Part shown: in pieces, positions 1 to 64,000 of the stretch | Layout of the letters: each line of letters opens with the position of its first letter | Numbering within the stretch: the stretch's first letter is position 1 | DNA from: Octopus sinensis | Taxonomy: Eukaryota | Direction: 5' to 3' | Length of the DNA stretch: 64,000 nt | NCBI RefSeq assembly: GCF_006345805.1 | Contig: NC_043006.1 | Location: 93,806,001 to 93,870,000, forward strand | Position numbers and translations under genes: made by a program | Notes under the pieces: model-generated | Databases searched by the model: none | What the model saw: only the letters and a program-made list of their open reading frames with translations | Told to the model about the DNA's origin: nothing

Positions 1-499
1 ACATACATGTATATATGTATATGTATATATATATATATGTATCCATATTTATGTACGGTTATATCTATCTATCTATCTATCACACTATATATGTGTGTGT
101 GTGTGTGGTGTGTGTGTGTGTGTATGTGTGTGTGTGTGTATAAAGCTATATGTTATATATTGATATCTATATGGGAACATCTATATACAGATATACACAA
201 ATATACATCTAATTTCATTTCTAATTCTATGAGTTTTCTACACAAAGAATACATAATTTTATATGATATTACATGTATATATTTATATATATGTATATAT
301 ATGAAATATAAATGAGTAACAAAGATGTATAAGAGTCAATTCATTACGGCCGTTTCGAGCGACTCCTTTAATTGATCAATGAAAACGTTACATCACTACA
401 AAGAAAACCGTTCTCATCAAATACACAAACATATATGTATATGTTTGCATATATATATTTATAACTATGTGTAAATATATGTATGTGCGTGTATATATA

Positions 500-670
500 T
501 GTGAATCGTTGGTGATTGTTTTCTCCGTCTTCCTTTTCTATTGGTCTCCTGTTTCTGAAGAAGAGCGTTGCTCGAAATGTTAGACCATCTTTCTTTCCTT
601 CCCAGAGCTTTTGCTAATACTTTACATGTACCACGTTCTCGCGTTGTTGCTTTTTGTGTTTCTTCGTTTT
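500..670 (+). mobile_element. Short PLE-derived dispersed repeat carrying a minimal hammerhead-like motif (551-585)
   Basis: GTTT CTGAAGA A GAGC gtt GCTC GAAA TGTT AGAC; related copies at 8020-8230 (-) and 34100-34290 (+). Confidence 0.6.
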
Positions 671-973
671 GGGGGGGGATTTACTATATGTATATATATA
701 TATATATAGTGAGAGAGAAAGAGAGATAAATAGAGAGATAGATAGAGAGATATATGCGTGTGTGTGTGTGTGTGTGTGTGCATGTGTATGTACTGTAGTA
801 CGCCCACACACACAGCTGATACTATTAAACTCGCAGTGTTTTTGACTCAAGTTTCAAATCTAAATGTACTAGTTGCTATATATTGTTACATTGTGTTAAC
901 GTAATCTTCTGTTGTATTGAGTACTATGTAACTTGGTTGTTTCTTTTTAAATCATTACAACGTGTGTGTGTGT

Positions 974-1013
<40 letters not shown>

Positions 1014-1029
1014 ACATATATTGAATCAT

Positions 1030-1640
1030 CTGCGACATACCCATTCGGAGAATAATGTCCAGATAAAATCATCAAGATATGGAGGGAAATGTACTCTAAT
1101 AGAGATTTCGATCCTTCCTGGAACACACCTAAGTTTTTCGATGTAGGATACATTCTTTGAATTCTATAATGCTTATAATCCCATAGTTAACACTAGTTAC
1201 ACGTCATCGCATTGCTATATTCTGGAACGTAATTCTGACTGTCGGCAGACATAATCCGTCCACCTCTTTACAGAAATGGTTCAATGTCATCCGACTGGAA
1301 GCATAACAGATTCCTTCACGCCACGGTTTGCAGAAAAGAGCAAGGCAGGAGCAGTAAATGCTGCTGTGGCCTTTTCACACTGTGTTCGGAAAATTCGCCA
1401 TAAACACTTTTTTGTGAGAAAATTTGCCATATTATATTTTGCTGTGAAGGAGGCAAACAAGCAGACTGTAAACTAAATAATTCATTTCGAAGAAATTATC
1501 TGTCTTTAATTGGAAGCTGCTTGATGAAGTTACCATTTTAAGAAAACATCTTATTTATTTGCAATTTATTATGTTTTTTACGGTAAATTTTCCTACGGCA
1601 AAAATGTCTACGGTGAAATTCATGACGGCTGTTCTCATAC
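1030..1640 (-). mobile_element. Decayed Mutator-like (MULE) transposase fragment with subterminal repeats
   Basis: Minus-strand pieces EKATAAF, CLALFCKPWREGI, LNHFCKEVDGLCLP and SYIEK...FPP resemble MULE DDE motifs; repeated TACGGyAAAwTT units at about 1580-1620. Confidence 0.4.
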
Positions 1641-1858
1641 CTTCTTTTTCTGGGCCATATTGGATATTGTTTTTGTTGTTGTTGCTTGATTTCAAAGAAC
1701 TGTAGATCTTAATTCATCCTCGTTTTCTTTTCTTTCCTTTTTTTTTTCGTTATTTTCCGCATGGAAGTATTTCGAAATCGTTTCGAAGAGTTTATTACTC
1801 TACACTCCGTTTCACCTTTTTATGTCGATTTATCATAATCCTGATTGTTTTTTTTTTT

Positions 1859-2036
1859 CTATCGGCCGACCATTTCTAGATTTTCATCTCCCATAAATAT
1901 TTCGTCGTCAACAAATGATAAAGTTGCGCTACAACAGGTTGGCTCTCCTACGAGATCAGATGTTTTCTTCTCTAATTCTGGTGCTCGACATGAAGATATT
2001 ACACTTGCCATTCCCAGAACTTTGGCGGGCGGTGAT
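1859..2036 (-). other. Possible terminal coding exon of an unknown protein (SPPAKVLGMAS...DENLEMVGR*)
   Basis: Acceptor-like ccgtctcctagtttccag, then 58 open codons of non-repetitive composition to TAG; no family recognised. Confidence 0.2.
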
Positions 2037-2073
2037 CTGGAAACTAGGAGACGGTTGTTGTTTTTTTTTGTTG

Positions 2074-2078
2074 AATAA

Positions 2079-2174
<96 letters not shown>

Positions 2175-2211
2175 TAATGTGATAATGATGATGATAATGA
2201 TGATAATGATG
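2074..2211 (+). repeat. (AAT)n/(GAT)n microsatellite
   Basis: Direct reading. Confidence 0.95.
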
Positions 2212-3451
2212 AAGGTGGATTTCTCATATTGTCCACAAGAAGTTGAAGACAGCACAAAGGCGAAATACAAAAAGGAAAGAACAAACAAGAAGAAACGCTG
2301 GGATTAACGAAGAATAAAAGAGTGAGATCATCGTTAACAATGGACGACATTTTATTAAATAGAAAATAGTAAATAAACAATATAGAACAATAGAAGAAAA
2401 TAAGTATGTTTTGCGTCGGGCTTAGGCCTCCACAAGTGGGTGAGGGCACCAGCCGATAAAATCGATTTCAGTGTTCCACTGGTACTTTATTTTAACGACC
2501 CCGCAAGGATGAAAGGCAAAGACGACCTCGGCAGGAACTGAAGCATCACAAGCAACATTGTTGCCGTTGTTATCGATACGATCGTTATTGTTTTTGTTCT
2601 TGCTGTTGTCATCGTCGTTGTTGTTGTTTAAAGTAACATCGTGTGTCAGCACGTGCCGTGTGTTAACAGATGCTACCTGCTTTGGTGACAGCCCTTGATT
2701 TACCTATATAAGCGTGACACCGGACTGCACATAGGCTACTACACACGCATACACACAGAGACACACGCACACATACTGAAAGACACCCACACATACACAC
2801 ACGAACAAGTACACACCAGGGAAAATATAATCTAACAATAAAACACACATGCAGACACACACACACACACACACGCACGCACACACACACGCACGCATAC
2901 ACACACACACACATATTAACTTACTTAACTCATACACGCGTGGGCTTCTAAGCAAACGGAGGAACTGCTAAACATAACAGCTAAAACTCTCTCAACTCCT
3001 ACCAGGCACCTTACAAGTTATCTCACTTGATGAAATGATCATAGTATTCTTGGGTATAGGGAAAACCGAAAACCGGTTATTCATTGTTGGCATGCTTTTT
3101 GATCATAGGTTTGCTCGCTTAAGGCATTGGTGTTTAAATAGTTCTTATTTTTTTGACCGCGAAAGAATGAAAGGCAAAGTCGACCTCAGTGGAATTTGAA
3201 CACAGAACGTAAAGACGGACAAATGCAGCTAGGCATTTTGCCCTGGGTGCTAACGATCCTGCCAGCTCGCCACCCTAATTTAACAGATAATGATAACAAA
3301 TATACGTTCGATTGTTTCTTCATAGAAAATGCGTCCTCCTTTATTCATGTCCCCAGAAGGTGTGTTTTTTTTTTCTCTCGGAGAAATATGACATCTTATT
3401 ACAGTCTCTATCAGTTTTCAAATAATAAAAATTGTTTAATTTTTGCAGACA

Positions 3452-3795
3452 CTTCCAGCAATGTAGTAAAGATTGTTTGCCAACATAACATGGGAGTCCG
3501 GGTTTGGGACAAATGTTACTGTAATTTAGCCCCAGGAGTCATCGTCTCCAGCTGGCTATACGACAGGATGTGTCCCTATATTTTCGAACAAGAGGATCTA
3601 GCACCATCACTCAGTTCAAAACAAAGTGGGGGTGCTAGATTCCCCTTGTTCGAAAATATAAGGACAAAGATCGTGTCGTATAGCCAGCTGGAGACGATGT
3701 CTCCTGGGGCTAAATTACAGCAACATTCGTCCTAAACCCGGACTGCCATTTCATGCTGGCAAACAATTTTTACTACAAAGTACTGTTGCTGAATA
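3452..3795. mobile_element. Foldback/MITE-like element with ~110-bp imperfect inverted arms
   Basis: 3495-3564 is the near reverse complement of 3675-3744 and the similarity extends outward; a related fragment lies at about 62440-62505. Confidence 0.75.
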
Positions 3796-4619
3796 TCTGT
3801 CGTTGTGAGATTTAAAAATAGTAATTTTCTGACTTCCAGCAATATTTGTTGAAAAATTTCCAAACACTGACTGGCCTAAATAATTGATTTCTTGCGATGG
3901 TACGATCTGACTGGAAGTCATTATTATTATGAGATCTGGGAGACGACTGGAGTCCAAAAGCAGACAGTTTGGTCAGGAAATCAAATATGGTTTTCTTACC
4001 ATATAAAAAGCAATTAAACTGCTCTCCACAAGTTTCTCGTTGGTGAGTGAGTAAATTGTGTATGAGACTAGGTCCCTATCAGATCCGGTTGTACGAAATG
4101 AAATCTATTAAAGTTGTCGTTAAGATGGTAGAGAAATTGTAGGAACGTCTATCAATTTTGTGATGTCGAGGGTAAGTGCGATTGGAGGTTTAGAATGAGT
4201 CTCTTGGGAATGGGACAAAATCTAAAATGTTTTTAAAGTCAAGAATATTTCTAAAGACTAAAGAGAGGGACGGAGATAGAGAAAGAGAGTGAAGTGTATA
4301 TTGTGTAGAGAGATTAGCTGTGAGACATTTTTTGGTGGTAATAGGAGTGACTGTCTATTCGATAATGTTAAACAATTATGCTAATTGATTGCAGGGCATG
4401 GTTTAGTGGTTGAGTGTTGAACTCGTGATCTTAGGTTCGTAGTTTCAGTTCCTGGGCCGGGCGATGAGTTGTGTTCTGGTGCAAAACATTTTATTTCCCA
4501 TTGCTCCATTCTACTCAGATGGCAAAATGAGTAACCATGCAACAGACCGGCCCCTCTTCCAGCGAGGAAATAATGACATAGGAAGTACCTTTGATCCCCC
4601 TTTGTTTTTTATATGAACC

Positions 4620-5860
4620 GCTACTTAGAGAGTTGAACGTTTAAAGAGACATCAATATAGCTGGGACAAAAAGGAAAGGAGTATCTTCCCGTGCGATCAC
4701 CCTGATGAAATCGAGTGTGTGTGGCAAACTGGTTGAAGATGAACAGATGAGAGGAACATAGATGAACGTGTAGTGAATTTGAACATAGAAAACTAGAGAA
4801 GCAACCTAAGAGGAACTGTTATGGGTTTATTCTGGATTTCGAAATGGAGATGAAAGTCGAATAGTTACCGAACAGAAGTTTGGATCGTTATCAGAGAAGG
4901 GGCAAAAGGAAGTTTCCTTTGAAAAGACTTAATAATGACTATAACACGCGTACACTGTTTCCGTTGAATATCATCACCTGTAAGCTATGTCTCGTCCTTT
5001 GGATTTGCGTCACCAAAACGGAAAGCCAACTCTTCCGGACTTTGTAGAAAGGGAGGATCTTTTGCAGTTGTCTCACAATGATCTCAATTCGACGTCTTTG
5101 CTGAAACGCACACACGCGTTGAAGACACTGCATCCTCAGATATAACTCAATATAAAATCAACGCTAAATCCTTCTGCAAAGACTTTTTTTCCTGGTTCAT
5201 ACATGTGACATATCTGTCATATGAAATCAAATGAAGACCGAGAATTGATATCTCTATCTGGAATGTTGTAGTTGATTGGACAGTAATTACATCATAATAC
5301 ACAGGGCTAGTCGAAGGAGATACACGAGTGAGGTTTACTGGGAGGTTGATGAGGACGATGAACTGTTGGTCACGTTGTGCATCAACGGGGACAAGTTGTG
5401 AAATTGCTTCCAGTTGATTTTCCGTCCGTCCATTATGAAAACTTCCAGATATATATGTTCTAGTAGTAGCACTGGATGGTAAAACAAATTCCTCACATGG
5501 TGCTTGCCATAACATCAGAGAAAGCAATCAGAAATACCCAGGATGCAATACCATTGATGAAACTGTTTCATTCTCGTTTTATATGTGCCTGCGCTACATT
5601 AAACTTATGTTTATGCAGAAAAGTTATAGAGTTGTGTTGCACGAGTAAGATTGTGACCCAGGCCAATCCTAAACACCGTCTCCCTGAATTTATTTAACAA
5701 AGAAACTGGAGCATGGTACTTTGTGAATACAGAAAATGTGGGAGTGTGGTGAACGAGGCAAAAAAATTTGAGGTCAAATGCAAGCCGTATTCGAGTATTA
5801 TTTGAATAGGAACTGAGTGGGAGGAAAAGAGACTTTCCTTCTAATATTATTTACGAAAGA
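4620..5860 (-). mobile_element. Highly decayed CR1/L2-group LINE, RT C-terminal half and 3' end
   Basis: Remnants such as SPVYYDVITVQSTT..ISILGLHL and a C-terminal ...FKRS fit L2/CR1 RT tails; many stops and frameshifts. Confidence 0.45.
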
Positions 5861-6434
5861 AAAATGTGAATGAAGAGTTCCGTATCACTGGATGACTCGG
5901 TTATATACCAACACACACGCACACACACACACACACACACACACCCACACACTCTCACACATACATGCATACATGCATACATACATACAAACATACATAC
6001 GTGTATATATATATATATATATATCAACAATAAAAATAAAAAAGATTATTACGAAGTTGTATAGCATTACATTTAATTCGTTTTATATATTTACACATAT
6101 ATATGTGTGTGTGTGTATGTATGTGCATGTGTTTGTGTTTGTGTGTATGTACGTATGTATGTAAGCATGCATGCATATATGTATGCGTATATATGTATGC
6201 CTGTATCTACACATTGTGATATGTCTTTCGTTATTATGGTTATCCTAATTCAAGGAGCTGGTAGAATCGGTAGCGTATCGGACAAAACGGTTCGTACATT
6301 TCCCCGAGTTCTATGCTCTGAGTTCAAATGTCACCGATGTCAACTTTACCTTTACCTACAGCAGATGTCCTCTTGGGGTTAAAAAATCGCTGTTGGGTTG
6401 GCTCGAACTGACAGCCATGCTAAAGTGGCTAGTC

Positions 6435-6658
6435 AGTTTTCATTCCTTTTCAGAATTACTACTATTAGTGGTTTGTAGTTTAACTACTCTTTCTAGCGAG
6501 ACTGATGTCCTATTATGGCCATCTCTCATGTGTTTAAATGTACACTGTATTTCTATATGAATAATATATAGTCTATTGACTAATTTTTCCTTCTCGCTAG
6601 ACGACTGGTAGCAAAGAATTTTTCTAAATTTTTTTGCTACCCTAAGATTTATTGATTT

Positions 6659-6733
<75 letters not shown>

Positions 6734-6822
6734 AATATATACTATATTATTAATATTATTATTATTATTATTATTATTATTGCTGTTGTTGTTGTTGTGT
6801 TGTTGTTGTTGTTGTTGTTATA

Positions 6823-6877
<55 letters not shown>

Positions 6878-7099
6878 GTTGATAAATCTTAGGGTAGCAA
6901 AAAAATTTAGAAAAATTCTTTGCTACCAGTGGTCTAGCGAGAAAGAAAATTAGTCAATAGACTATATATTATTCATATAGAAATACAGTGTACATTTAAA
7001 CATTTAAAGAGATGGCCATAATAGGACATCAGACTCGCTAGAAGGAGTAGTTAAACTACAAACCACTAATAGTAGTAATTCTGAAAAGGAATGAAAACT
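6435..7099. repeat. ~220-bp inverted repeat arms around a (TAT)/(TA)/(GTT) microsatellite core
   Basis: 6435-6655 is the reverse complement of about 6880-7099 with few mismatches. Confidence 0.9.
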
Positions 7100-7342
7100 A
7101 AAAATATTTACCCTATTTTTCCTGGACTATGCATAGTTTCAGGCAATCTTTTGTAAATAAAATAATTCTAATTTACAATTGGCGTTGCCCAAAAGAACCG
7201 GCAAGTAAAATTAAATAAATATATAGTGTATAGTGTGTGTGTATTTATATGCATGGTATACAAAGTGCAGAATTGGCCGAGTTAAATATATAGCCTTGCG
7301 ATATTTGTCGCATCTTTCTACACTCCGAAGGGAACTAAGTCC

Positions 7343-7542
7343 TCATCCAGTCGTGGGGAGGGAATACATTTCCACTCCTTGGCTTTCTATCTTCTTTCTT
7401 TTCTTTCTGACAGTCCTCGCTTTCTGGAGAAAATCAGCTGAAGTGACTCCGCCGAACGTATGAGTTCCACGTGGTTTGGAAACGCTCAGAACAAACTGCA
7501 TGACGTGTTGGTGCTTCTGTGATTCCATCAGTAACTGAGGAC
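7343..7542 (-). CDS. Probable terminal coding exon of an unidentified gene: (G)PQLLMESQKHQHVMQFVLSVSKPRGTHTFGGVTSADFLQKARTVRKKRKKIESQGVEMYSLPTTG*
   Basis: Strong acceptor tctttttgccttctttgttgtag at 7543, 65 open codons then TGA, unique balanced-GC sequence amid microsatellites; an alternative frame (SSVTDGITE...SHFS*) is open for 35 codons. Confidence 0.55.
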
Positions 7543-7975
7543 CTACAACAAAGAAGGCAAAAAGATATATATTCAAGTAGAGAAAAAATTTTATATACAC
7601 TCATGCCAATACACATGTGCACGCGCGATATATATATATACATCCATACTTTCCTAAATATAAACTCACATACAAATATGTAAACATGCATACATACTGT
7701 ACAGCTATACATGCTTGGTTAAATGGCATACTGATAAAGATATCAAACGTACAATACATATATATTATGCACACACACACACACAAACACACATACACAC
7801 ATATACATACATACACAAACGCATATATATCTATATCTATGTATATATATCTGTATATATATGTATATATATGTATATATGTATATACATATGTATATAT
7901 ATATATATATAATATATATATATATATATTATATATATATATATAATATATATATTATATATATATATATAATAT

Positions 7976-8019
<44 letters not shown>

Positions 8020-8025
<6 letters not shown>

Positions 8026-8230
8026 ATCCAAACATGAAAGCACAAAAATCACAACAACGCGAGGACGTGGAACAAATATAGTATTATTGGACGCTCAGAA
8101 AAGAAGGAAAGAAGGAGGGTTTAACGTTTCGAGCGGAGCTCTTCGTCAGAAACATAGGAGAAGGAAAGATCCAGAGAAGGGAAGACAGAGGAAAAAAATC
8201 GCCAACGGTACACACGCGGTCACATTTTGT
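8020..8230 (-). mobile_element. Short PLE-derived repeat (same family as 500-670)
   Basis: Shared sequence with 500-670 and 34100-34290; contains an intact hammerhead core. Confidence 0.7.
8119..8153 (-). ncRNA. Minimal type I hammerhead ribozyme candidate (probably dimer-dependent)
   Basis: GUUU-CUGACGA-A-GAGC ucc GCUC-GAAA-CGUU-AAAC: intact core, 4-bp stems I and II, palindromic AACGUU stem III. Confidence 0.6.
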
Positions 8231-8317
8231 ATATATACATACATATATATATATATATATTATATATATATTATATATATATATATATAAACCATCGATC
8301 TCTGATTACCTCACTTC

Positions 8318-8410
<93 letters not shown>

Positions 8411-8635
8411 ATATATGCAAGCATTCGTACAAACATTTATAGATACAATGAAACAAGACTATATACAGACACATACATATATATATATATATATATACAT
8501 ACATAAAAACATACATATTTACGTATACAAACTTATGTAGAATATAAAAAATAGCAACACAAATACAAATACAGAAATATATGTGTAGGTGTATGTATGC
8601 GTATATGTATGCCCGCAAGTATGTGTGTGTGTATA

Positions 8636-8674
<39 letters not shown>

Positions 8675-9048
8675 TATGTACACGCTTACGTACGTGCGTA
8701 GATCCCTATATAAAAACAAGTTAAGTTGGACAATGGACGACGACACAGAGGCATAACAATGGACGACATTATCTGAACAGCAAATTTAGTTACAATATCG
8801 GAAATAAAAGACAGTGTCTATTATCTGCGCGACTTGAGGTGTAAGAAAGTTTTTACGCAACAGATAGATAGACAAAGACACTCCAAAGAAGAGAAAAATA
8901 ATAATATGGCAGATCTTCTTTTCTTCAAGTCACGCAGCTGAAACGTCAATCTTATCTGCATCTTTTGTTTTTCTTTCCTTACTTTTCTCTTTAACTTCTG
9001 TGTACGTGCTTGCATGCATGTGTGTATGTGTGTAGGTGTGCATATGCC

Positions 9049-9204
<156 letters not shown>

Positions 9205-9758
9205 CGTATATGTATGTATTTGACAAAAACGTTACACAAGCGCACACACACATGTACATGTTATGTGAGTCTGTATGGATTCGTGTGTAGTCGTCTCAAA
9301 AACGTTTCTCTTCTTTATCCTATTTAAATGTTTTGTATTTGTGTTGCCCTTGTGGCAAACAAAGAAACGATCCAATAAAGTATATTTGTTATGGATATTA
9401 TGTTGTCACCATTGTTGCAATAGTAGTAGTAATGGTAGCATTTAATTTTGTTGTTGTTGTTTTGGTGGTGGTGTTGGTTTTAGATTTTATTGTTGTAAAT
9501 TGCATCTTTCAAGGTAGTGAATGTCAAAATGTTATTAATGTATTTAGAGGTTTTGTTCATTTTCTTTGTTCTTTATTCCGTTATTCTTGTAAGTGATTGC
9601 AGTATTTGCAGTGCGACCATGCTGGGGCACCTCTTTCGTCGGCTTCTTTTTCTTTATATATTCAACAATATCTACTTCAGAATATACTCTAGTTACATAC
9701 TTGCTGTTTCTACCTTTATTTATCAAATGGCTAGATTACACAAACACATACACACACG

Positions 9759-9791
<33 letters not shown>

Positions 9792-10249
9792 GCACACACA
9801 CACATACACATATACACACACACACACAGCGAGCGGTCTTATTTCTGGTTTGTCTTTTTTCTCAGTGATCATGGGCCCTACCATGGCTTAGAAAGCCATT
9901 GCAGGGCCCATAGCTGCAGGTGCAGCTTTCATATTCCTGCATTGCAACCGGGTGGTAATTCTGTACAGCACTTTGATTGCGTACTTTCATGTGCCTTTTG
10001 AATCCAGATTGGCTGGAATATTCCCTTCAATCGTATATCAGATTAACTACAAGAAATTGGTTTTTTTAACTTGAGCCTTTCAGCGCATTGAGGATAGCTC
10101 TGAAGAGTCAAACACATCCTTAATCATCACACCAAAAACGTACGATTGTTGGACCTACAAACCATCCTTTACCAGCTGTTCCCTTTACATTATCCCATTC
10201 TAATGCTAGACTCCTGAAATTTCCAGACGCCACTGGTTATTTGTGTACT

Positions 10250-12000
10250 CCAGTTACTCCTCTCTTGCACTGGAGGCTCCCAGTCAGTTGTTAGTTGTAT
10301 TGAGTCAGTACATTCATCGCACAGTCCTTAAAACACAAGTTTGGCTTATGTTAGGGTCTCGCACCAGACACCATATAGAATTTGTTTAGAGATTCTACTG
10401 TCATCAAGTCGAATGAGATGACCTCTCCAGCGGGGTCTCTGTTTATGGATGTGAGATTAAATATTGAATGCATCACCAATTTGGAGTACTTCGGAATCAG
10501 GCGTATGTCTACTCTAGAGTACGCCTAGTATATTACAAAATCATCATTTGTGAATTTGATTTAGGACTTTGAGTTGTCTGCAACCGACAACATAAGTTTC
10601 ACGAGAGTAAAGCAGTGTCGGAAAAACGTTTAAACTGTATACTGCAGTGCCATTTTTGAATTCTTTCTGATTCCAAACACCTGCTTTGAGACTGACAGAA
10701 GCCTCAGTTGCCTTTTTGATACGTGACCCATGTCCAGTGGACATTGCTAGTGATCACACGTCCTATGTATGAACATTTATCAACAACTTTGAGACTGCGA
10801 CCATAGACATAACTTGATGGTGCAACGTAAGTTGGTCCGAGTGCTGGTTGAAAAATTACCTCTGTTTCGTCGAGACCTTTGTTGAACCCGAGCGCTTTAG
10901 AAGATCACAAGAGCGCACTCATAAAAGTTTGCATATATGTTAGTGAATATACTAGAAGGTCACAGTCATCGGCGTATAAAAGATCACGTATCAGATTCTC
11001 AAACTCCTTCGTCTTCGCAGAAATGTTTCGTAAATTGAAGAAGTTTCCAGAGATCTGCTATCTGAAGATAGCATCCCTGAATGCATCACTTAGCACTATA
11101 GAGAAGAAGAAAGGGAAGAGTAGATGCCATGAGATCACACTATTTAACAACATTCTTAACCGTAATTGACTCAATGAAGTTTGTAAACATTTTGTAAAGC
11201 TTCCGAGTTATCCTGAAAAAAATCTTTATGATATCAACAAAGTGACCCGGGCAACACAACTTGATCAGCATCAATGAAGATACCATCAACATTTTGTAAA
11301 GCTTCCGAGTTATCCTGAAAAAAATCTTTATGATATCAACAAAGTGACCCGGGCAACACAACTTGATCAGCATCCCCGATAATGCTTCTCTACCCCAAAG
11401 ATTTTGTTGACTACGCCAAAGATTTTGTCATGTTCATAAAATTTTGGAACAACATTTGGCGTTGTTTATAACATTTCTCTTGGACTTGATGAGCCGTGAA
11501 GATCATATCAAATGATCCTTTGTATGGCATGAAACCACATTGTCATTCTGGCCAAATCAAATTTGTTATCCTGTCACACTTGATAGGATGATTGGGACCG
11601 GTAACTCTACCTGTCGCACAAAGCAACGCCGTTCCTCTATAATTTTCGCAACTCTCTCGTAAGCATTTTTTAACGCTGGTATTACTATGGCATCTTTCCT
11701 GTCCTTTGGTACTTCAACGGATCTCCATATTTCCAAAATTAGGTCATGCATAAATTTTACTAATCACTCGCCGCCAAATTGATTGATCTCTGCAAGAAAT
11801 CCATCTCTTTCTGCCACGATTCCGTTTTTCAAAAACTTTGGTCATTAAAGATTTAGATGGTTGGCCTTCGTCCAATGTTTTCTGTAAAAGTTGATACAAA
11901 GTAAGTGTTTGGATCAAAATCTGCACAAATGGTCCGCTTAGATCTAAGAATGGGAGAGATCGTGAGGACACAGAGAATGCATATCTAACAAACGAAAGGA
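10250..12000 (-). mobile_element. Decayed RTE (BovB-like) LINE ORF
   Basis: HDLILEIWRSVEVPKDRKDAIVIP and RIKKATEASVSLKAGVWNQ..FPTLLYSRETY match RTE RT/thumb motifs. Confidence 0.8.
11186..11374 (+). repeat. Exact 87-bp direct duplication inside the RTE element
   Basis: 11186-11272 equals 11288-11374, with a 15-bp spacer. Confidence 0.9.
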
Positions 12001-12263
12001 ACATTTCGATGAGTTACTCAACAAGAAGAGCCATAATCAATCCTATTCTAACCATGACCATCTCGTCACTTCAGGGCATGTGGCAATACATTAAGCAACA
12101 TGTTTTTTTTCTTTTGTCAAACAAAGAAGACAGAAAAGAACGTGTGATTAAGGCTGAGAGAATGTTCACTCTTATTTCTTGCAGATCGTGTGTCCACGAT
12201 GATGTTCCTTATTGGTTTCTACTTGTTGTTGTTGTTGTTGTTGTTACACATGTTACACATTTC

Positions 12264-14093
12264 ATTAAGAATGAAATGTCCAATTTTCTTGTGCACCAAG
12301 TTTGACGGTCGTTAACTCTAATGTTTTATCCTAACAATTCTTTGTTTTACAACATTGAAGAGTTACATCATCACATTTCAAAATGCAATTCATGATGTCT
12401 GATTATATTGTAAGTTTTCTCTTGTAAATCAATTTTTGTGAACCCATGGAGAGATAAAAAATTCGTGATGTTTATGAATATGGGTTCCGTCGTGGATCCA
12501 ATGCATCCCAGACAGCTCGAAACAATAATGAGGTGTTTGGTGAAGATGTGGCAAATGAGTGTACTGTACATCGATGGTTTGAGAAGATCCGGTCTGGTGA
12601 CTTTACTCTTAAAAATCAGCCCCTTGGTAGATCTGAGACCAAAATGGATAATGATGAGCTGGAAACTGTAGTGGATGCATCTCAAACTACGCGTGAGTTA
12701 GAAGTAAGGTTTCATATGTCGATTCCAACTGTATTGGACCATCTGAAAGAATTTGCCAAGTAAGGAAGCTGGACAGGTGGGTACAATATGAACTGAACAA
12801 GTATCAAATGACACGACGTCTTGAAACTTGCTGTTCTTTGCTGTCACAGCATAAAAGCGAAGCATTTTTGCATTGTATTGTTACGTGTGGTGCAAAATAG
12901 ATTCTTTTTAACAATAGCAAGTATTGGGTTATCTGGAAAGTTTGTGCCGATTTTTAAAGGAAAGAAAAAGGTCAATAAATACTTGCCATTACATTTTTAA
13001 TCAACTAAATATGAACCATTTTGTTGCACAATGCGTCTCCATCTTTTCTTTAACTTAAAAATACCCTCTTCCCAGAATTGGGGTGGTTTCATAGCAAAGA
13101 ATTCATTAGGGTATCTTTTTACGTCATCCAAGGAATTGAAATTTTTCCCATTTAGACTATTCTGCGGAGACCTGAATAAGTGGAAATCTGAAGGAGCAAT
13201 ATCTGGTGAATATGGAGGGTAGGGTAGCACATCCCAGCCGAATTACAGCAATTTTTGTATGGTTCCCAAAGCATCAAGTGCCGAAAAGGAATTTTCTTAT
13301 CTTCCATTTTAAAGGGTTACAGAATTAACATAGGTTATAGGAACATAAACCTTCTTCCACGAAAAGATAGCTTAAACTGTGCTCTAAATGGAGGTGTAGT
13401 TAGATCCTATTTTATGGACTCAACCATGTTCTAAAATAAGTCGAAAGGTAAGCTACTATAAATCGGCACGAACTTTCCGGACAACCCAATATTTTGCTCG
13501 GTGGTTGGACAGAAACGAAGTGCCAAAACTCAGTACAAAAAAGAATATTCACCAAGAAAAGCTAATGGTGTCTGTTTGGTGGTCCAGCACTGTTTTCATC
13601 CACTACAGCTTCTTGAGAACTGGTAAACGGATGTATACATTAACCAACTGGATGAAATAATGAGTGAACTTGCAATTAAACAACCGAGATTAGTCAACAG
13701 AGACAGGCCAATTCTCTAACAAGACAATGCTCGACCACATGTTGCACAAAGAACGTTACTCAATTTACAGGAACTAAACTTCGAAGTACTTTGTCATCCA
13801 CCATATTCACCAGATCTTGCACCAACTGACCATCACATTTTCGAGGCATTAGACCAGTTTCTGGAAAAGAAAAAAATTTCAAATCTGAAGAAAATGCAAA
13901 ACAGCCTTTCGCGATTTCATCCTCTCTTGTTCTCCAGAATTCTTCGCTTCCGACATAAATAAGCTACCGATAAAATGGCAAAATTGTGTTGATAATTTTG
14001 GTGAATACTTTGATTAACTGCATTGCTTTTTGTTGAGATAAAGTAAAATTAACTTTCAGTTCAAAATCGGACATTTCATTCTTAATTTCCTCA
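12264..14093 (+). mobile_element. Mariner (DD34D-type) transposon, pseudogenised and interrupted by a nested mariner
   Basis: WVQYEL, FLHCIVTCG, KLMVSVWWSS, QDNARPH, HPPYSPDLAPTD; TIR core ATTAAGAATGAAATGTCC at both ends. Confidence 0.9.
12924..13489 (-). mobile_element. Internally deleted mariner (566 bp) with 30-bp TIRs and TA duplication
   Basis: TIRs 12924-12953 and 13460-13489 match at 27/30; TA at 12922-3 and 13490-1; encodes YPPYSPDIAPSDFHLFRS...NGSYLVD. Confidence 0.92.
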
Positions 14094-14111
14094 TATGTAT
14101 ATATATATACG

Positions 14112-14169
<58 letters not shown>

Positions 14170-14194
14170 ATATATATATATATATATATACATG

Positions 14195-14789
14195 TAAATA
14201 AAGAAATGGAGTTAAACGCAGGTGTTATTGAAACCTTTATACTTCCGACATATGTTTAGAAAAAAACATTGATATTATTCTAGAGGGAATAAAATGATGT
14301 AAAACAAGGCGATCTTCTCATCAGGGAAAAAAGAGAAACAAAACGCGTAAGCACGTTTAAAGAACGCGTTTATCGTTGGAAACATTGGTAAAAACATACC
14401 TTTAGTTCTTATAAGTAATTCCTACAAATCTAAATTCTTACCTTTCATTTCCACTAAATATATCTATTTCCACACCTTTAAGATTTATTCCCATTCATCT
14501 ACCGCACTACATTTCTCCACTCTTAGTTTTTTGTGAGTTTCTTTCTTTCTCCTTCTCTTTTTCTAAAATGCATTTGACGTTAAACCTATTAACGGTTTGT
14601 TTTTTTTAAACAACTTGCAGTCATCACTCGGTTAAAATGACTTATTGATGTATTTTGTTTCTCGTTTTCCTGATCGCATTTTTTACATCAGTTTATTCCT
14701 TCTGAAATGATACCAATGTTTTCTTCGAAACATATGTCGGAATATAAAGAATTGAATAACACTTGTGTTTAACTCCATTTCTTTATTTA
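14195..14789. mobile_element. Foldback element with ~75-bp inverted arms, possibly an inverted PLE terminus
   Basis: 14195-14271 versus 14714-14789; the right arm carries GAAACATATGTC GGAA (palindromic hammerhead stem III-like). Confidence 0.65.
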
Positions 14790-15097
14790 TCTGTTATACA
14801 AAGAGATTTCACTAACTTTTTGCTACCCTGCTAACTATTACATTTTCCCGTATTATTTGTACACATTGAAAAATACACATACATTTATGCACACACACAC
14901 ACACACACATATATATATGTAGCTATGTGTATGTATATGTAGCTATGTGTATGTATATATATATATGCATGTATATATATATGTATATATGTATGTATAT
15001 CTATATATGTATATATATGTATATCTATATATGTGTGTGTGGATGTGTGCACGTGTCCTTATACATATATATATGTATATGTATATGTATATATATA

Positions 15098-15145
<48 letters not shown>

Positions 15146-15198
15146 TATATATATACAATATATATATATAGATGAATATATATGTATGTATCTGTCTG

Positions 15199-15244
<46 letters not shown>

Positions 15245-15781
15245 GAATATAGCAAAATAATTAAGATTCTAACGAATTCCAATGAATTCAAATGAATATG
15301 GTACTTAACTTAGATGCACCAGAATTCTTTATGGTATTAACCATAAAATAATTTGGGGTGATTATAACCAAGGAAAAAAGCAACAAGAATGGATCAGTAG
15401 TTTAGTACAACTGTTTCGTACTAAGAACATTTTATTTAAAGCTACAAATATTGCAGCAAATACAATGTCCAGTATTCATCAGCTAAATCACATATATGTT
15501 TTCCAGACATCCTAGAGAATGGCTGCAGTCAAATGAGTGAAACAAGTAAGATAATATTGTTAGATTACAAGGAAGCAGGAATTGCGTCATCAATTTCATT
15601 AGCTTACAGAAGTTTCTGCTATAAGAAGCAATGTTCTTAGACCTGAGTTGTACAGCATGTTATGATTTCGTCGGAGATATTAACATGAAGTGTATGTTCA
15701 TTTTGGAAAGCATTTAAAAGCATATTTCGTTTTTGGATTTGGTTTGCAAGATTCTTTATATGAGTTCGTGTGTTGAAGCAT

Positions 15782-16104
15782 ATTCTGTTGTGTCTGGGGA
15801 GAGTCATTCTCTTTTAGTGCCTTATTATTTAACACACTCACCGGTAGAATTTCCACTTTTTTTTCTTATTTTTATTTTCCTAAAATTTTCGTTGCGTCTT
15901 GCAACCTTTTCAATAGTTTTGTCTCGGTCCGTTAGGGAACGCAGTGTAATTAACGGACAGAGTCAAAACTATTGAAAAGGTTTGCAAGACGAAACGAAAA
16001 TTTTAGGAAAATAAAAATAAGAAAAAAAAGTGGAAATTCTACCGGGGAGTGTGTTAAATAATAAGGCACTAAAAGAGAATGACTCTCCCCAGACACAACA
16101 GAAT
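15782..16104. repeat. ~153-bp near-perfect inverted repeat with 16-nt spacer
   Basis: 15782-15934 versus 15951-16104. Confidence 0.92.
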
Positions 16105-16816
16105 TTAAAAGCATGTAAATATGTATAAATATATATATATATTTATATATATATGTATCGAAACACATACTCATACAAATATCTGCATACGTATGTATGT
16201 GTTTGTGTGTATATATGCATGTATGTATGTGCATCTGTGGTGTGTATGTTTGCGTATGTCTACAAGAAAACCGGTTATTGTTATCATTTCGGAATAGAGC
16301 ATTTAGATAACAATAACCAATAATTAATAATGAGTAGACGCTATAGCCGACATATCTGGCACTCTCTAATTTTCATAAGAGACATCTATATTATAACGTA
16401 CACACACAAATGCATATACACATGCGAACACATTCCTCATTTGACAACAAACAGGTTCCATTACAGCGGCCCAGAATAGACATAAGTCACAATACAGCTC
16501 CGTATACCGTACTGTAATCTTTTGAAAATGTAATCTGAAATCGGCAAAGTGTATTTTTGTATTTAAATATAAAATTTCGGAGATGTATTTGCATAGCAAG
16601 TGACCTAATCTGAGATCGTGTGCTGGAACGAAAACAACTGCAGCATGGAAGATATTTATAAGCCATTTAAAAACACACAAAAACCGTTAGATTTACTTCA
16701 ATATTTAAATTTAATCTGCCAAAATATAATTTAATTCTAATTAATTCTAATATATTCTTTGTGCATTTTCAGCTTCATTTTATCTATTCCTCCGCCTGTT
16801 TTGTTTAATAATCATT

Positions 16817-16893
<77 letters not shown>

Positions 16894-17767
16894 ATAGATA
16901 CACACACATGCACACAAACACACACACACACACACATGCGTATGTGTGTATATATATATGCACACAGTTTATATATATAAACACGGCACACAATATCTAT
17001 GAAATATATAATATAAAGACCCTAACAATGCGATGAATAGAATAACAACACCATGACCGCTGAGACAAACCACCTGAAAATTTACAACTACTACTGCTAC
17101 TACTACTACTATTACTACACGTCTGTAAACATCAGGCGTGTGCCATCGATGAACGTCCGTCAAGTAAGATAAGAACGTGTCTTTGGGGCGAACTCAGAGT
17201 AAACTTGGAGTGTGTACACACGTCACCACTTTTGTTTTCAATTTCTCTGCAAAAGCAATTGTTTTGTAACTCTTTTCTATAAGGCACACACACATAGACA
17301 GATAAAGACACACACACAGACTCAAGCTGACACATACATGAGAATATATACACCCAAACCCACGCACATGTATTAATATAATAATATAAATAGTAGAAAT
17401 AAAAGCAAATGTGATCCAATATATGTGTCGAGCTGTGCGTGTATGTATGTATGTATATATATATATATATATATATATGAATATGTGTGTGTATGTGTGT
17501 ATGTGTGTGCGTGCGCGCGTGGATAAATAAATAGATACATATATACATAGGTACATACATGTGTATATGCCTGTATGAATGATGTATATATGTGTATATA
17601 TAAATATTTATATATGTATGTTTATCAAGCTATCACATAGATGTGCATACGCACACACATATGAGTGTGTGTGTGTGTGTAGGCGTACATATATACACAA
17701 ACACATACACACACACATACACTCTCTATATATAAATATATTATATATATATACACATATGTATATA

Positions 17768-17920
17768 GGTGCAGGTGTGGTTGTGTGGTAAGGAGCTCGC
17801 TTCACAACCACATGGTTCCAGGCTCAGTATCTGCGTGGCACCTTCGGCAAGTGTCTTTTTCTATAGCCTCGGGACGACCGAAGTCTTATGGGGGGATTTC
17901 GTAGACGGAAACTGGAAGAA
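17768..17920 (+). mobile_element. tRNA-derived SINE, family B, 5' part
   Basis: Head GGTGCAGGTGTGGTTGTGTGGTAAG...GGTTCCAGGCTCAG; same family as 26625, 41155, 42720, 52725, 59310. Confidence 0.75.
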
Positions 17921-18029
17921 TATATACATGATGCGGTGAATAAACTGTCGTCTAAATTACACAAAAAGGAAAATGACACTGACATCTCATTTTTAACAGA
18001 TATATTTATCAAAATTGCATATCTTGAAA

Positions 18030-18790
18030 TTCAATAAAATAGCCATTGGATTCAACCACGACCTCCACACCACTTCAGAATCTCCTGCGACTCTTCTGGA
18101 GAGTCTCGTTGTTTAAGTTGATGAATGCTACCATAATTCTTGCTTTCAGTTCATCTTTGGTATTACAAGGAGTTTTGTTGGTCTCTCGCTCAGCTACACC
18201 CTACACATAATAACCAAGGTGGTTGCAGTCTGGGGAGTTTGGTGGCCAGATGTTAGGGGTGATGGAATTGCTTCACAGCTATGACTGGGTTCTCCTGCTT
18301 GTGTGGCATGGTGCAGAATTCTGTTGCTAGACATAGGGTCATCCAGGAGCCATCCTCTTCACCCGGAGCAGCACTACCTCCTCCAGGCACTTGATGTAGG
18401 TCTCCGTGTTGAGTGTGAGATCGTGTGGGGAGATGAATGGAGCCGTAACGTCGCCATTATTAGTGATCACTCCAAACACCATGATATTGACTGGATATTT
18501 GATTTTTATCACTCTCGGTACATGTCCTCAGATTGCACTGTCCTCAGATTGACACCCAAACACTCTGAAACGTTCGCATTGGAGCTTCCTGCGCAAATAC
18601 TAAACAGTACAGCATGTCGTTTCCATCTTTCTGGCAGAGTGAATTACGTCATGGCGTTGTTTTTCTCACGGACGGTGCCCAACTGACCCTACTACACTGT
18701 GTAGTCGACAACATCAAAATTAAACAATGCACATGCGTGCAATTAAAAATATAAAATGGCGACATTTTACCCATCGCAGCCTGTGTGTAT
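18030..18790 (-). mobile_element. Decayed Tc1/mariner transposase, maT (DD37D)-like
   Basis: QQNSAPCHTSRRTQS..ITPNIWPPNSPDCNHLGYYV..KDELKARI. Confidence 0.75.
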
Positions 18791-19339
18791 GTATCGGTCC
18801 ATTAGTAATATATTTAACAGAAAAGGTTTTTCTCTGTATGTCCTGTTACGCATGCCCAGTGATACACATTAACCGGTTATAGCGTTTTCCAGACCGAAGT
18901 ATATGTTTATGCGCATGCCCGAAGACAAAAATTACCGTCAGCGCTATTTGAAATTTTTACTTCGGGGATCCAACCTTACGATCGATTCATACAATTTGAT
19001 TTGCTTTTTTGAAATAAGACACCTAAAGATTGTTATTGCATAGTGTTTACTCTCCGATTCTTTGACTCTAATAATATTTCCTTTTTCTCGTTCCTTCGTA
19101 GGATGAGTAGTTTTTATTAAAGCTTATCTTTTGTTGTCTGTTATTTTTTCAGTGAATATATCTTATTGATTCATCATTGTTTTTGTGTGTTTTTTAATAT
19201 TAAATGTCCGTTCTGTTAATAACTGCTTTGTAGTATTTCATCTTCTTTGTCTATGCTTTAAATTTTTATATTTTACTCTGATGCATCACCTCTATATGTT
19301 CGTTCAACATGCTAGAAATACCAACCAAATCACCCTCTC

Positions 19340-19690
19340 TTCACACCTTTTGAAATACTTAAGGATCTCGGAGATGAAATTGAAAATTATATCAATGGTC
19401 GCTATGTATCCTTATCAAAGCAGTCTGGATGATTTAGGGTTCAAATTACAGGGTTCATATCCTGCAGTCCACAGCTTACATTTCATTTGCCCCAACAGCA
19501 ATACATTCACTTCCATGGCGATTATGATATTGAACATGTTATCCACACACATGACAGGTCCACACTCACTGAATGGATGAGAGTTAACCGGGACTCACCA
19601 GCTAACTCATTTCTAAAATTGAGTATTGATTGTATTGCCATATTTTGCGGGGTTTTGCCCCGTCATATTTGGGTGTATGTGTGTCTGTGT
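19340..19690 (+). mobile_element. Helitron Rep/helicase fragment (pseudogenised)
   Basis: DEIENYINGRYVS / GFKLQGSYPAVHSLH / QQYIHF..TLTEW match the Helitron DEI..Y..GRYVS..EA.WRI.GF region. Confidence 0.7.
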
Positions 19691-20103
19691 GTGTTTGACT
19701 GATTTTCATGCAAGTTAGAGTCTTGTTGGCCCAAAGTACGAACCTAATCCGTCAGGCATCTGAAACCGACTAAATTAACATGATGCAGAAGGTAAGATTT
19801 TTTTTTATTGCTGTAACCCTTTCTTGATTCTTTGAATAATTACATGGAAAAACGTAGCAAACACCAAACGTACACATCCTCACTAAGAAAACAAAGAACA
19901 TTTATAAGACAGACACGTCCATGCAGAGAAGACTTCTTACAAGCTCAACCAGCAAAACAGAGTAGAAATCGAACATCTCTATATTGAATGACATAAACAG
20001 GGAATCAAAACAGTTAACCACTCTTATAAATATAGAGGACTGTGCAGTACGCTTGCCACGCGCCCTTCAAAACACGCTTAAGGGTCAGTACCCATCTTCC
20101 TTT

Positions 20104-20125
20104 CTAACCCTAACCCTAACCCTAA
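20104..20125 (+). repeat. Short (CCCTAA)n telomere-motif tract
   Basis: CTAACCCTAACCCTAACCCTAA. Confidence 0.85.
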
Positions 20126-20739
20126 ATGTTGGTTGATTAACCTACCAATGAGCGAAGTAGACATAGTAAGTTAGTATATTCTCAATACAACCAACTCCGA
20201 TATTAGAAGTGCAAAGGGTTTTTTTTTATCCGATGGGATTGTAGCACTGCAGTATCAACTGGTTCTGCAGCATCAAGAATAAAGCAGCTTTCGGTTCCAC
20301 CCTGTTGACACACCAAATTTTCTAAGTTTTTAAGTACTGGATTAAACATTGAACCTTTGACATTTACATTTATCAAAACGAAAGAGTAAATCTAATGAAA
20401 CCTAAAATAACTAAAGCTACTGGCGTATCCCAGACCTACCAACATCCTTTTTTTTTAATATCTAAAACAGAATCTCATGATTTGAAAGGGAAGCATCTAA
20501 ATATACACAGCTGCTTACAAACTTCCACATACATGAAGAAATTCTAAACAATAAGGCAACACCAAATTTAATCAATAAAAATTTCTCCAATACACCTTTC
20601 CGTAACAACCCACTGAAAAACCTAATTGCCATTCCACTCAAACCCACATACCCAAGTAAGATGTTAACTTAACAGAGAATATAGAAACCCAAGAGCTTGC
20701 TGATTGTGGAATATTTGGAAATTTCTAGTTATAGATTTT

Positions 20740-21700
20740 TTTCAATCCATTTATATGTATGACATCTATGTTTTTTGAAGAAGATTAACCTCGAGAGGAT
20801 TCTTGACTGCTTCTGCTACTTCTGTATCGTCAGCATAGACAGTAACAGAGCTGTCAGTATAACTGACTGAATGTCCGAGAGTGTCACCACAAACAGTAGC
20901 GGTTCTACGACAGTTCTCTGAGGCACTCCCCTCGCAGTTGGTGTCTCCCTGGAGAGGGCTCCATTGGATACCACAGCCTGGATTCTATTTCATCAGAAGT
21001 CATTTAACCATTCTCCTAGGCTTCCGACTAAGGCGAGGTCCTGTAGCTTGTTACCCATCATCCTGTAATCAACCTTATCAAAGGCCTTTGCAAAATCGAT
21101 ATATATGACATCCATGTTTGAGCAATTCATTAGTCGTTTCAGCATCCTGACATAAGGCTGAAGAAGCTGTTTAAGGCAGCCTCTTTCTGACCGGAAGCCA
21201 TGTAAGAGAGCAAGTCATTATCTTCTAGGAACATGACCAGCCTCTTTCTGACAATTCATTCCATGACTTTTTTTTTTTACATGTGAGGATAAAGAGGCAG
21301 GCCTATAATTTTCAAAATCTGCTTTGCTTCCTCGTTGGACATATTATGTAATATCTGGAAGAGAGTTTACAGTGATCTTGCTTATTTCTAGAAGGATTAA
21401 TAAGGATCCAACAAGGCCAGTAACTGAGTTTAAGCTTTCTTCACCAATGCCCAATATTACATCAGATTCCGTTATTTCGAAGTAATCGATAATTTCTAGA
21501 ATTTCATGTAAGGCTGTGGTGCCGAAGAACTTATCAGGAATAGCTATGTGCAAATATTCCAACGGGGAAACGAAAACACTTTTGTACTGCATATACAGTA
21601 GTTCACTTAATCATTTGGGTTTCCCCAATCAGAGAGCCATTTTCTTCGAATTTTTACGTACTGAAGCAGACATTTTTGCAGATCTGTACACGGCTTTGCG
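20740..21700 (-). mobile_element. CR1/L2/Jockey-group LINE reverse transcriptase remnant
   Basis: ENYRPASL, HGFRS, DVIYIDFAKAFDKVD, GVPQRTVVEPLLF, YADDT. Confidence 0.88.
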
Positions 21701-21994
21701 GGACTTTCTTCTCACTAACACACACACACACACACACATACACACACATATGTAGCTATATATGTACATATACACCTACGTACATGCGTACATATTAGAT
21801 TCGCTGTCTTATTTAAGTAACAAAATCAATCTGTATTTAGTAATATTAATTGAAACGCCCACCTCATTCGCCTGTCCGCCTCAAGTACTCACCAACACCA
21901 ATATCTCCCCCAGCAAAAAACTAAGGTGTACACACATAAAAACCTTCATGGAACTTCAGCTGTGTAAGATATAGGGTACGGAGAGCTGTGCGGG

Positions 21995-22030
21995 TGGGGG
22001 GGCGGCTATAAATTCAAATATGGCGCGTGA
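21995..22030 (+). promoter_or_regulatory. Promoter-like motif cluster (GC box, TATAAA, YY1-like AATATGGCG)
   Basis: GGGGGGGCGG at about 21996-22005, TATAAA at 22007-22012, ATGGCG at 22020-22025; no linked exon identified. Confidence 0.25.
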
Positions 22031-22254
22031 CTTACATAGCGAACGAAGTTTCTGCTATCGTGGGAAACATTTAAATACTCGTAACAATCCTAATGATCTT
22101 TCTCCTTCTCTCTCCTTCTCCGTACACATATATATATGTGCGAGTGTGTGAGTGTGTTTGCGTGTGTGTTTATGTGTGCGAAATTGTTTCTGAGCGTTTT
22201 CAGGGATACATGCACGCACTATATTTATATATATTTATATGTTTGTATGTATGC

Positions 22255-22321
<67 letters not shown>

Positions 22322-22417
22322 TAGATAGGTATAGGTATAGATATAGATATATATGTGCGTGTAACTATACCTACACGGTATCATGCTACACACACACACA
22401 TACATATACTTATGTGC

Positions 22418-22456
<39 letters not shown>

Positions 22457-23352
22457 TGCACATACAAAGATATATATATATGTAATACGCGAGTGTGTCA
22501 TTGTGTGTCATTGTGTGTCTGTGTCTGTCTGTGTGATGGTGGGGTGGGAGTCGTACGCATGCGTCCGTATTTGGTCGTTTGTACGTCGTGTGCTGAGAAT
22601 CTCTCAATGTCGTCAGTCACAAGCAACGCATAACAATAACAAATGGAATAAGAGCAATAAAGGCAGCAGCAGCAGCAATGACAATTGCAATAACAGAAAG
22701 AAACAAAACTACCCATCGTCCCCCCACCCACCTTTCCCCAATGTTCTCAACTATATTAAGCTCTCTCGATCTTACCGCCGCCGCCGCCGCCACCACCACA
22801 ACCGCCGCCATTTCCACCTCAACCACCACAACCTCCCACCCCCCACCTCCAGCCGTTCGTTGTGGTTAAGTGAAGCTTGTTAGCTTTTACGGTCTTTTTT
22901 TAATATTCTTTTCGGTAAAAGACACTGAAGAATATTACGAATGGAATGGTAGTGGTGGCGATGGTGGTTAGGGTTGAGCCGTAATGGTGGTGGTGGGACG
23001 TCACAGGGAGTTTTATTGAGCCCCTGTTGCTCCCTTATTCATTTATCTTTTTGTTCCCTCATTTTTTAAGGTTGATGTTGGGCTGGGAGTATTATCTTGT
23101 CATTTGTTTCTCGAAAATCATTTAAAAAATCGTTGAAGAGCATCCTAGCACCACCACCGCCGCCTCCACCACCACCACCATAATCATTATCGTCATTATC
23201 AACTTGAACCGATTTCAAATCTCGGCTGAAGTCACGTTTGCCTTCCACCCTTCTGGAGATTATAAAATAAAGTACCAGTCAAAGAACGCGGTCGATGATA
23301 TTAACCTTCTCTCCTACCGAAATTAGAATGCAATGTTGTATTTATTTATTGT

Positions 23353-23732
23353 GGAGGTGCAATGGCTCAGTGGTTAGAACAGCGGATTCGAGGTCGTAGG
23401 ATCGCGGTTTCGAGTCTCAAACCGAGCGTTGTGAGTGTTTATTGAGCGAACACACTTAACACTCCGCGAGGCTCTGGAAGGTGGTGGTGGTGGCAAACCC
23501 TGCTGTACTCTTTCACCACAACTTTCTCTCACTCTTCCTGTTTCTGTTGTACCTGTATTTCAAAGGGCCAGCCTTATCACACTATGTGTCATGCTGAATC
23601 TCCCTGAGAACTACTTTAAGGGTACACGTGTCTGTGGAGTACTCAGCCACTCGCACGGTAATTTCACGAGCAGGCTATTCCAGTGATCGGATCAACAGAA
23701 AGCCTCGTCGTCGTAACCGACGGAGTGCCACA
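23353..23732 (+). mobile_element. tRNA-derived SINE, family C (full length)
   Basis: A-box TGGCTCAGTGG and B-box GTTTCGAGTC head; matches 27080-27452. Confidence 0.85.
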
Positions 23733-24474
23733 ATTTATTTTTTGTTACATACTCTTTCATGAAGATGCCATATTTTAACGTGTATAAGGAACCCCCTAAT
23801 TTTGGGGGTTTAAAATTTAGAAAAATGGTTTTGTAAGGGATTATAATACTATCCATGTATAAATAACTCCCATATTTTTTTAACCTAATTTTTGACAAGA
23901 AAGGGCTCCCTATGCAGGTTGAAATACGCTATATTTTATGAGAGACGAAACAAATCATAAAACTGAAAGTTTTAAAAGTGACGAGATTCAGTGGACACTA
24001 CATGGTTTCGTTCTGCCTTGATCCCAAAGACTCAGAGGGCCGCAGCTTAGCCCAGTTTCCAGAGGATATAAATGATTACAACAGTCCACTCCTGATTTGG
24101 ACACCAGTCCATTGCAGGAATAACTTCCCCGCTATTGATGGAACTCATTTACAGCTGTGTGGACTGGAGCGGCATGAAATGAAGTGTTTTTCTGGTTACG
24201 GAATTGAAACCAAGACCTTAGAATTGTGAGTGTGATACCCCACCCACTAATCCATGAGCCTTCACAGACACTTTAAAAATAAAGAGTTAGGAAAATCTCA
24301 AGTTAGGCAAACTTTGCTTAGATTTACAGCTTCCTTTAAAGCTGTTCTTTTCCGTTCCTTCATCTGTCCTCACTTGCCAAGATTTCCTTGCCTTTGGAGC
24401 CCTAGAGACTTCTCACGAAAATCTTGTGCTCGGAGAGACCCGGTGGGGAAACGCTGGTAAATTTATTATCTTTT

Positions 24475-24665
24475 CTACTCTAGGCACAAGGCCCGAAACT
24501 TTTAAGAGTTGGGGGTCTCTCTATTAAATCGACCACAGTACGTAGCTGGTACTTAATTTATCGATCCCGAAAGGATGAAAAGCAAAGTCGACCTCGGCGG
24601 AATTTGAACTCAGAACGTAGCAGCAGACGAAATACCTATTTCTTTACCCACAAGGGGCTAAACAC
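24475..24665 (-). mobile_element. SINE family A (Meta-domain-like core)
   Basis: Reverse complement contains GAGGTCGACTTTGCTTTTCATCCTTTCGGGATCGATAAATTAAGTACCAG. Confidence 0.8.
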
Positions 24666-24711
24666 TTTTGTTCCAACCGAATATATACGCATGTCTGTGA
24701 GTGTGTGTATG

Positions 24712-24813
<102 letters not shown>

Positions 24814-24933
24814 ATATATATATATATATATATACATGCACGCGCACATGCATATACATATGCATAAGCAGTCACACATCAATAAATTATGTAAGTATAC
24901 ATATAGTTTCTCTCTCTACCTGTGCATATCTAC

Positions 24934-24970
<37 letters not shown>

Positions 24971-24974
24971 CATC

Positions 24975-26057
24975 TCGTGGATCAAAAAGAGGCCGAGGAA
25001 GGGCGAATGGCACCGCGAGTGTCGCTTTGCTTTTAAGCAACTATGCTGTCCCGGGTCGACCTTGAGCGACTTCAAAACAACCAAAGCATTCTATAGGAGA
25101 TTAGTGGAGGGGAGGTACGACGACGATCTCAGAGCGAACCTTGGCGTCGACGAGGAATATCTGACCCGCCTGTTCAAGACAACTTTCGGGCCGGGAGCTA
25201 TGGACAACTTCTAGATATCCCTGGCCTGGCAGTGCTACTGAGAAGCGCTACCTGTTCGGGATAAGCTCTACAGACACGGCTCGAGAAACACGGGGCCGAC
25301 CTGCCCGAGATGCGGCAAGAGCGACGAAACCGTTCTGCACGCACTCGTGCAGTGTCCAACCATTTCTGACCTGTGGGTTTATGTCGAACGACTGCTGTCA
25401 CGTGTGGGACGAGTCGGTTTATCAGCCGAGTCTATCATCAGTATCGTCATGCCTCCTTTCTTCAAACGGGAAGGAAGAGCTATTTTCATCATACTTGTGG
25501 CTATGGCAAAAGAATGTATCTGGTGGACGCGTCTGAAAGGATTAGATACAAACACTTTCCTCTCTGGTCAATCTCTCATCAACTTCTTCAAGTATCACTT
25601 GAAAAGGAAAGTGAGAGTAGAGAGGCAAGTTTTGTCTAGTGAATGTTTCAAAAATAGATGGGTGAGTGTAGCAAGGATGGCACATATGAATGACGATGCC
25701 ACCTTGATTATAATCCTATGAACCCGAAAAAATTTAAAACAGAAAGTTACTTACATGCAAAAAAATGTGTTAACATGTGACATTATTGACCGAGGTTACC
25801 GTGGTCTTTTCTGTATGCTTTTCTTTCTACGGATAAACCTTGCCTGCTTGCCCCTTTACACTTTACATCATGACATTTCTGTGATACACGATCCCTATTG
25901 ATCGTTTTTTTTTCTCTCTTTTTACGATCCTTTTGATCAAAAACCTAACTCCCTTTTACTTTCTTTTTCTTTTTCTTTTTTTTCTCCCCAAAATGAAAGG
26001 CTCTACGTTGTAATTTGTCCCCTCGGTATTCAGTCCCGTGTGGCTAATAAAGAAAGA
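24975..26057 (+). mobile_element. 5'-truncated Tx1/L1-like LINE (zf-RVT C-terminus plus 3' UTR) inserted in (TATC)n
   Basis: CPRCGKSDETVLHALVQC zinc motif; ORF ends at 25721; AATAAA at the 3' end; (TATC)n on both flanks. Confidence 0.85.
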
Positions 26058-26087
26058 TATCTATCTATCTATCTATCTATCTATCTA

Positions 26088-26119
<32 letters not shown>

Positions 26120-26120
26120 A

Positions 26121-26151
<31 letters not shown>

Positions 26152-26567
26152 ATATCCCACTCTCTCTCTATACACGTTAATTTCATGAGCAGGCTGTTCC
26201 GTTAATTGGATCAAGTGGAGCCCTCGTCGTCGTAACCGACGGAGTGCCACGTATATATATATATATATGTATATGTATACAAACATATAAGTACATATAT
26301 ATATATATATATACACTCACACACATATATCCATACATATAAATATATATGCACACACACATGCACGTGCCTGTTTATGCATGCATGGCTTATTTTGCTC
26401 TCGACTTCTTTTCCACTGGCAAACCCTTGTTTGTCGCTTTGCTTTGTTTCTTTCATATTTAGTTCCTCTTTTAATGTTTATTGTTCTTCAATTCGGTGCC
26501 ACCCTTCATCCCCGTCATCCTCACCCTTACCTCACTGCCCCCGCTCAGGTACAAAAACAACTATATC

Positions 26568-26604
<37 letters not shown>

Positions 26605-26624
26605 TCACGCATATACGTATATAT

Positions 26625-26865
26625 ATCTTTCATTTGTGCCTGTCATTTGACTGTGGCCATGCTGGAGCACTGCGTTTTAGGCGAACAGATCGACCCCAGG
26701 ACTTATTCTTGTAAGCTTAGTACTTATTCTATCGGTTCTTTTGCCGAACCACTAAGTTACGGGGGCGTAAACCCCCAAGCATCGGTTGTCAAGAGATGGT
26801 GGAGGGACAAACACAGACACACAAACGTATATGCACATATACATATGAAGTGAAAGAAGCCCATA

Positions 26866-26901
<36 letters not shown>

Positions 26902-27059
26902 GACGGGCTTCTTTCAGTTTCCTCATGCCAAATCCACTCACAAGGCTTTGGTCAACCCGAGGCTATATTAGGAGAAACTTGCGGAATGTGCCACGCAGTG
27001 GGACTGAACCCGAAACGATGTGGTTGGTAAGCAAGCAACGCAGCCACTACTGTGCCTCT
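26625..27059 (-). mobile_element. tRNA-derived SINE, family B (full length)
   Basis: Matches 41155-41603 and 52725-53165. Confidence 0.85.
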
Positions 27060-27079
27060 CTCTATGTGTGTGTGTGTGT

Positions 27080-27452
27080 GGAGGCACAATGGCCCAGTGG
27101 TTAAGGCAGCGGACTCGCGGTCGTACGATAGCGGTTTCTATTCCCAGACCAGGCGTTGTGAGTGTTTATTGAGCGAAAATACCTAAATCTCCACAAGGCT
27201 CCGTATGGGGGTGGGGTAGCGAACCCTTTTCACTACAACTTTCCCTCACTCTTTCTTCCTGTTTCTGGTGTACCTGTATTTCAAAGGGCCAGCCTTGTCA
27301 CACTTTGCGTCACGCTGAGTCTCCTCGTGAACTACGTTAAGGGCACACGTGTCTGTGGAGTGCTCAGCCACTTACACGTTAATTTCACGAGCAGGCTGTT
27401 CCGTTGATTGGATCAAGTGGAGCCCTCGTCGTCGTAAACGACGGAGTGCTAC
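27080..27452 (+). mobile_element. tRNA-derived SINE, family C (full length)
   Basis: Matches 23353-23732; head-to-head with a family B copy. Confidence 0.85.
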
Positions 27453-27532
<80 letters not shown>

Positions 27533-28139
27533 ACAAACATATACATACGTATATATATATATACACTCACACACATATATCCATACATATAAATATATAT
27601 GCGTGTATATGTGTGAGTATCTACGTGTGCACACACATGCACACATACGCTCATACACATGCACAATCGCACACAAACACATGCCCATACCAGCCATTGT
27701 TCTTTTGTTTTTCTTTTTCCAACTAAGACTGTTGGCACGTGTTGTTGTTCTTACGAATTAATATTCCACCACCACCGTAGCGACTGTGGTGGTGGTGGTG
27801 GTGGGTGTTTGCGACGGTGATGTTGGTATATATGATGGTGATGATGGTGGACTGGGTGGTGACGGTGATGCTGTTTGTGCGGCCATACTCAAGTAGTTAT
27901 ACATGTTTTTTATCTGTTTTTTCTTTGTTTTATGCTTTTATTTGTTTCAGTCATTAGATACGGCCAAGCTGGGGTATCACTTTGAAGAAGTTGTTTGTCG
28001 AAATATTTGTATGATCGATATCTTTTGTCGCACCGCTAAATAACGGCGATATAAACACACCAACGCCGGTTGTCAAGCGGTAATGGAGGACAAACACAGA
28101 GACACACACACACAAACACAAACGTACACACACGCACCT

Positions 28140-28313
28140 CCATATATATACATAGGGAGAATTCACGAAAAAAACCCAACAAAAGACGAAGACAGGTGGT
28201 GTAGAAAACAAACAGATGTATTAGTATAACGCTCGAGAATTGAAAAAGTCTTTAACGTTTCGAGCCTACGCTCTTCCACAGAAAGGAACACAAAAAGAAA
28301 CAAGGAGAGAAAA

Positions 28314-28320
<7 letters not shown>
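28140..28320 (-). mobile_element. PLE-derived short repeat, second family, with hammerhead-like motif (28250-28285)
   Basis: CUUU-CUGUGGA-A-GAGC guag GCUC-GAAA-CGUU-AAAG; matches 45380-45550. Confidence 0.6.
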
Positions 28321-28355
<35 letters not shown>

Positions 28356-28639
28356 ATACGATGGGCTTCTTCACAAGGCTTTGCTCGAGGCTATAGTAGA
28401 GGTTATAGTAGAAGTCACTTGTCCAAGGTGTTTCGCTATGGGACCGAACTCGGAACCAAATGTTTGGGAAGTAAACTTCCTTTACCACAGGACCTCGTCT
28501 GCGCCATGCTTTTTTAAATTATTAGTTCTGTCACAGACTGAGGCTAAGTTCACGTGGGCGTCCTTTCACCTTTTTTTCTTGTTTTTTGTTAACTGCCTTC
28601 ATCAGTTGTGGGGTCAGAGAAAGGGAGTTAATTACATCT

Positions 28640-28960
28640 TCAGACCAAAGAATGGGCTCGATTTTTTTTTGGGGGGGTGGTGGAGGAATAGAGTAAACAC
28701 AGCTTAAATCCCTCGAGGTTGGTACTTTATGCAAAAGGTCCTCCAGGTGAAGTTCAGCATATTCAAAGGGTGTTATGGTATTATTCACCACCATGTGGAC
28801 GCGTATCTTGTATTTTCTGTACCGCTTCATCAGAAAAGAAAGGATTCCGTTGACAGTCCTTTCCCCAGAAAGTCAAAGATTGATAGGAAGAAGGGTGTGG
28901 CATATTCTCAGGTTGAACTCAGAGTTCGAACGCTTACAATAAAGCATACTCTTTTAACGC
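28640..28960 (-). mobile_element. Possible very decayed Tc1-like transposase remnant
   Basis: Weak resemblance to the YxxILExxLLP / FQQDNA / SPDL region only. Confidence 0.25.
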
Positions 28961-29817
28961 TATCAAAATCAAAAGCTAGGTGAGGTGGTCAATGTATTAA
29001 ATGTGCCTCCTCCGAAACACGAACGGACTCTCAGAATGACTTCCATAGTTTCTATTTGCCAAATTACACTCACAAGGCATGAGCCAATCAGAGGGTCTGG
29101 GGAAACAGATTTGGGCAGTATAACCAGCAGAAGGATCGATCTCAAAACCACCGGGCTTTGCAAGCGAAACTCTTACCTACCCAACCATGCTTGCATCATT
29201 CTGTTTAACTGTTTCCCTTTTTCTCTTCTGTTTCATTCACTTATTAGAATGAGGCCAGGCTGGGGCAGTGCACCGCCTTCAAGAATTTATAGCCGAATGA
29301 AGCGACCTTAGTATTTAATTTTAAGTTTAGTACTTATTCTGTCAGTCTCTTTTGTCGGACTGCAAAGTTACAGTGGTCGGGGACAAACAGACACAGAAAC
29401 ACACATACACAGAATTATGTGTTTGTGTGTGTATATGTGCGTGTGTGTGTATATGTTTGTGTATGTGCGTGTATGAATATATGACAGTCTTCCATACAGT
29501 TTCTGTCTACCAAATCTACTCACAAAGATTTGGTCCAACTAAAACTAGAGTAGAGAACACTTGTCCAAGGTGATACCATGCAGTTCGTTGCGTGATTTAA
29601 ACAATTTGTTAGATAGAGAGACTGAGAGAGGGAGGGGAGAGAGAGAAGGAGGGGGAGAAGAGACGGAGCGGAAAGAGAATGAGAAAGAGTGATAAATAAA
29701 GATATAGTTACACGATGGATGGGTTGATGAGCAGATAGTTAGAAAGAGAGACAGATGGACAGACCGTTGGAAAGAGAGACAAATTGATAAATAGGTAGAT
29801 AGATAGATAGATAGATA

Positions 29818-30902
29818 TCTTTATTAGCCACACAGGGCTGAACACAGAGGGGACAAAATAGAATGTAGAGCTTTTCTTTTCAAAAGAAAAAAAAATGAAG
29901 AAAATAAAAAAAAAGAAGAAAAAATCCGATCAAAAGGGATCGAGTATCACAGCACAGTAAAATTGTATAAAACACATTAGGTTTATCCGTGGAAAGAAAA
30001 GCCTACGGAAAAGACCACGGTAAACTCAGGCAGTAACCACATGAGAGCAAAATGCTCTCTCTTTCTTTCTTCCTCTCTCTCTCTCTCTCTTTTACGATTT
30101 ACAGGATCATGCTCAAAGGGGTTTCGTCGCTTGCATGCACCATCTTTGCTACATTCACCCACCTTTTTTTGAAACTTTCACAAGACAAAACCAGCCTTTC
30201 CATTCTCACCTTCCTTTACAAGTGGTACTTGAAAAAGTTGATGAGCGATTGGCCAGAGAGGTAAGTGTTTGTCTCTAATCCTTTCGCTCGAGTCCACCAA
30301 ACACATTCTTTCACCATGGCCACCAGTACGATGAAGACTGCCTTGCCTTCCCGGTTAAGGGAAGATGGTGGAGCAGGTTTCATGATATACTCGGCCGACA
30401 ACCGAATTCGTCCCACACGTGACAGCAGCGGTTCGGCATAAACACACAGGTCCAAAATGGTTGGACACTGCACGAGTGCGTGCAGAACGGTTTCGTCGCT
30501 CTGACCGAATCTCGGGCAAGTCGATCCGGTGTGTCTCGAACCGTGCCTGTAGAACTTATCCCGAACGGGCAATGCTTCCCGTTAGTACTGCCAGGCCAAT
30601 GATTGTCCATAGTTCCCAGCCCGAAAGTTGTCCTGAACAGGCGGGTCAGCTGTTCCTCGTCGACGCCTAGATTCTCATCGAGAACATCGTCGCATTTCCC
30701 CTCCACTAATCCTCTATAGAACACCTTCGTGGAATTGAAGTCGCACAAGTTTGGTCCCGGACAGCAGAGTTGCTTGAAATCAAGGCGGCACTCGCGGTGC
30801 CATTCACGTAGTCTCGGTCTCCGATTGAACCACGATTGTAGTTCGGCCAAAGAGACGAGTTGCGGGAAAGCGCGCCTCACAAACGGCGACCACACCTGTT
30901 CA
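29818..30902 (-). mobile_element. 5'-truncated Tx1/L1-like LINE inserted in (GATA)n
   Basis: CPRFGQSDETVLHALVQC; colinear with 24975-26057; (GATA)n on both sides. Confidence 0.85.
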
Positions 30903-30914
30903 GATGGATGGATG

Positions 30915-31002
<88 letters not shown>

Positions 31003-31003
<1 letters not shown>

Positions 31004-31222
31004 CTTTCTTTATTAGCCACACAGGACCGAACACAGAGGGGACAAAATACAATGTAGAGCTTTTCTTTTCGAAAGAAAAAAGAAAAAGAAAATAGAAAAA
31101 AAAAACAGGAGGAAAAAATTCCAATCAAAAGGGATCGTGTAAAAAAAACCATCAAAAGGGGTTGTGTATCACAGAGCAAAGCAAAAATATAAAATAACAG
31201 ATTAAAAACACAGGAGAGGAAA
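31003..31222 (-). mobile_element. 3' UTR-only copy of the same Tx1-like family in (GATA)n
   Basis: The 3' ~70 bp are nearly identical to 29818-29890; flanked by (GATA)n. Confidence 0.75.
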
Positions 31223-31232
31223 TAGACGGATG

Positions 31233-31304
<72 letters not shown>

Positions 31305-31388
31305 CATACATACATACATACATACATACATACATACATACATACATGGATGGATGGATGGTAAGATACATAATAAAATAGGTAGGCG

Positions 31389-31420
<32 letters not shown>

Positions 31421-31963
31421 GTCAACTAACCGCATGCCGAGAAAATGATAACCATGCGCATACACGTAAGCGTATATATATTTACATGGGTAGGAAATCA
31501 AATACACCCAAATACACGCTTACTCACACACACATACACACATACATACATACATACATACATACATACATACGTACATACATACGTACATACATACATA
31601 CATACGTACATACAGCATATAATTATATAGATATAGGTCGACATTTGTACACGTGCCGTCTTTATAACATTCCACGAGGCACGTGTATCTCTCTCAAACT
31701 ACTTCCTACACACGTGTGTTTGTTTGCATATACACATATATATTTATAAATATATGTATACATATATCTATATGTATGCGTATGTGTATGCGTATGCGTA
31801 TGTATGTGCGTATATATATATATATATATATATATCTACACACACACACACACATATAAAATAAACTGATTTCCGTATTTTAGTGTTGAGCGTGTATAAT
31901 TATATTTTAGTTGGACATGTATGATTATATATACATATATAAATATATATATATATATATAAT

Positions 31964-32052
<89 letters not shown>

Positions 32053-32214
32053 GGGGAGTGAGAGTGTTTGTGGTGGAAGAAGTGTGAGAGAAAAGGATAT
32101 TTTATTCAAACGGCGTATAGTTGCGAGTCGATAACCAAAGCACGTATAATGAAATAAACATGGATTAGCGTAATCTCTTATTGGAGCGCAGATTTCGCCA
32201 GGGAGATGTCTCAC

Positions 32215-32274
32215 CTCATCAGAAAGATCGTTAAGATTAGGCTGAATATACGATTTCATTCGGAAAAACCATAT
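32215..32274 (-). CDS. Candidate 60-nt phase 0-0 exon IWFFRMKSYIQPNLNDLSDE
   Basis: Acceptor cctttcactcacaag, donor GAG|GTGAGA, exactly 20 codons, only phase 0 is open. Confidence 0.4.
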
Positions 32275-32679
32275 CTTGTGAGTGAAAGGCATTCACAAAG
32301 CGAGAAATAAGCAATTCGTGAAAATCAGTAAAAAATTTCAGTCATATTTGTGTCATGTGAATCGGAAAGCTACGTAAATTGTACGACGTAAGGTACGTAA
32401 GAATTCACGAAAATGCTTTGTCGAATGGAGCTGCCAAAATCAGAATTTTTTTTTGTTATGTTTACATTATAGAACGTAAAAAATAGATCATTATCAAATT
32501 TAGATAATACACTTTTAATTCAGATCTTGATCGATATTTTATAAATCGGTACACCGAAGCATATTTTCATTTAGCTTGGCATCCAATCTATGTTAGGCAA
32601 AAAGAAAATGTTGAGCGAAATTTGCGAATAAGAGAATAGGTATGTGTGTATGTATGTATTATACACGTGTATAAGCATA

Positions 32680-32723
<44 letters not shown>

Positions 32724-33416
32724 ATATATATATATATATATATATATATACATTCTATCCTTTTTCCAAGAAATCTAATGCTCGTAGCTTAGTTTTTCCT
32801 TGGGGCTGGCCGGATCGGAACGATCTCAAGATTAATCAGCCGAAATTGCGAGGATGATCCGGTCCTTGACTGAAAATTGAAGGCTTCGAATGTCCCGTCC
32901 GTGTTTTTTGTATCGTCTTCTAAATGTTTTACGTTCTTGTCCCAGTTTGTATTTTTCTACATATAATATATATAGTGAGCCCGTACCCTCTTTGGCCTTG
33001 TATGTAGTACATATCCTTTAAATTTGGTACGCTCTATAACACTGGCTCTCTCTCCTACATTCTCTGCCTTTCACACTTTGCACTCTATTTGATCTGTCTT
33101 TGATTCTTTTTTTCTCTTCTCTCTCTCTCCTCTCTCTCTCTCTCTCTATCCTCCTTTCTCCTTCCTTTTTTCACCTCTGATTCTTTTGGTCTGATCTTTG
33201 TCTCCTCTTTACCCACTCTCTCACATTTCTCTGTCTTTCTCACTTTGCACCTCACTGATTCTATCGCCGAGCCAATCCTTGGCACGCTCTCTTTCTTCTC
33301 CCCTCTTTAATTCCTTCTTTCTCTCTCTTCTCCTCCCTTTGGTGCCTTCGTCCTTCTTTTTCTCTCTCTCTTTGATTCCTTTGCCCCCTTTTTTTTTCTC
33401 TCTCTTCTCCTCTCAC

Positions 33417-33480
33417 GTGGCCGCTGGTTAACCAGCCTTTCGGATTCTGACCAGCGCCACGAGAACACAGTTTTCTTCGT
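33417..33480 (-). CDS. Candidate 64-nt exon RRKLCSRGAGQNPKGWLTSGH, ending in phase 0
   Basis: Acceptor gcctttttcggcag, donor CAC|GTGAGA; frame-compatible with 32215-32274. Confidence 0.25.
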
Positions 33481-33811
33481 CTGCCGAAAAAGGCATTTTT
33501 TTCCAAATACGCCAGTTAAACTAAGTTGTACTGTCTATAGTCGTAAGACACCCGCTGTTTTTTGTCCTGTTATTACTATTATTGTTTTTTGTATTTATAT
33601 TCGTATGGCATCGTCCGTTTTTCTGTCCTTGTTTCGTATACATCGATTTTTTTCCAAGAATCTAATGCGGGTAGCTTAGTTTTTCCTTGGGGCTGGCCGG
33701 ATCGGAGCGATCTCAAGATAATCAGCCGAAATTGCTAGGATGATCGGTCCTTGACTGTTTTTTGTATCGTTTTCTAAATGCTTTACGTTCTTATCCCAGT
33801 TGTATGTTTCA

Positions 33812-33859
<48 letters not shown>

Positions 33860-33940
33860 GTGTGGGTGTGTGTGTGTGTGGTGGTGTGTGTGTGTGTGTA
33901 TTATGTATATATATATATATATATATAATATATATATATA

Positions 33941-33971
<31 letters not shown>

Positions 33972-33994
33972 GTGTGTGTGTGTGTGTATGTATG

Positions 33995-34034
<40 letters not shown>

Positions 34035-34317
34035 TATATTATATATATATATATATATTTACATATACTTATATATGTATAGATATATATATATTATATA
34101 TATCCCGATTTTTGGGCGATTTTTCCCCTCCGTCTTCGCTTTTTGGGATCTTTCCTTTTCTTATGTTTCTGACTAAGAGCTCCGCTCGAAACATTGAACC
34201 ATCCTTCTTTCCTTCTTTCCTGAGCGTCCAATAATACTATACTTGTTCCACGTCCTCGCGTTGTTGTATTTTCATATTTGGATTAACCATATATATATAT
34301 ATATATATATATACTCA

Positions 34318-34562
34318 TATCTATTTCTCTACTACCCACAAGGGACTAATCACAGAGAGAACAAACAAACATTTCTCTGCCTTTCACACTTTGCACTTTG
34401 ATTATATTGACCCCAGTACGTAACTTGTACTTAATTTATCGACCCCGAAAGGATGAAAAGCAAAGTCAACCTCGGCGGAATTTGAACTCAGAACGTAACG
34501 ACAGACGTAATACTGCTACGCATTTCGCCCGGCGTGCTAACGTTTTTGCCAGCTCGCCGCCT
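34318..34562 (-). mobile_element. SINE family A copy with an internal 24-bp templated replacement
   Basis: Meta-like core and tail present; 34374-34397 is identical to 33061-33084. Confidence 0.75.
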
Positions 34563-34633
34563 TAGCGGGCGAAATACCGCTTAGCATTTCATCCGGCGCT
34601 CTAACGTTTCCGCCAGCTTGTCGCATGGAGTAA

Positions 34634-34664
<31 letters not shown>

Positions 34665-34666
34665 TA

Positions 34667-34698
<32 letters not shown>

Positions 34699-35038
34699 TA
34701 ATAATAATAATAATGATAATAATCCTTTCTACTGGAAGCTCAAAGCTTCAAATTTGGGGGAAGGGATTAAATGATTACACAACTGGTATTTATTCAATCG
34801 ACCCCGAAAACGTGCGCACTTATATTTGTATAGATATATATACGTATATGTGTGTATCATGTATGCATGCTTATATGTATGTATGTGTTTATCTATTTGC
34901 GTGTTGCATGGTGTATGTGTGAGAGTGTATGTACGAAGCACTGACTAGGAACACATAACGAGAACATCTTAAATATCAAATTTATAGAAGGTAATGCGTG
35001 ATATTGAGAAAAGAGAAAGGGGGAAAGGGAGGTTAAAG

Positions 35039-35139
35039 TATAAAGCGGAAGGAGCAGCCATTGTGCGTGTGTCGCTGCAAGTGACTGGCGCACGTCTCTC
35101 ACTCAAACAGAAAGTTAACGGCGAATCTGAAAGGTAAGT
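35039..35139 (+). promoter_or_regulatory. Candidate TATA promoter and short non-coding first exon
   Basis: TATAAA at 35039-44, CGGAAG, GCAGCCATT, then a consensus donor AAG|GTAAGT at 35133/35134; no ATG in the putative exon. Confidence 0.35.
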
Positions 35140-35421
35140 GGTGTACAAGGCAGAAGTTTTACGCATGCATAAATGCGCACACACACTCATATACAAGCCA
35201 CAGCACAGAAGACCCGACTCAGTACGGCTGTAACATTGTGTTGTTGCACTTGAAAGAGCAGATGAGGTGATCGAGAAGCTGATGGTACGGTTAGGGATTT
35301 CATCAGAGTGCTTCTTTACCCTTAAACTAAGTTTTAAAAAAAAGGTAATTAGGGGATATGAGCAATCATTAATGAGACTTAAATTAATTACGCCGAGGAC
35401 TTGCCTATAGTGTATGTCTGT

Positions 35422-35521
35422 NNNNNNNNNNNNNNNNNNNNNNNNNNNNNNNNNNNNNNNNNNNNNNNNNNNNNNNNNNNNNNNNNNNNNNNNNNNNNNN
35501 NNNNNNNNNNNNNNNNNNNNN
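35422..35521. other. Assembly gap (100 N)
   Basis: Run of N. Confidence 1.
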
Positions 35522-35639
35522 GATAATAACAATAATAATAATAAAAATAATAAGTAACAACAAAAGAATGAGACCTCGATATTAGATAAATTGACTATTA
35601 TTTATATGTTATAATTTATAACAATCAATAAAAGTTTCT

Positions 35640-35881
35640 CATTATAGTACTCGGAGCCTGTATGACTAAGGTCATTATTTATGAAGCCACCGTAAATTCT
35701 ACGAATGCTAAGAACAGTTTTACCCAAGAGATATGTGGGTCTCACAGAGGGAAATCTCAGAGCAAGATTCAACAATCACACCTTAAGATTCAGACACTGG
35801 AATAAACGGAAGACTATCCACATATCCTGTTATATATGGTTCTTAAAAGAACAAGGTACCAACTACAGGATTTACTGGAAA
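35640..35881 (+). mobile_element. Penelope-like element GIY-YIG endonuclease fragment
   Basis: KVIIYEATV..RYVGLTEGNLRARFNNHTLRFRH..ISCYIWFLKEQGTNYRIYWK. Confidence 0.85.
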
Positions 35882-35889
35882 AGTTCCTT

Positions 35890-38450
35890 GGACCGTGGGT
35901 GTGTGGATGATGGTGTGTGGTGAGGGTGCTGGGAAGGGGTCAGTGCTAGTGTGTGTGTGGAGTGGTGTGGGGTGGTATGATGTGGTGTGGTGGTGTGTGG
36001 CGGGGTGTTCTGTGGTGTGGTGTGGTGTAGCGGTGTGAGTGTGTGTGGATGTGAGGATGGGGTGTGGTGTGGGGTGAGGATGTGTGGTGGGGTGAGAGTG
36101 TGGGGATGAAGGTGTGGGGGTAGGAGCGGGGTATGTGGGAGAGGGGGTGTAGGGTGAGTTATAGATGGAGGGGGTATTAATGAAGAGAAAAGGTAGGTAT
36201 GAGTGAAGAGAAGAAGTAGGTGTCAGATGAAGAGAGGAGAGGAGGGGAGTCAGATGAAGAGGGAAGGGGAGTCGAGCCCATGTGGCGCAAAGGAGCAAAG
36301 AGACAATTAATTCCTGTTCACGGCGAAGACGGAAGTCCGGATAGCTCCTGTGCAAAGACAGTCCGAACACAGACAGGTGTTGTAATGAATAACAGGTAGA
36401 GCGGAAATGGCGTGAGACCGGGATGTCATTACCGAGTCTAATGTTTCGGAAGTGCTCCGCGAACCGGTCAGCCAAGCGGCAACCCGTCTGAACGAAGTAC
36501 AGAGAAGGGCAGAAAGAGCTGGAGATGCAATTAACGACGTTGCTAGAAATGCAGGTAAAGGAGTCAGTGATATGATAGGGATGATGATGGGTGCCTGTGA
36601 GGATGGTGGTGCTGGAGAGGTAGGGGCAAGTGCGGCAGCGTGGGCAGGTTGAGAAGTGGGGTTAGGGAAGAAACTGTGGACCAGGTCACGTAGGTTGTGG
36701 GCTCGTTTGAAGGAGGGAAGAGGTAGGTTGGGAAAGATGTGCAAATTGGGGGGGGGGTCAGACTGGAGACGCCGGAAGGCTCGGAGAATGGTGCGTTGGT
36801 GGGGCAGGGTAAAGGGGTGGTAGATGAAGGGAAAAAGGAGACGGGCAGCGATCGGGTGGGTGCGGGGAGAGAGAGCAGAGACAAGGTCCACAAGGTTCAC
36901 GTGGATAGTGATTAGCAGATATCCACAAGAATGAAGTGGCGAGTCATGAGTTGAGACTGAGTCTCAAAGTCATGGTTATCATTGCAGAGCCTGCACAGAC
37001 GGAGGAATTGGGAATAGGGAATGGAGAGCTTGGTGTGATGGGGCAGGTGGAGGAGAAGTTGAGGTATGAATGTGAGTCGGGGTGTTCGTAGTGGATGAAG
37101 GTAGTGAGAGCGGAGTTATGTTGAGAAAAGCGACGGAAGTGTCGGAAATAGTGCAGGAGAATTCCAGAGCTGGATGGAAGGATTGGACAAAAGAAATGAA
37201 GGAGTCTAGTTATTCGCGGGAGAGTGAGGTCGCACCGATACAGTCATCAATATAACGACCGTATAGTTCGGAAGTGGGACCAGTGAATCTTGAAAATATT
37301 TGGTCCTCAATGTAACCAACGAACAGGTTTGCATAGTTGGGGCCCATTCTCGTTCCCATGGCCACCTCCGTAATAGTTAGTAAAAAATCCCCCGCGAACG
37401 AGAAGCAGTTGAATGAGAGAACAAATGGCCAGAAGATTAAGTGTGGACATGTCAGGTTGAGGGTTGGGTCGAAGGTCTAGGAAGTGTTTGAGGGCAAGAA
37501 GTCCTTCGTTGTGTGGGATCACTGTATATAGACTCTTGATATCAAGAGTGAAGAGAAGTTTGGAGGAGCCAGGAGGGAAGGAGAAAGAGTCGTAAAGATA
37601 GAGAGCATGGTTAGTGTCGTGGATGTGGGAGGGGAAGCCACTTGGAGGCAAGAACATGGTCGAGATATTTTGAGATCAATTCCGTGGAACAGTTACAGGT
37701 GGAGACGATGGGGCGGCCAGAGTTGTTGGGTTTGTGGATTTGGGGAAGGAAGTAAATGGTGGGATGCGGAGTGCGGACAATGAGGTTGAAGGCGGTAGGA
37801 GGAGGAGATGAGGTCATGTATAGTGGAGGGCACAGTCTATTGGTAGCTATGCGTGGAGTTGGAAGGCAGAAGGCAATAGAAGGAGGTGTCTTGAAGCTGG
37901 CGGAGAGCTTCAGCCTTGTAGAGGTCTGCGCGTCACACCACCATGACTCCACCCTTGTCGGCCGGTTTTATGATGATGTCTTTGCGGCGTCGGAGACATC
38001 AAAGGACCGAGAGTTCGGCCGAGGAGATGTTGAGATGTCGGGGACTCCTGCATAAGTTAAACTGGTCCACAACACGTTGGCAGATGCTTTCGGAATGATC
38101 AACTGCTTGAAACTGGCAAGGAGCTGGCGTCCCGTGGAATGGTCGGCGGCCCAGGTCGGTGTAGCGAACTTCTTCATTAGATGCAGGTGGAGTGTTGTGG
38201 AATAGTGCATGTAGTCTGACACGGCACACAAAGCAATGAATATCAGCTCGGGTCTGAAATTCGTTACTGGATGGGGTGAGCGGGGTGAAGTGCAGACCCC
38301 CAAATGAGAAGAGAGCGCTCCGCCTCAGAGAGGAGAAGACTAAAGTGGAGAGGGATGGATGAGTTAGACGTGGAAGGGGTGGTTGGGTGGTGAAAAGCTG
38401 GAAGGAGAGAGAGGAGTAAGTACGTGGGTGTATTGGAGTAACGGAAGGGT
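35890..38450 (-). mobile_element. Near full-length, frameshifted Penelope-like element (Neptune-like): RT plus GIY-YIG
   Basis: FLPQIHKPNNSGRPIVS, LDIKSLYTVIPH, MGTRMGP.YANLF, YGRYIDD, MADRFAEHFRNIR..PVSRHF. Confidence 0.9.
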
Positions 38451-38459
38451 TGGGAGATA

Positions 38460-39689
38460 TTGGGGTGGCAACTAAGTTCCCACCGTTTTTTTTAATTTTG
38501 GAATTTATCGTGTTTTTAAATTTTGAAATCTATTTTTTTCGAGAATTCTATTTTTGAATCATTTTGGAATTTTTTTTTCTAGTTAATTTTACTTAATTTT
38601 TGTTTATTTTCAGATCATTAAAATGGAATGTCAAGTTAAGAAAAACGAGCATTTTCGACACCTCCTTCTTTTTGCTTTTAATCAAGGTTCTAAGGCCGCA
38701 AAAGCTGCTCGCGACATTTGTGAGTTGTATGGAAAGGGTGCCATAGCTGAAAGAACCGCTCTTGATTGGTATGCCAAGTTCAAAAATGGAAATTTTGACT
38801 TCAAAGCCGCACCTCTTTCTGGCCGTCCAGTTGAGTTCGATGAAGAGCAATTAAACCAACTTTTGCACGAAAATTCTCGTCAAACAACAAGGAAACTGGT
38901 AGAGAAAATGGAATGCTCCCACAGTGCTATAAAGAAGCATCTTCACTTGATAGGAAAGGTTCAGAAGTATGGAGCATGGGTTCCGCATGGTTTAAGTGAT
39001 AACAACAAAATCAGTGAGCCACAATCTCCGCTAGTTTGCTTGCTCGTCACTGCTCAACTCATGGACACAAGCAACGATTTCTATACCAAATCGTTACTGG
39101 CGACGAAAAATTGGGCCTGTACATCAATATGAAGCAGCGCAAGGAATGGCTTTGCCCCGGTAAACAAGCGACGCCGAGCGTGAAACAAGATCTTCGCCCG
39201 CGTAAAAAGATGTTGTGCGTATGGTGGGACTGGGAAGGGATTATCCATTAGGAATTACTTGAACGGAACCAAACGGTCAACGCGGAACTCTATGTTCAAC
39301 AGATGGAGCGACTCAACATGGCTATATCATGGAGTTCTTCTGCTGCACGACAACGTCCACCCTCATATCGCCAATATGACCAAGGAAGCCATTCAAACGC
39401 ATGGCTGGAAAGTGCTGCCACACTCGCTGTACTCTCCTGATTTGGTACCAACGAATTACCGCCTCTTTCAACTTCATTCAAACGCTATGCGCGGAATTTC
39501 ATTCAATAATGATTGAGAGCATGGTTATATCAATTTTTTGAGTCGAAATCGGGTGATTTCTACCAACGAGGTATTGAAAATCTTGTTGAACGTGGAAAGA
39601 ACAAGGCGAATACATTATTGATTAATTAGTTGTTATTTTCTATTAAACCTTTCAAAAAGTTTAAATTTTAAAAAACCGCGGGAGCTTAG
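38460..39689 (+). mobile_element. Mariner (DD34D-type) transposon, pseudogenised
   Basis: ORF from 38623 (MECQVKKNEHFRHLLLFAFNQG), WVPHGL, IVTGDEK, HDNVHPH, YSPDLVPTN; left TIR after TA, partial right TIR. Confidence 0.9.
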
Positions 39690-39814
39690 AGAGATAGATA
39701 GTGAGAGATAGAGAGAGAGACAAAGGAGAGAGAGGCAGGCAGGCAGGCAGGTATGAGGGAGGGAGAGAGGGAGGAAAAGTTGAAAATGAATACAAAAATG
39801 TGGAAAATGAGAGG

Positions 39815-39930
39815 GAGGAAAAGAAAGAAAGGAAGGAAGGAAGGAAGGAAGGAAGGAAGGAAGGAAGGAAGGAAAGAAGGAAGGAAGGAAGGAAGGAAAG
39901 AAGGAAGGGAGAAGGAAAGAAAGAAAGAAA
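39815..39930 (+). repeat. (GGAA)n tetranucleotide repeat
   Basis: Direct reading. Confidence 0.9.
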
Positions 39931-41154
39931 ATGTTTCGGGAAAAGAAAACGGAGAGTAAAATTACAGAAAGCAACAGCAACAAGAACAACACCAGCAACA
40001 ACTTCAGCAACTGTGTCACTAACAGCAATAGCAACAACAAAACTACAAAACAACAAGGTGGCCGGAGAGGTACATTACATCATAAGTTGATTGATCTGCT
40101 CGATATAGATGCCAAAACTCTCTTAAATCCCATCTCATGGTGTGCTTTTTCTTTAAGCAATAAAAAATTTGATAATATGCTCTGTATACAGATATCGGGG
40201 TGGGTTGAGTTGGGGTGGAATGTCTTTGAGTATTGGTCAGCTCAATCAGAGTTGACCTGGGGTTAAACAACGACAAGGAAATAAACAGATAAAATGGGTC
40301 ACAATAGTAGTTTTACCAACAACAACAGCAGCAAGTTGACGTACTGCGAGAAATAGTAACTAAATCTACCTCAAATCTTATTCTAGCGTCTCAAATGATA
40401 ATGGAGTCGGGGTGGGAGACAGTATGCATTAGAAAAGGGGAAAGCTCCCACTCGAAATGCTTTTCACTGTAGGATTTTTTTATCAAGTTCTGGATGGGGC
40501 GAATCAAGAACTAAAACAAGTGCGTGGCTGCGGGGTTAAGAAGTTGGCTTTCCACCCATGAGGCCTTGGGTTCAGTCCCACCGCGCGCGGCATCTTGTGA
40601 GTGGATTAGGCAGACGGAAACTGAAAGAAGCCCGTCGTTAATGTATGTTTGTGTGTGTTTGCATGTGTATATGTATGAGTGTTTGTCTCCATTACCTGCT
40701 TGACAACCGGCACTGGTTTGTTTACGTCCCTGTACCTTGGCAGTTCGGCAAAATAGACGTTAGAATAAGTACCAGAATTTAAGAATAAAAATATGTACTG
40801 AGTGTATTTGTTTGACTACACCCTTCCAGGATGTGCTCCAGCATGGCCACAATCAATGACTGAAACATGGAAAAGATAAAAGGTAAACAAAAATATTCGC
40901 AACAAAGTATATAGCAACAGCAACAACAGTTTGCAACGGCAATGATAAAAACTGGCCCTCCGTCGGTGTCGGCGATGAGTGTTCCAGTTGATCCGATCAA
41001 TGGAGCAGCCCCTCGTGAAAGTAACGTTTAACTCTTTTGATACCAACACACCTGAAAACGCTTCTGGCTCTGTAGTACAAATGTCTTGTTTTCAAAAGTT
41101 CTGATTTAAAATCTTCCACCAAACCTGAGTCACAATTTATGTTCCTAACACTAC

Positions 41155-41361
41155 TCTTTTACTCTTTTACTTGTTTCAGTCATTTGACTGCGGCCATGCT
41201 GAAGCACCGCCTTTTGTCGACCCCGGGACTTATTCTTTGTCAGCCCAGTACTTATTCTATCGGTCTCTTTTGCCGAACTGCTAAGGGACGGGGACGTAAA
41301 CACACCAGCATGGTTGTCAAGCAATGCAATGCTAGGGGGACAAACACACACACAAACATAT

Positions 41362-41429
<68 letters not shown>

Positions 41430-41603
41430 ACATATATACGACAGGCTTCTTTCAGTTTCCGTCTACCAAATCCACTCACAAGGCATTGGTCGGCCCGGGG
41501 CTATAGCAGAAGACACTTGCTCAAGATGCCACGCAGTGGGACTGAACCCGGAACCATGTGGTTGGCAAGCAAGCTACTTACCACACAGCCACTCCTGCGC
41601 CTA
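41155..41603 (-). mobile_element. tRNA-derived SINE, family B (full length)
   Basis: Family match; an oppositely oriented copy lies at about 40520-40870. Confidence 0.85.
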
Positions 41604-42279
41604 TAGTTAATGATAACAAAAATATTTTACTGAGCATCTCCACAGAAATATAGTAACAAAAGTGGCTGAGTACTCCACAGACACCCCTACCATTAATGTA
41701 GTTCTTAGGGAGATTCTGCATGATACAAGATGCAACAAGGCCGGCCCTTTTCTATTACAGGTGCAACCCTATTTTATGCTAGGTGAGTGAACTGGAACAA
41801 CGTGAAATAAAGTGTTTTTCTTTTAGGCCACAACGCGCTGCCAGGAATTGAACTCGCGACCTTATGACCGTAAACCAAATACCTTAACCCCTAAGACAGA
41901 TGCCTTCACAGCAATGACTATAACGGCAGCAGGCCGATGATCGACAAAAGACAGCAACCTAATCTTGAAATCTCACCCTTCCCTTCATAGAAAAAAGCAG
42001 CACATATTGTGGTGGACAGAATACCTACTGAAAATCAACCGACACTAAATCAAGATTCCATGAATACTATCTGTATGGAAAAAATGTGTCACTCAAGAAA
42101 GACTTCAGTTTAAACAATTTTCCTGATACATTACTTACATTTGACGGATATTTGTCCTCATCTTGTTCCTAACGTTGTTGTTATTATTCAGGTCACTGCC
42201 TGGAATCGAACTCGGAATATTGGGGTTAATAGCCCGTGGGCAATTATGAAGTGAATTTTAGCGCTTATAAATCTAATAT

Positions 42280-42510
42280 TTTCCTATCCTTCGTAAATAT
42301 CGCTTCCCATATGCTGTTCATATCTGCACTCGGTCTGCTTAGGAGGTTGTTGTGTCCTAGCATATGTGCGGCTTCTTTTAGTTTTCGTATTTTCCAGTGG
42401 TGTTCTCTGTCTATTATTTTAACTTCATCCTACAGGGGGAGGTGGTCTCCATTTTTCCATACATGATCAGCTATACCCGATTTATCAATATCTCCTCGTG
42501 TAACAACAAA
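42280..42510 (-). mobile_element. Penelope-like GIY-YIG C-terminal fragment
   Basis: KSGIADHVWKNGDHLPL*DEVKIIDREHHWKIRKLKEAAHMLG. Confidence 0.75.
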
Positions 42511-42719
42511 CAAGACGATGACAAATATCCGTCACATGTAAATAATTTAAATAACGTACATAATTCCTCATCTCTTAAATATAGAACTAAATTTTCCTGA
42601 TGTTTCGCATTTAGTTGTTTTTATTAAATTCATTCAGTTGTTGAACAGAAATAAATCCTGGAATTGAATGGTTTTGATTTACTGTCAGGTGACTTTTGGC
42701 CAACCCTGTATTCTTTTAT

Positions 42720-43100
42720 CCTTTATTCTTTTATTTGTTTCAGTCATTTGACTGCGGCCATGCTGGAACACCACCTTTGGTCGAATAAATCGACCCCAGA
42801 ACTTATTCTTTGTAAACCTGGTACTTATTCTATCGGTCTTTTCTGCTGCTCCGCTAAGTTACGGGGACGGAAACACACCAACATCGGTTGTCAAGCGATG
42901 TTGGGGGACAAATACAGACACAAAAAACAAACACACACACACACAAATATATACATATATGTGTATATATACGACAGACTTCTTTCAGTTTCCATCTACC
43001 AAATCCACTCACAAGGCTTTGGTCGACCCTAAGCTATAGTAGAAGGCACTTGCCCAAGGTGCTACGCAGTGGGACTGAACCCAGAACCGTGTGGTTGGGA
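42720..43100 (-). mobile_element. tRNA-derived SINE, family B
   Basis: Family match. Confidence 0.85.
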
Positions 43101-43964
43101 AGTAAGCTTCTTACTACATAGCCTTTACTTACTTTTTAAAATTCTTTTTTACAGTATTTGCGGGGGTGGGGTTGTATATTATTTCCTTCGCACAAAAGAT
43201 AAATAAATAAATAAATTTTAATTTAAAAAAAAAGGCAACGCGGAATGGCCACAACTGAAGTATCTTTGATTAAATGTCTGTTCGTACAAACTACGACTCG
43301 GGGCGGAGCAACAACCACAAATACTACAAAACAAACAACAATGAAAGACAATAGCAAACAATGAAAACGCTTATGAGGGCGCAACGCTGATTAGATCTCA
43401 TAAGAGGTCATACAATATGGTTAATTTCTCGTTTGAAAGGTGGTGATGGTAGGGAGGGAGTTTAAACAGTGTGGAAGGACATTCAGGTGCCGAGTTCGTA
43501 TTACACTTTCGTCAGGATATCCGCGTAATTTGGCACCAGCCAAGCAATAGAGGTGTCGAATATTTTAGTTGTAGAGAAAGAAACAAAGAAAGTGGAAAGA
43601 AAAGGCTTTGTTAGCATAAAGAAGGGAGGAAACAATAAAGCGAAATCCTGTTCGATTTATAACCAATCAGTTTCGAATAAAAAAGAATCACGTGTCCCTG
43701 CATGATATTCACAACAGCATCACTGACAACAATAATAATCCTTTCCACTAAGGGCACAAGGCATGAAATTTTGGGAGAGGGGCTTAGTCAATTGCATCGA
43801 CTTCATTGGCCTTATTTCATTGAAGGGGATGAAAAGCAAAGTTGAGCTCAGCGGAATTTGAACTCAGAGCACAAAGACAGACGAAAGTATTTTGTCTGGC
43901 GTGTCTACTATTCTGCCAGATCACCGTCCTCAATGACAACCACAACAGCAACAATAACAATCCA

Positions 43965-44395
43965 TTTTTTATTGGCCACAAGGGCTGCAGACAAAAACAA
44001 AGGATGTTCTACATATAGTACATGTAGAGAGTAAAAAAATAACAATTAACAATAAAAAATTGAATAATAAAATTCTCCGAACAAATCTGGCATATGAAAA
44101 TAAAGCACGAAGGGCAGACCATCGAACCCCGGAGACTTCAACCTTGTGCAGCTAGTCATCGCATCCCAATGTCTTCAGCTGTTATCGGAATTTCGCAGAA
44201 CTCCGCGTCCTTGGCTGAATGGCGTGACATGCCGCCGAAGCTGGAGGTGAAATCCTGACCCATCTCTGACTCATTGCTCCGCAGATATCTGCTTGGATTT
44301 GTGTAGCATGCGCCTGTCCTAACCCGTCAAACACCGAACAACGTTGCCCTTCGGCCACCCGAACCCATCGAACCGCTTCCAATCCCTCGTGTCTT
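43965..44395 (-). mobile_element. Tx1/L1-like fragment: pre-RT KSPGxDGLP region joined to a Tx1-like 3' tail
   Basis: ITAEDI..AMTSCTRLKSPGFDGLP after a frameshift; ends in CAGCCCTTGTGGCCAATAAAAAA. Confidence 0.55.
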
Positions 44396-45379
44396 ACATA
44401 TATATACGACGGGCTTCCTCACAGTTTCCGTCTACCAGAACTATAATAGAAAACACATACCCAGAGTGCTGAGCAGTGGGACTGAATGCGAAACCAAGCG
44501 GTTGCAAAGCGAGTTTATGAATGTTTATTTTTATGACAAGTTTATAGAGATAAAATTAATTTAGCGCCAAGCAAAAAGGTTAATGGATAGAATATATATT
44601 GACAAGGTAGAAGTCACTCCAAAGTTCTCCTTTTGAAAATTAATATACATGTGTGTGTGTATTAATATGTGTGAGAGTGAATGAGTGTGAGAGCGTGTAT
44701 ACACAGAGACATGTGTACACACACACATATGTATATATATGTGTGTGTATGTATATATATATGTGTGTGTATAAGCAACCCCCAGATAAAATGAAACATC
44801 ATTGCTAAACCCAAAAATGTAGAGAACGGGGTACCAAATGAGAAAAACTAAATATCATACAGTCAACAGATTTCATCCTAATTATTAGGGATGAAATCTT
44901 CTCTCCCAGCATACACAAGCAATATTTCACACTCAAACATCTCAAAGAGGAACCCTACCTGCGCTGCTAATCCCTCCAGAATAGCCCCGTGAATGCATAG
45001 CACACGAACTCTATATTCCCCCTGGATGAACTACTTCAGTACATAAGCATACAAACACCGCATACACCCAGAGGATAATTCAAACAAATTTACCATATAA
45101 CTGTTTGACCAAAAGTCAAATCCAAAGGAAATAACCACTCAGGTGTCAGCCAAGGAGCGCCCACTTGTTTCATTGTTTTCTCCACAAGAATCTCCGCAAA
45201 TTCAACGAGACTTTTTGTGTTTTCCGAAATAGAGACAAGCACTATTCCTCCATGTTATCGGCTTCAAAAATCATTAAGATACAAAGCTATTTTCCTGTTT
45301 TTCTTAACGGTAGCTTTAATTCACAAATAAAGAAATTTTATCCACCAATGCGGTGTTGAGCACTCATTTTCTTCTTTCG

Positions 45380-45548
45380 ACATCTACCTATATATATATA
45401 GGGAGAGTTTACGAAAAAAACAAAAGACGAAGACAGGTGGTGTACAAAACAAACAGATGTATTAGTATAACGCTCAGGAATAGAAAGTCTTTTACGTTTC
45501 GAGCCTACGCTCTTCTACAGAAAGGGAAACAGGAAAAACAAGGAGCTA

Positions 45549-45550
<2 letters not shown>
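45380..45550 (-). mobile_element. PLE-derived short repeat, second family, with hammerhead-like motif (45489-45524)
   Basis: CUUU-CUGUAGA-A-GAGC guag GCUC-GAAA-CGUA-AAAG. Confidence 0.6.
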
Positions 45551-45591
<41 letters not shown>

Positions 45592-45720
45592 ATATATATA
45601 TATATATATATATATATTCTTTCAATAATAATAAATGGTAAAATTAATTAATTAATAATTATTAATGTTACCAAGTAGTTCGGTATGTTAAAATAACCTT
45701 TATCGGTAACCTTATACAAA

Positions 45721-46145
45721 AAATTCTATAATCATAAGCATAATTATAATTAGGGTTCAGCAAATTGCTTCACCACATACCGAAATTTAGAAATAGCAGT
45801 TAAATGCTATTCCTCTACCATAAAATATCTCCCAGACAGCAATATTCCTAATTCACGCAGGTAATTATTAGTAGTCTCAAATTTACAATTGAAATACTAC
45901 ACTGAAGATGAAAATAAGTGAGTAAAAATTAAAATTATACATCTCTTTAATCCAGAAACGCGTATGTGGTTGACCAAAGCCGGGTGAATTGGTTATTTTT
46001 TCTCTTTACCTGCATGAATTAAGAGTATTGCTGTCTGGGAGATATTTTATGGTAGAGGAGTAGTATTTAACTGCTATTTCTAAATTTCGGTATGTGGTGA
46101 AGCAATTTGCTGAACCCTAATTATAATTATGCTTATAATTATAGA

Positions 46146-46149
<4 letters not shown>
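45721..46149. mobile_element. Foldback/MITE-like element with ~143-bp inverted arms
   Basis: 45721-45863 versus 46006-46149. Confidence 0.85.
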
Positions 46150-46182
<33 letters not shown>

Positions 46183-46328
46183 GTATTGGTATCTAGAAAA
46201 CCCAAAGAGTGGCAGGTAATGCTAAGTAAGTGCAATGGATAGACCGTAGTTGAACTCTTGCTTCGATAGTTGTACGAGTCTAATGTGGGTCTTGTATTAG
46301 TATGCATATATGTATATATGTATATATG

Positions 46329-46485
<157 letters not shown>

Positions 46486-46500
46486 TATATATATATATAT

Positions 46501-46807
46501 AATTAGTGAATGGAAGAAATGGAGTTGAACGAAGATTGTACAGAATTCCTTTTATTACATTCTACACATGTTTCAAAGGCCACAATTTTCCAAATTCTGA
46601 TTAAATAAGGATACCATATTGCAGCTTTCTCTTCAGGAAAAACCAGGAATTACGTTGTCAGAACAAAACAAAACAGAGGCGCAGCAAAGCAATTCGAACG
46701 AGGACGCTCCTTAAGAGCCCATGGTTAAACTTTGAAACATGTGTAGAATGTAATAAAAGGAATTCTGTACAATCTTCGTTCAACTCCATTTCTTCCATTC
46801 ACTAATT
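46501..46807. mobile_element. Foldback with identical 78-bp arms in (TA)n, containing a hammerhead-like core
   Basis: 46501-46578 is the exact reverse complement of 46730-46807. Confidence 0.85.
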
Positions 46808-46957
46808 ATATTAAACCTCAATTATCCGCACCAACGCACGGTTGCAACACCATATGGTCTTATCTCCAACCGTGTTTTTTTCTGCTGTGATTTTTGCTAC
46901 CCAGGTATCGGTTAAACTTTTGAATAATCTGTAACAAGAAAATTCATCTTTCCCTTT

Positions 46958-47043
<86 letters not shown>

Positions 47044-47989
47044 TACAGACAAGATAGTAAATTTCGGACACAGTGTAGCTGTGAAAACAAGATCGAACCT
47101 CGTACCTTTCAGATACCGACTTCAGTACTCTGTATCATATATCAGAAATTTCAACTACTCCTACTTCATGGTCAAATGCATACAAATCTCAATGTATTTC
47201 GATATATGTTGCCCTACAACTATTGATCTATTCAGCAGAGACGGGGAAGAATGAATTCGTTGCGGAGTGGAGCGTATCATGTATCGCTTTCTCAAACGGA
47301 AAGATGCTACAAGTTTGAGTTACATCGCCACTAGTATTGTTATATACGATATCTATGTAAATATAGATGTAAATATACGTGTAGGGGGGGACGTGTATGT
47401 GTGTCCGTGTGTGTTGCTTTCACTAAACAGAAAATAGGTGTCAGGGCACTGATGTAAAAAAATAGAGGTATGAACAGCTGCACGAGAAATCTCCAGCTCA
47501 AATCAAAACACTGTTTGTAGGGTTGAATTACATAATAGTTAGAATTATCATGTATACGCGCGTATATATATATATATATGTGTGAATATATATACATATA
47601 TATATATAGAGGGAGAGAGAGAGAGAGTTAGTTAATTAGTTTGTTTGTCAGTTAGATAGATAGATAGATAAATACATACATACATACATACATACATACA
47701 TACATACATAGAGACATGCATACATATGCATATTTATGTGTATGTGTGTGTACATACATTTACATATTTATGCACACACATACATACACACAAACATATA
47801 TATGTCGGTTGAATAAAGTTAAAACATGGTCTGATTTTCATGTTTTATTATGGTATTTTAACATTAAATAAATATTTTGTAATGTTTATAAAGTTCAGTT
47901 AGCGCTTTCATACGTTCGTATTAATCGTGAAATTTCAAAATGTATTTAACTGGCAGTTGAGTTCTTGACAATTTTAGTCCCTCTTAGAG

Positions 47990-48598
47990 TCGAAATCCAG
48001 CAATTTCTATGGCTTACGCAAAATACATAGGTCAAAGGAAATACAAAACGCTATAATGGAACAGGAAAAATGTAGTGAATACACAAAACTACTACAATCA
48101 AAAGACCGTAAACTAAACCCTTTAAAGCTGGTCCAGTCTGTCCTACAAATCGTCTGAGCAACCTCCTTGACATTATTCTAAAACCACTATGTAGTCACAT
48201 ACCCAGCTTCATTCATCAATGACATCAATTTCCTATCACATCTGCCAAAAACAATAGAATCCAGTTCACTGTTAGTGCTGATGTAACAAACTTATATATG
48301 AACGTTCCACATGATTTGGTAATTACTGCCATAAAATATTGTATCGAGAAACATAGAGAAGCGATCTCCAGTAGATTTACTGTAACCTTCATACTAGACG
48401 CGGTCAGTCTCATCCTCGAAAACAATGCATGCCTTTTCAATGGAAAAAAAACTACCTCGAAATTCGTGGCACAGCTATAAGGACGCGATTTGCTCCAGTT
48501 TTTGCGAACTCAGTATTAGAATACTTAGAACAAACCTATATAAAAGAAAATTGAAGAGAACTACGGCATAGAGGAGATATGGAAAAGATACCTAAGCG
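47990..48598 (+). mobile_element. Penelope-like RT fragment
   Basis: AGPVCPTNRLSNLLDIILKPL, DVTNLYMNVPHDL, LILENN, GTAIRTRFAP. Confidence 0.8.
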
Positions 48599-48798
48599 AG
48601 CAGGCCAACAGAAGAAAGAGTGAGAGAAAGTTGTGGCGAAAGAGTACAGCAGGGATCGCCACCACCCCCTGTCGGAGCCTCGTGGAGCTTTTTAGATGTT
48701 TTCGCTCAATAAACACTCACAACGCCCGGTCTGGGAATCGAAACCGCGATACTACGACCGCGAATCCACTGCCCTAACCACCAGGCCATTGCGCCTCC
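48598..48798 (-). mobile_element. SINE family C head with a different 3' segment
   Basis: Head matches 23353/27080; the distal part matches the repeat at about 63170-63290. Confidence 0.7.
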
Positions 48799-49135
48799 AC
48801 ATATGATATATATATGTATATATATATTTTTTTCGATTCGATTTATTATTATTTTTATTACTAGTATTGTTGTTATACATACATACATACATACATACAA
48901 GCATATGTAATGATAATAATAAGTGGATGTAAACACATGAACAAAATAAGAATAAACAAAAACAACAAAAACCTATTTCGTCTGTCTTGGCGTTATGAGT
49001 TCTAATTCTGCCGAGGTCGACTTCGTCTTTTATTTTTCGGGATCAATAAAATAAGTACCAGATGAATACTGGAGTAGATGTACTCAATCCCTGTACTTAT
49101 TCCCTCCTCCGAACTTATGCCAAAATACAAAACCA

Positions 49136-49170
<35 letters not shown>

Positions 49171-49212
49171 TACATACATACACGGATATACAAACACAGG
49201 CATTCATACATA

Positions 49213-49447
49213 TTTATTTCTTTATTGCCCACAAGGGGCTAAACACAGAGATGACAAACAAAGAGAAACAAAGTGATTAAGTCGATTACATCGACCCCCG
49301 TTCGTAACTGGTACTTTCTTTATCGACCCCGAAAGGATGAAAGGCAAATTTGACCTCGGCGGAATTTGAACTCAGAAACGTAACGGCAGACGAAATGCCG
49401 ATAAGCATTCTGCCCAGCGCGCTAACGTTTCTGTCAGCTCGCCGCCT
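49213..49447 (-). mobile_element. SINE family A (full length, Tx1-like tail)
   Basis: GGCGGCGAGCTG head, Meta-like core, tail TTTGTCATCTCTGTGTTTAGCCCCTTGTGGGCAATAAAGAAAT. Confidence 0.85.
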
Positions 49448-49463
49448 TACATATTCTTTGACT

Positions 49464-49571
49464 GTTTCCGTGGTAACAGATAATAAACTGACCAATCAGG
49501 TGTATATGAATCGATATGCTCTCAGCACAATCCCCATAGAAAGAAACCGGAAGCGGAAGCCATACCGGAAT
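49464..49571. promoter_or_regulatory. Candidate promoter: RFX X-box, CCAAT box and tandem ETS sites
   Basis: GTTTCCGTGGTAAC at 49464-77, GACCAATCAG at 49490-99, CCGGAAGCGGAAG at 49547-59, CCGGAAT at 49565-71. Confidence 0.45.
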
Positions 49572-49714
49572 TGTCATTGAGTGTTTGGTGTGCAGTATAC
49601 AACACAATAGAATTTATACTAACAGTGCCACTCATAAATACATACATACCTCTGAGCACACACACACACACACACACACACCCAACACACATATATACAT
49701 ATATACATACATAC

Positions 49715-49805
<91 letters not shown>

Positions 49806-50032
49806 GATGTCCATATACACAACGTACAAACATTGTAAAGATGTGTATGCGTACGCGTGTGTATGTGCGTGCATCGTCTCTCTAATACATCGATATAATA
49901 CAAGATTGTCACACACACACACACACACACGCTATATATATATAGTTGAATGTCTCTTCATAGGGACATGTTTGTGTATGACTGCATCTTTGCTCGTAAT
50001 CCAACTCGAGATAATTTTCTTCCTCAAAATAG

Positions 50033-50134
50033 GGAGACAACGAATATCTAAACTCGATTTTGGATCTAGAATCCTTTTTTCTCAACGTCCTCCGACTCAA
50101 AGACGACATAACTATACTACGCTCTTCTTTTATG
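50033..50134 (+). other. Probable 5' UTR exon of the TMIE-like gene, ending in the start ATG (50132-50134)
   Basis: Acceptor ttttcttcctcaaaatag, donor ATG|GTAAGT, a single ATG at the exon end, phase 0 into 57345; the frame is also open throughout, so it could be fully coding. Confidence 0.5.
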
Positions 50135-50182
50135 GTAAGTATTCATATTTCTTTCATATACATACATACATACGCACGTACG

Positions 50183-50267
<85 letters not shown>

Positions 50268-50867
50268 CACTTCACTGTGTCTCTTTCACTTTTTTCGCCC
50301 CTCCTTAATTCTTCTATCCCTCTACCTCTACCTCTCTCCCCACGTGACCGGTGTTCGGCAGGCTTGACCTTTCTTTCTTGGTTCGACTACCATCCGTTCA
50401 GACATCTATATTCCTCCCTGTGCCTGTGAAATCTTATGCCCCTGTCGTAAGGATTTACTTCCACACACCAGCTAAATTTAATGCGTCGTTAGTCGAAAGA
50501 CACCAGTTGTTATGTCCTGTTAATTGCATTTGCATTTGTGTAGCATTTCTCTGTATTTCTTTTCGTCTTTGTTTTCGTATACATTCGCTGCTTTCTTCAA
50601 ATGAATATAGTGCTGTTAGCTTAGTTTTCTCTTGGTGTTGACTAGATTGGATCAATTTCGAGTATAACTAGCCGAAATTGCAAAGATAATCTGGAGCTCG
50701 ACTGAGGGAAGAAAACTCCGAATGACCCGTACATGTTTTCTTTGTATCACGTATCTGGATGCTTTGCGTTCTTGTCCCATTTATGTATTTTATATATATA
50801 AAATGTAGCGGTGTACGTGCACCTTACTCTCTCTCTCTCCCTCACTCTCTCTTTCTCTCTCTCTCTC

Positions 50868-50938
<71 letters not shown>

Positions 50939-51069
50939 ATATGAAGATAGATAGATACATACATACATTCATACATAAATACATACAAACATACATACAT
51001 ATATATATACATACATATATATATATGTGTGTGTGTATATATATATATATGTGTGTATATATATATACT

Positions 51070-51102
<33 letters not shown>

Positions 51103-51122
51103 TATATGTATATATATATACT

Positions 51123-51168
<46 letters not shown>

Positions 51169-51816
51169 TGCGTGAGAGAGACAGAGAGAAGAAGAAAGAA
51201 AGATAGATGTGGAGTCTTGTTTTCTGTTTTGATTAATGCATGCAGACACGCAGACCACACATACATCTTTTATTTTTTGTCTCATACATATGTCAGGCTT
51301 TATACTGCGGCCATGCTGGGGCACCACCTTGAAGAATATTAGTTAAAGGAATCGAACTTAGTACTTTATTTGTTTTTTATCATGTGTGTGTGTGCGTGTG
51401 TGTGTGTGCGTGTGTGTACGTGATTGTGTGTGTGTACGTGTGTGTGTGTGTGTGTACGTGCGTGTGTGTGTGTATGTGTGTGTGTGTGTGTGTGCGTGTG
51501 TGTTATTTTATTCTTTTACACTTTTACTTGTTTCAGTTATTTTGAGTGCGGCCATGCTGGTGCACATATACGACAGGCTTCTTTCAGCTTCTTTTACCAA
51601 ATCCTCCCACAAGGATTTGGACATCCCAAGTCTATAGTAGAAAATATTTGCCCAATGTGCCACGCATACGGACTGAACACGGAACCATATGGCTGGGAAA
51701 CAAACTTCTTATCATGTCTATCGGATCGTAGAGCTGTGTCTGTGTTTGTGCGCACCTCTGTATTCGCGTACCTGTGGTTTTGTGGCCATACATACATACA
51801 TACATACATACATACA

Positions 51817-51850
<34 letters not shown>

Positions 51851-51959
51851 CATACTATATACATACATACATACATACATACACACATACATACATACAT
51901 ACATACATACATACATACACGCACTCACACACGAACATTTATATTTTGATTTCAAATTT

Positions 51960-52152
51960 TGACACAAGGCCAGTAGTTTAAATGAGGAGGATGTTCGATG
52001 ACATCGACATCAGTACACAACTGGTACTTACTTTATCGACTCCGAAAGGGTGAAAATCGAAGTCGACCTCGGCGGAATTTGAACTCAGAACGTAAAGAAG
52101 GACGAAATGCCGATAAGCATTCTGTCTGGTGTGTGAGCCATTCTGCCACATC
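51960..52152 (-). mobile_element. SINE family A
   Basis: Meta-like core; inverted relative to 52224. Confidence 0.75.
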
Positions 52153-52223
52153 GCTGACCCACGTACAGGTGCGCTTGCGTCTGTATTTATATATTAGTAG
52201 TTAGAATATTTTGTTTGTAATAA

Positions 52224-52580
52224 GGCGGCGAGCTGGCAGAAACGTTAACACGCCGCGCGAAATGCTCAGCGGTATTTCGTCTGCCGCTACGTTCTGAGTT
52301 CAAATTCCGCCGAGGTCGACTTTGCCTTTCATCCTTTCGGGGTCGATTAAATAAGTACCAGTTACGCATTGGGGTCGATGTAATCGATTTAATCCGTGTG
52401 TCTATCCTTGCTTGTCCTCTCTGTGTTTAGCTCCTTGTGTGTAGTAAAGAAATAGGTTTTTCGTCTGCCGCTACGTTCTGAGTTCAAATTCCACCGAGGT
52501 CGACTTTGCTGTCATCCTTTCGTGATTGATAAATTAAGTACCAGTTACGTACTAGGGTCGATGTAATCAACTGCACCCCT
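52224..52580 (+). mobile_element. SINE family A full copy plus tandem partial copy
   Basis: Head at 52224, tail near 52456, body repeated from about 52458. Confidence 0.85.
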
Positions 52581-52724
52581 GTAATGTCAGAGACTTTAGA
52601 GCAATGTGACATTTGATTGCGTACGTATTCGTTCTAAGTTCGAATCCCGCTGCGATCGACTTTACCTTTCATGCTTTTCTTGTGTAGAAAAAAATAAGCT
52701 GTTTGTATACATAAATACATATAT

Positions 52725-52859
52725 TTTGCTTCCCAACCACATGGTTCCGGGTTCAGTGCCACTGCGTGGCACATTGGGCAAGTGTCTTCTACTGTAGCTT
52801 CGGGCCAACTAAGGCCTTATGAGTGAATTTTGTTGACGGAAAATGAAAGAAGCTCGTCG

Positions 52860-52924
<65 letters not shown>

Positions 52925-53165
52925 TGTGTGTGTGTGTGTATGCATGTGCGTACGTGCGTGTGTGTGTGTATGTTTCTGTGTTTGTCTCCCACCATCACTT
53001 GACAACTGATGTTGGTGTGTTTACGTCCCCGCAGCTTAGTGGTTCGGTAAAAGAACCGATAGAATAAGTACTAGGCTTACAAGGAATAAATCCAGGGGTC
53101 GATTTGTTCGACTAAAGGCGGTGCTCCAGCATGGCCGTAGTCAAATGGCTGAAACAAGTAAGAAA
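52725..53165 (+). mobile_element. tRNA-derived SINE, family B
   Basis: Family match. Confidence 0.85.
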
Positions 53166-53200
53166 ATGAAATAATATATATATATATAAATACATACATA

Positions 53201-54427
53201 CAGAGTGTTCCCCAAAATGTATACACACTTTAAATAATTATAAAGTAGGTGTTTATTAAAATACATTTCATTTTCAAGATTTAATAGAATTTAAAGACAT
53301 CATTTTATTGTTTTGTCAACGCCTGTTTTCAAAGTGATGTGCGTTCTGGTCTACGCACTGCTGACAACGAGAAGCAATGGAATCGCAAACATCACGAACC
53401 AATTCGTTTGGTTTTTATGTGCATTCTCGTTCAATGATTGCTCTCAAATCAGCGACTGTTGCAGATTTCATAGCGTAGACTTTGTCTTTTAGGTATCCCC
53501 ATAATAAAAAAGTCTAGTGGTGTGAGGTCTCGTGAACGCAGAGGGTATTCAACGAAACCCCTTCGTCCAATCCACCAGTTTGGCAGGATCTCATTAAGGA
53601 ATGATCTAGCATAGCGATGGTAGTGTGGGGGTGCCCCATCTTGCTGAAAATAAAACTCCTCATTTTCAAAGTCTTCTCTAATGCTTGGCATGACAGACTG
53701 TTGCAGCAAGTTCAAGTAAATGGGACCAGTCAGAGTAGCGTCAAAAAAGAATGGTCCAATTAATCCTTTTGATGAGAAGCCACACCACACTGTAACTCCT
53801 GGTAAATTAACATGGTGGGCCACCATAACATACGGATTCTCAGGTTCCCAGTAGGTGCAATTGTAGCAGTCAATTGAACCATTTAATTTGAATGTGGAAA
53901 GTGTGCATCTTCTGCACATCGTGCCGAGTACCACTTGCAATACTGTACTCTTCGATCTGGATCATTGTTACTAATAGCATGGACTAATCTTGGAAAGTAA
54001 CGTCTCCTTTGACAACGCTTCAAAATGCGTTGGACACGCGATTTTGATACACCTACCTCACGACTCGCTTGCTGCACAGATTTTTTGGGACTTTGGTGAT
54101 TCATTTCAAGTACTCCTTCTTGCTTTGTGGGGGTTGTCGATGTTCGTGGTATTCTTGAATTCTGAAGAGTTCCGTCGGCTTCAAACTTATCTCTAATTCG
54201 ACTGATGGCAAGTCGCGTTGGTGGATCTGTTTGAAACTCCCTCCTAAACTGTCTTTGCATTTCAACTGCCTTTTTACACTTTCAGTAGCATTTTAGGATG
54301 AATTTCCTTTGTTCAAAGCTTAGTCTGACTACCATCATTAATTCTAATGGGTTTCATCTGGAAAGAAAAAAAACATCAGTTGAGTTATCAGCTGCTAAAG
54401 TTGTATACATTTTTGGGGGACACCCTG
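53201..54427 (-). mobile_element. Full-length rosa (DD41D) Tc1/mariner transposon, frameshifted
   Basis: TIRs CAG(A/G)GTGT(T/C)CCCC..AAATGTATAC flanked by TA; QQDGAPPH...WIGRRG..LTPLDFF with 41 residues between the last two Asp. Confidence 0.9.
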
Positions 54428-54458
<31 letters not shown>

Positions 54459-54889
54459 GTTCTTGTGCATAGGTGTGTGAGGGCGTGTGTGTGTGTGTGT
54501 ATGTGTGTGTGTGTGTGTGTGCGCGCGTGTGAGCGTATATATAATTTCTTTCAACTCAAACTTTCAGTGATATTCCACAAGAGAGAAGCAAAAAAGAAAG
54601 ATAGAAGCATAAAAAAGAAAACGAAAGCAAAAACAACTGAAATAAACAATAAAAAAAAGAAAACGAGAAACATAAGAAAAAAGAAGATTATAAAACCCGA
54701 ACCCTAAAGTGAAGCGGAAGAATTAATTCATGGAATTTTCCAGAATTCTTGAATTGGTCCCAATGATTTCATATGTTAGCCTTCAGTTTGTCTGGAACGT
54801 GGAGTCCACAGAGAAGCAGGTAAATACCATATTTCTAATAACTCTATAGTCTTGATAGTTGTTTTTCTTCTTACAATTGTTGTCAAAAG

Positions 54890-55110
54890 ATGGCAAGCTG
54901 GCAGAATCGTTAGCACGCTGGACGAAATACTGCTTAGTATTTCGTCTGCCGCTACGTTCTGAGTTTCAATTCTGTCGTGGTCGACTTTGTTTTTCATCTT
55001 TTCGGGGTCGATAAATTAAGTACCACTGAAACACTGGGGTTGATGTAATCGGCTTAACCCCCCCCCCAAACACACACACAAATTTCAGGCCTTGTGCCTT
55101 TAGTAAAAAG
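54890..55110 (+). mobile_element. SINE family A
   Basis: Family match. Confidence 0.75.
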
Positions 55111-55295
55111 GATTATTGTTGTTATGAATATGCGTGGAATAGTGGTTAGTGTACTTGCCCCACGATCGTAATATCGTGAGTTGAGTTTCACCGTTTTGTC
55201 CACAGATTCTGCACTTATCACTTTCTGCTGTTTTGTTTTTTTATTTATTATTATTATTATCATTATTAATATTTCTGTTGTTGTTGTTATCATTA

Positions 55296-56892
55296 TTGTT
55301 TTATGTTTGACTTTTGCTTTACATTTGTGCAAGTTGGCTCCATGTGTCACCTAGAGACCTCAAGAGACAACAAGTTACAAGTTCATGTCTAGGGTGCCAT
55401 ATATTTGGTTTTGTACATAGTTTTTCTAGAGAATGTTTAAGAATTATTATTATTATTGTTGTTGTTTTATTGTCTTTGCACAGCTTCTAACACTGGAGAC
55501 GTGCTAGAGTGTCAGCTGTTCACTACCAGTGAACTAAGGTAACACCCCTAAATTTTCGAGCACCATCCGGAGTATTCCAGCAGTTCCAAGCAGTACTCTT
55601 TTCTGCAAATGCTCCACCCTTATTGCAACCCCTATTTGTTTCATGTACTTCTCAAGATTTTTACTCACTGTTCCCAGGGCTCCGACAATTATTGGTACTA
55701 CTGCCACCTTTTTCATCGACCACAACTGCTTAACCTCCCAAGCTAACCCGTTATATCCATCGACTTTTCTTTCTTCTTTATCGCATACCATATTATCAGC
55801 TGGGCATGCTATATCTATGATCCAGCATAGATTATTATTATTATTATTATTCTATGTTTGACTTTTGCTTTACGTCTGTACAAGTTGGCTCCAAGTCTCA
55901 CCCAGAGACCTCAAGAGACAACAGGTTGGAAGTTCATGTTGTTGTTATGCCTAGTGTGCCATATATTTGGTTTTGTATTTAGTGTTGTACTAGTGAATGT
56001 CTAAAAAAAAAGAATTATGTTTGTTTTAAAACTTAAGATGACATAGAAAGTATTTTGCGTAGGATATGAGCAGTTCCCATGAGCACTATCTTTTGAATTT
56101 CTGCCATTTTGGGCTTTCCTGGTTAGCAATCAGCCCCTTTTGATATCATTCCCAGGGCACCTATGACAACAGGTATTGTTTTAGTCTTCAGGTTCCACAT
56201 TTTGCTGATTTCTATTTCAAGATCTTTATATTTGCTCAGTTTTTGGTAGGTCTTGACAGATACGTTTATATCGATTGAGACAGTCATATCAATGAGGAGG
56301 CATGTTCTTTGCCTGAAGTCATTCAATATGATGTCTGGCCTATTTGCATCTATCTTTCTGTCAGTTTGAACGGTGAAGTTCCAGAGGAGTGAGATGTGGT
56401 CATTTTCAAGCACTGGAGGTGGTTTGTGTTCCCACCAGTTTTTTTCATGGGGCAAATCCAGGTTTTTACAAATTACCCAGTGAATATATTGTGCAGCTCT
56501 ATCATGCCTGTTGAGATACTCTGTAGGCGCTAGAAGACTGCACTTGGAGACAACATGATCAATATATTATTATTTATTTTTTTTTTTTATATTATTACAC
56601 AGGTTTTTTGTAGCTCCTGGAGCCTTGCATGCGTGGAGGGCTAACTACCTGCAGTCTACGGTACCATGCTTTCCATTCTTTTTAGCTAATACTTTCCTGA
56701 TTATTCTAGCCGTGCCAAGAAGGCAAACCTTTTGTAAGAGTTCAACTGGACATTCTATTCCAATTTCCTTTATATTGCCCATGGATGCCTTCTGACACTG
56801 TCCCCAAGGACCCAACAATAATTGGTACTATCTTCACCTATTTCATTTTCCATAGCCGGGCTATTTCGGACTTAAGATGATGGTATCTATCT
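55296..56892 (-). mobile_element. Cluster of four truncated RLE non-LTR retrotransposon (R4/Dong-like) 3' fragments separated by (ATT)n
   Basis: RHDRAAQYIHW..WWEHKPPPVLEN..NRPDII..IDM..KYKDL..IPVVIGALG; a second and third RLE tail (VPIIVGALG/VPIIVGSLG); a duplicated 3' UTR at 55296-55441 and 55852-56010. Confidence 0.85.
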
Positions 56893-56895
56893 TTT

Positions 56896-57269
56896 ATTAC
56901 CCCCGCCTTAGAGGAGGCGGAGGTATTGTTTTCAATCATTTGTTTGTTTGTTTGTGTGTAGACAAGAAATCTCAAGAACCGCTGGATGGATTCCGATGAA
57001 ACTTTCAGGGATGTTTGGACTCGTGACTAGCACGAACTGATTAGATTTTGGGACCGATTCCAGTACCAGACAAGGATTCTGGAATAATTTTCTGTTTTTT
57101 TTTAATTAATTTTTGAGAGCGGTCGGGTTCATTTTTAGTATTCACGTTTGTGAGAGTAGTCGAGTTTATTTCAGATATTCTCATTTTATAAATCATCTCC
57201 GGTTAATCGTTGAGAGGACATTGGTGTTACCTTGGCAAAAGTTTGTACCCTCTGAATGCTCTTTTTGTT
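56896..57269 (+). mobile_element. Non-autonomous Helentron/DINE-like element
   Basis: TTACCCCCGCC..GGAGGTATTGTTTT start, (GTTT)n, GATTCCGATGAAACTTT core, CTTGGC..TCTGAATGCTC end. Confidence 0.55.
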
Positions 57270-57344
57270 ATTATTATCATTATTCACCTCCACTTCGCTT
57301 TTAACTATTTTACTCCTTTCTAAATATTACTTTGTTATTTCTAG

Positions 57345-57483
57345 TCCCCCGATGCTGACACAACCCGATCGACGACAGTTCCACCCACAACAGAATTTTC
57401 GATCGAGTCGGTGGTCATACCAGAAGCGGGCCTCAGAATCTGGCATATTGCGGCATTAGCCATTCTGTTAATCTTGATCGTCA
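57345..57483 (+). CDS. TMIE: Coding exon of a TMIE-like (transmembrane inner ear) single-pass protein: SPDADTTRSTTVPPTTEFSIESVVIPEAGLRIWHIAALAILLILIV
   Basis: Strong acceptor ttactttgttatttctag and consensus donor GTCA|GTAAGT; ESVV..LRIWH plus a hydrophobic helix resembles vertebrate ETVVFWDMRLWHVVG (recalled); the phase-1 intron 14 codons after the Trp matches the recalled human intron position. The downstream exon was not found in the window. Confidence 0.65.
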
Positions 57484-57827
57484 GTAAGTAAGCATAGAAA
57501 CTTCCATAGAATGTTTGTTGTTGTTGTTTAACGTGGGGTCGGTTCTGATGGAGCAGGCTGAGGACGAACTGGGACCAGTCAGTCTTTTTAAATGTGCTTA
57601 GTCTTATACTTTTTATATGTTTCTGCCATTGGACTGCGGCCAAACTGGGGCACCGCACTCAAGCGTTTTATTCAAACAAATCGCCCCCAGTGTTTACGCT
57701 GGATTATTTTTTATTCTCGTACTTATTCTATTAGTCTCTTTTGTCGAACCGCTTTATTACACGGACGTAAGCAAACTAACACTAGTCGTCAATTGGTGAG
57801 ATAAATGGGTGGTAATGGTGGTGGGAA

Positions 57828-57878
<51 letters not shown>

Positions 57879-58289
57879 ATAAGAGTAAATAATTTCTTTA
57901 ATGGTTTTAAAAAACCAACAATTATTTACTGGTAGATTTCGGCATGTAAATATAACCATTAACGGTAGGAACTTCTGTGAAGTTCAGTGTATATATATTG
58001 TATATATATAAAAGGGACAAGCAACTGTTTTCGTTATTTATTCCTTCTGTTTTGCATATGTGAATTGCAGGGATATGTCGTATGTGGAGTCCCACTTGTA
58101 GAGAATAGAAATAAACAGTCTATGGCTGCCATTTCTAATTTTTTCGGTATGCGGCCAAGCAACCTGTTGCCTGCCCCTTTTATTTATTTATTATATATAT
58201 ATATATATATTCTCTCTAGTTTCAGCTCAGAGCTGCGGCCATGCTGGTGCACCACCGTTTTGTGCTACACTGTCATTACTAAGAGCCTC

Positions 58290-58465
58290 CTCTAATATGG
58301 CACTTGGTGGTTCATGGAGTTTGATATAGCTACCCTCATTTGCACCTCTTGCCGTGAGGTAGGTTCATCTGGGACTCTCGACAGGAAGAGGTCCAGCTTT
58401 GATTTAAAAACCCTTACATCTACTTTGTGCAAGTTCCCCAGACTCTTTGGGAGAATATTAAAATA
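58290..58465 (-). mobile_element. CR1/L2-group LINE 3' terminal fragment
   Basis: NILPKSLGNLHKVDVRVFKSKLDLFLSRVPDEPT. Confidence 0.75.
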
Positions 58466-59018
58466 TATTAAATATATATATACATAGATATATATAATAC
58501 ACACACTAACACACACACACGCACGCACACATATTAAGCAAAGACCGGAATATGTGGTAGCATCTTAATTCAGTTTTACATATGTTTAATTACAATATGG
58601 GAATTACATTTCTTCTGAATATAATCATCAATAATAACAAGAATATAAATATAACAAAATACATTTATAAACACATGGAACATCTCCCAGCTATAAATCT
58701 CCGGACATTCACTCAAAATGACATTTACAATAATATTATACGGCTGACCATTAAGAACATTGGGCACACAGACAAAATAACACTTTAGACTTGTAGGTCC
58801 GCTGGTGACTAATAAACTCAGATCTTGATGGACATACACACACGCACATACTGTACACGAAACTTTGCCTATTTTTTACACTAGCGATGTGTTTTCGAGC
58901 AGTTCACTTAAATTCTGCATGAAAAATGCGTTTTTACGGGGATAAAAATTATATATATATATATTCCCTAATAAATAAAATAATATATATATGTGTATGT
59001 ATGAATATACATACACAC

Positions 59019-59136
<118 letters not shown>

Positions 59137-59309
59137 TTATTTATTAGGGAATAAAAATTCCGGCGTCACAGGAATTCTCAAATAAGTTGAATTATTCTCG
59201 ATAAGGAAATACATGTCATTTAAAGATAGAAGTCCCCATGCAATTCATCAAATCCTAATATACATCACACCATATCATACAATTTTATTTTGATAGTTAC
59301 TATTTCAGT

Positions 59310-59578
59310 TCCAAATGCGTGGTACCTTGGGCAAGTATCTTCTACTATAGTCTCGGGCCGACCAAAGCCTTGCGAGTGGATTTGGTAGACAGAAACTGAA
59401 AGAAGCCTGTCGTATGTATGTATGTGTGTGTATGTGTGTGTGTGTTTGTCCCCCCCAACATTGCATGACACTCGATGCTGGTGTGTTTACGTCCCCGTAA
59501 CTTAGCGGTTCGTCAAAACAAACCGATAAAATAAGTAATGGGCTAACAAAGAATAAGACTTGGGGTCGATTTGTTCTA
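59310..59578 (+). mobile_element. tRNA-derived SINE, family B (truncated at both ends)
   Basis: Family match. Confidence 0.8.
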
Positions 59579-59579
59579 C

Positions 59580-59992
59580 CGTTATGGTAGTTGTTGTTGT
59601 TGTTGGAGTGATGATAGTTGTGTCGGCCTATTTTGCTGTGGTGGTTGTTTTGCTGTCACTGGTTATTGCTGTAGCTGCTGTTGTTGTAGTAGTTGTTGTT
59701 GTTGTTGCTGTTGTTGTTGTTGTTGTTGTTGTTGCTGTTGTTGTTGTTGTTGTTGCTGTTGTTGTTGTTGTTGTTGTTGTGTTGTTGCTGTTGTGGCTAT
59801 TGTTGAGTTAGTTGTGATGAGTGATGGTGGTGGTGGTGGTGGTGGCGGCATCCTGTTTTGCTGTGGTGGCTGGGGTTCTCGTTGTATCTGCTGCTGTTGT
59901 TGCTGCTGGAGCATATTGTTGTTGTTGTTGTTGTTGTGGTGGTGGTGGTGTGGTGGTGGTCGTCGTCGTCGTCGTGGTGGTCGTGGTCGTGG

Positions 59993-60024
<32 letters not shown>

Positions 60025-60030
60025 GTGGGG
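59580..60030. repeat. Compound (GTT)/(GGT)/(GTC)/(GGC) triplet repeat region
   Basis: Direct reading; open for 147 codons on the - strand. Confidence 0.9.
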
Positions 60031-60119
60031 CTGGTGATGTTGACGGCGGCCTGTTTTCCTGCGGTATTTGCTTATGCCGTTCCTGTTTTGATATATCTAT
60101 TTTAGATTATCCATCCTGT

Positions 60120-60400
60120 TAATCCCACCAACGACACGAACAACGTTTCAACGATCCCCGAACCCGCCGCGCCCCACTCCCGTCCACCCCCGCCCTGTCT
60201 CGTTTCACCCTTATTCCACCCGTTACCTACAACAGCCAAGCACACACACGCGCACACACACACCGTCGCCTGCCGGCCGCCATCCTCCACCTTCCGGCTT
60301 ACAAATGCCAATATGACGAAACGGACCCTCGACAAATGACCTGACCCCTTCATTTATCAGACATTTTCGGTGAGGCGGGGTGGGGAATGGCTCGAGGGTA
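60120..60400 (-). promoter_or_regulatory. CpG-rich promoter-like island
   Basis: Locally GC/CpG rich; CCGGAAG (60291-97, -), YY1-like GATGGCGGC (60276-84, -), donor AG|GTAACG at 60227/60226 (-). Confidence 0.3.
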
Positions 60401-60463
60401 TTGACTGCAATATCACAGGGTAACTTTTCAAAGGGTTATTATTATTGTTGTATATAATAGTGG

Positions 60464-60506
<43 letters not shown>

Positions 60507-61339
60507 GGTGGTACGTTTGTGTTTTATACACTATGGTCCACTAACATTATTTCAACACTGTTACCATTATTTACAAAATCTGTGTGTTGACTCGTTCCTT
60601 ATACATATGTATCACGTGATCGCGTGATCCACCAGCCTACCTGAAGTTGTTATACATCGCTGGTTACAATGCGCTTTTACATTGTCTTTTTTTTAGCTTT
60701 CGAGTGATACCACCCCGCTGGCTAGGTGAGCATGACCTAGGTGAGCCTGATTGGAAAGCTATTCCATCCAGGGTGGTGACCCATTGACAGCTGAGTGGAC
60801 TGCAGCGACGTGAAATGAAGGATTTTGCTCAAGAACCCAAAGCGCCACCCGGTCCGGGAATCGAACTCATGGAATTGCGATCATTAGTGCAACACCCTGG
60901 CCACTAAGCTACGCACCTTCACACACAGGTGTCTGTGTGAGTGTGTATGTTTGTGCGCCTGTGTTTGTGAGTGTCTATGTATGCATGTATATATGTATGT
61001 ATATATGCATGATATGTATGTATGTCATTATTCAGTTTTATTTCAAGATTTCTTGCCAATAGAGAAAGAACCGGTTTCTAACCTAGATCCAAGGTTCCTT
61101 CATTGGAATTTCAACATCAACAACAGGATATGTATGTATGTATGTTTATAATCATATATAGCTTTCATATTGCCTGTCCCACTCCTTTAACTTTTTTATT
61201 TTACATGTATGTATATGTGTGTATGTATGTGTGCGTGTGTCACACACACGTGACACACTCACACACGCACGCGCGCAGAGAAAAATGTATGTATGTATAC
61301 CTATATCGTCTATATGAATGCATTTATATATATATATAT

Positions 61340-62320
61340 ACTAGCATTATGACCCGTCGTTGCCGAGTCAAAGTGCTAGTGCATGTATATATGGTTATAT
61401 ATATGTGTACATATTACATGTTCATCTATATATATACATCTACACATAAAATACAAAATACAAAGTTATATCTTGATATCGCTAGTGATAACAATACTCA
61501 AAATATATAACAGACTGGAATTGTTAGCCCGTCTCTTGCAATTTCGATCAATTGTATCTTGTCCTCCCTCTTGTATAGAAGTGTGGCTACAACCCAGCCT
61601 ACTTCAACTTCTGGGGGGGGGGGGCATTTTTAATTTTTATCCGGCACGTCCTACGTCCCAGATATAAAGGTAAAAATAAAATATTTCCACTTTGCAAGTT
61701 CGAGTCTATAGTGGCGAATTTACCGCCTCTTTCATAGTCGCACCAAGACACTTTTCGATGATGCTTTCCTCCATGTGTTCAAATATTCTTTTTTCTCTAC
61801 ATTATATACTTTATAGACAATAGTCTTTTCTTTAATTTCATTTTTTATTATCCATCTGGACTATTCCATTTCTGCATGCTAATTTTATTTTTAATTTATT
61901 CCCATTCATGTGAAACCACTTATTCAAGTTCAAGTCATTGATGCAATTTTATACCAATTGCTATTTTTACTTTTGTTATGTTACGATTATATTATACTTT
62001 AGTTTGATTTTAATTTTTACTTACTACATATAATTCAATTGTTATTATTATTTTTATTGTTAAAGTGAAAGTATCTGACATAAAATAGAGAAACGTTTTT
62101 GTTTCACTTTTAACACGTAATACAGAAATAGTGGAGAAGATATGATATTGCTATGGGCTCGCTCTAGGCAAGAAGTTGAACATTTTTTTTGCCCATGAAA
62201 CTACATGGAACTTAAGTAAGGCATGTGTAAAATTTGAATGAAATTGCTTGAGTAGTTCTCAAGTTTTAGGAAAACACACAGACAGACAGACACACACACA
62301 TTCTCAGTTTTACATATATA
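61340..62320 (+). mobile_element. Non-autonomous Helitron/Helentron-like element
   Basis: ACTAGC..ACCCGTCGTTGCCGAGT start; AAATTTGAATGAAATTGCTTGAGTAGTT..(CAGA)n end. Confidence 0.5.
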
Positions 62321-62546
62321 TACATAAATATATATATATATATACGAGAGATCAATACCTCGAAACTCGAGTCCGTGTGTATCATAAGTTGAAGACGGGA
62401 AGGATGACTTCCCTTTGCAAATACTGACAGGACACAGAAAGTGTGTCTATGGCCAGCTGGAGGAGTGTGTCCTCCTGGGGCTAAAAACTACAGTAGCATC
62501 CACCCTTAGGGGTTAGCCATATTGAAATGGCAAAAATACGTCACGT

Positions 62547-62580
<34 letters not shown>

Positions 62581-62659
62581 TATACATACATATATATATA
62601 TATACAGACACACACACACAAACACACATATACACACACACATAAAGGTTCTTAATGGT

Positions 62660-62676
62660 TGGTAGATAGATAGATG

Positions 62677-62746
<70 letters not shown>

Positions 62747-62767
62747 CAGACAGACATACAGACAGAC

Positions 62768-62827
<60 letters not shown>

Positions 62828-62870
62828 GGACGGATGGACAGATGGATGGATGAATGGATGGATGGATGGA
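62660..62870 (+). repeat. (GATA)/(GACA)/(GATG)n tetranucleotide array
   Basis: Direct reading. Confidence 0.95.
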
Positions 62871-63064
62871 TAGAAAAGACTTAGGCCGTGTGTGGTCTCA
62901 AAACCATCATGCGTTGAGACAGTCATAAAACTGTAATCATGATGTATAACCATATATACTCATGTTTCAACATACATTAATAACAGCAGGATATCGTTTT
63001 GCAGATCATCACTAACCTGCTTTTTCACATACCATCACTGCATTCTCTCTCTCCCACTCGCTCC

Positions 63065-63132
<68 letters not shown>

Positions 63133-63286
63133 TTTCCATTTATCTATCTATATATCCATACATATATATATATCACTGTGATCGACCAGACTATCAGATG
63201 TTGCTACACATCGCTGGTCACAATGCGCTTCGCATTGTTTTAGCCTTCAAATGACGTCACCCCGCTCGCTAAGCGAGCAGGCCAAT

Positions 63287-63336
<50 letters not shown>

Positions 63337-63404
63337 AATTAATTTACTCTGCTATGTATTGAGTACCTTGTTTGCTGTGGTTAACCCCGACTCAACCCGG
63401 GACC

Positions 63405-63462
<58 letters not shown>

Positions 63463-63849
63463 GAGAGAGAGACAAGATCGAGCAAAGTACTTAGCGGCAG
63501 ATAGAGATGCTGCTAGTTTCAAATTCTACCGAGATCGACTTTGCTTCTCTTCCCTTCGGAATCGATAAAATAAGTGCCATTTGAACTCTGGGATCGATGT
63601 TATTTCCGGCCCTTATAATTTCTGACTTTGCGCCAAAGTTTTGTATCTACAGTTATTGCTCAAGCTTGGGTCTGCTTTGCTGGCCACTGCTATCGAACTG
63701 AAGAGGGGTTGTTATAGTTTGGAGACTTCTAAGCTGTAAGACAAGAATGCACCATATACGACGGCATAAAATGTGTACTAGCATATCAAACGCACTCACA
63801 ATTCCAGTAGCGCATAAGCAGGAGAGAAAAGCGTTTTTATATATTTAAG

Positions 63850-64000
63850 ACTAGCAGTATCGCCCGGCGTTGCTCGGGTTTGTAAGGGAAATAACTATAT
63901 AAGCATTTTTAGAGAGTTATAGCCAAAAAATAACAAAAAATGCATTAAAAATGGAAAAAAAAATTATGGTAATTTTTTTTAAATCGTTGACTCATCGTAG
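63850..64000 (+). mobile_element. 5' end of a non-autonomous Helitron-like element (runs off the window)
   Basis: ACTAGCAGTATCGCCCGGCGTTGCTCGGG start, similar to 61340. Confidence 0.5.

What the first reader, a model, noticed from the sequence alone, without database searches (positions are those of the whole stretch)
50033..57483. Probable cephalopod TMIE orthologue with ATG-only first coding exon and no signal peptide
Splicing 50134 to 57345 gives MSPDADTTRSTTVPPTTEFSIESVVIPEAGLRIWHIAALAILLILIV: a Thr/Pro-rich ectodomain, then the RxWH motif and transmembrane helix typical of TMIE. The phase-0 entry and phase-1 exit 14 codons after Trp match the human gene as recalled from memory. TMIE is an established component of the hair-cell mechanotransduction complex and has been linked to nicotinic receptor function. 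This is relevant to statocyst hair cells and to nAChR-derived octopus chemotactile receptors (inference). The ORF track misses it because the frame has no internal start.
Basis: partly seen in the sequence, partly recalled or inferred. Interest (0 to 1): 0.75.

Follow-up and report, generated by a model that had tools for sequence, protein, structure and literature searches.

The report
Octopus TMIE gene, start exon unresolved
The window holds a real exon of the single octopus copy of TMIE, a small helper protein of the hair-cell touch and sound channel, but the claim that it starts with a bare ATG exon and has no signal peptide is not supported by any test I could run.

Summary
The sequence is as described. 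ATG|GTAAGT lies at 50132-50140. A strong acceptor precedes 57345, and exon 57345-57483 reads SPDADTT...GLRIWHIAALAILLILIV, entering in phase 0 and leaving in phase 1.

The best TMIE-profile hit in the 2.72 Gb genome lies 997 nt past the window end, on the same strand, in the matching phase. It encodes (I)VITCCCIDIRIPRTVQQIEK. The spliced protein scores 65.6 bits on Pfam TMIE (cut-off 27) and matches C. elegans TMIE from the TMC-1 complex structure. Intron positions match chiton and human.

The locus is Octopus sinensis LOC118765236, named "uncharacterized protein" but already carrying a PF16038 hit.

The ATG-only exon with no signal peptide is unproven:
- The motif is expected 1.5 times per window by chance.
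- Chiton, an unidentified transcript, worm, mouse and human TMIE all have a signal peptide. In chiton and human it is encoded by a phase-0 exon 1.
- A rival first exon (54730-54819, used in the O. vulgaris annotation) fits that architecture weakly.
- The RefSeq N-terminus is built from transposon-derived exons.
- No transcript data were reachable.

This is an ordinary orthologue with an unresolved 5' end.

The parts
57345..57483 (+). TMIE coding exon (139 nt). It encodes the Thr/Pro-rich ectodomain, the conserved GLRIW motif and the first 13 residues of the transmembrane helix after Trp. Phase 0 in, phase 1 out.
   Evidence: Sequence and translation. Spliced to the exon at window-equivalent 64997-65140 it gives Pfam TMIE 65.6 bits. 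Its length and phases equal those of chiton exon 2. Against O. vulgaris it has 3 synonymous and 1 non-synonymous change plus an in-frame 12-nt indel. It is single copy in the genome.
57484..64000 (+). Intron 2, which continues to window-equivalent 64996. Donor is GTAAGT at 57484.
   Evidence: No TMIE-like frame in 57484-64000. The next exon starts at G000:C10:93870997, which is L001 1523, after ...gtttgcAG.
50033..50134 (+). ATG is at 50132-50134 and the donor GTAAGT at 50135. Status: candidate only. It could also be a non-coding 5' exon or nothing.
   Evidence: For: the donor is the best of the 5' candidates I scored, the RefSeq exons and candidate 54730-54819 (5.9 bits); the DNA is single copy; the site is identical in O. 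vulgaris; CpG o/e is 1.3-2.3. Against: the motif is at chance frequency; the substitution-free run is not significant once clustered mismatches are collapsed (P = 0.26); T at -3; the product has no signal peptide.
54730..54819 (+). Alternative candidate first coding exon, MEFSRILELVPMISYVSLQFVWNVESTEKQ, ending CAG|GTAAAT in phase 0. The O. vulgaris annotation CAI9727473.1 uses it.
   Evidence: tblastn 100%. Donor 4.6 bits and weakly signal-peptide-like hydrophobicity. No scored repeat hit over 54560-54870. No substitutions against O. vulgaris, which is uninformative. Its length and phase resemble chiton exon 1 at 26 aa and human exon 1 at 31 aa.
53720..53850 (+). First coding exon of RefSeq model XP_036362873.1 (MGPVRV...GFSGS). 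It is probably a spurious or exonised transposon antisense frame.
   Evidence: tblastn 100%. It lies antisense inside a mariner-like transposase remnant with at least 150 scored copies and 5512 first-look candidates. Donor GTAGGT scores 1.5 bits. All 3 substitutions against O. vulgaris are non-synonymous. pLDDT is about 50.
56603..56660 (+). Second coding exon of the RefSeq model ((Q)FFVAPGALHAWRANYLQST), derived from a repeat.
   Evidence: It belongs to a repeat family with at least 40 scored copies at 80-89% identity and 1064 candidates. Donor GTACCA scores -1.5 bits. One synonymous and one non-synonymous change against O. vulgaris.
53449..54281 (-). Mariner-like transposon remnant inside the putative TMIE intron 1.
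   Evidence: Two minus-strand open frames. DUF4817 helix-turn-helix hit at 29.9 bits. Hundreds of degenerate copies genome-wide.

Best explanation
Window 57345-57483 is the second coding exon, in chiton and human numbering, of the single-copy TMIE orthologue of Octopus sinensis. The gene is LOC118765236, on the 105.9-Mb chromosome scaffold.

The conserved core is built from three pieces.
- This exon: ectodomain, the R-x-W motif and the N-terminal half of the transmembrane helix.
- A 144-nt exon 7.5 kb downstream, at window-equivalent 64997-65140: the rest of the helix, a CCC cluster, the DIRIPRT 'elbow' and a basic helix.
- Probably a short basic terminal exon at window-equivalent 69306-69343, encoding GRVTSNRRETQR*.

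By homology the protein should work as in worm and vertebrates. [quoted passage not shown] The Trp would contact the TMC TM1-TM2 loop. A juxtamembrane Cys would be palmitoylated and lie along TM8. The two elbow arginines would hydrogen-bond to TM6 and TM8. The basic tail would bind phospholipid. Together these would support localisation and gating of the mechanotransduction channel, presumably in statocyst and epidermal-line hair cells.

Shown here: sequence, gene structure, family membership, single copy, and presence of TMC-domain exons in the genome. Inferred: all function, tissue and partners.

The 5' coding exon is not resolved. The ATG-only exon at 50132 is one of at least three candidates. 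Comparison with other TMIE genes makes a missed signal-peptide exon at least as likely.
For: - A whole-genome scan with PF16038 gives one hit above cut-off (42.2 bits), 975 nt past the window end, on the same strand.
- The acceptor cag|TC there completes the phase-1 codon left by exon 2.
- The spliced product scores 65.6-67.1 bits against a cut-off of 27.
- PDB 7usw chain D (C. elegans TMIE) matches at E = 2.9e-9, aligning W25, C43/C44, R49 and R52. Their roles are described in PMC9605866.
- Invariant columns across mollusc and worm sequences are R32, W34, C52, C53, R58, I59, P60 and R61.
- Of the 6 hits to the exon-3 peptide outside the locus and its O. vulgaris orthologue, the 2 that I scanned, P0006 and chiton P0008, pass Pfam TMIE.
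- Chiton exon 2 is also 139 nt, with phase-0 entry and phase-1 exit at the 14th codon after Trp.
- In human, exon 2 is c.94-211, which gives the same phases, with codon 71 equal to W57+14.
- Exon 3 and the terminal exon are 100% identical in O. vulgaris.
- The exon 2 substitution pattern, 3 synonymous to 1 non-synonymous plus an in-frame indel, fits coding constraint.
- TMC-domain exons are present in the genome.
- The AF2 model has a confident helix over the transmembrane region.
Against: - No transcript or protein evidence was reachable. No octopus transcript-derived protein exists in the collections searched.
- The start codon and the terminal exon rest on gene models and splice consensus only.
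- The Pfam match covers profile positions 7-64 of 85, so the C-terminal part of the family model is not matched.
- The AF2 model is poor overall (mean pLDDT 58) and shows no elbow break.
- Function, tissue and partners are untested.
Confidence: 0.9

Rival explanations
1. Translation starts at the ATG at 50132-50134, which is the whole coding content of exon 1, and splices to 57345. The 107-aa protein has no signal peptide and inserts N-out through its single helix as a type III signal anchor.
For: - ATG|GTAAGT has the best donor score among the 5' candidates I scored: 5.9 bits, against 4.6, 1.5 and -1.5 for the rivals.
- The segment 49836-50140 is single copy, while its neighbours are repeats.
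- The ATG and donor are intact in O. vulgaris, and the site lies in the longest substitution-free run of the 20-kb comparison.
- CpG o/e is raised.
- The topology is feasible: a 33-aa acidic N-terminal segment and a strongly basic C-terminal flank (sequence; inference from the positive-inside rule).
Against: - The motif is expected 1.54 times per window by chance.
- The conserved run is not significant after collapsing clustered mismatches (P = 0.26).
- The Kozak context is poor, with T at -3.
- Chiton, the SRR8281663 transcript, worm, mouse and human TMIE all carry a signal peptide. In chiton and human it is in a phase-0 exon 1.
- Neither public gene model uses this exon.
Confidence: 0.3
2. 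The first coding exon is 54730-54819 (MEFSRILELVPMISYVSLQFVWNVESTEKQ). It would encode a weak signal peptide and end in phase 0, as in chiton and human. The 50033-50134 segment is then either irrelevant or a non-coding 5' exon. If that exon spliced to the possible acceptor at 54567, its ATG would be followed at once by TGA.
For: - The exon is used in O. vulgaris model CAI9727473.1 and is 100% present here.
- The donor CAG|GTAAAT scores 4.6 bits. It is the only candidate of 12-60 aa with a hydrophobic stretch that has a donor above 4 bits in the 21 kb upstream.
- The scored repeat hits cover only 54871-55000, so 54560-54870 looks single copy.
- At 30 aa and phase 0 it parallels chiton exon 1 (26 aa) and human exon 1 (31 aa).
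- A plausible acceptor, ctttcag|TGA, lies at 54567.
Against: - The hydrophobic core is weak. My hand calculation gives a best 10-residue Kyte-Doolittle mean of about 1.8, and there is a Glu inside it.
- The same O. vulgaris model contains an obviously spurious poly-Val/Gly exon and an intron read-through, so it is ab initio and unreliable.
- T at -3.
- There are no substitutions against O. vulgaris, so no test of coding constraint is possible.
- Chance candidates of this quality are expected at roughly 0.3-0.5 per 20 kb (my rough estimate).
Confidence: 0.3
3. The RefSeq model XP_036362873.1 is right. Translation starts at 53720 and runs through exons 53720-53850 and 56603-56660 into 57345, giving a 169-aa protein with a 63-aa N-terminal extension.
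For: - It is the current RefSeq prediction and maps 100% to the window.
- The weak splice sites it uses may mean that RNA-seq introns supported them. This is inference and could not be checked.
- The frame stays open in O. vulgaris.
Against: - Exon A is the antisense strand of a mariner-like transposase remnant with hundreds of copies.
- Exon B is part of another repeat family.
- The donors score 1.5 and -1.5 bits.
- Substitutions are 4 non-synonymous to 1 synonymous.
- The extension has no family hit and pLDDT of about 50.
- A 97-residue segment with no signal peptide would have to be translocated.
Confidence: 0.12
4. The locus is a decayed or non-functional TMIE remnant, or the match is a chance resemblance of a hydrophobic frame.
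For: No start exon could be proved, and no transcript-derived protein was found in the collections.
Against: - Two exons in the right order, strand and phase jointly score 65.6 bits.
- All residues known to be functional are intact.
- Splice sites are canonical.
- Exon 3 is identical in O. vulgaris and the exon 2 changes are mostly synonymous.
- It is the only TMIE locus in the genome.
Confidence: 0.02

Closest known systems
C. elegans TMIE (PDB 7usw/7usx/7usy/8tkp chain D; Jeong et al. 2022, PMC9605866)
   Same: Single transmembrane helix preceded by G-L-R-x-W. CC at the cytosolic end of the helix, where worm C44 is palmitoylated. An R-I-P-R-T elbow, equivalent to worm R49 and R52. A basic region downstream. 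E = 2.9e-9 over residues 29-79.
   Different: The worm protein has an N-terminal stretch of about 17 residues interpreted as a cleaved signal peptide, and only about 7 residues of mature ectodomain before Trp. The octopus exon encodes 32 ectodomain residues, and no signal peptide has been located. The tails are unrelated in sequence.
Human/mouse TMIE (DFNB6 deafness gene; four exons)
   Same: Intron positions match: a phase-0 intron before the ectodomain exon, and a phase-1 intron in the 14th codon after the conserved Trp (W57, codon 71). I derived this from c.IVS1-2_98del, c.92A>G in exon 1 and c.212-2A>C. The deafness residues W57, R81 and R84 have octopus counterparts.
   Different: Human exon 2 is 118 nt against 139 nt. 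Human exon 1 encodes a signal peptide with predicted cleavage at 28/29. The human tail has long Lys runs, while the octopus RefSeq tail is 12 residues with 4 Arg.
Chiton Liolophura sinensis XP_064614067.1 (P0008) and the unidentified transcript P0006 (Logan SRR8281663)
   Same: These are the closest sequences outside Octopus: 56% (P0006) and 45% (chiton) identity over the exon-3 peptide. They share T-rich ectodomain motifs (TRSTT / TIE(S/T)xV) and NK(K/Q)YxKE. Chiton exon 2 has exactly the same length (139 nt) and phases.
   Different: Both start with a clear hydrophobic signal peptide: MEDGVYYALSVCLLSITMCISTIG... and MKETILSTFFFLVIFLPIKTLSQ... In chiton it is a separate 26-codon phase-0 exon 1. 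The chiton tail is about 230 residues longer.
RefSeq XP_036362873.1 (O. sinensis LOC118765236, 'uncharacterized protein') and O. vulgaris CAI9727473.1
   Same: They are the same locus and its orthologue. Both contain exon 2 and exon 3, and both carry a precomputed PF16038 hit.
   Different: They have different N-termini, one transposon-derived and the other ab initio. The O. vulgaris model also has a spurious internal exon and a 3' read-through. Neither is named TMIE.

Membership tests
TMIE (Pfam PF16038) | Profile HMM score above the curated gathering threshold (27 bits) | tested here: met
   The spliced exons 2+3 score 65.6 bits, E = 3.5e-18. With the tail they score 67.1 bits. Exon 3 alone scores 41-42 bits. 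Exon 2 alone scores only 12.1 bits.
TMIE (Pfam PF16038) | Single transmembrane helix preceded by the conserved Arg-x-Trp (human W57, worm W25) | tested here: met
   GLRIWHIAALAILLILIVIVIT aligns to the worm helix PGLRLWMLIALVGGVLLIMIVIV. R32 and W34 are invariant in the five-sequence alignment. AF2 predicts a helix with pLDDT 76-90 over this stretch.
TMIE (Pfam PF16038) | Juxtamembrane cysteine(s) at the cytosolic end of the helix (worm C44, palmitoylated) | tested here: met
   The CCC cluster aligns to worm C43/C44, and C52 and C53 are invariant. Palmitoylation itself cannot be tested with these tools. The role of C44 is taken from PMC9605866.
TMIE (Pfam PF16038) | Elbow motif R-x-P-R-T with the two arginines that bind TMC TM6 and TM8 (worm R49/R52, human R81/R84) | tested here: met
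   DIRIPRT is present. R58, I59, P60 and R61 are invariant.
TMIE (Pfam PF16038) | Conserved gene structure: a phase-0 intron before the ectodomain exon and a phase-1 intron in the 14th codon after Trp | tested here: met
   Octopus. Chiton: exon 1 ends CAG|GTAAGC in phase 0, and exon 2 is 139 nt ending ATA G|GT. Human: exon 2 is c.94-211.
TMIE (Pfam PF16038) | N-terminal cleaved signal peptide (worm residues 1-17; mouse by N-terminal sequencing; human predicted cleavage at 28/29) | tested here: inconclusive
Candidate 54730-54819 is only weakly signal-peptide-like. Two other hydrophobic candidates turned out to be transposon sequence. No SignalP tool and no transcript data were available.
TMIE (Pfam PF16038) | Positively charged cytosolic C-terminal tail | tested here: inconclusive
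   Exon 3 supplies KTDRKLKLNK. The RefSeq terminal exon adds GRVTSNRRETQR, with a good acceptor and 100% identity in O. vulgaris. A Lys-rich alternative frame also exists. The profile does not discriminate between them, and the 3' exon lacks transcript support.
TMIE (Pfam PF16038) | Orthology: single locus, with best outside matches being TMIE proteins | tested here: met
   Only one place in the 2.72 Gb genome is above the cut-off. The exon-3 peptide found 8 proteins at E <= 0.001 among 1.84 billion: 2 octopus models of this locus and 6 others. Of these I scanned P0002, P0006 and P0008, and all three pass Pfam TMIE.
TMC mechanotransduction complex (functional membership) | Physical association with TMC1/2-type channel subunits in mechanosensory cells | not testable with these tools
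   All I could show is that TMC-domain exons (PF07810, 42-51 bits) exist in the same genome.

The most novel reading that the evidence does not exclude
Octopus TMIE, possibly in a form without a signal peptide, serves not only TMC channels in statocyst hair cells but also as an auxiliary subunit of the nicotinic-receptor-derived chemotactile receptors of the suckers. The precedent is its reported role with the alpha9alpha10 nAChR in vertebrate hair cells (reviewed in PMC8256367). Nothing here tests expression or interaction, so the evidence merely fails to exclude it.
Probability: 0.03. Interest if true: 0.8.

Novelty: new member of a known kind. Interest (0 to 1): 0.25.

Why it matters
Naming LOC118765236 as TMIE gives cephalopod sensory biology a handle on a core mechanotransduction component, for example for in situ probes and knock-outs in statocyst and epidermal-line hair cells. 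My full-text searches found no paper discussing a cephalopod TMIE gene. The work also shows that both public gene models have unreliable N-termini, one built from transposon sequence. Beyond that it is an expected orthologue of a family conserved from nematodes to humans. The one unusual claim, loss of the signal peptide through an ATG-only exon, is unproven, and would be only a modest curiosity if true.

Tried and rejected
1. Downstream exon inside the window. No Cys-cluster or RxPRT frame lies in 57484-64000. The exon lies 997 nt beyond the window.

2. Transcript-derived octopus proteins. Word-indexed searches covering 52-166 aa and 93-296 aa found only the two genome-annotation models. RefSeq gene coordinates could not be fetched.

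3. Candidate signal-peptide exon 46854-46904 (MVLSPTVFFSAVIFATQ, ending TQ like chiton). Rejected. It sits in a young repeat with at least 40 copies at 98-99% identity, and the insertion is absent at the orthologous O. vulgaris site.

4. Candidate 49395-49499 (MPISILPSALTFLSA...). Rejected. Its start lies in a SINE-like repeat with more than 11,000 first-look candidates.

5. The 478-nt substitution-free run looked striking. It is not significant once microsatellite-clustered mismatches are collapsed (P = 0.26).

6. Known RNA families at 49.3-50.6 kb. Only sub-threshold microsatellite-driven miRNA hits. The bacterial promoter scan is irrelevant here.

7. Taxon of the SRR8281663 transcript. No paper mentions the run and there are no close relatives.

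8. Choosing between the two possible terminal exons with the Pfam profile. No discrimination.

9. AF2 model from three sequences. Mean pLDDT 58, too poor for a fold search, so none was run.

Full report
**What is in the sequence.**
- At 50132-50134 there is an ATG followed directly by GTAAGT.
- At 57343-57344 an AG closes a pyrimidine-rich tract (...ctttgttatttctAG), and the exon begins TCC CCC GAT at 57345.
- The in-frame codon just upstream is TAG, and the frame holds no ATG.
- The exon ends ...ATC GTC A|GTAAGT at 57483.
- It therefore has 46 codons plus one base: phase 0 in, phase 1 out.
- My first reading of the 3' end (57485) was wrong.

- A six-frame scan of the whole 2.72-Gb assembly with Pfam TMIE (PF16038) gives one hit above the curated cut-off: 42.2 bits, E = 1.5e-7. 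It lies at C10:93870975-93871115 on the plus strand.
- The window is C10:93806001-93870000, so the hit starts 975 nt beyond the window end.
- The exon is L001 1523-1666, or window-equivalent 64997-65140. It follows gtttgcAG and starts TC GTC ATA ACT TGT TGT TGT....
- The lone A left by exon 2 plus TC makes Ile, so the phases fit.
- The join reads ...LILIV-I-VITCCCIDIRIPRTVQQIEKTDRKLKLNKQYIKELSRAASSSTPAPP and leaves in phase 1 at G|GTATGT.
- The predicted Cys cluster and RxPRT motif are present. The expected EIEA is QIEK.
- Exon 2 alone scores 12.1 bits. The spliced product scores 65.6 bits, E = 3.5e-18, covering profile positions 7-63 of 85.

**Family membership.**
- The spliced peptide matches C. 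elegans TMIE, chain D of the TMC-1 complex structures 7usw, 7usx, 7usy and 8tkp, at E = 2.9e-9.
- The alignment puts octopus Trp on worm W25, the Cys cluster on C43/C44, and the two arginines of RIPRT on R49 and R52.
- Jeong et al. (PMC9605866) describe the roles of these residues:
  - W25 contacts the TMC-1 TM1-TM2 loop.
  - C44 is palmitoylated and lies along TM8.
  - R49 and R52 hydrogen-bond to TM6 and TM8, and correspond to the human deafness residues R81 and R84.
- These residues are invariant in an alignment with three other lophotrochozoan sequences and the worm.
- An exhaustive HMMER search of 1.84 billion representative proteins with the exon-3 peptide found eight hits:
  - two octopus models;
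  - a chiton protein, Liolophura XP_064614067.1;
  - a snail protein from Batillaria;
  - four unnamed assembly-derived proteins.
- The ones I scanned pass Pfam TMIE.
- TMC-domain exons are present in the same genome.

**Gene structure.**
- In the chiton locus, exon 1 encodes MEDGVYYALSVCLLSITMCISTIGTQ and ends CAG|GTAAGC in phase 0.
- Chiton exon 2 is exactly 139 nt, the same as the octopus exon. It ends in phase 1 in the 14th codon after Trp.
- For human, three published mutation names place exon 2 at c.94-211: c.92A>G (E31G) in exon 1, c.IVS1-2_98delAGCCCAGinsC, and c.212-2A>C at the intron 2 acceptor (PMC8256367).
- That gives phase 0 in and phase 1 out in codon 71, which is W57+14.

**It is already a gene model.**
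- The 100%-identical hit P0002 is RefSeq XP_036362873.1, "uncharacterized protein LOC118765236 [Octopus sinensis]".
- It sits on a contig of 105,892,736 bp, the length of G000:C10. This identifies the organism.
- The record already carries a precomputed PF16038 hit.
- The O. vulgaris orthologue is CAI9727473.1, "hypothetical predicted protein".
- My full-text searches found no paper discussing a cephalopod TMIE gene.

**The 3' end.**
- The RefSeq model ends with GRVTSNRRETQR*.
- That exon starts at L009 5306 after a good acceptor (ttctattctctttcttgcgtttAG), and its stop codon ends at 5343, or window-equivalent 69306-69343.
- Exon 3 and this exon are 100% identical in O. vulgaris.
- A Lys-rich alternative frame about 0.8 kb upstream of it could also accept phase 1, behind a weaker acceptor.
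- That frame differs in O. vulgaris by an in-frame 3-nt indel and two non-synonymous changes.
- The profile does not choose between the two.

**The 5' end: the part of the claim that does not hold up.**
- ATGGTRAGT occurs once in the window, against 1.54 expected by chance.
- 23 ATG...|GTRAGT phase-0 candidates lie upstream of 57345.
- All TMIE proteins with a trustworthy N-terminus have a signal peptide:
  - the chiton, as a separate phase-0 exon 1;
  - the mRNA-like contig from SRR8281663 (MKETILSTFFFLVIFLPIKTLSQ...);
  - worm residues 1-17, and mouse by N-terminal sequencing;
  - human, with predicted cleavage at 28/29.
- I had first assumed the worm protein lacked a signal peptide. The paper corrected me.
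- The conserved architecture therefore predicts a short signal-peptide exon ending in phase 0, not a bare ATG.

**What the public models do.**
- RefSeq starts at 53720, uses exons 53720-53850 and 56603-56660, and then joins 57345.
- Exon A lies antisense inside a mariner-like transposase remnant. The remnant has a DUF4817 HTH hit and at least 150 scored copies out of 5512 candidates.
- Exon B belongs to another repeat family.
- Their donors score 1.5 and -1.5 bits.
- Their substitutions against O. vulgaris are 4 non-synonymous to 1 synonymous. For the true exon 2 the ratio is 1 to 3.
- The O. vulgaris model starts instead at the equivalent of 54730-54819 (MEFSRILELVPMISYVSLQFVWNVESTEKQ, donor CAG|GTAAAT at 4.6 bits).
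- That segment appears to be single copy, and its length and phase are chiton-like.
- Its hydrophobic core is weak, however, and the same model contains a spurious poly-Val/Gly exon and a 3' read-through.

**Other candidates and conservation.**
- Two further hydrophobic candidates proved to be transposon sequence: 46854-46904 and 49395-49499.
- The first sits in an insertion absent from O. vulgaris.
- It lies in the longest substitution-free run of the 20-kb comparison, 478 nt.
- Once mismatches clustered in microsatellites are collapsed to events, a run that long is expected in 26% of permutations.
- CpG o/e is raised there, but on a low-GC background.
- No Rfam family explains the block.
- The collections held no transcript-derived octopus protein, so the start cannot be settled here.

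**My estimates for the start.**

| Start model | Probability |
|---|---|
| ATG-only exon (reader) | about 0.3 |
| Exon 54730-54819 | about 0.3 |
| RefSeq N-terminus | about 0.1 |
| An exon not yet identified | the remainder |

**Mechanism.**
- Shown: sequence, phases, family membership, single copy.
- Inferred from the worm structure and vertebrate genetics: a single-pass, N-out auxiliary subunit on the periphery of each TMC protomer.
  - It would be held by the Trp contact, the palmitoyl-Cys and the two elbow arginines.
  - Its basic tail would engage phospholipid.
  - It would be needed for localisation and gating of the mechanotransduction channel.
- The tissue (statocyst and epidermal-line hair cells) and any role with nicotinic-type receptors are speculation.
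- The AF2 model from three sequences is poor (mean pLDDT 58).
  - It gives a confident helix over the transmembrane stretch.
  - It gives about 50 over the RefSeq N-terminal extension.

**Verdict.** This is a correct and useful naming of an expected orthologue that databases already hold unnamed. The unusual part of the claim is unproven and runs against the comparative evidence. Interest is low to moderate.

Noticed in passing
window 46429-46963: A roughly 535-nt insertion with a near-perfect inverted repeat of about 80 bp (46500-46578 against 46730-46808). It belongs to a very young repeat family with at least 40 scored copies at 98-99% identity and 856 first-look candidates. It is absent at the orthologous site in O. 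vulgaris, so it inserted, or was lost, since the two species split.
   Followed up: partly
window 57353-57354 (exon 2): O. vulgaris has an in-frame 12-nt insertion here (CCAAACAGGCTG) and a Pro-to-Leu change at codon 2 of the exon. Its ectodomain therefore reads SLDAAKQADTT where O. sinensis reads SPDADTT.
   Followed up: yes
window 59547-60590: Long trinucleotide and low-complexity tracts give poly-Cys, poly-Val, poly-Gly and poly-Gln frames. The O. vulgaris annotation calls part of the equivalent region as a TMIE coding exon (NNSGVVVVVVVVVGGGG), which is almost certainly spurious.
   Followed up: partly
L009 4476-4628 (window-equivalent about 68476-68628): A Lys-rich open frame (GPKTPKILRRQNTKRSKKKKGLKQ...) could accept the phase-1 exit of exon 3 behind a weak acceptor. 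It resembles the poly-Lys tails of vertebrate TMIE. In O. vulgaris it differs by an in-frame 3-nt indel. It may be an alternative terminal exon or just chance.
   Followed up: partly
window 35422-35521: A 100-N assembly gap lies about 22 kb upstream of exon 2. Sequence, and in principle an exon, could be missing there.
   Followed up: no
window 35846-39513 and 56126-56566: Further transposon-like open frames. There are long minus-strand frames at 35846-38529. A second mariner-like plus-strand frame lies at 38587-39513 (HLLLFAFNQGSKAAKAARDICELYG...). A retroelement-like minus-strand frame at 56126-56566 abuts RefSeq exon B. I recognised no other host gene among the long open frames I listed for the window.
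   Followed up: no
   Followed up: partly
window 54567-54570 with 50132-50134: If the 50134 donor were spliced to the plausible acceptor ctttcag| at 54567, the junction would read ATG|TGA, a minimal start-stop upstream ORF ahead of the ATG at 54730. This is pure inference and was not tested.
   Followed up: no
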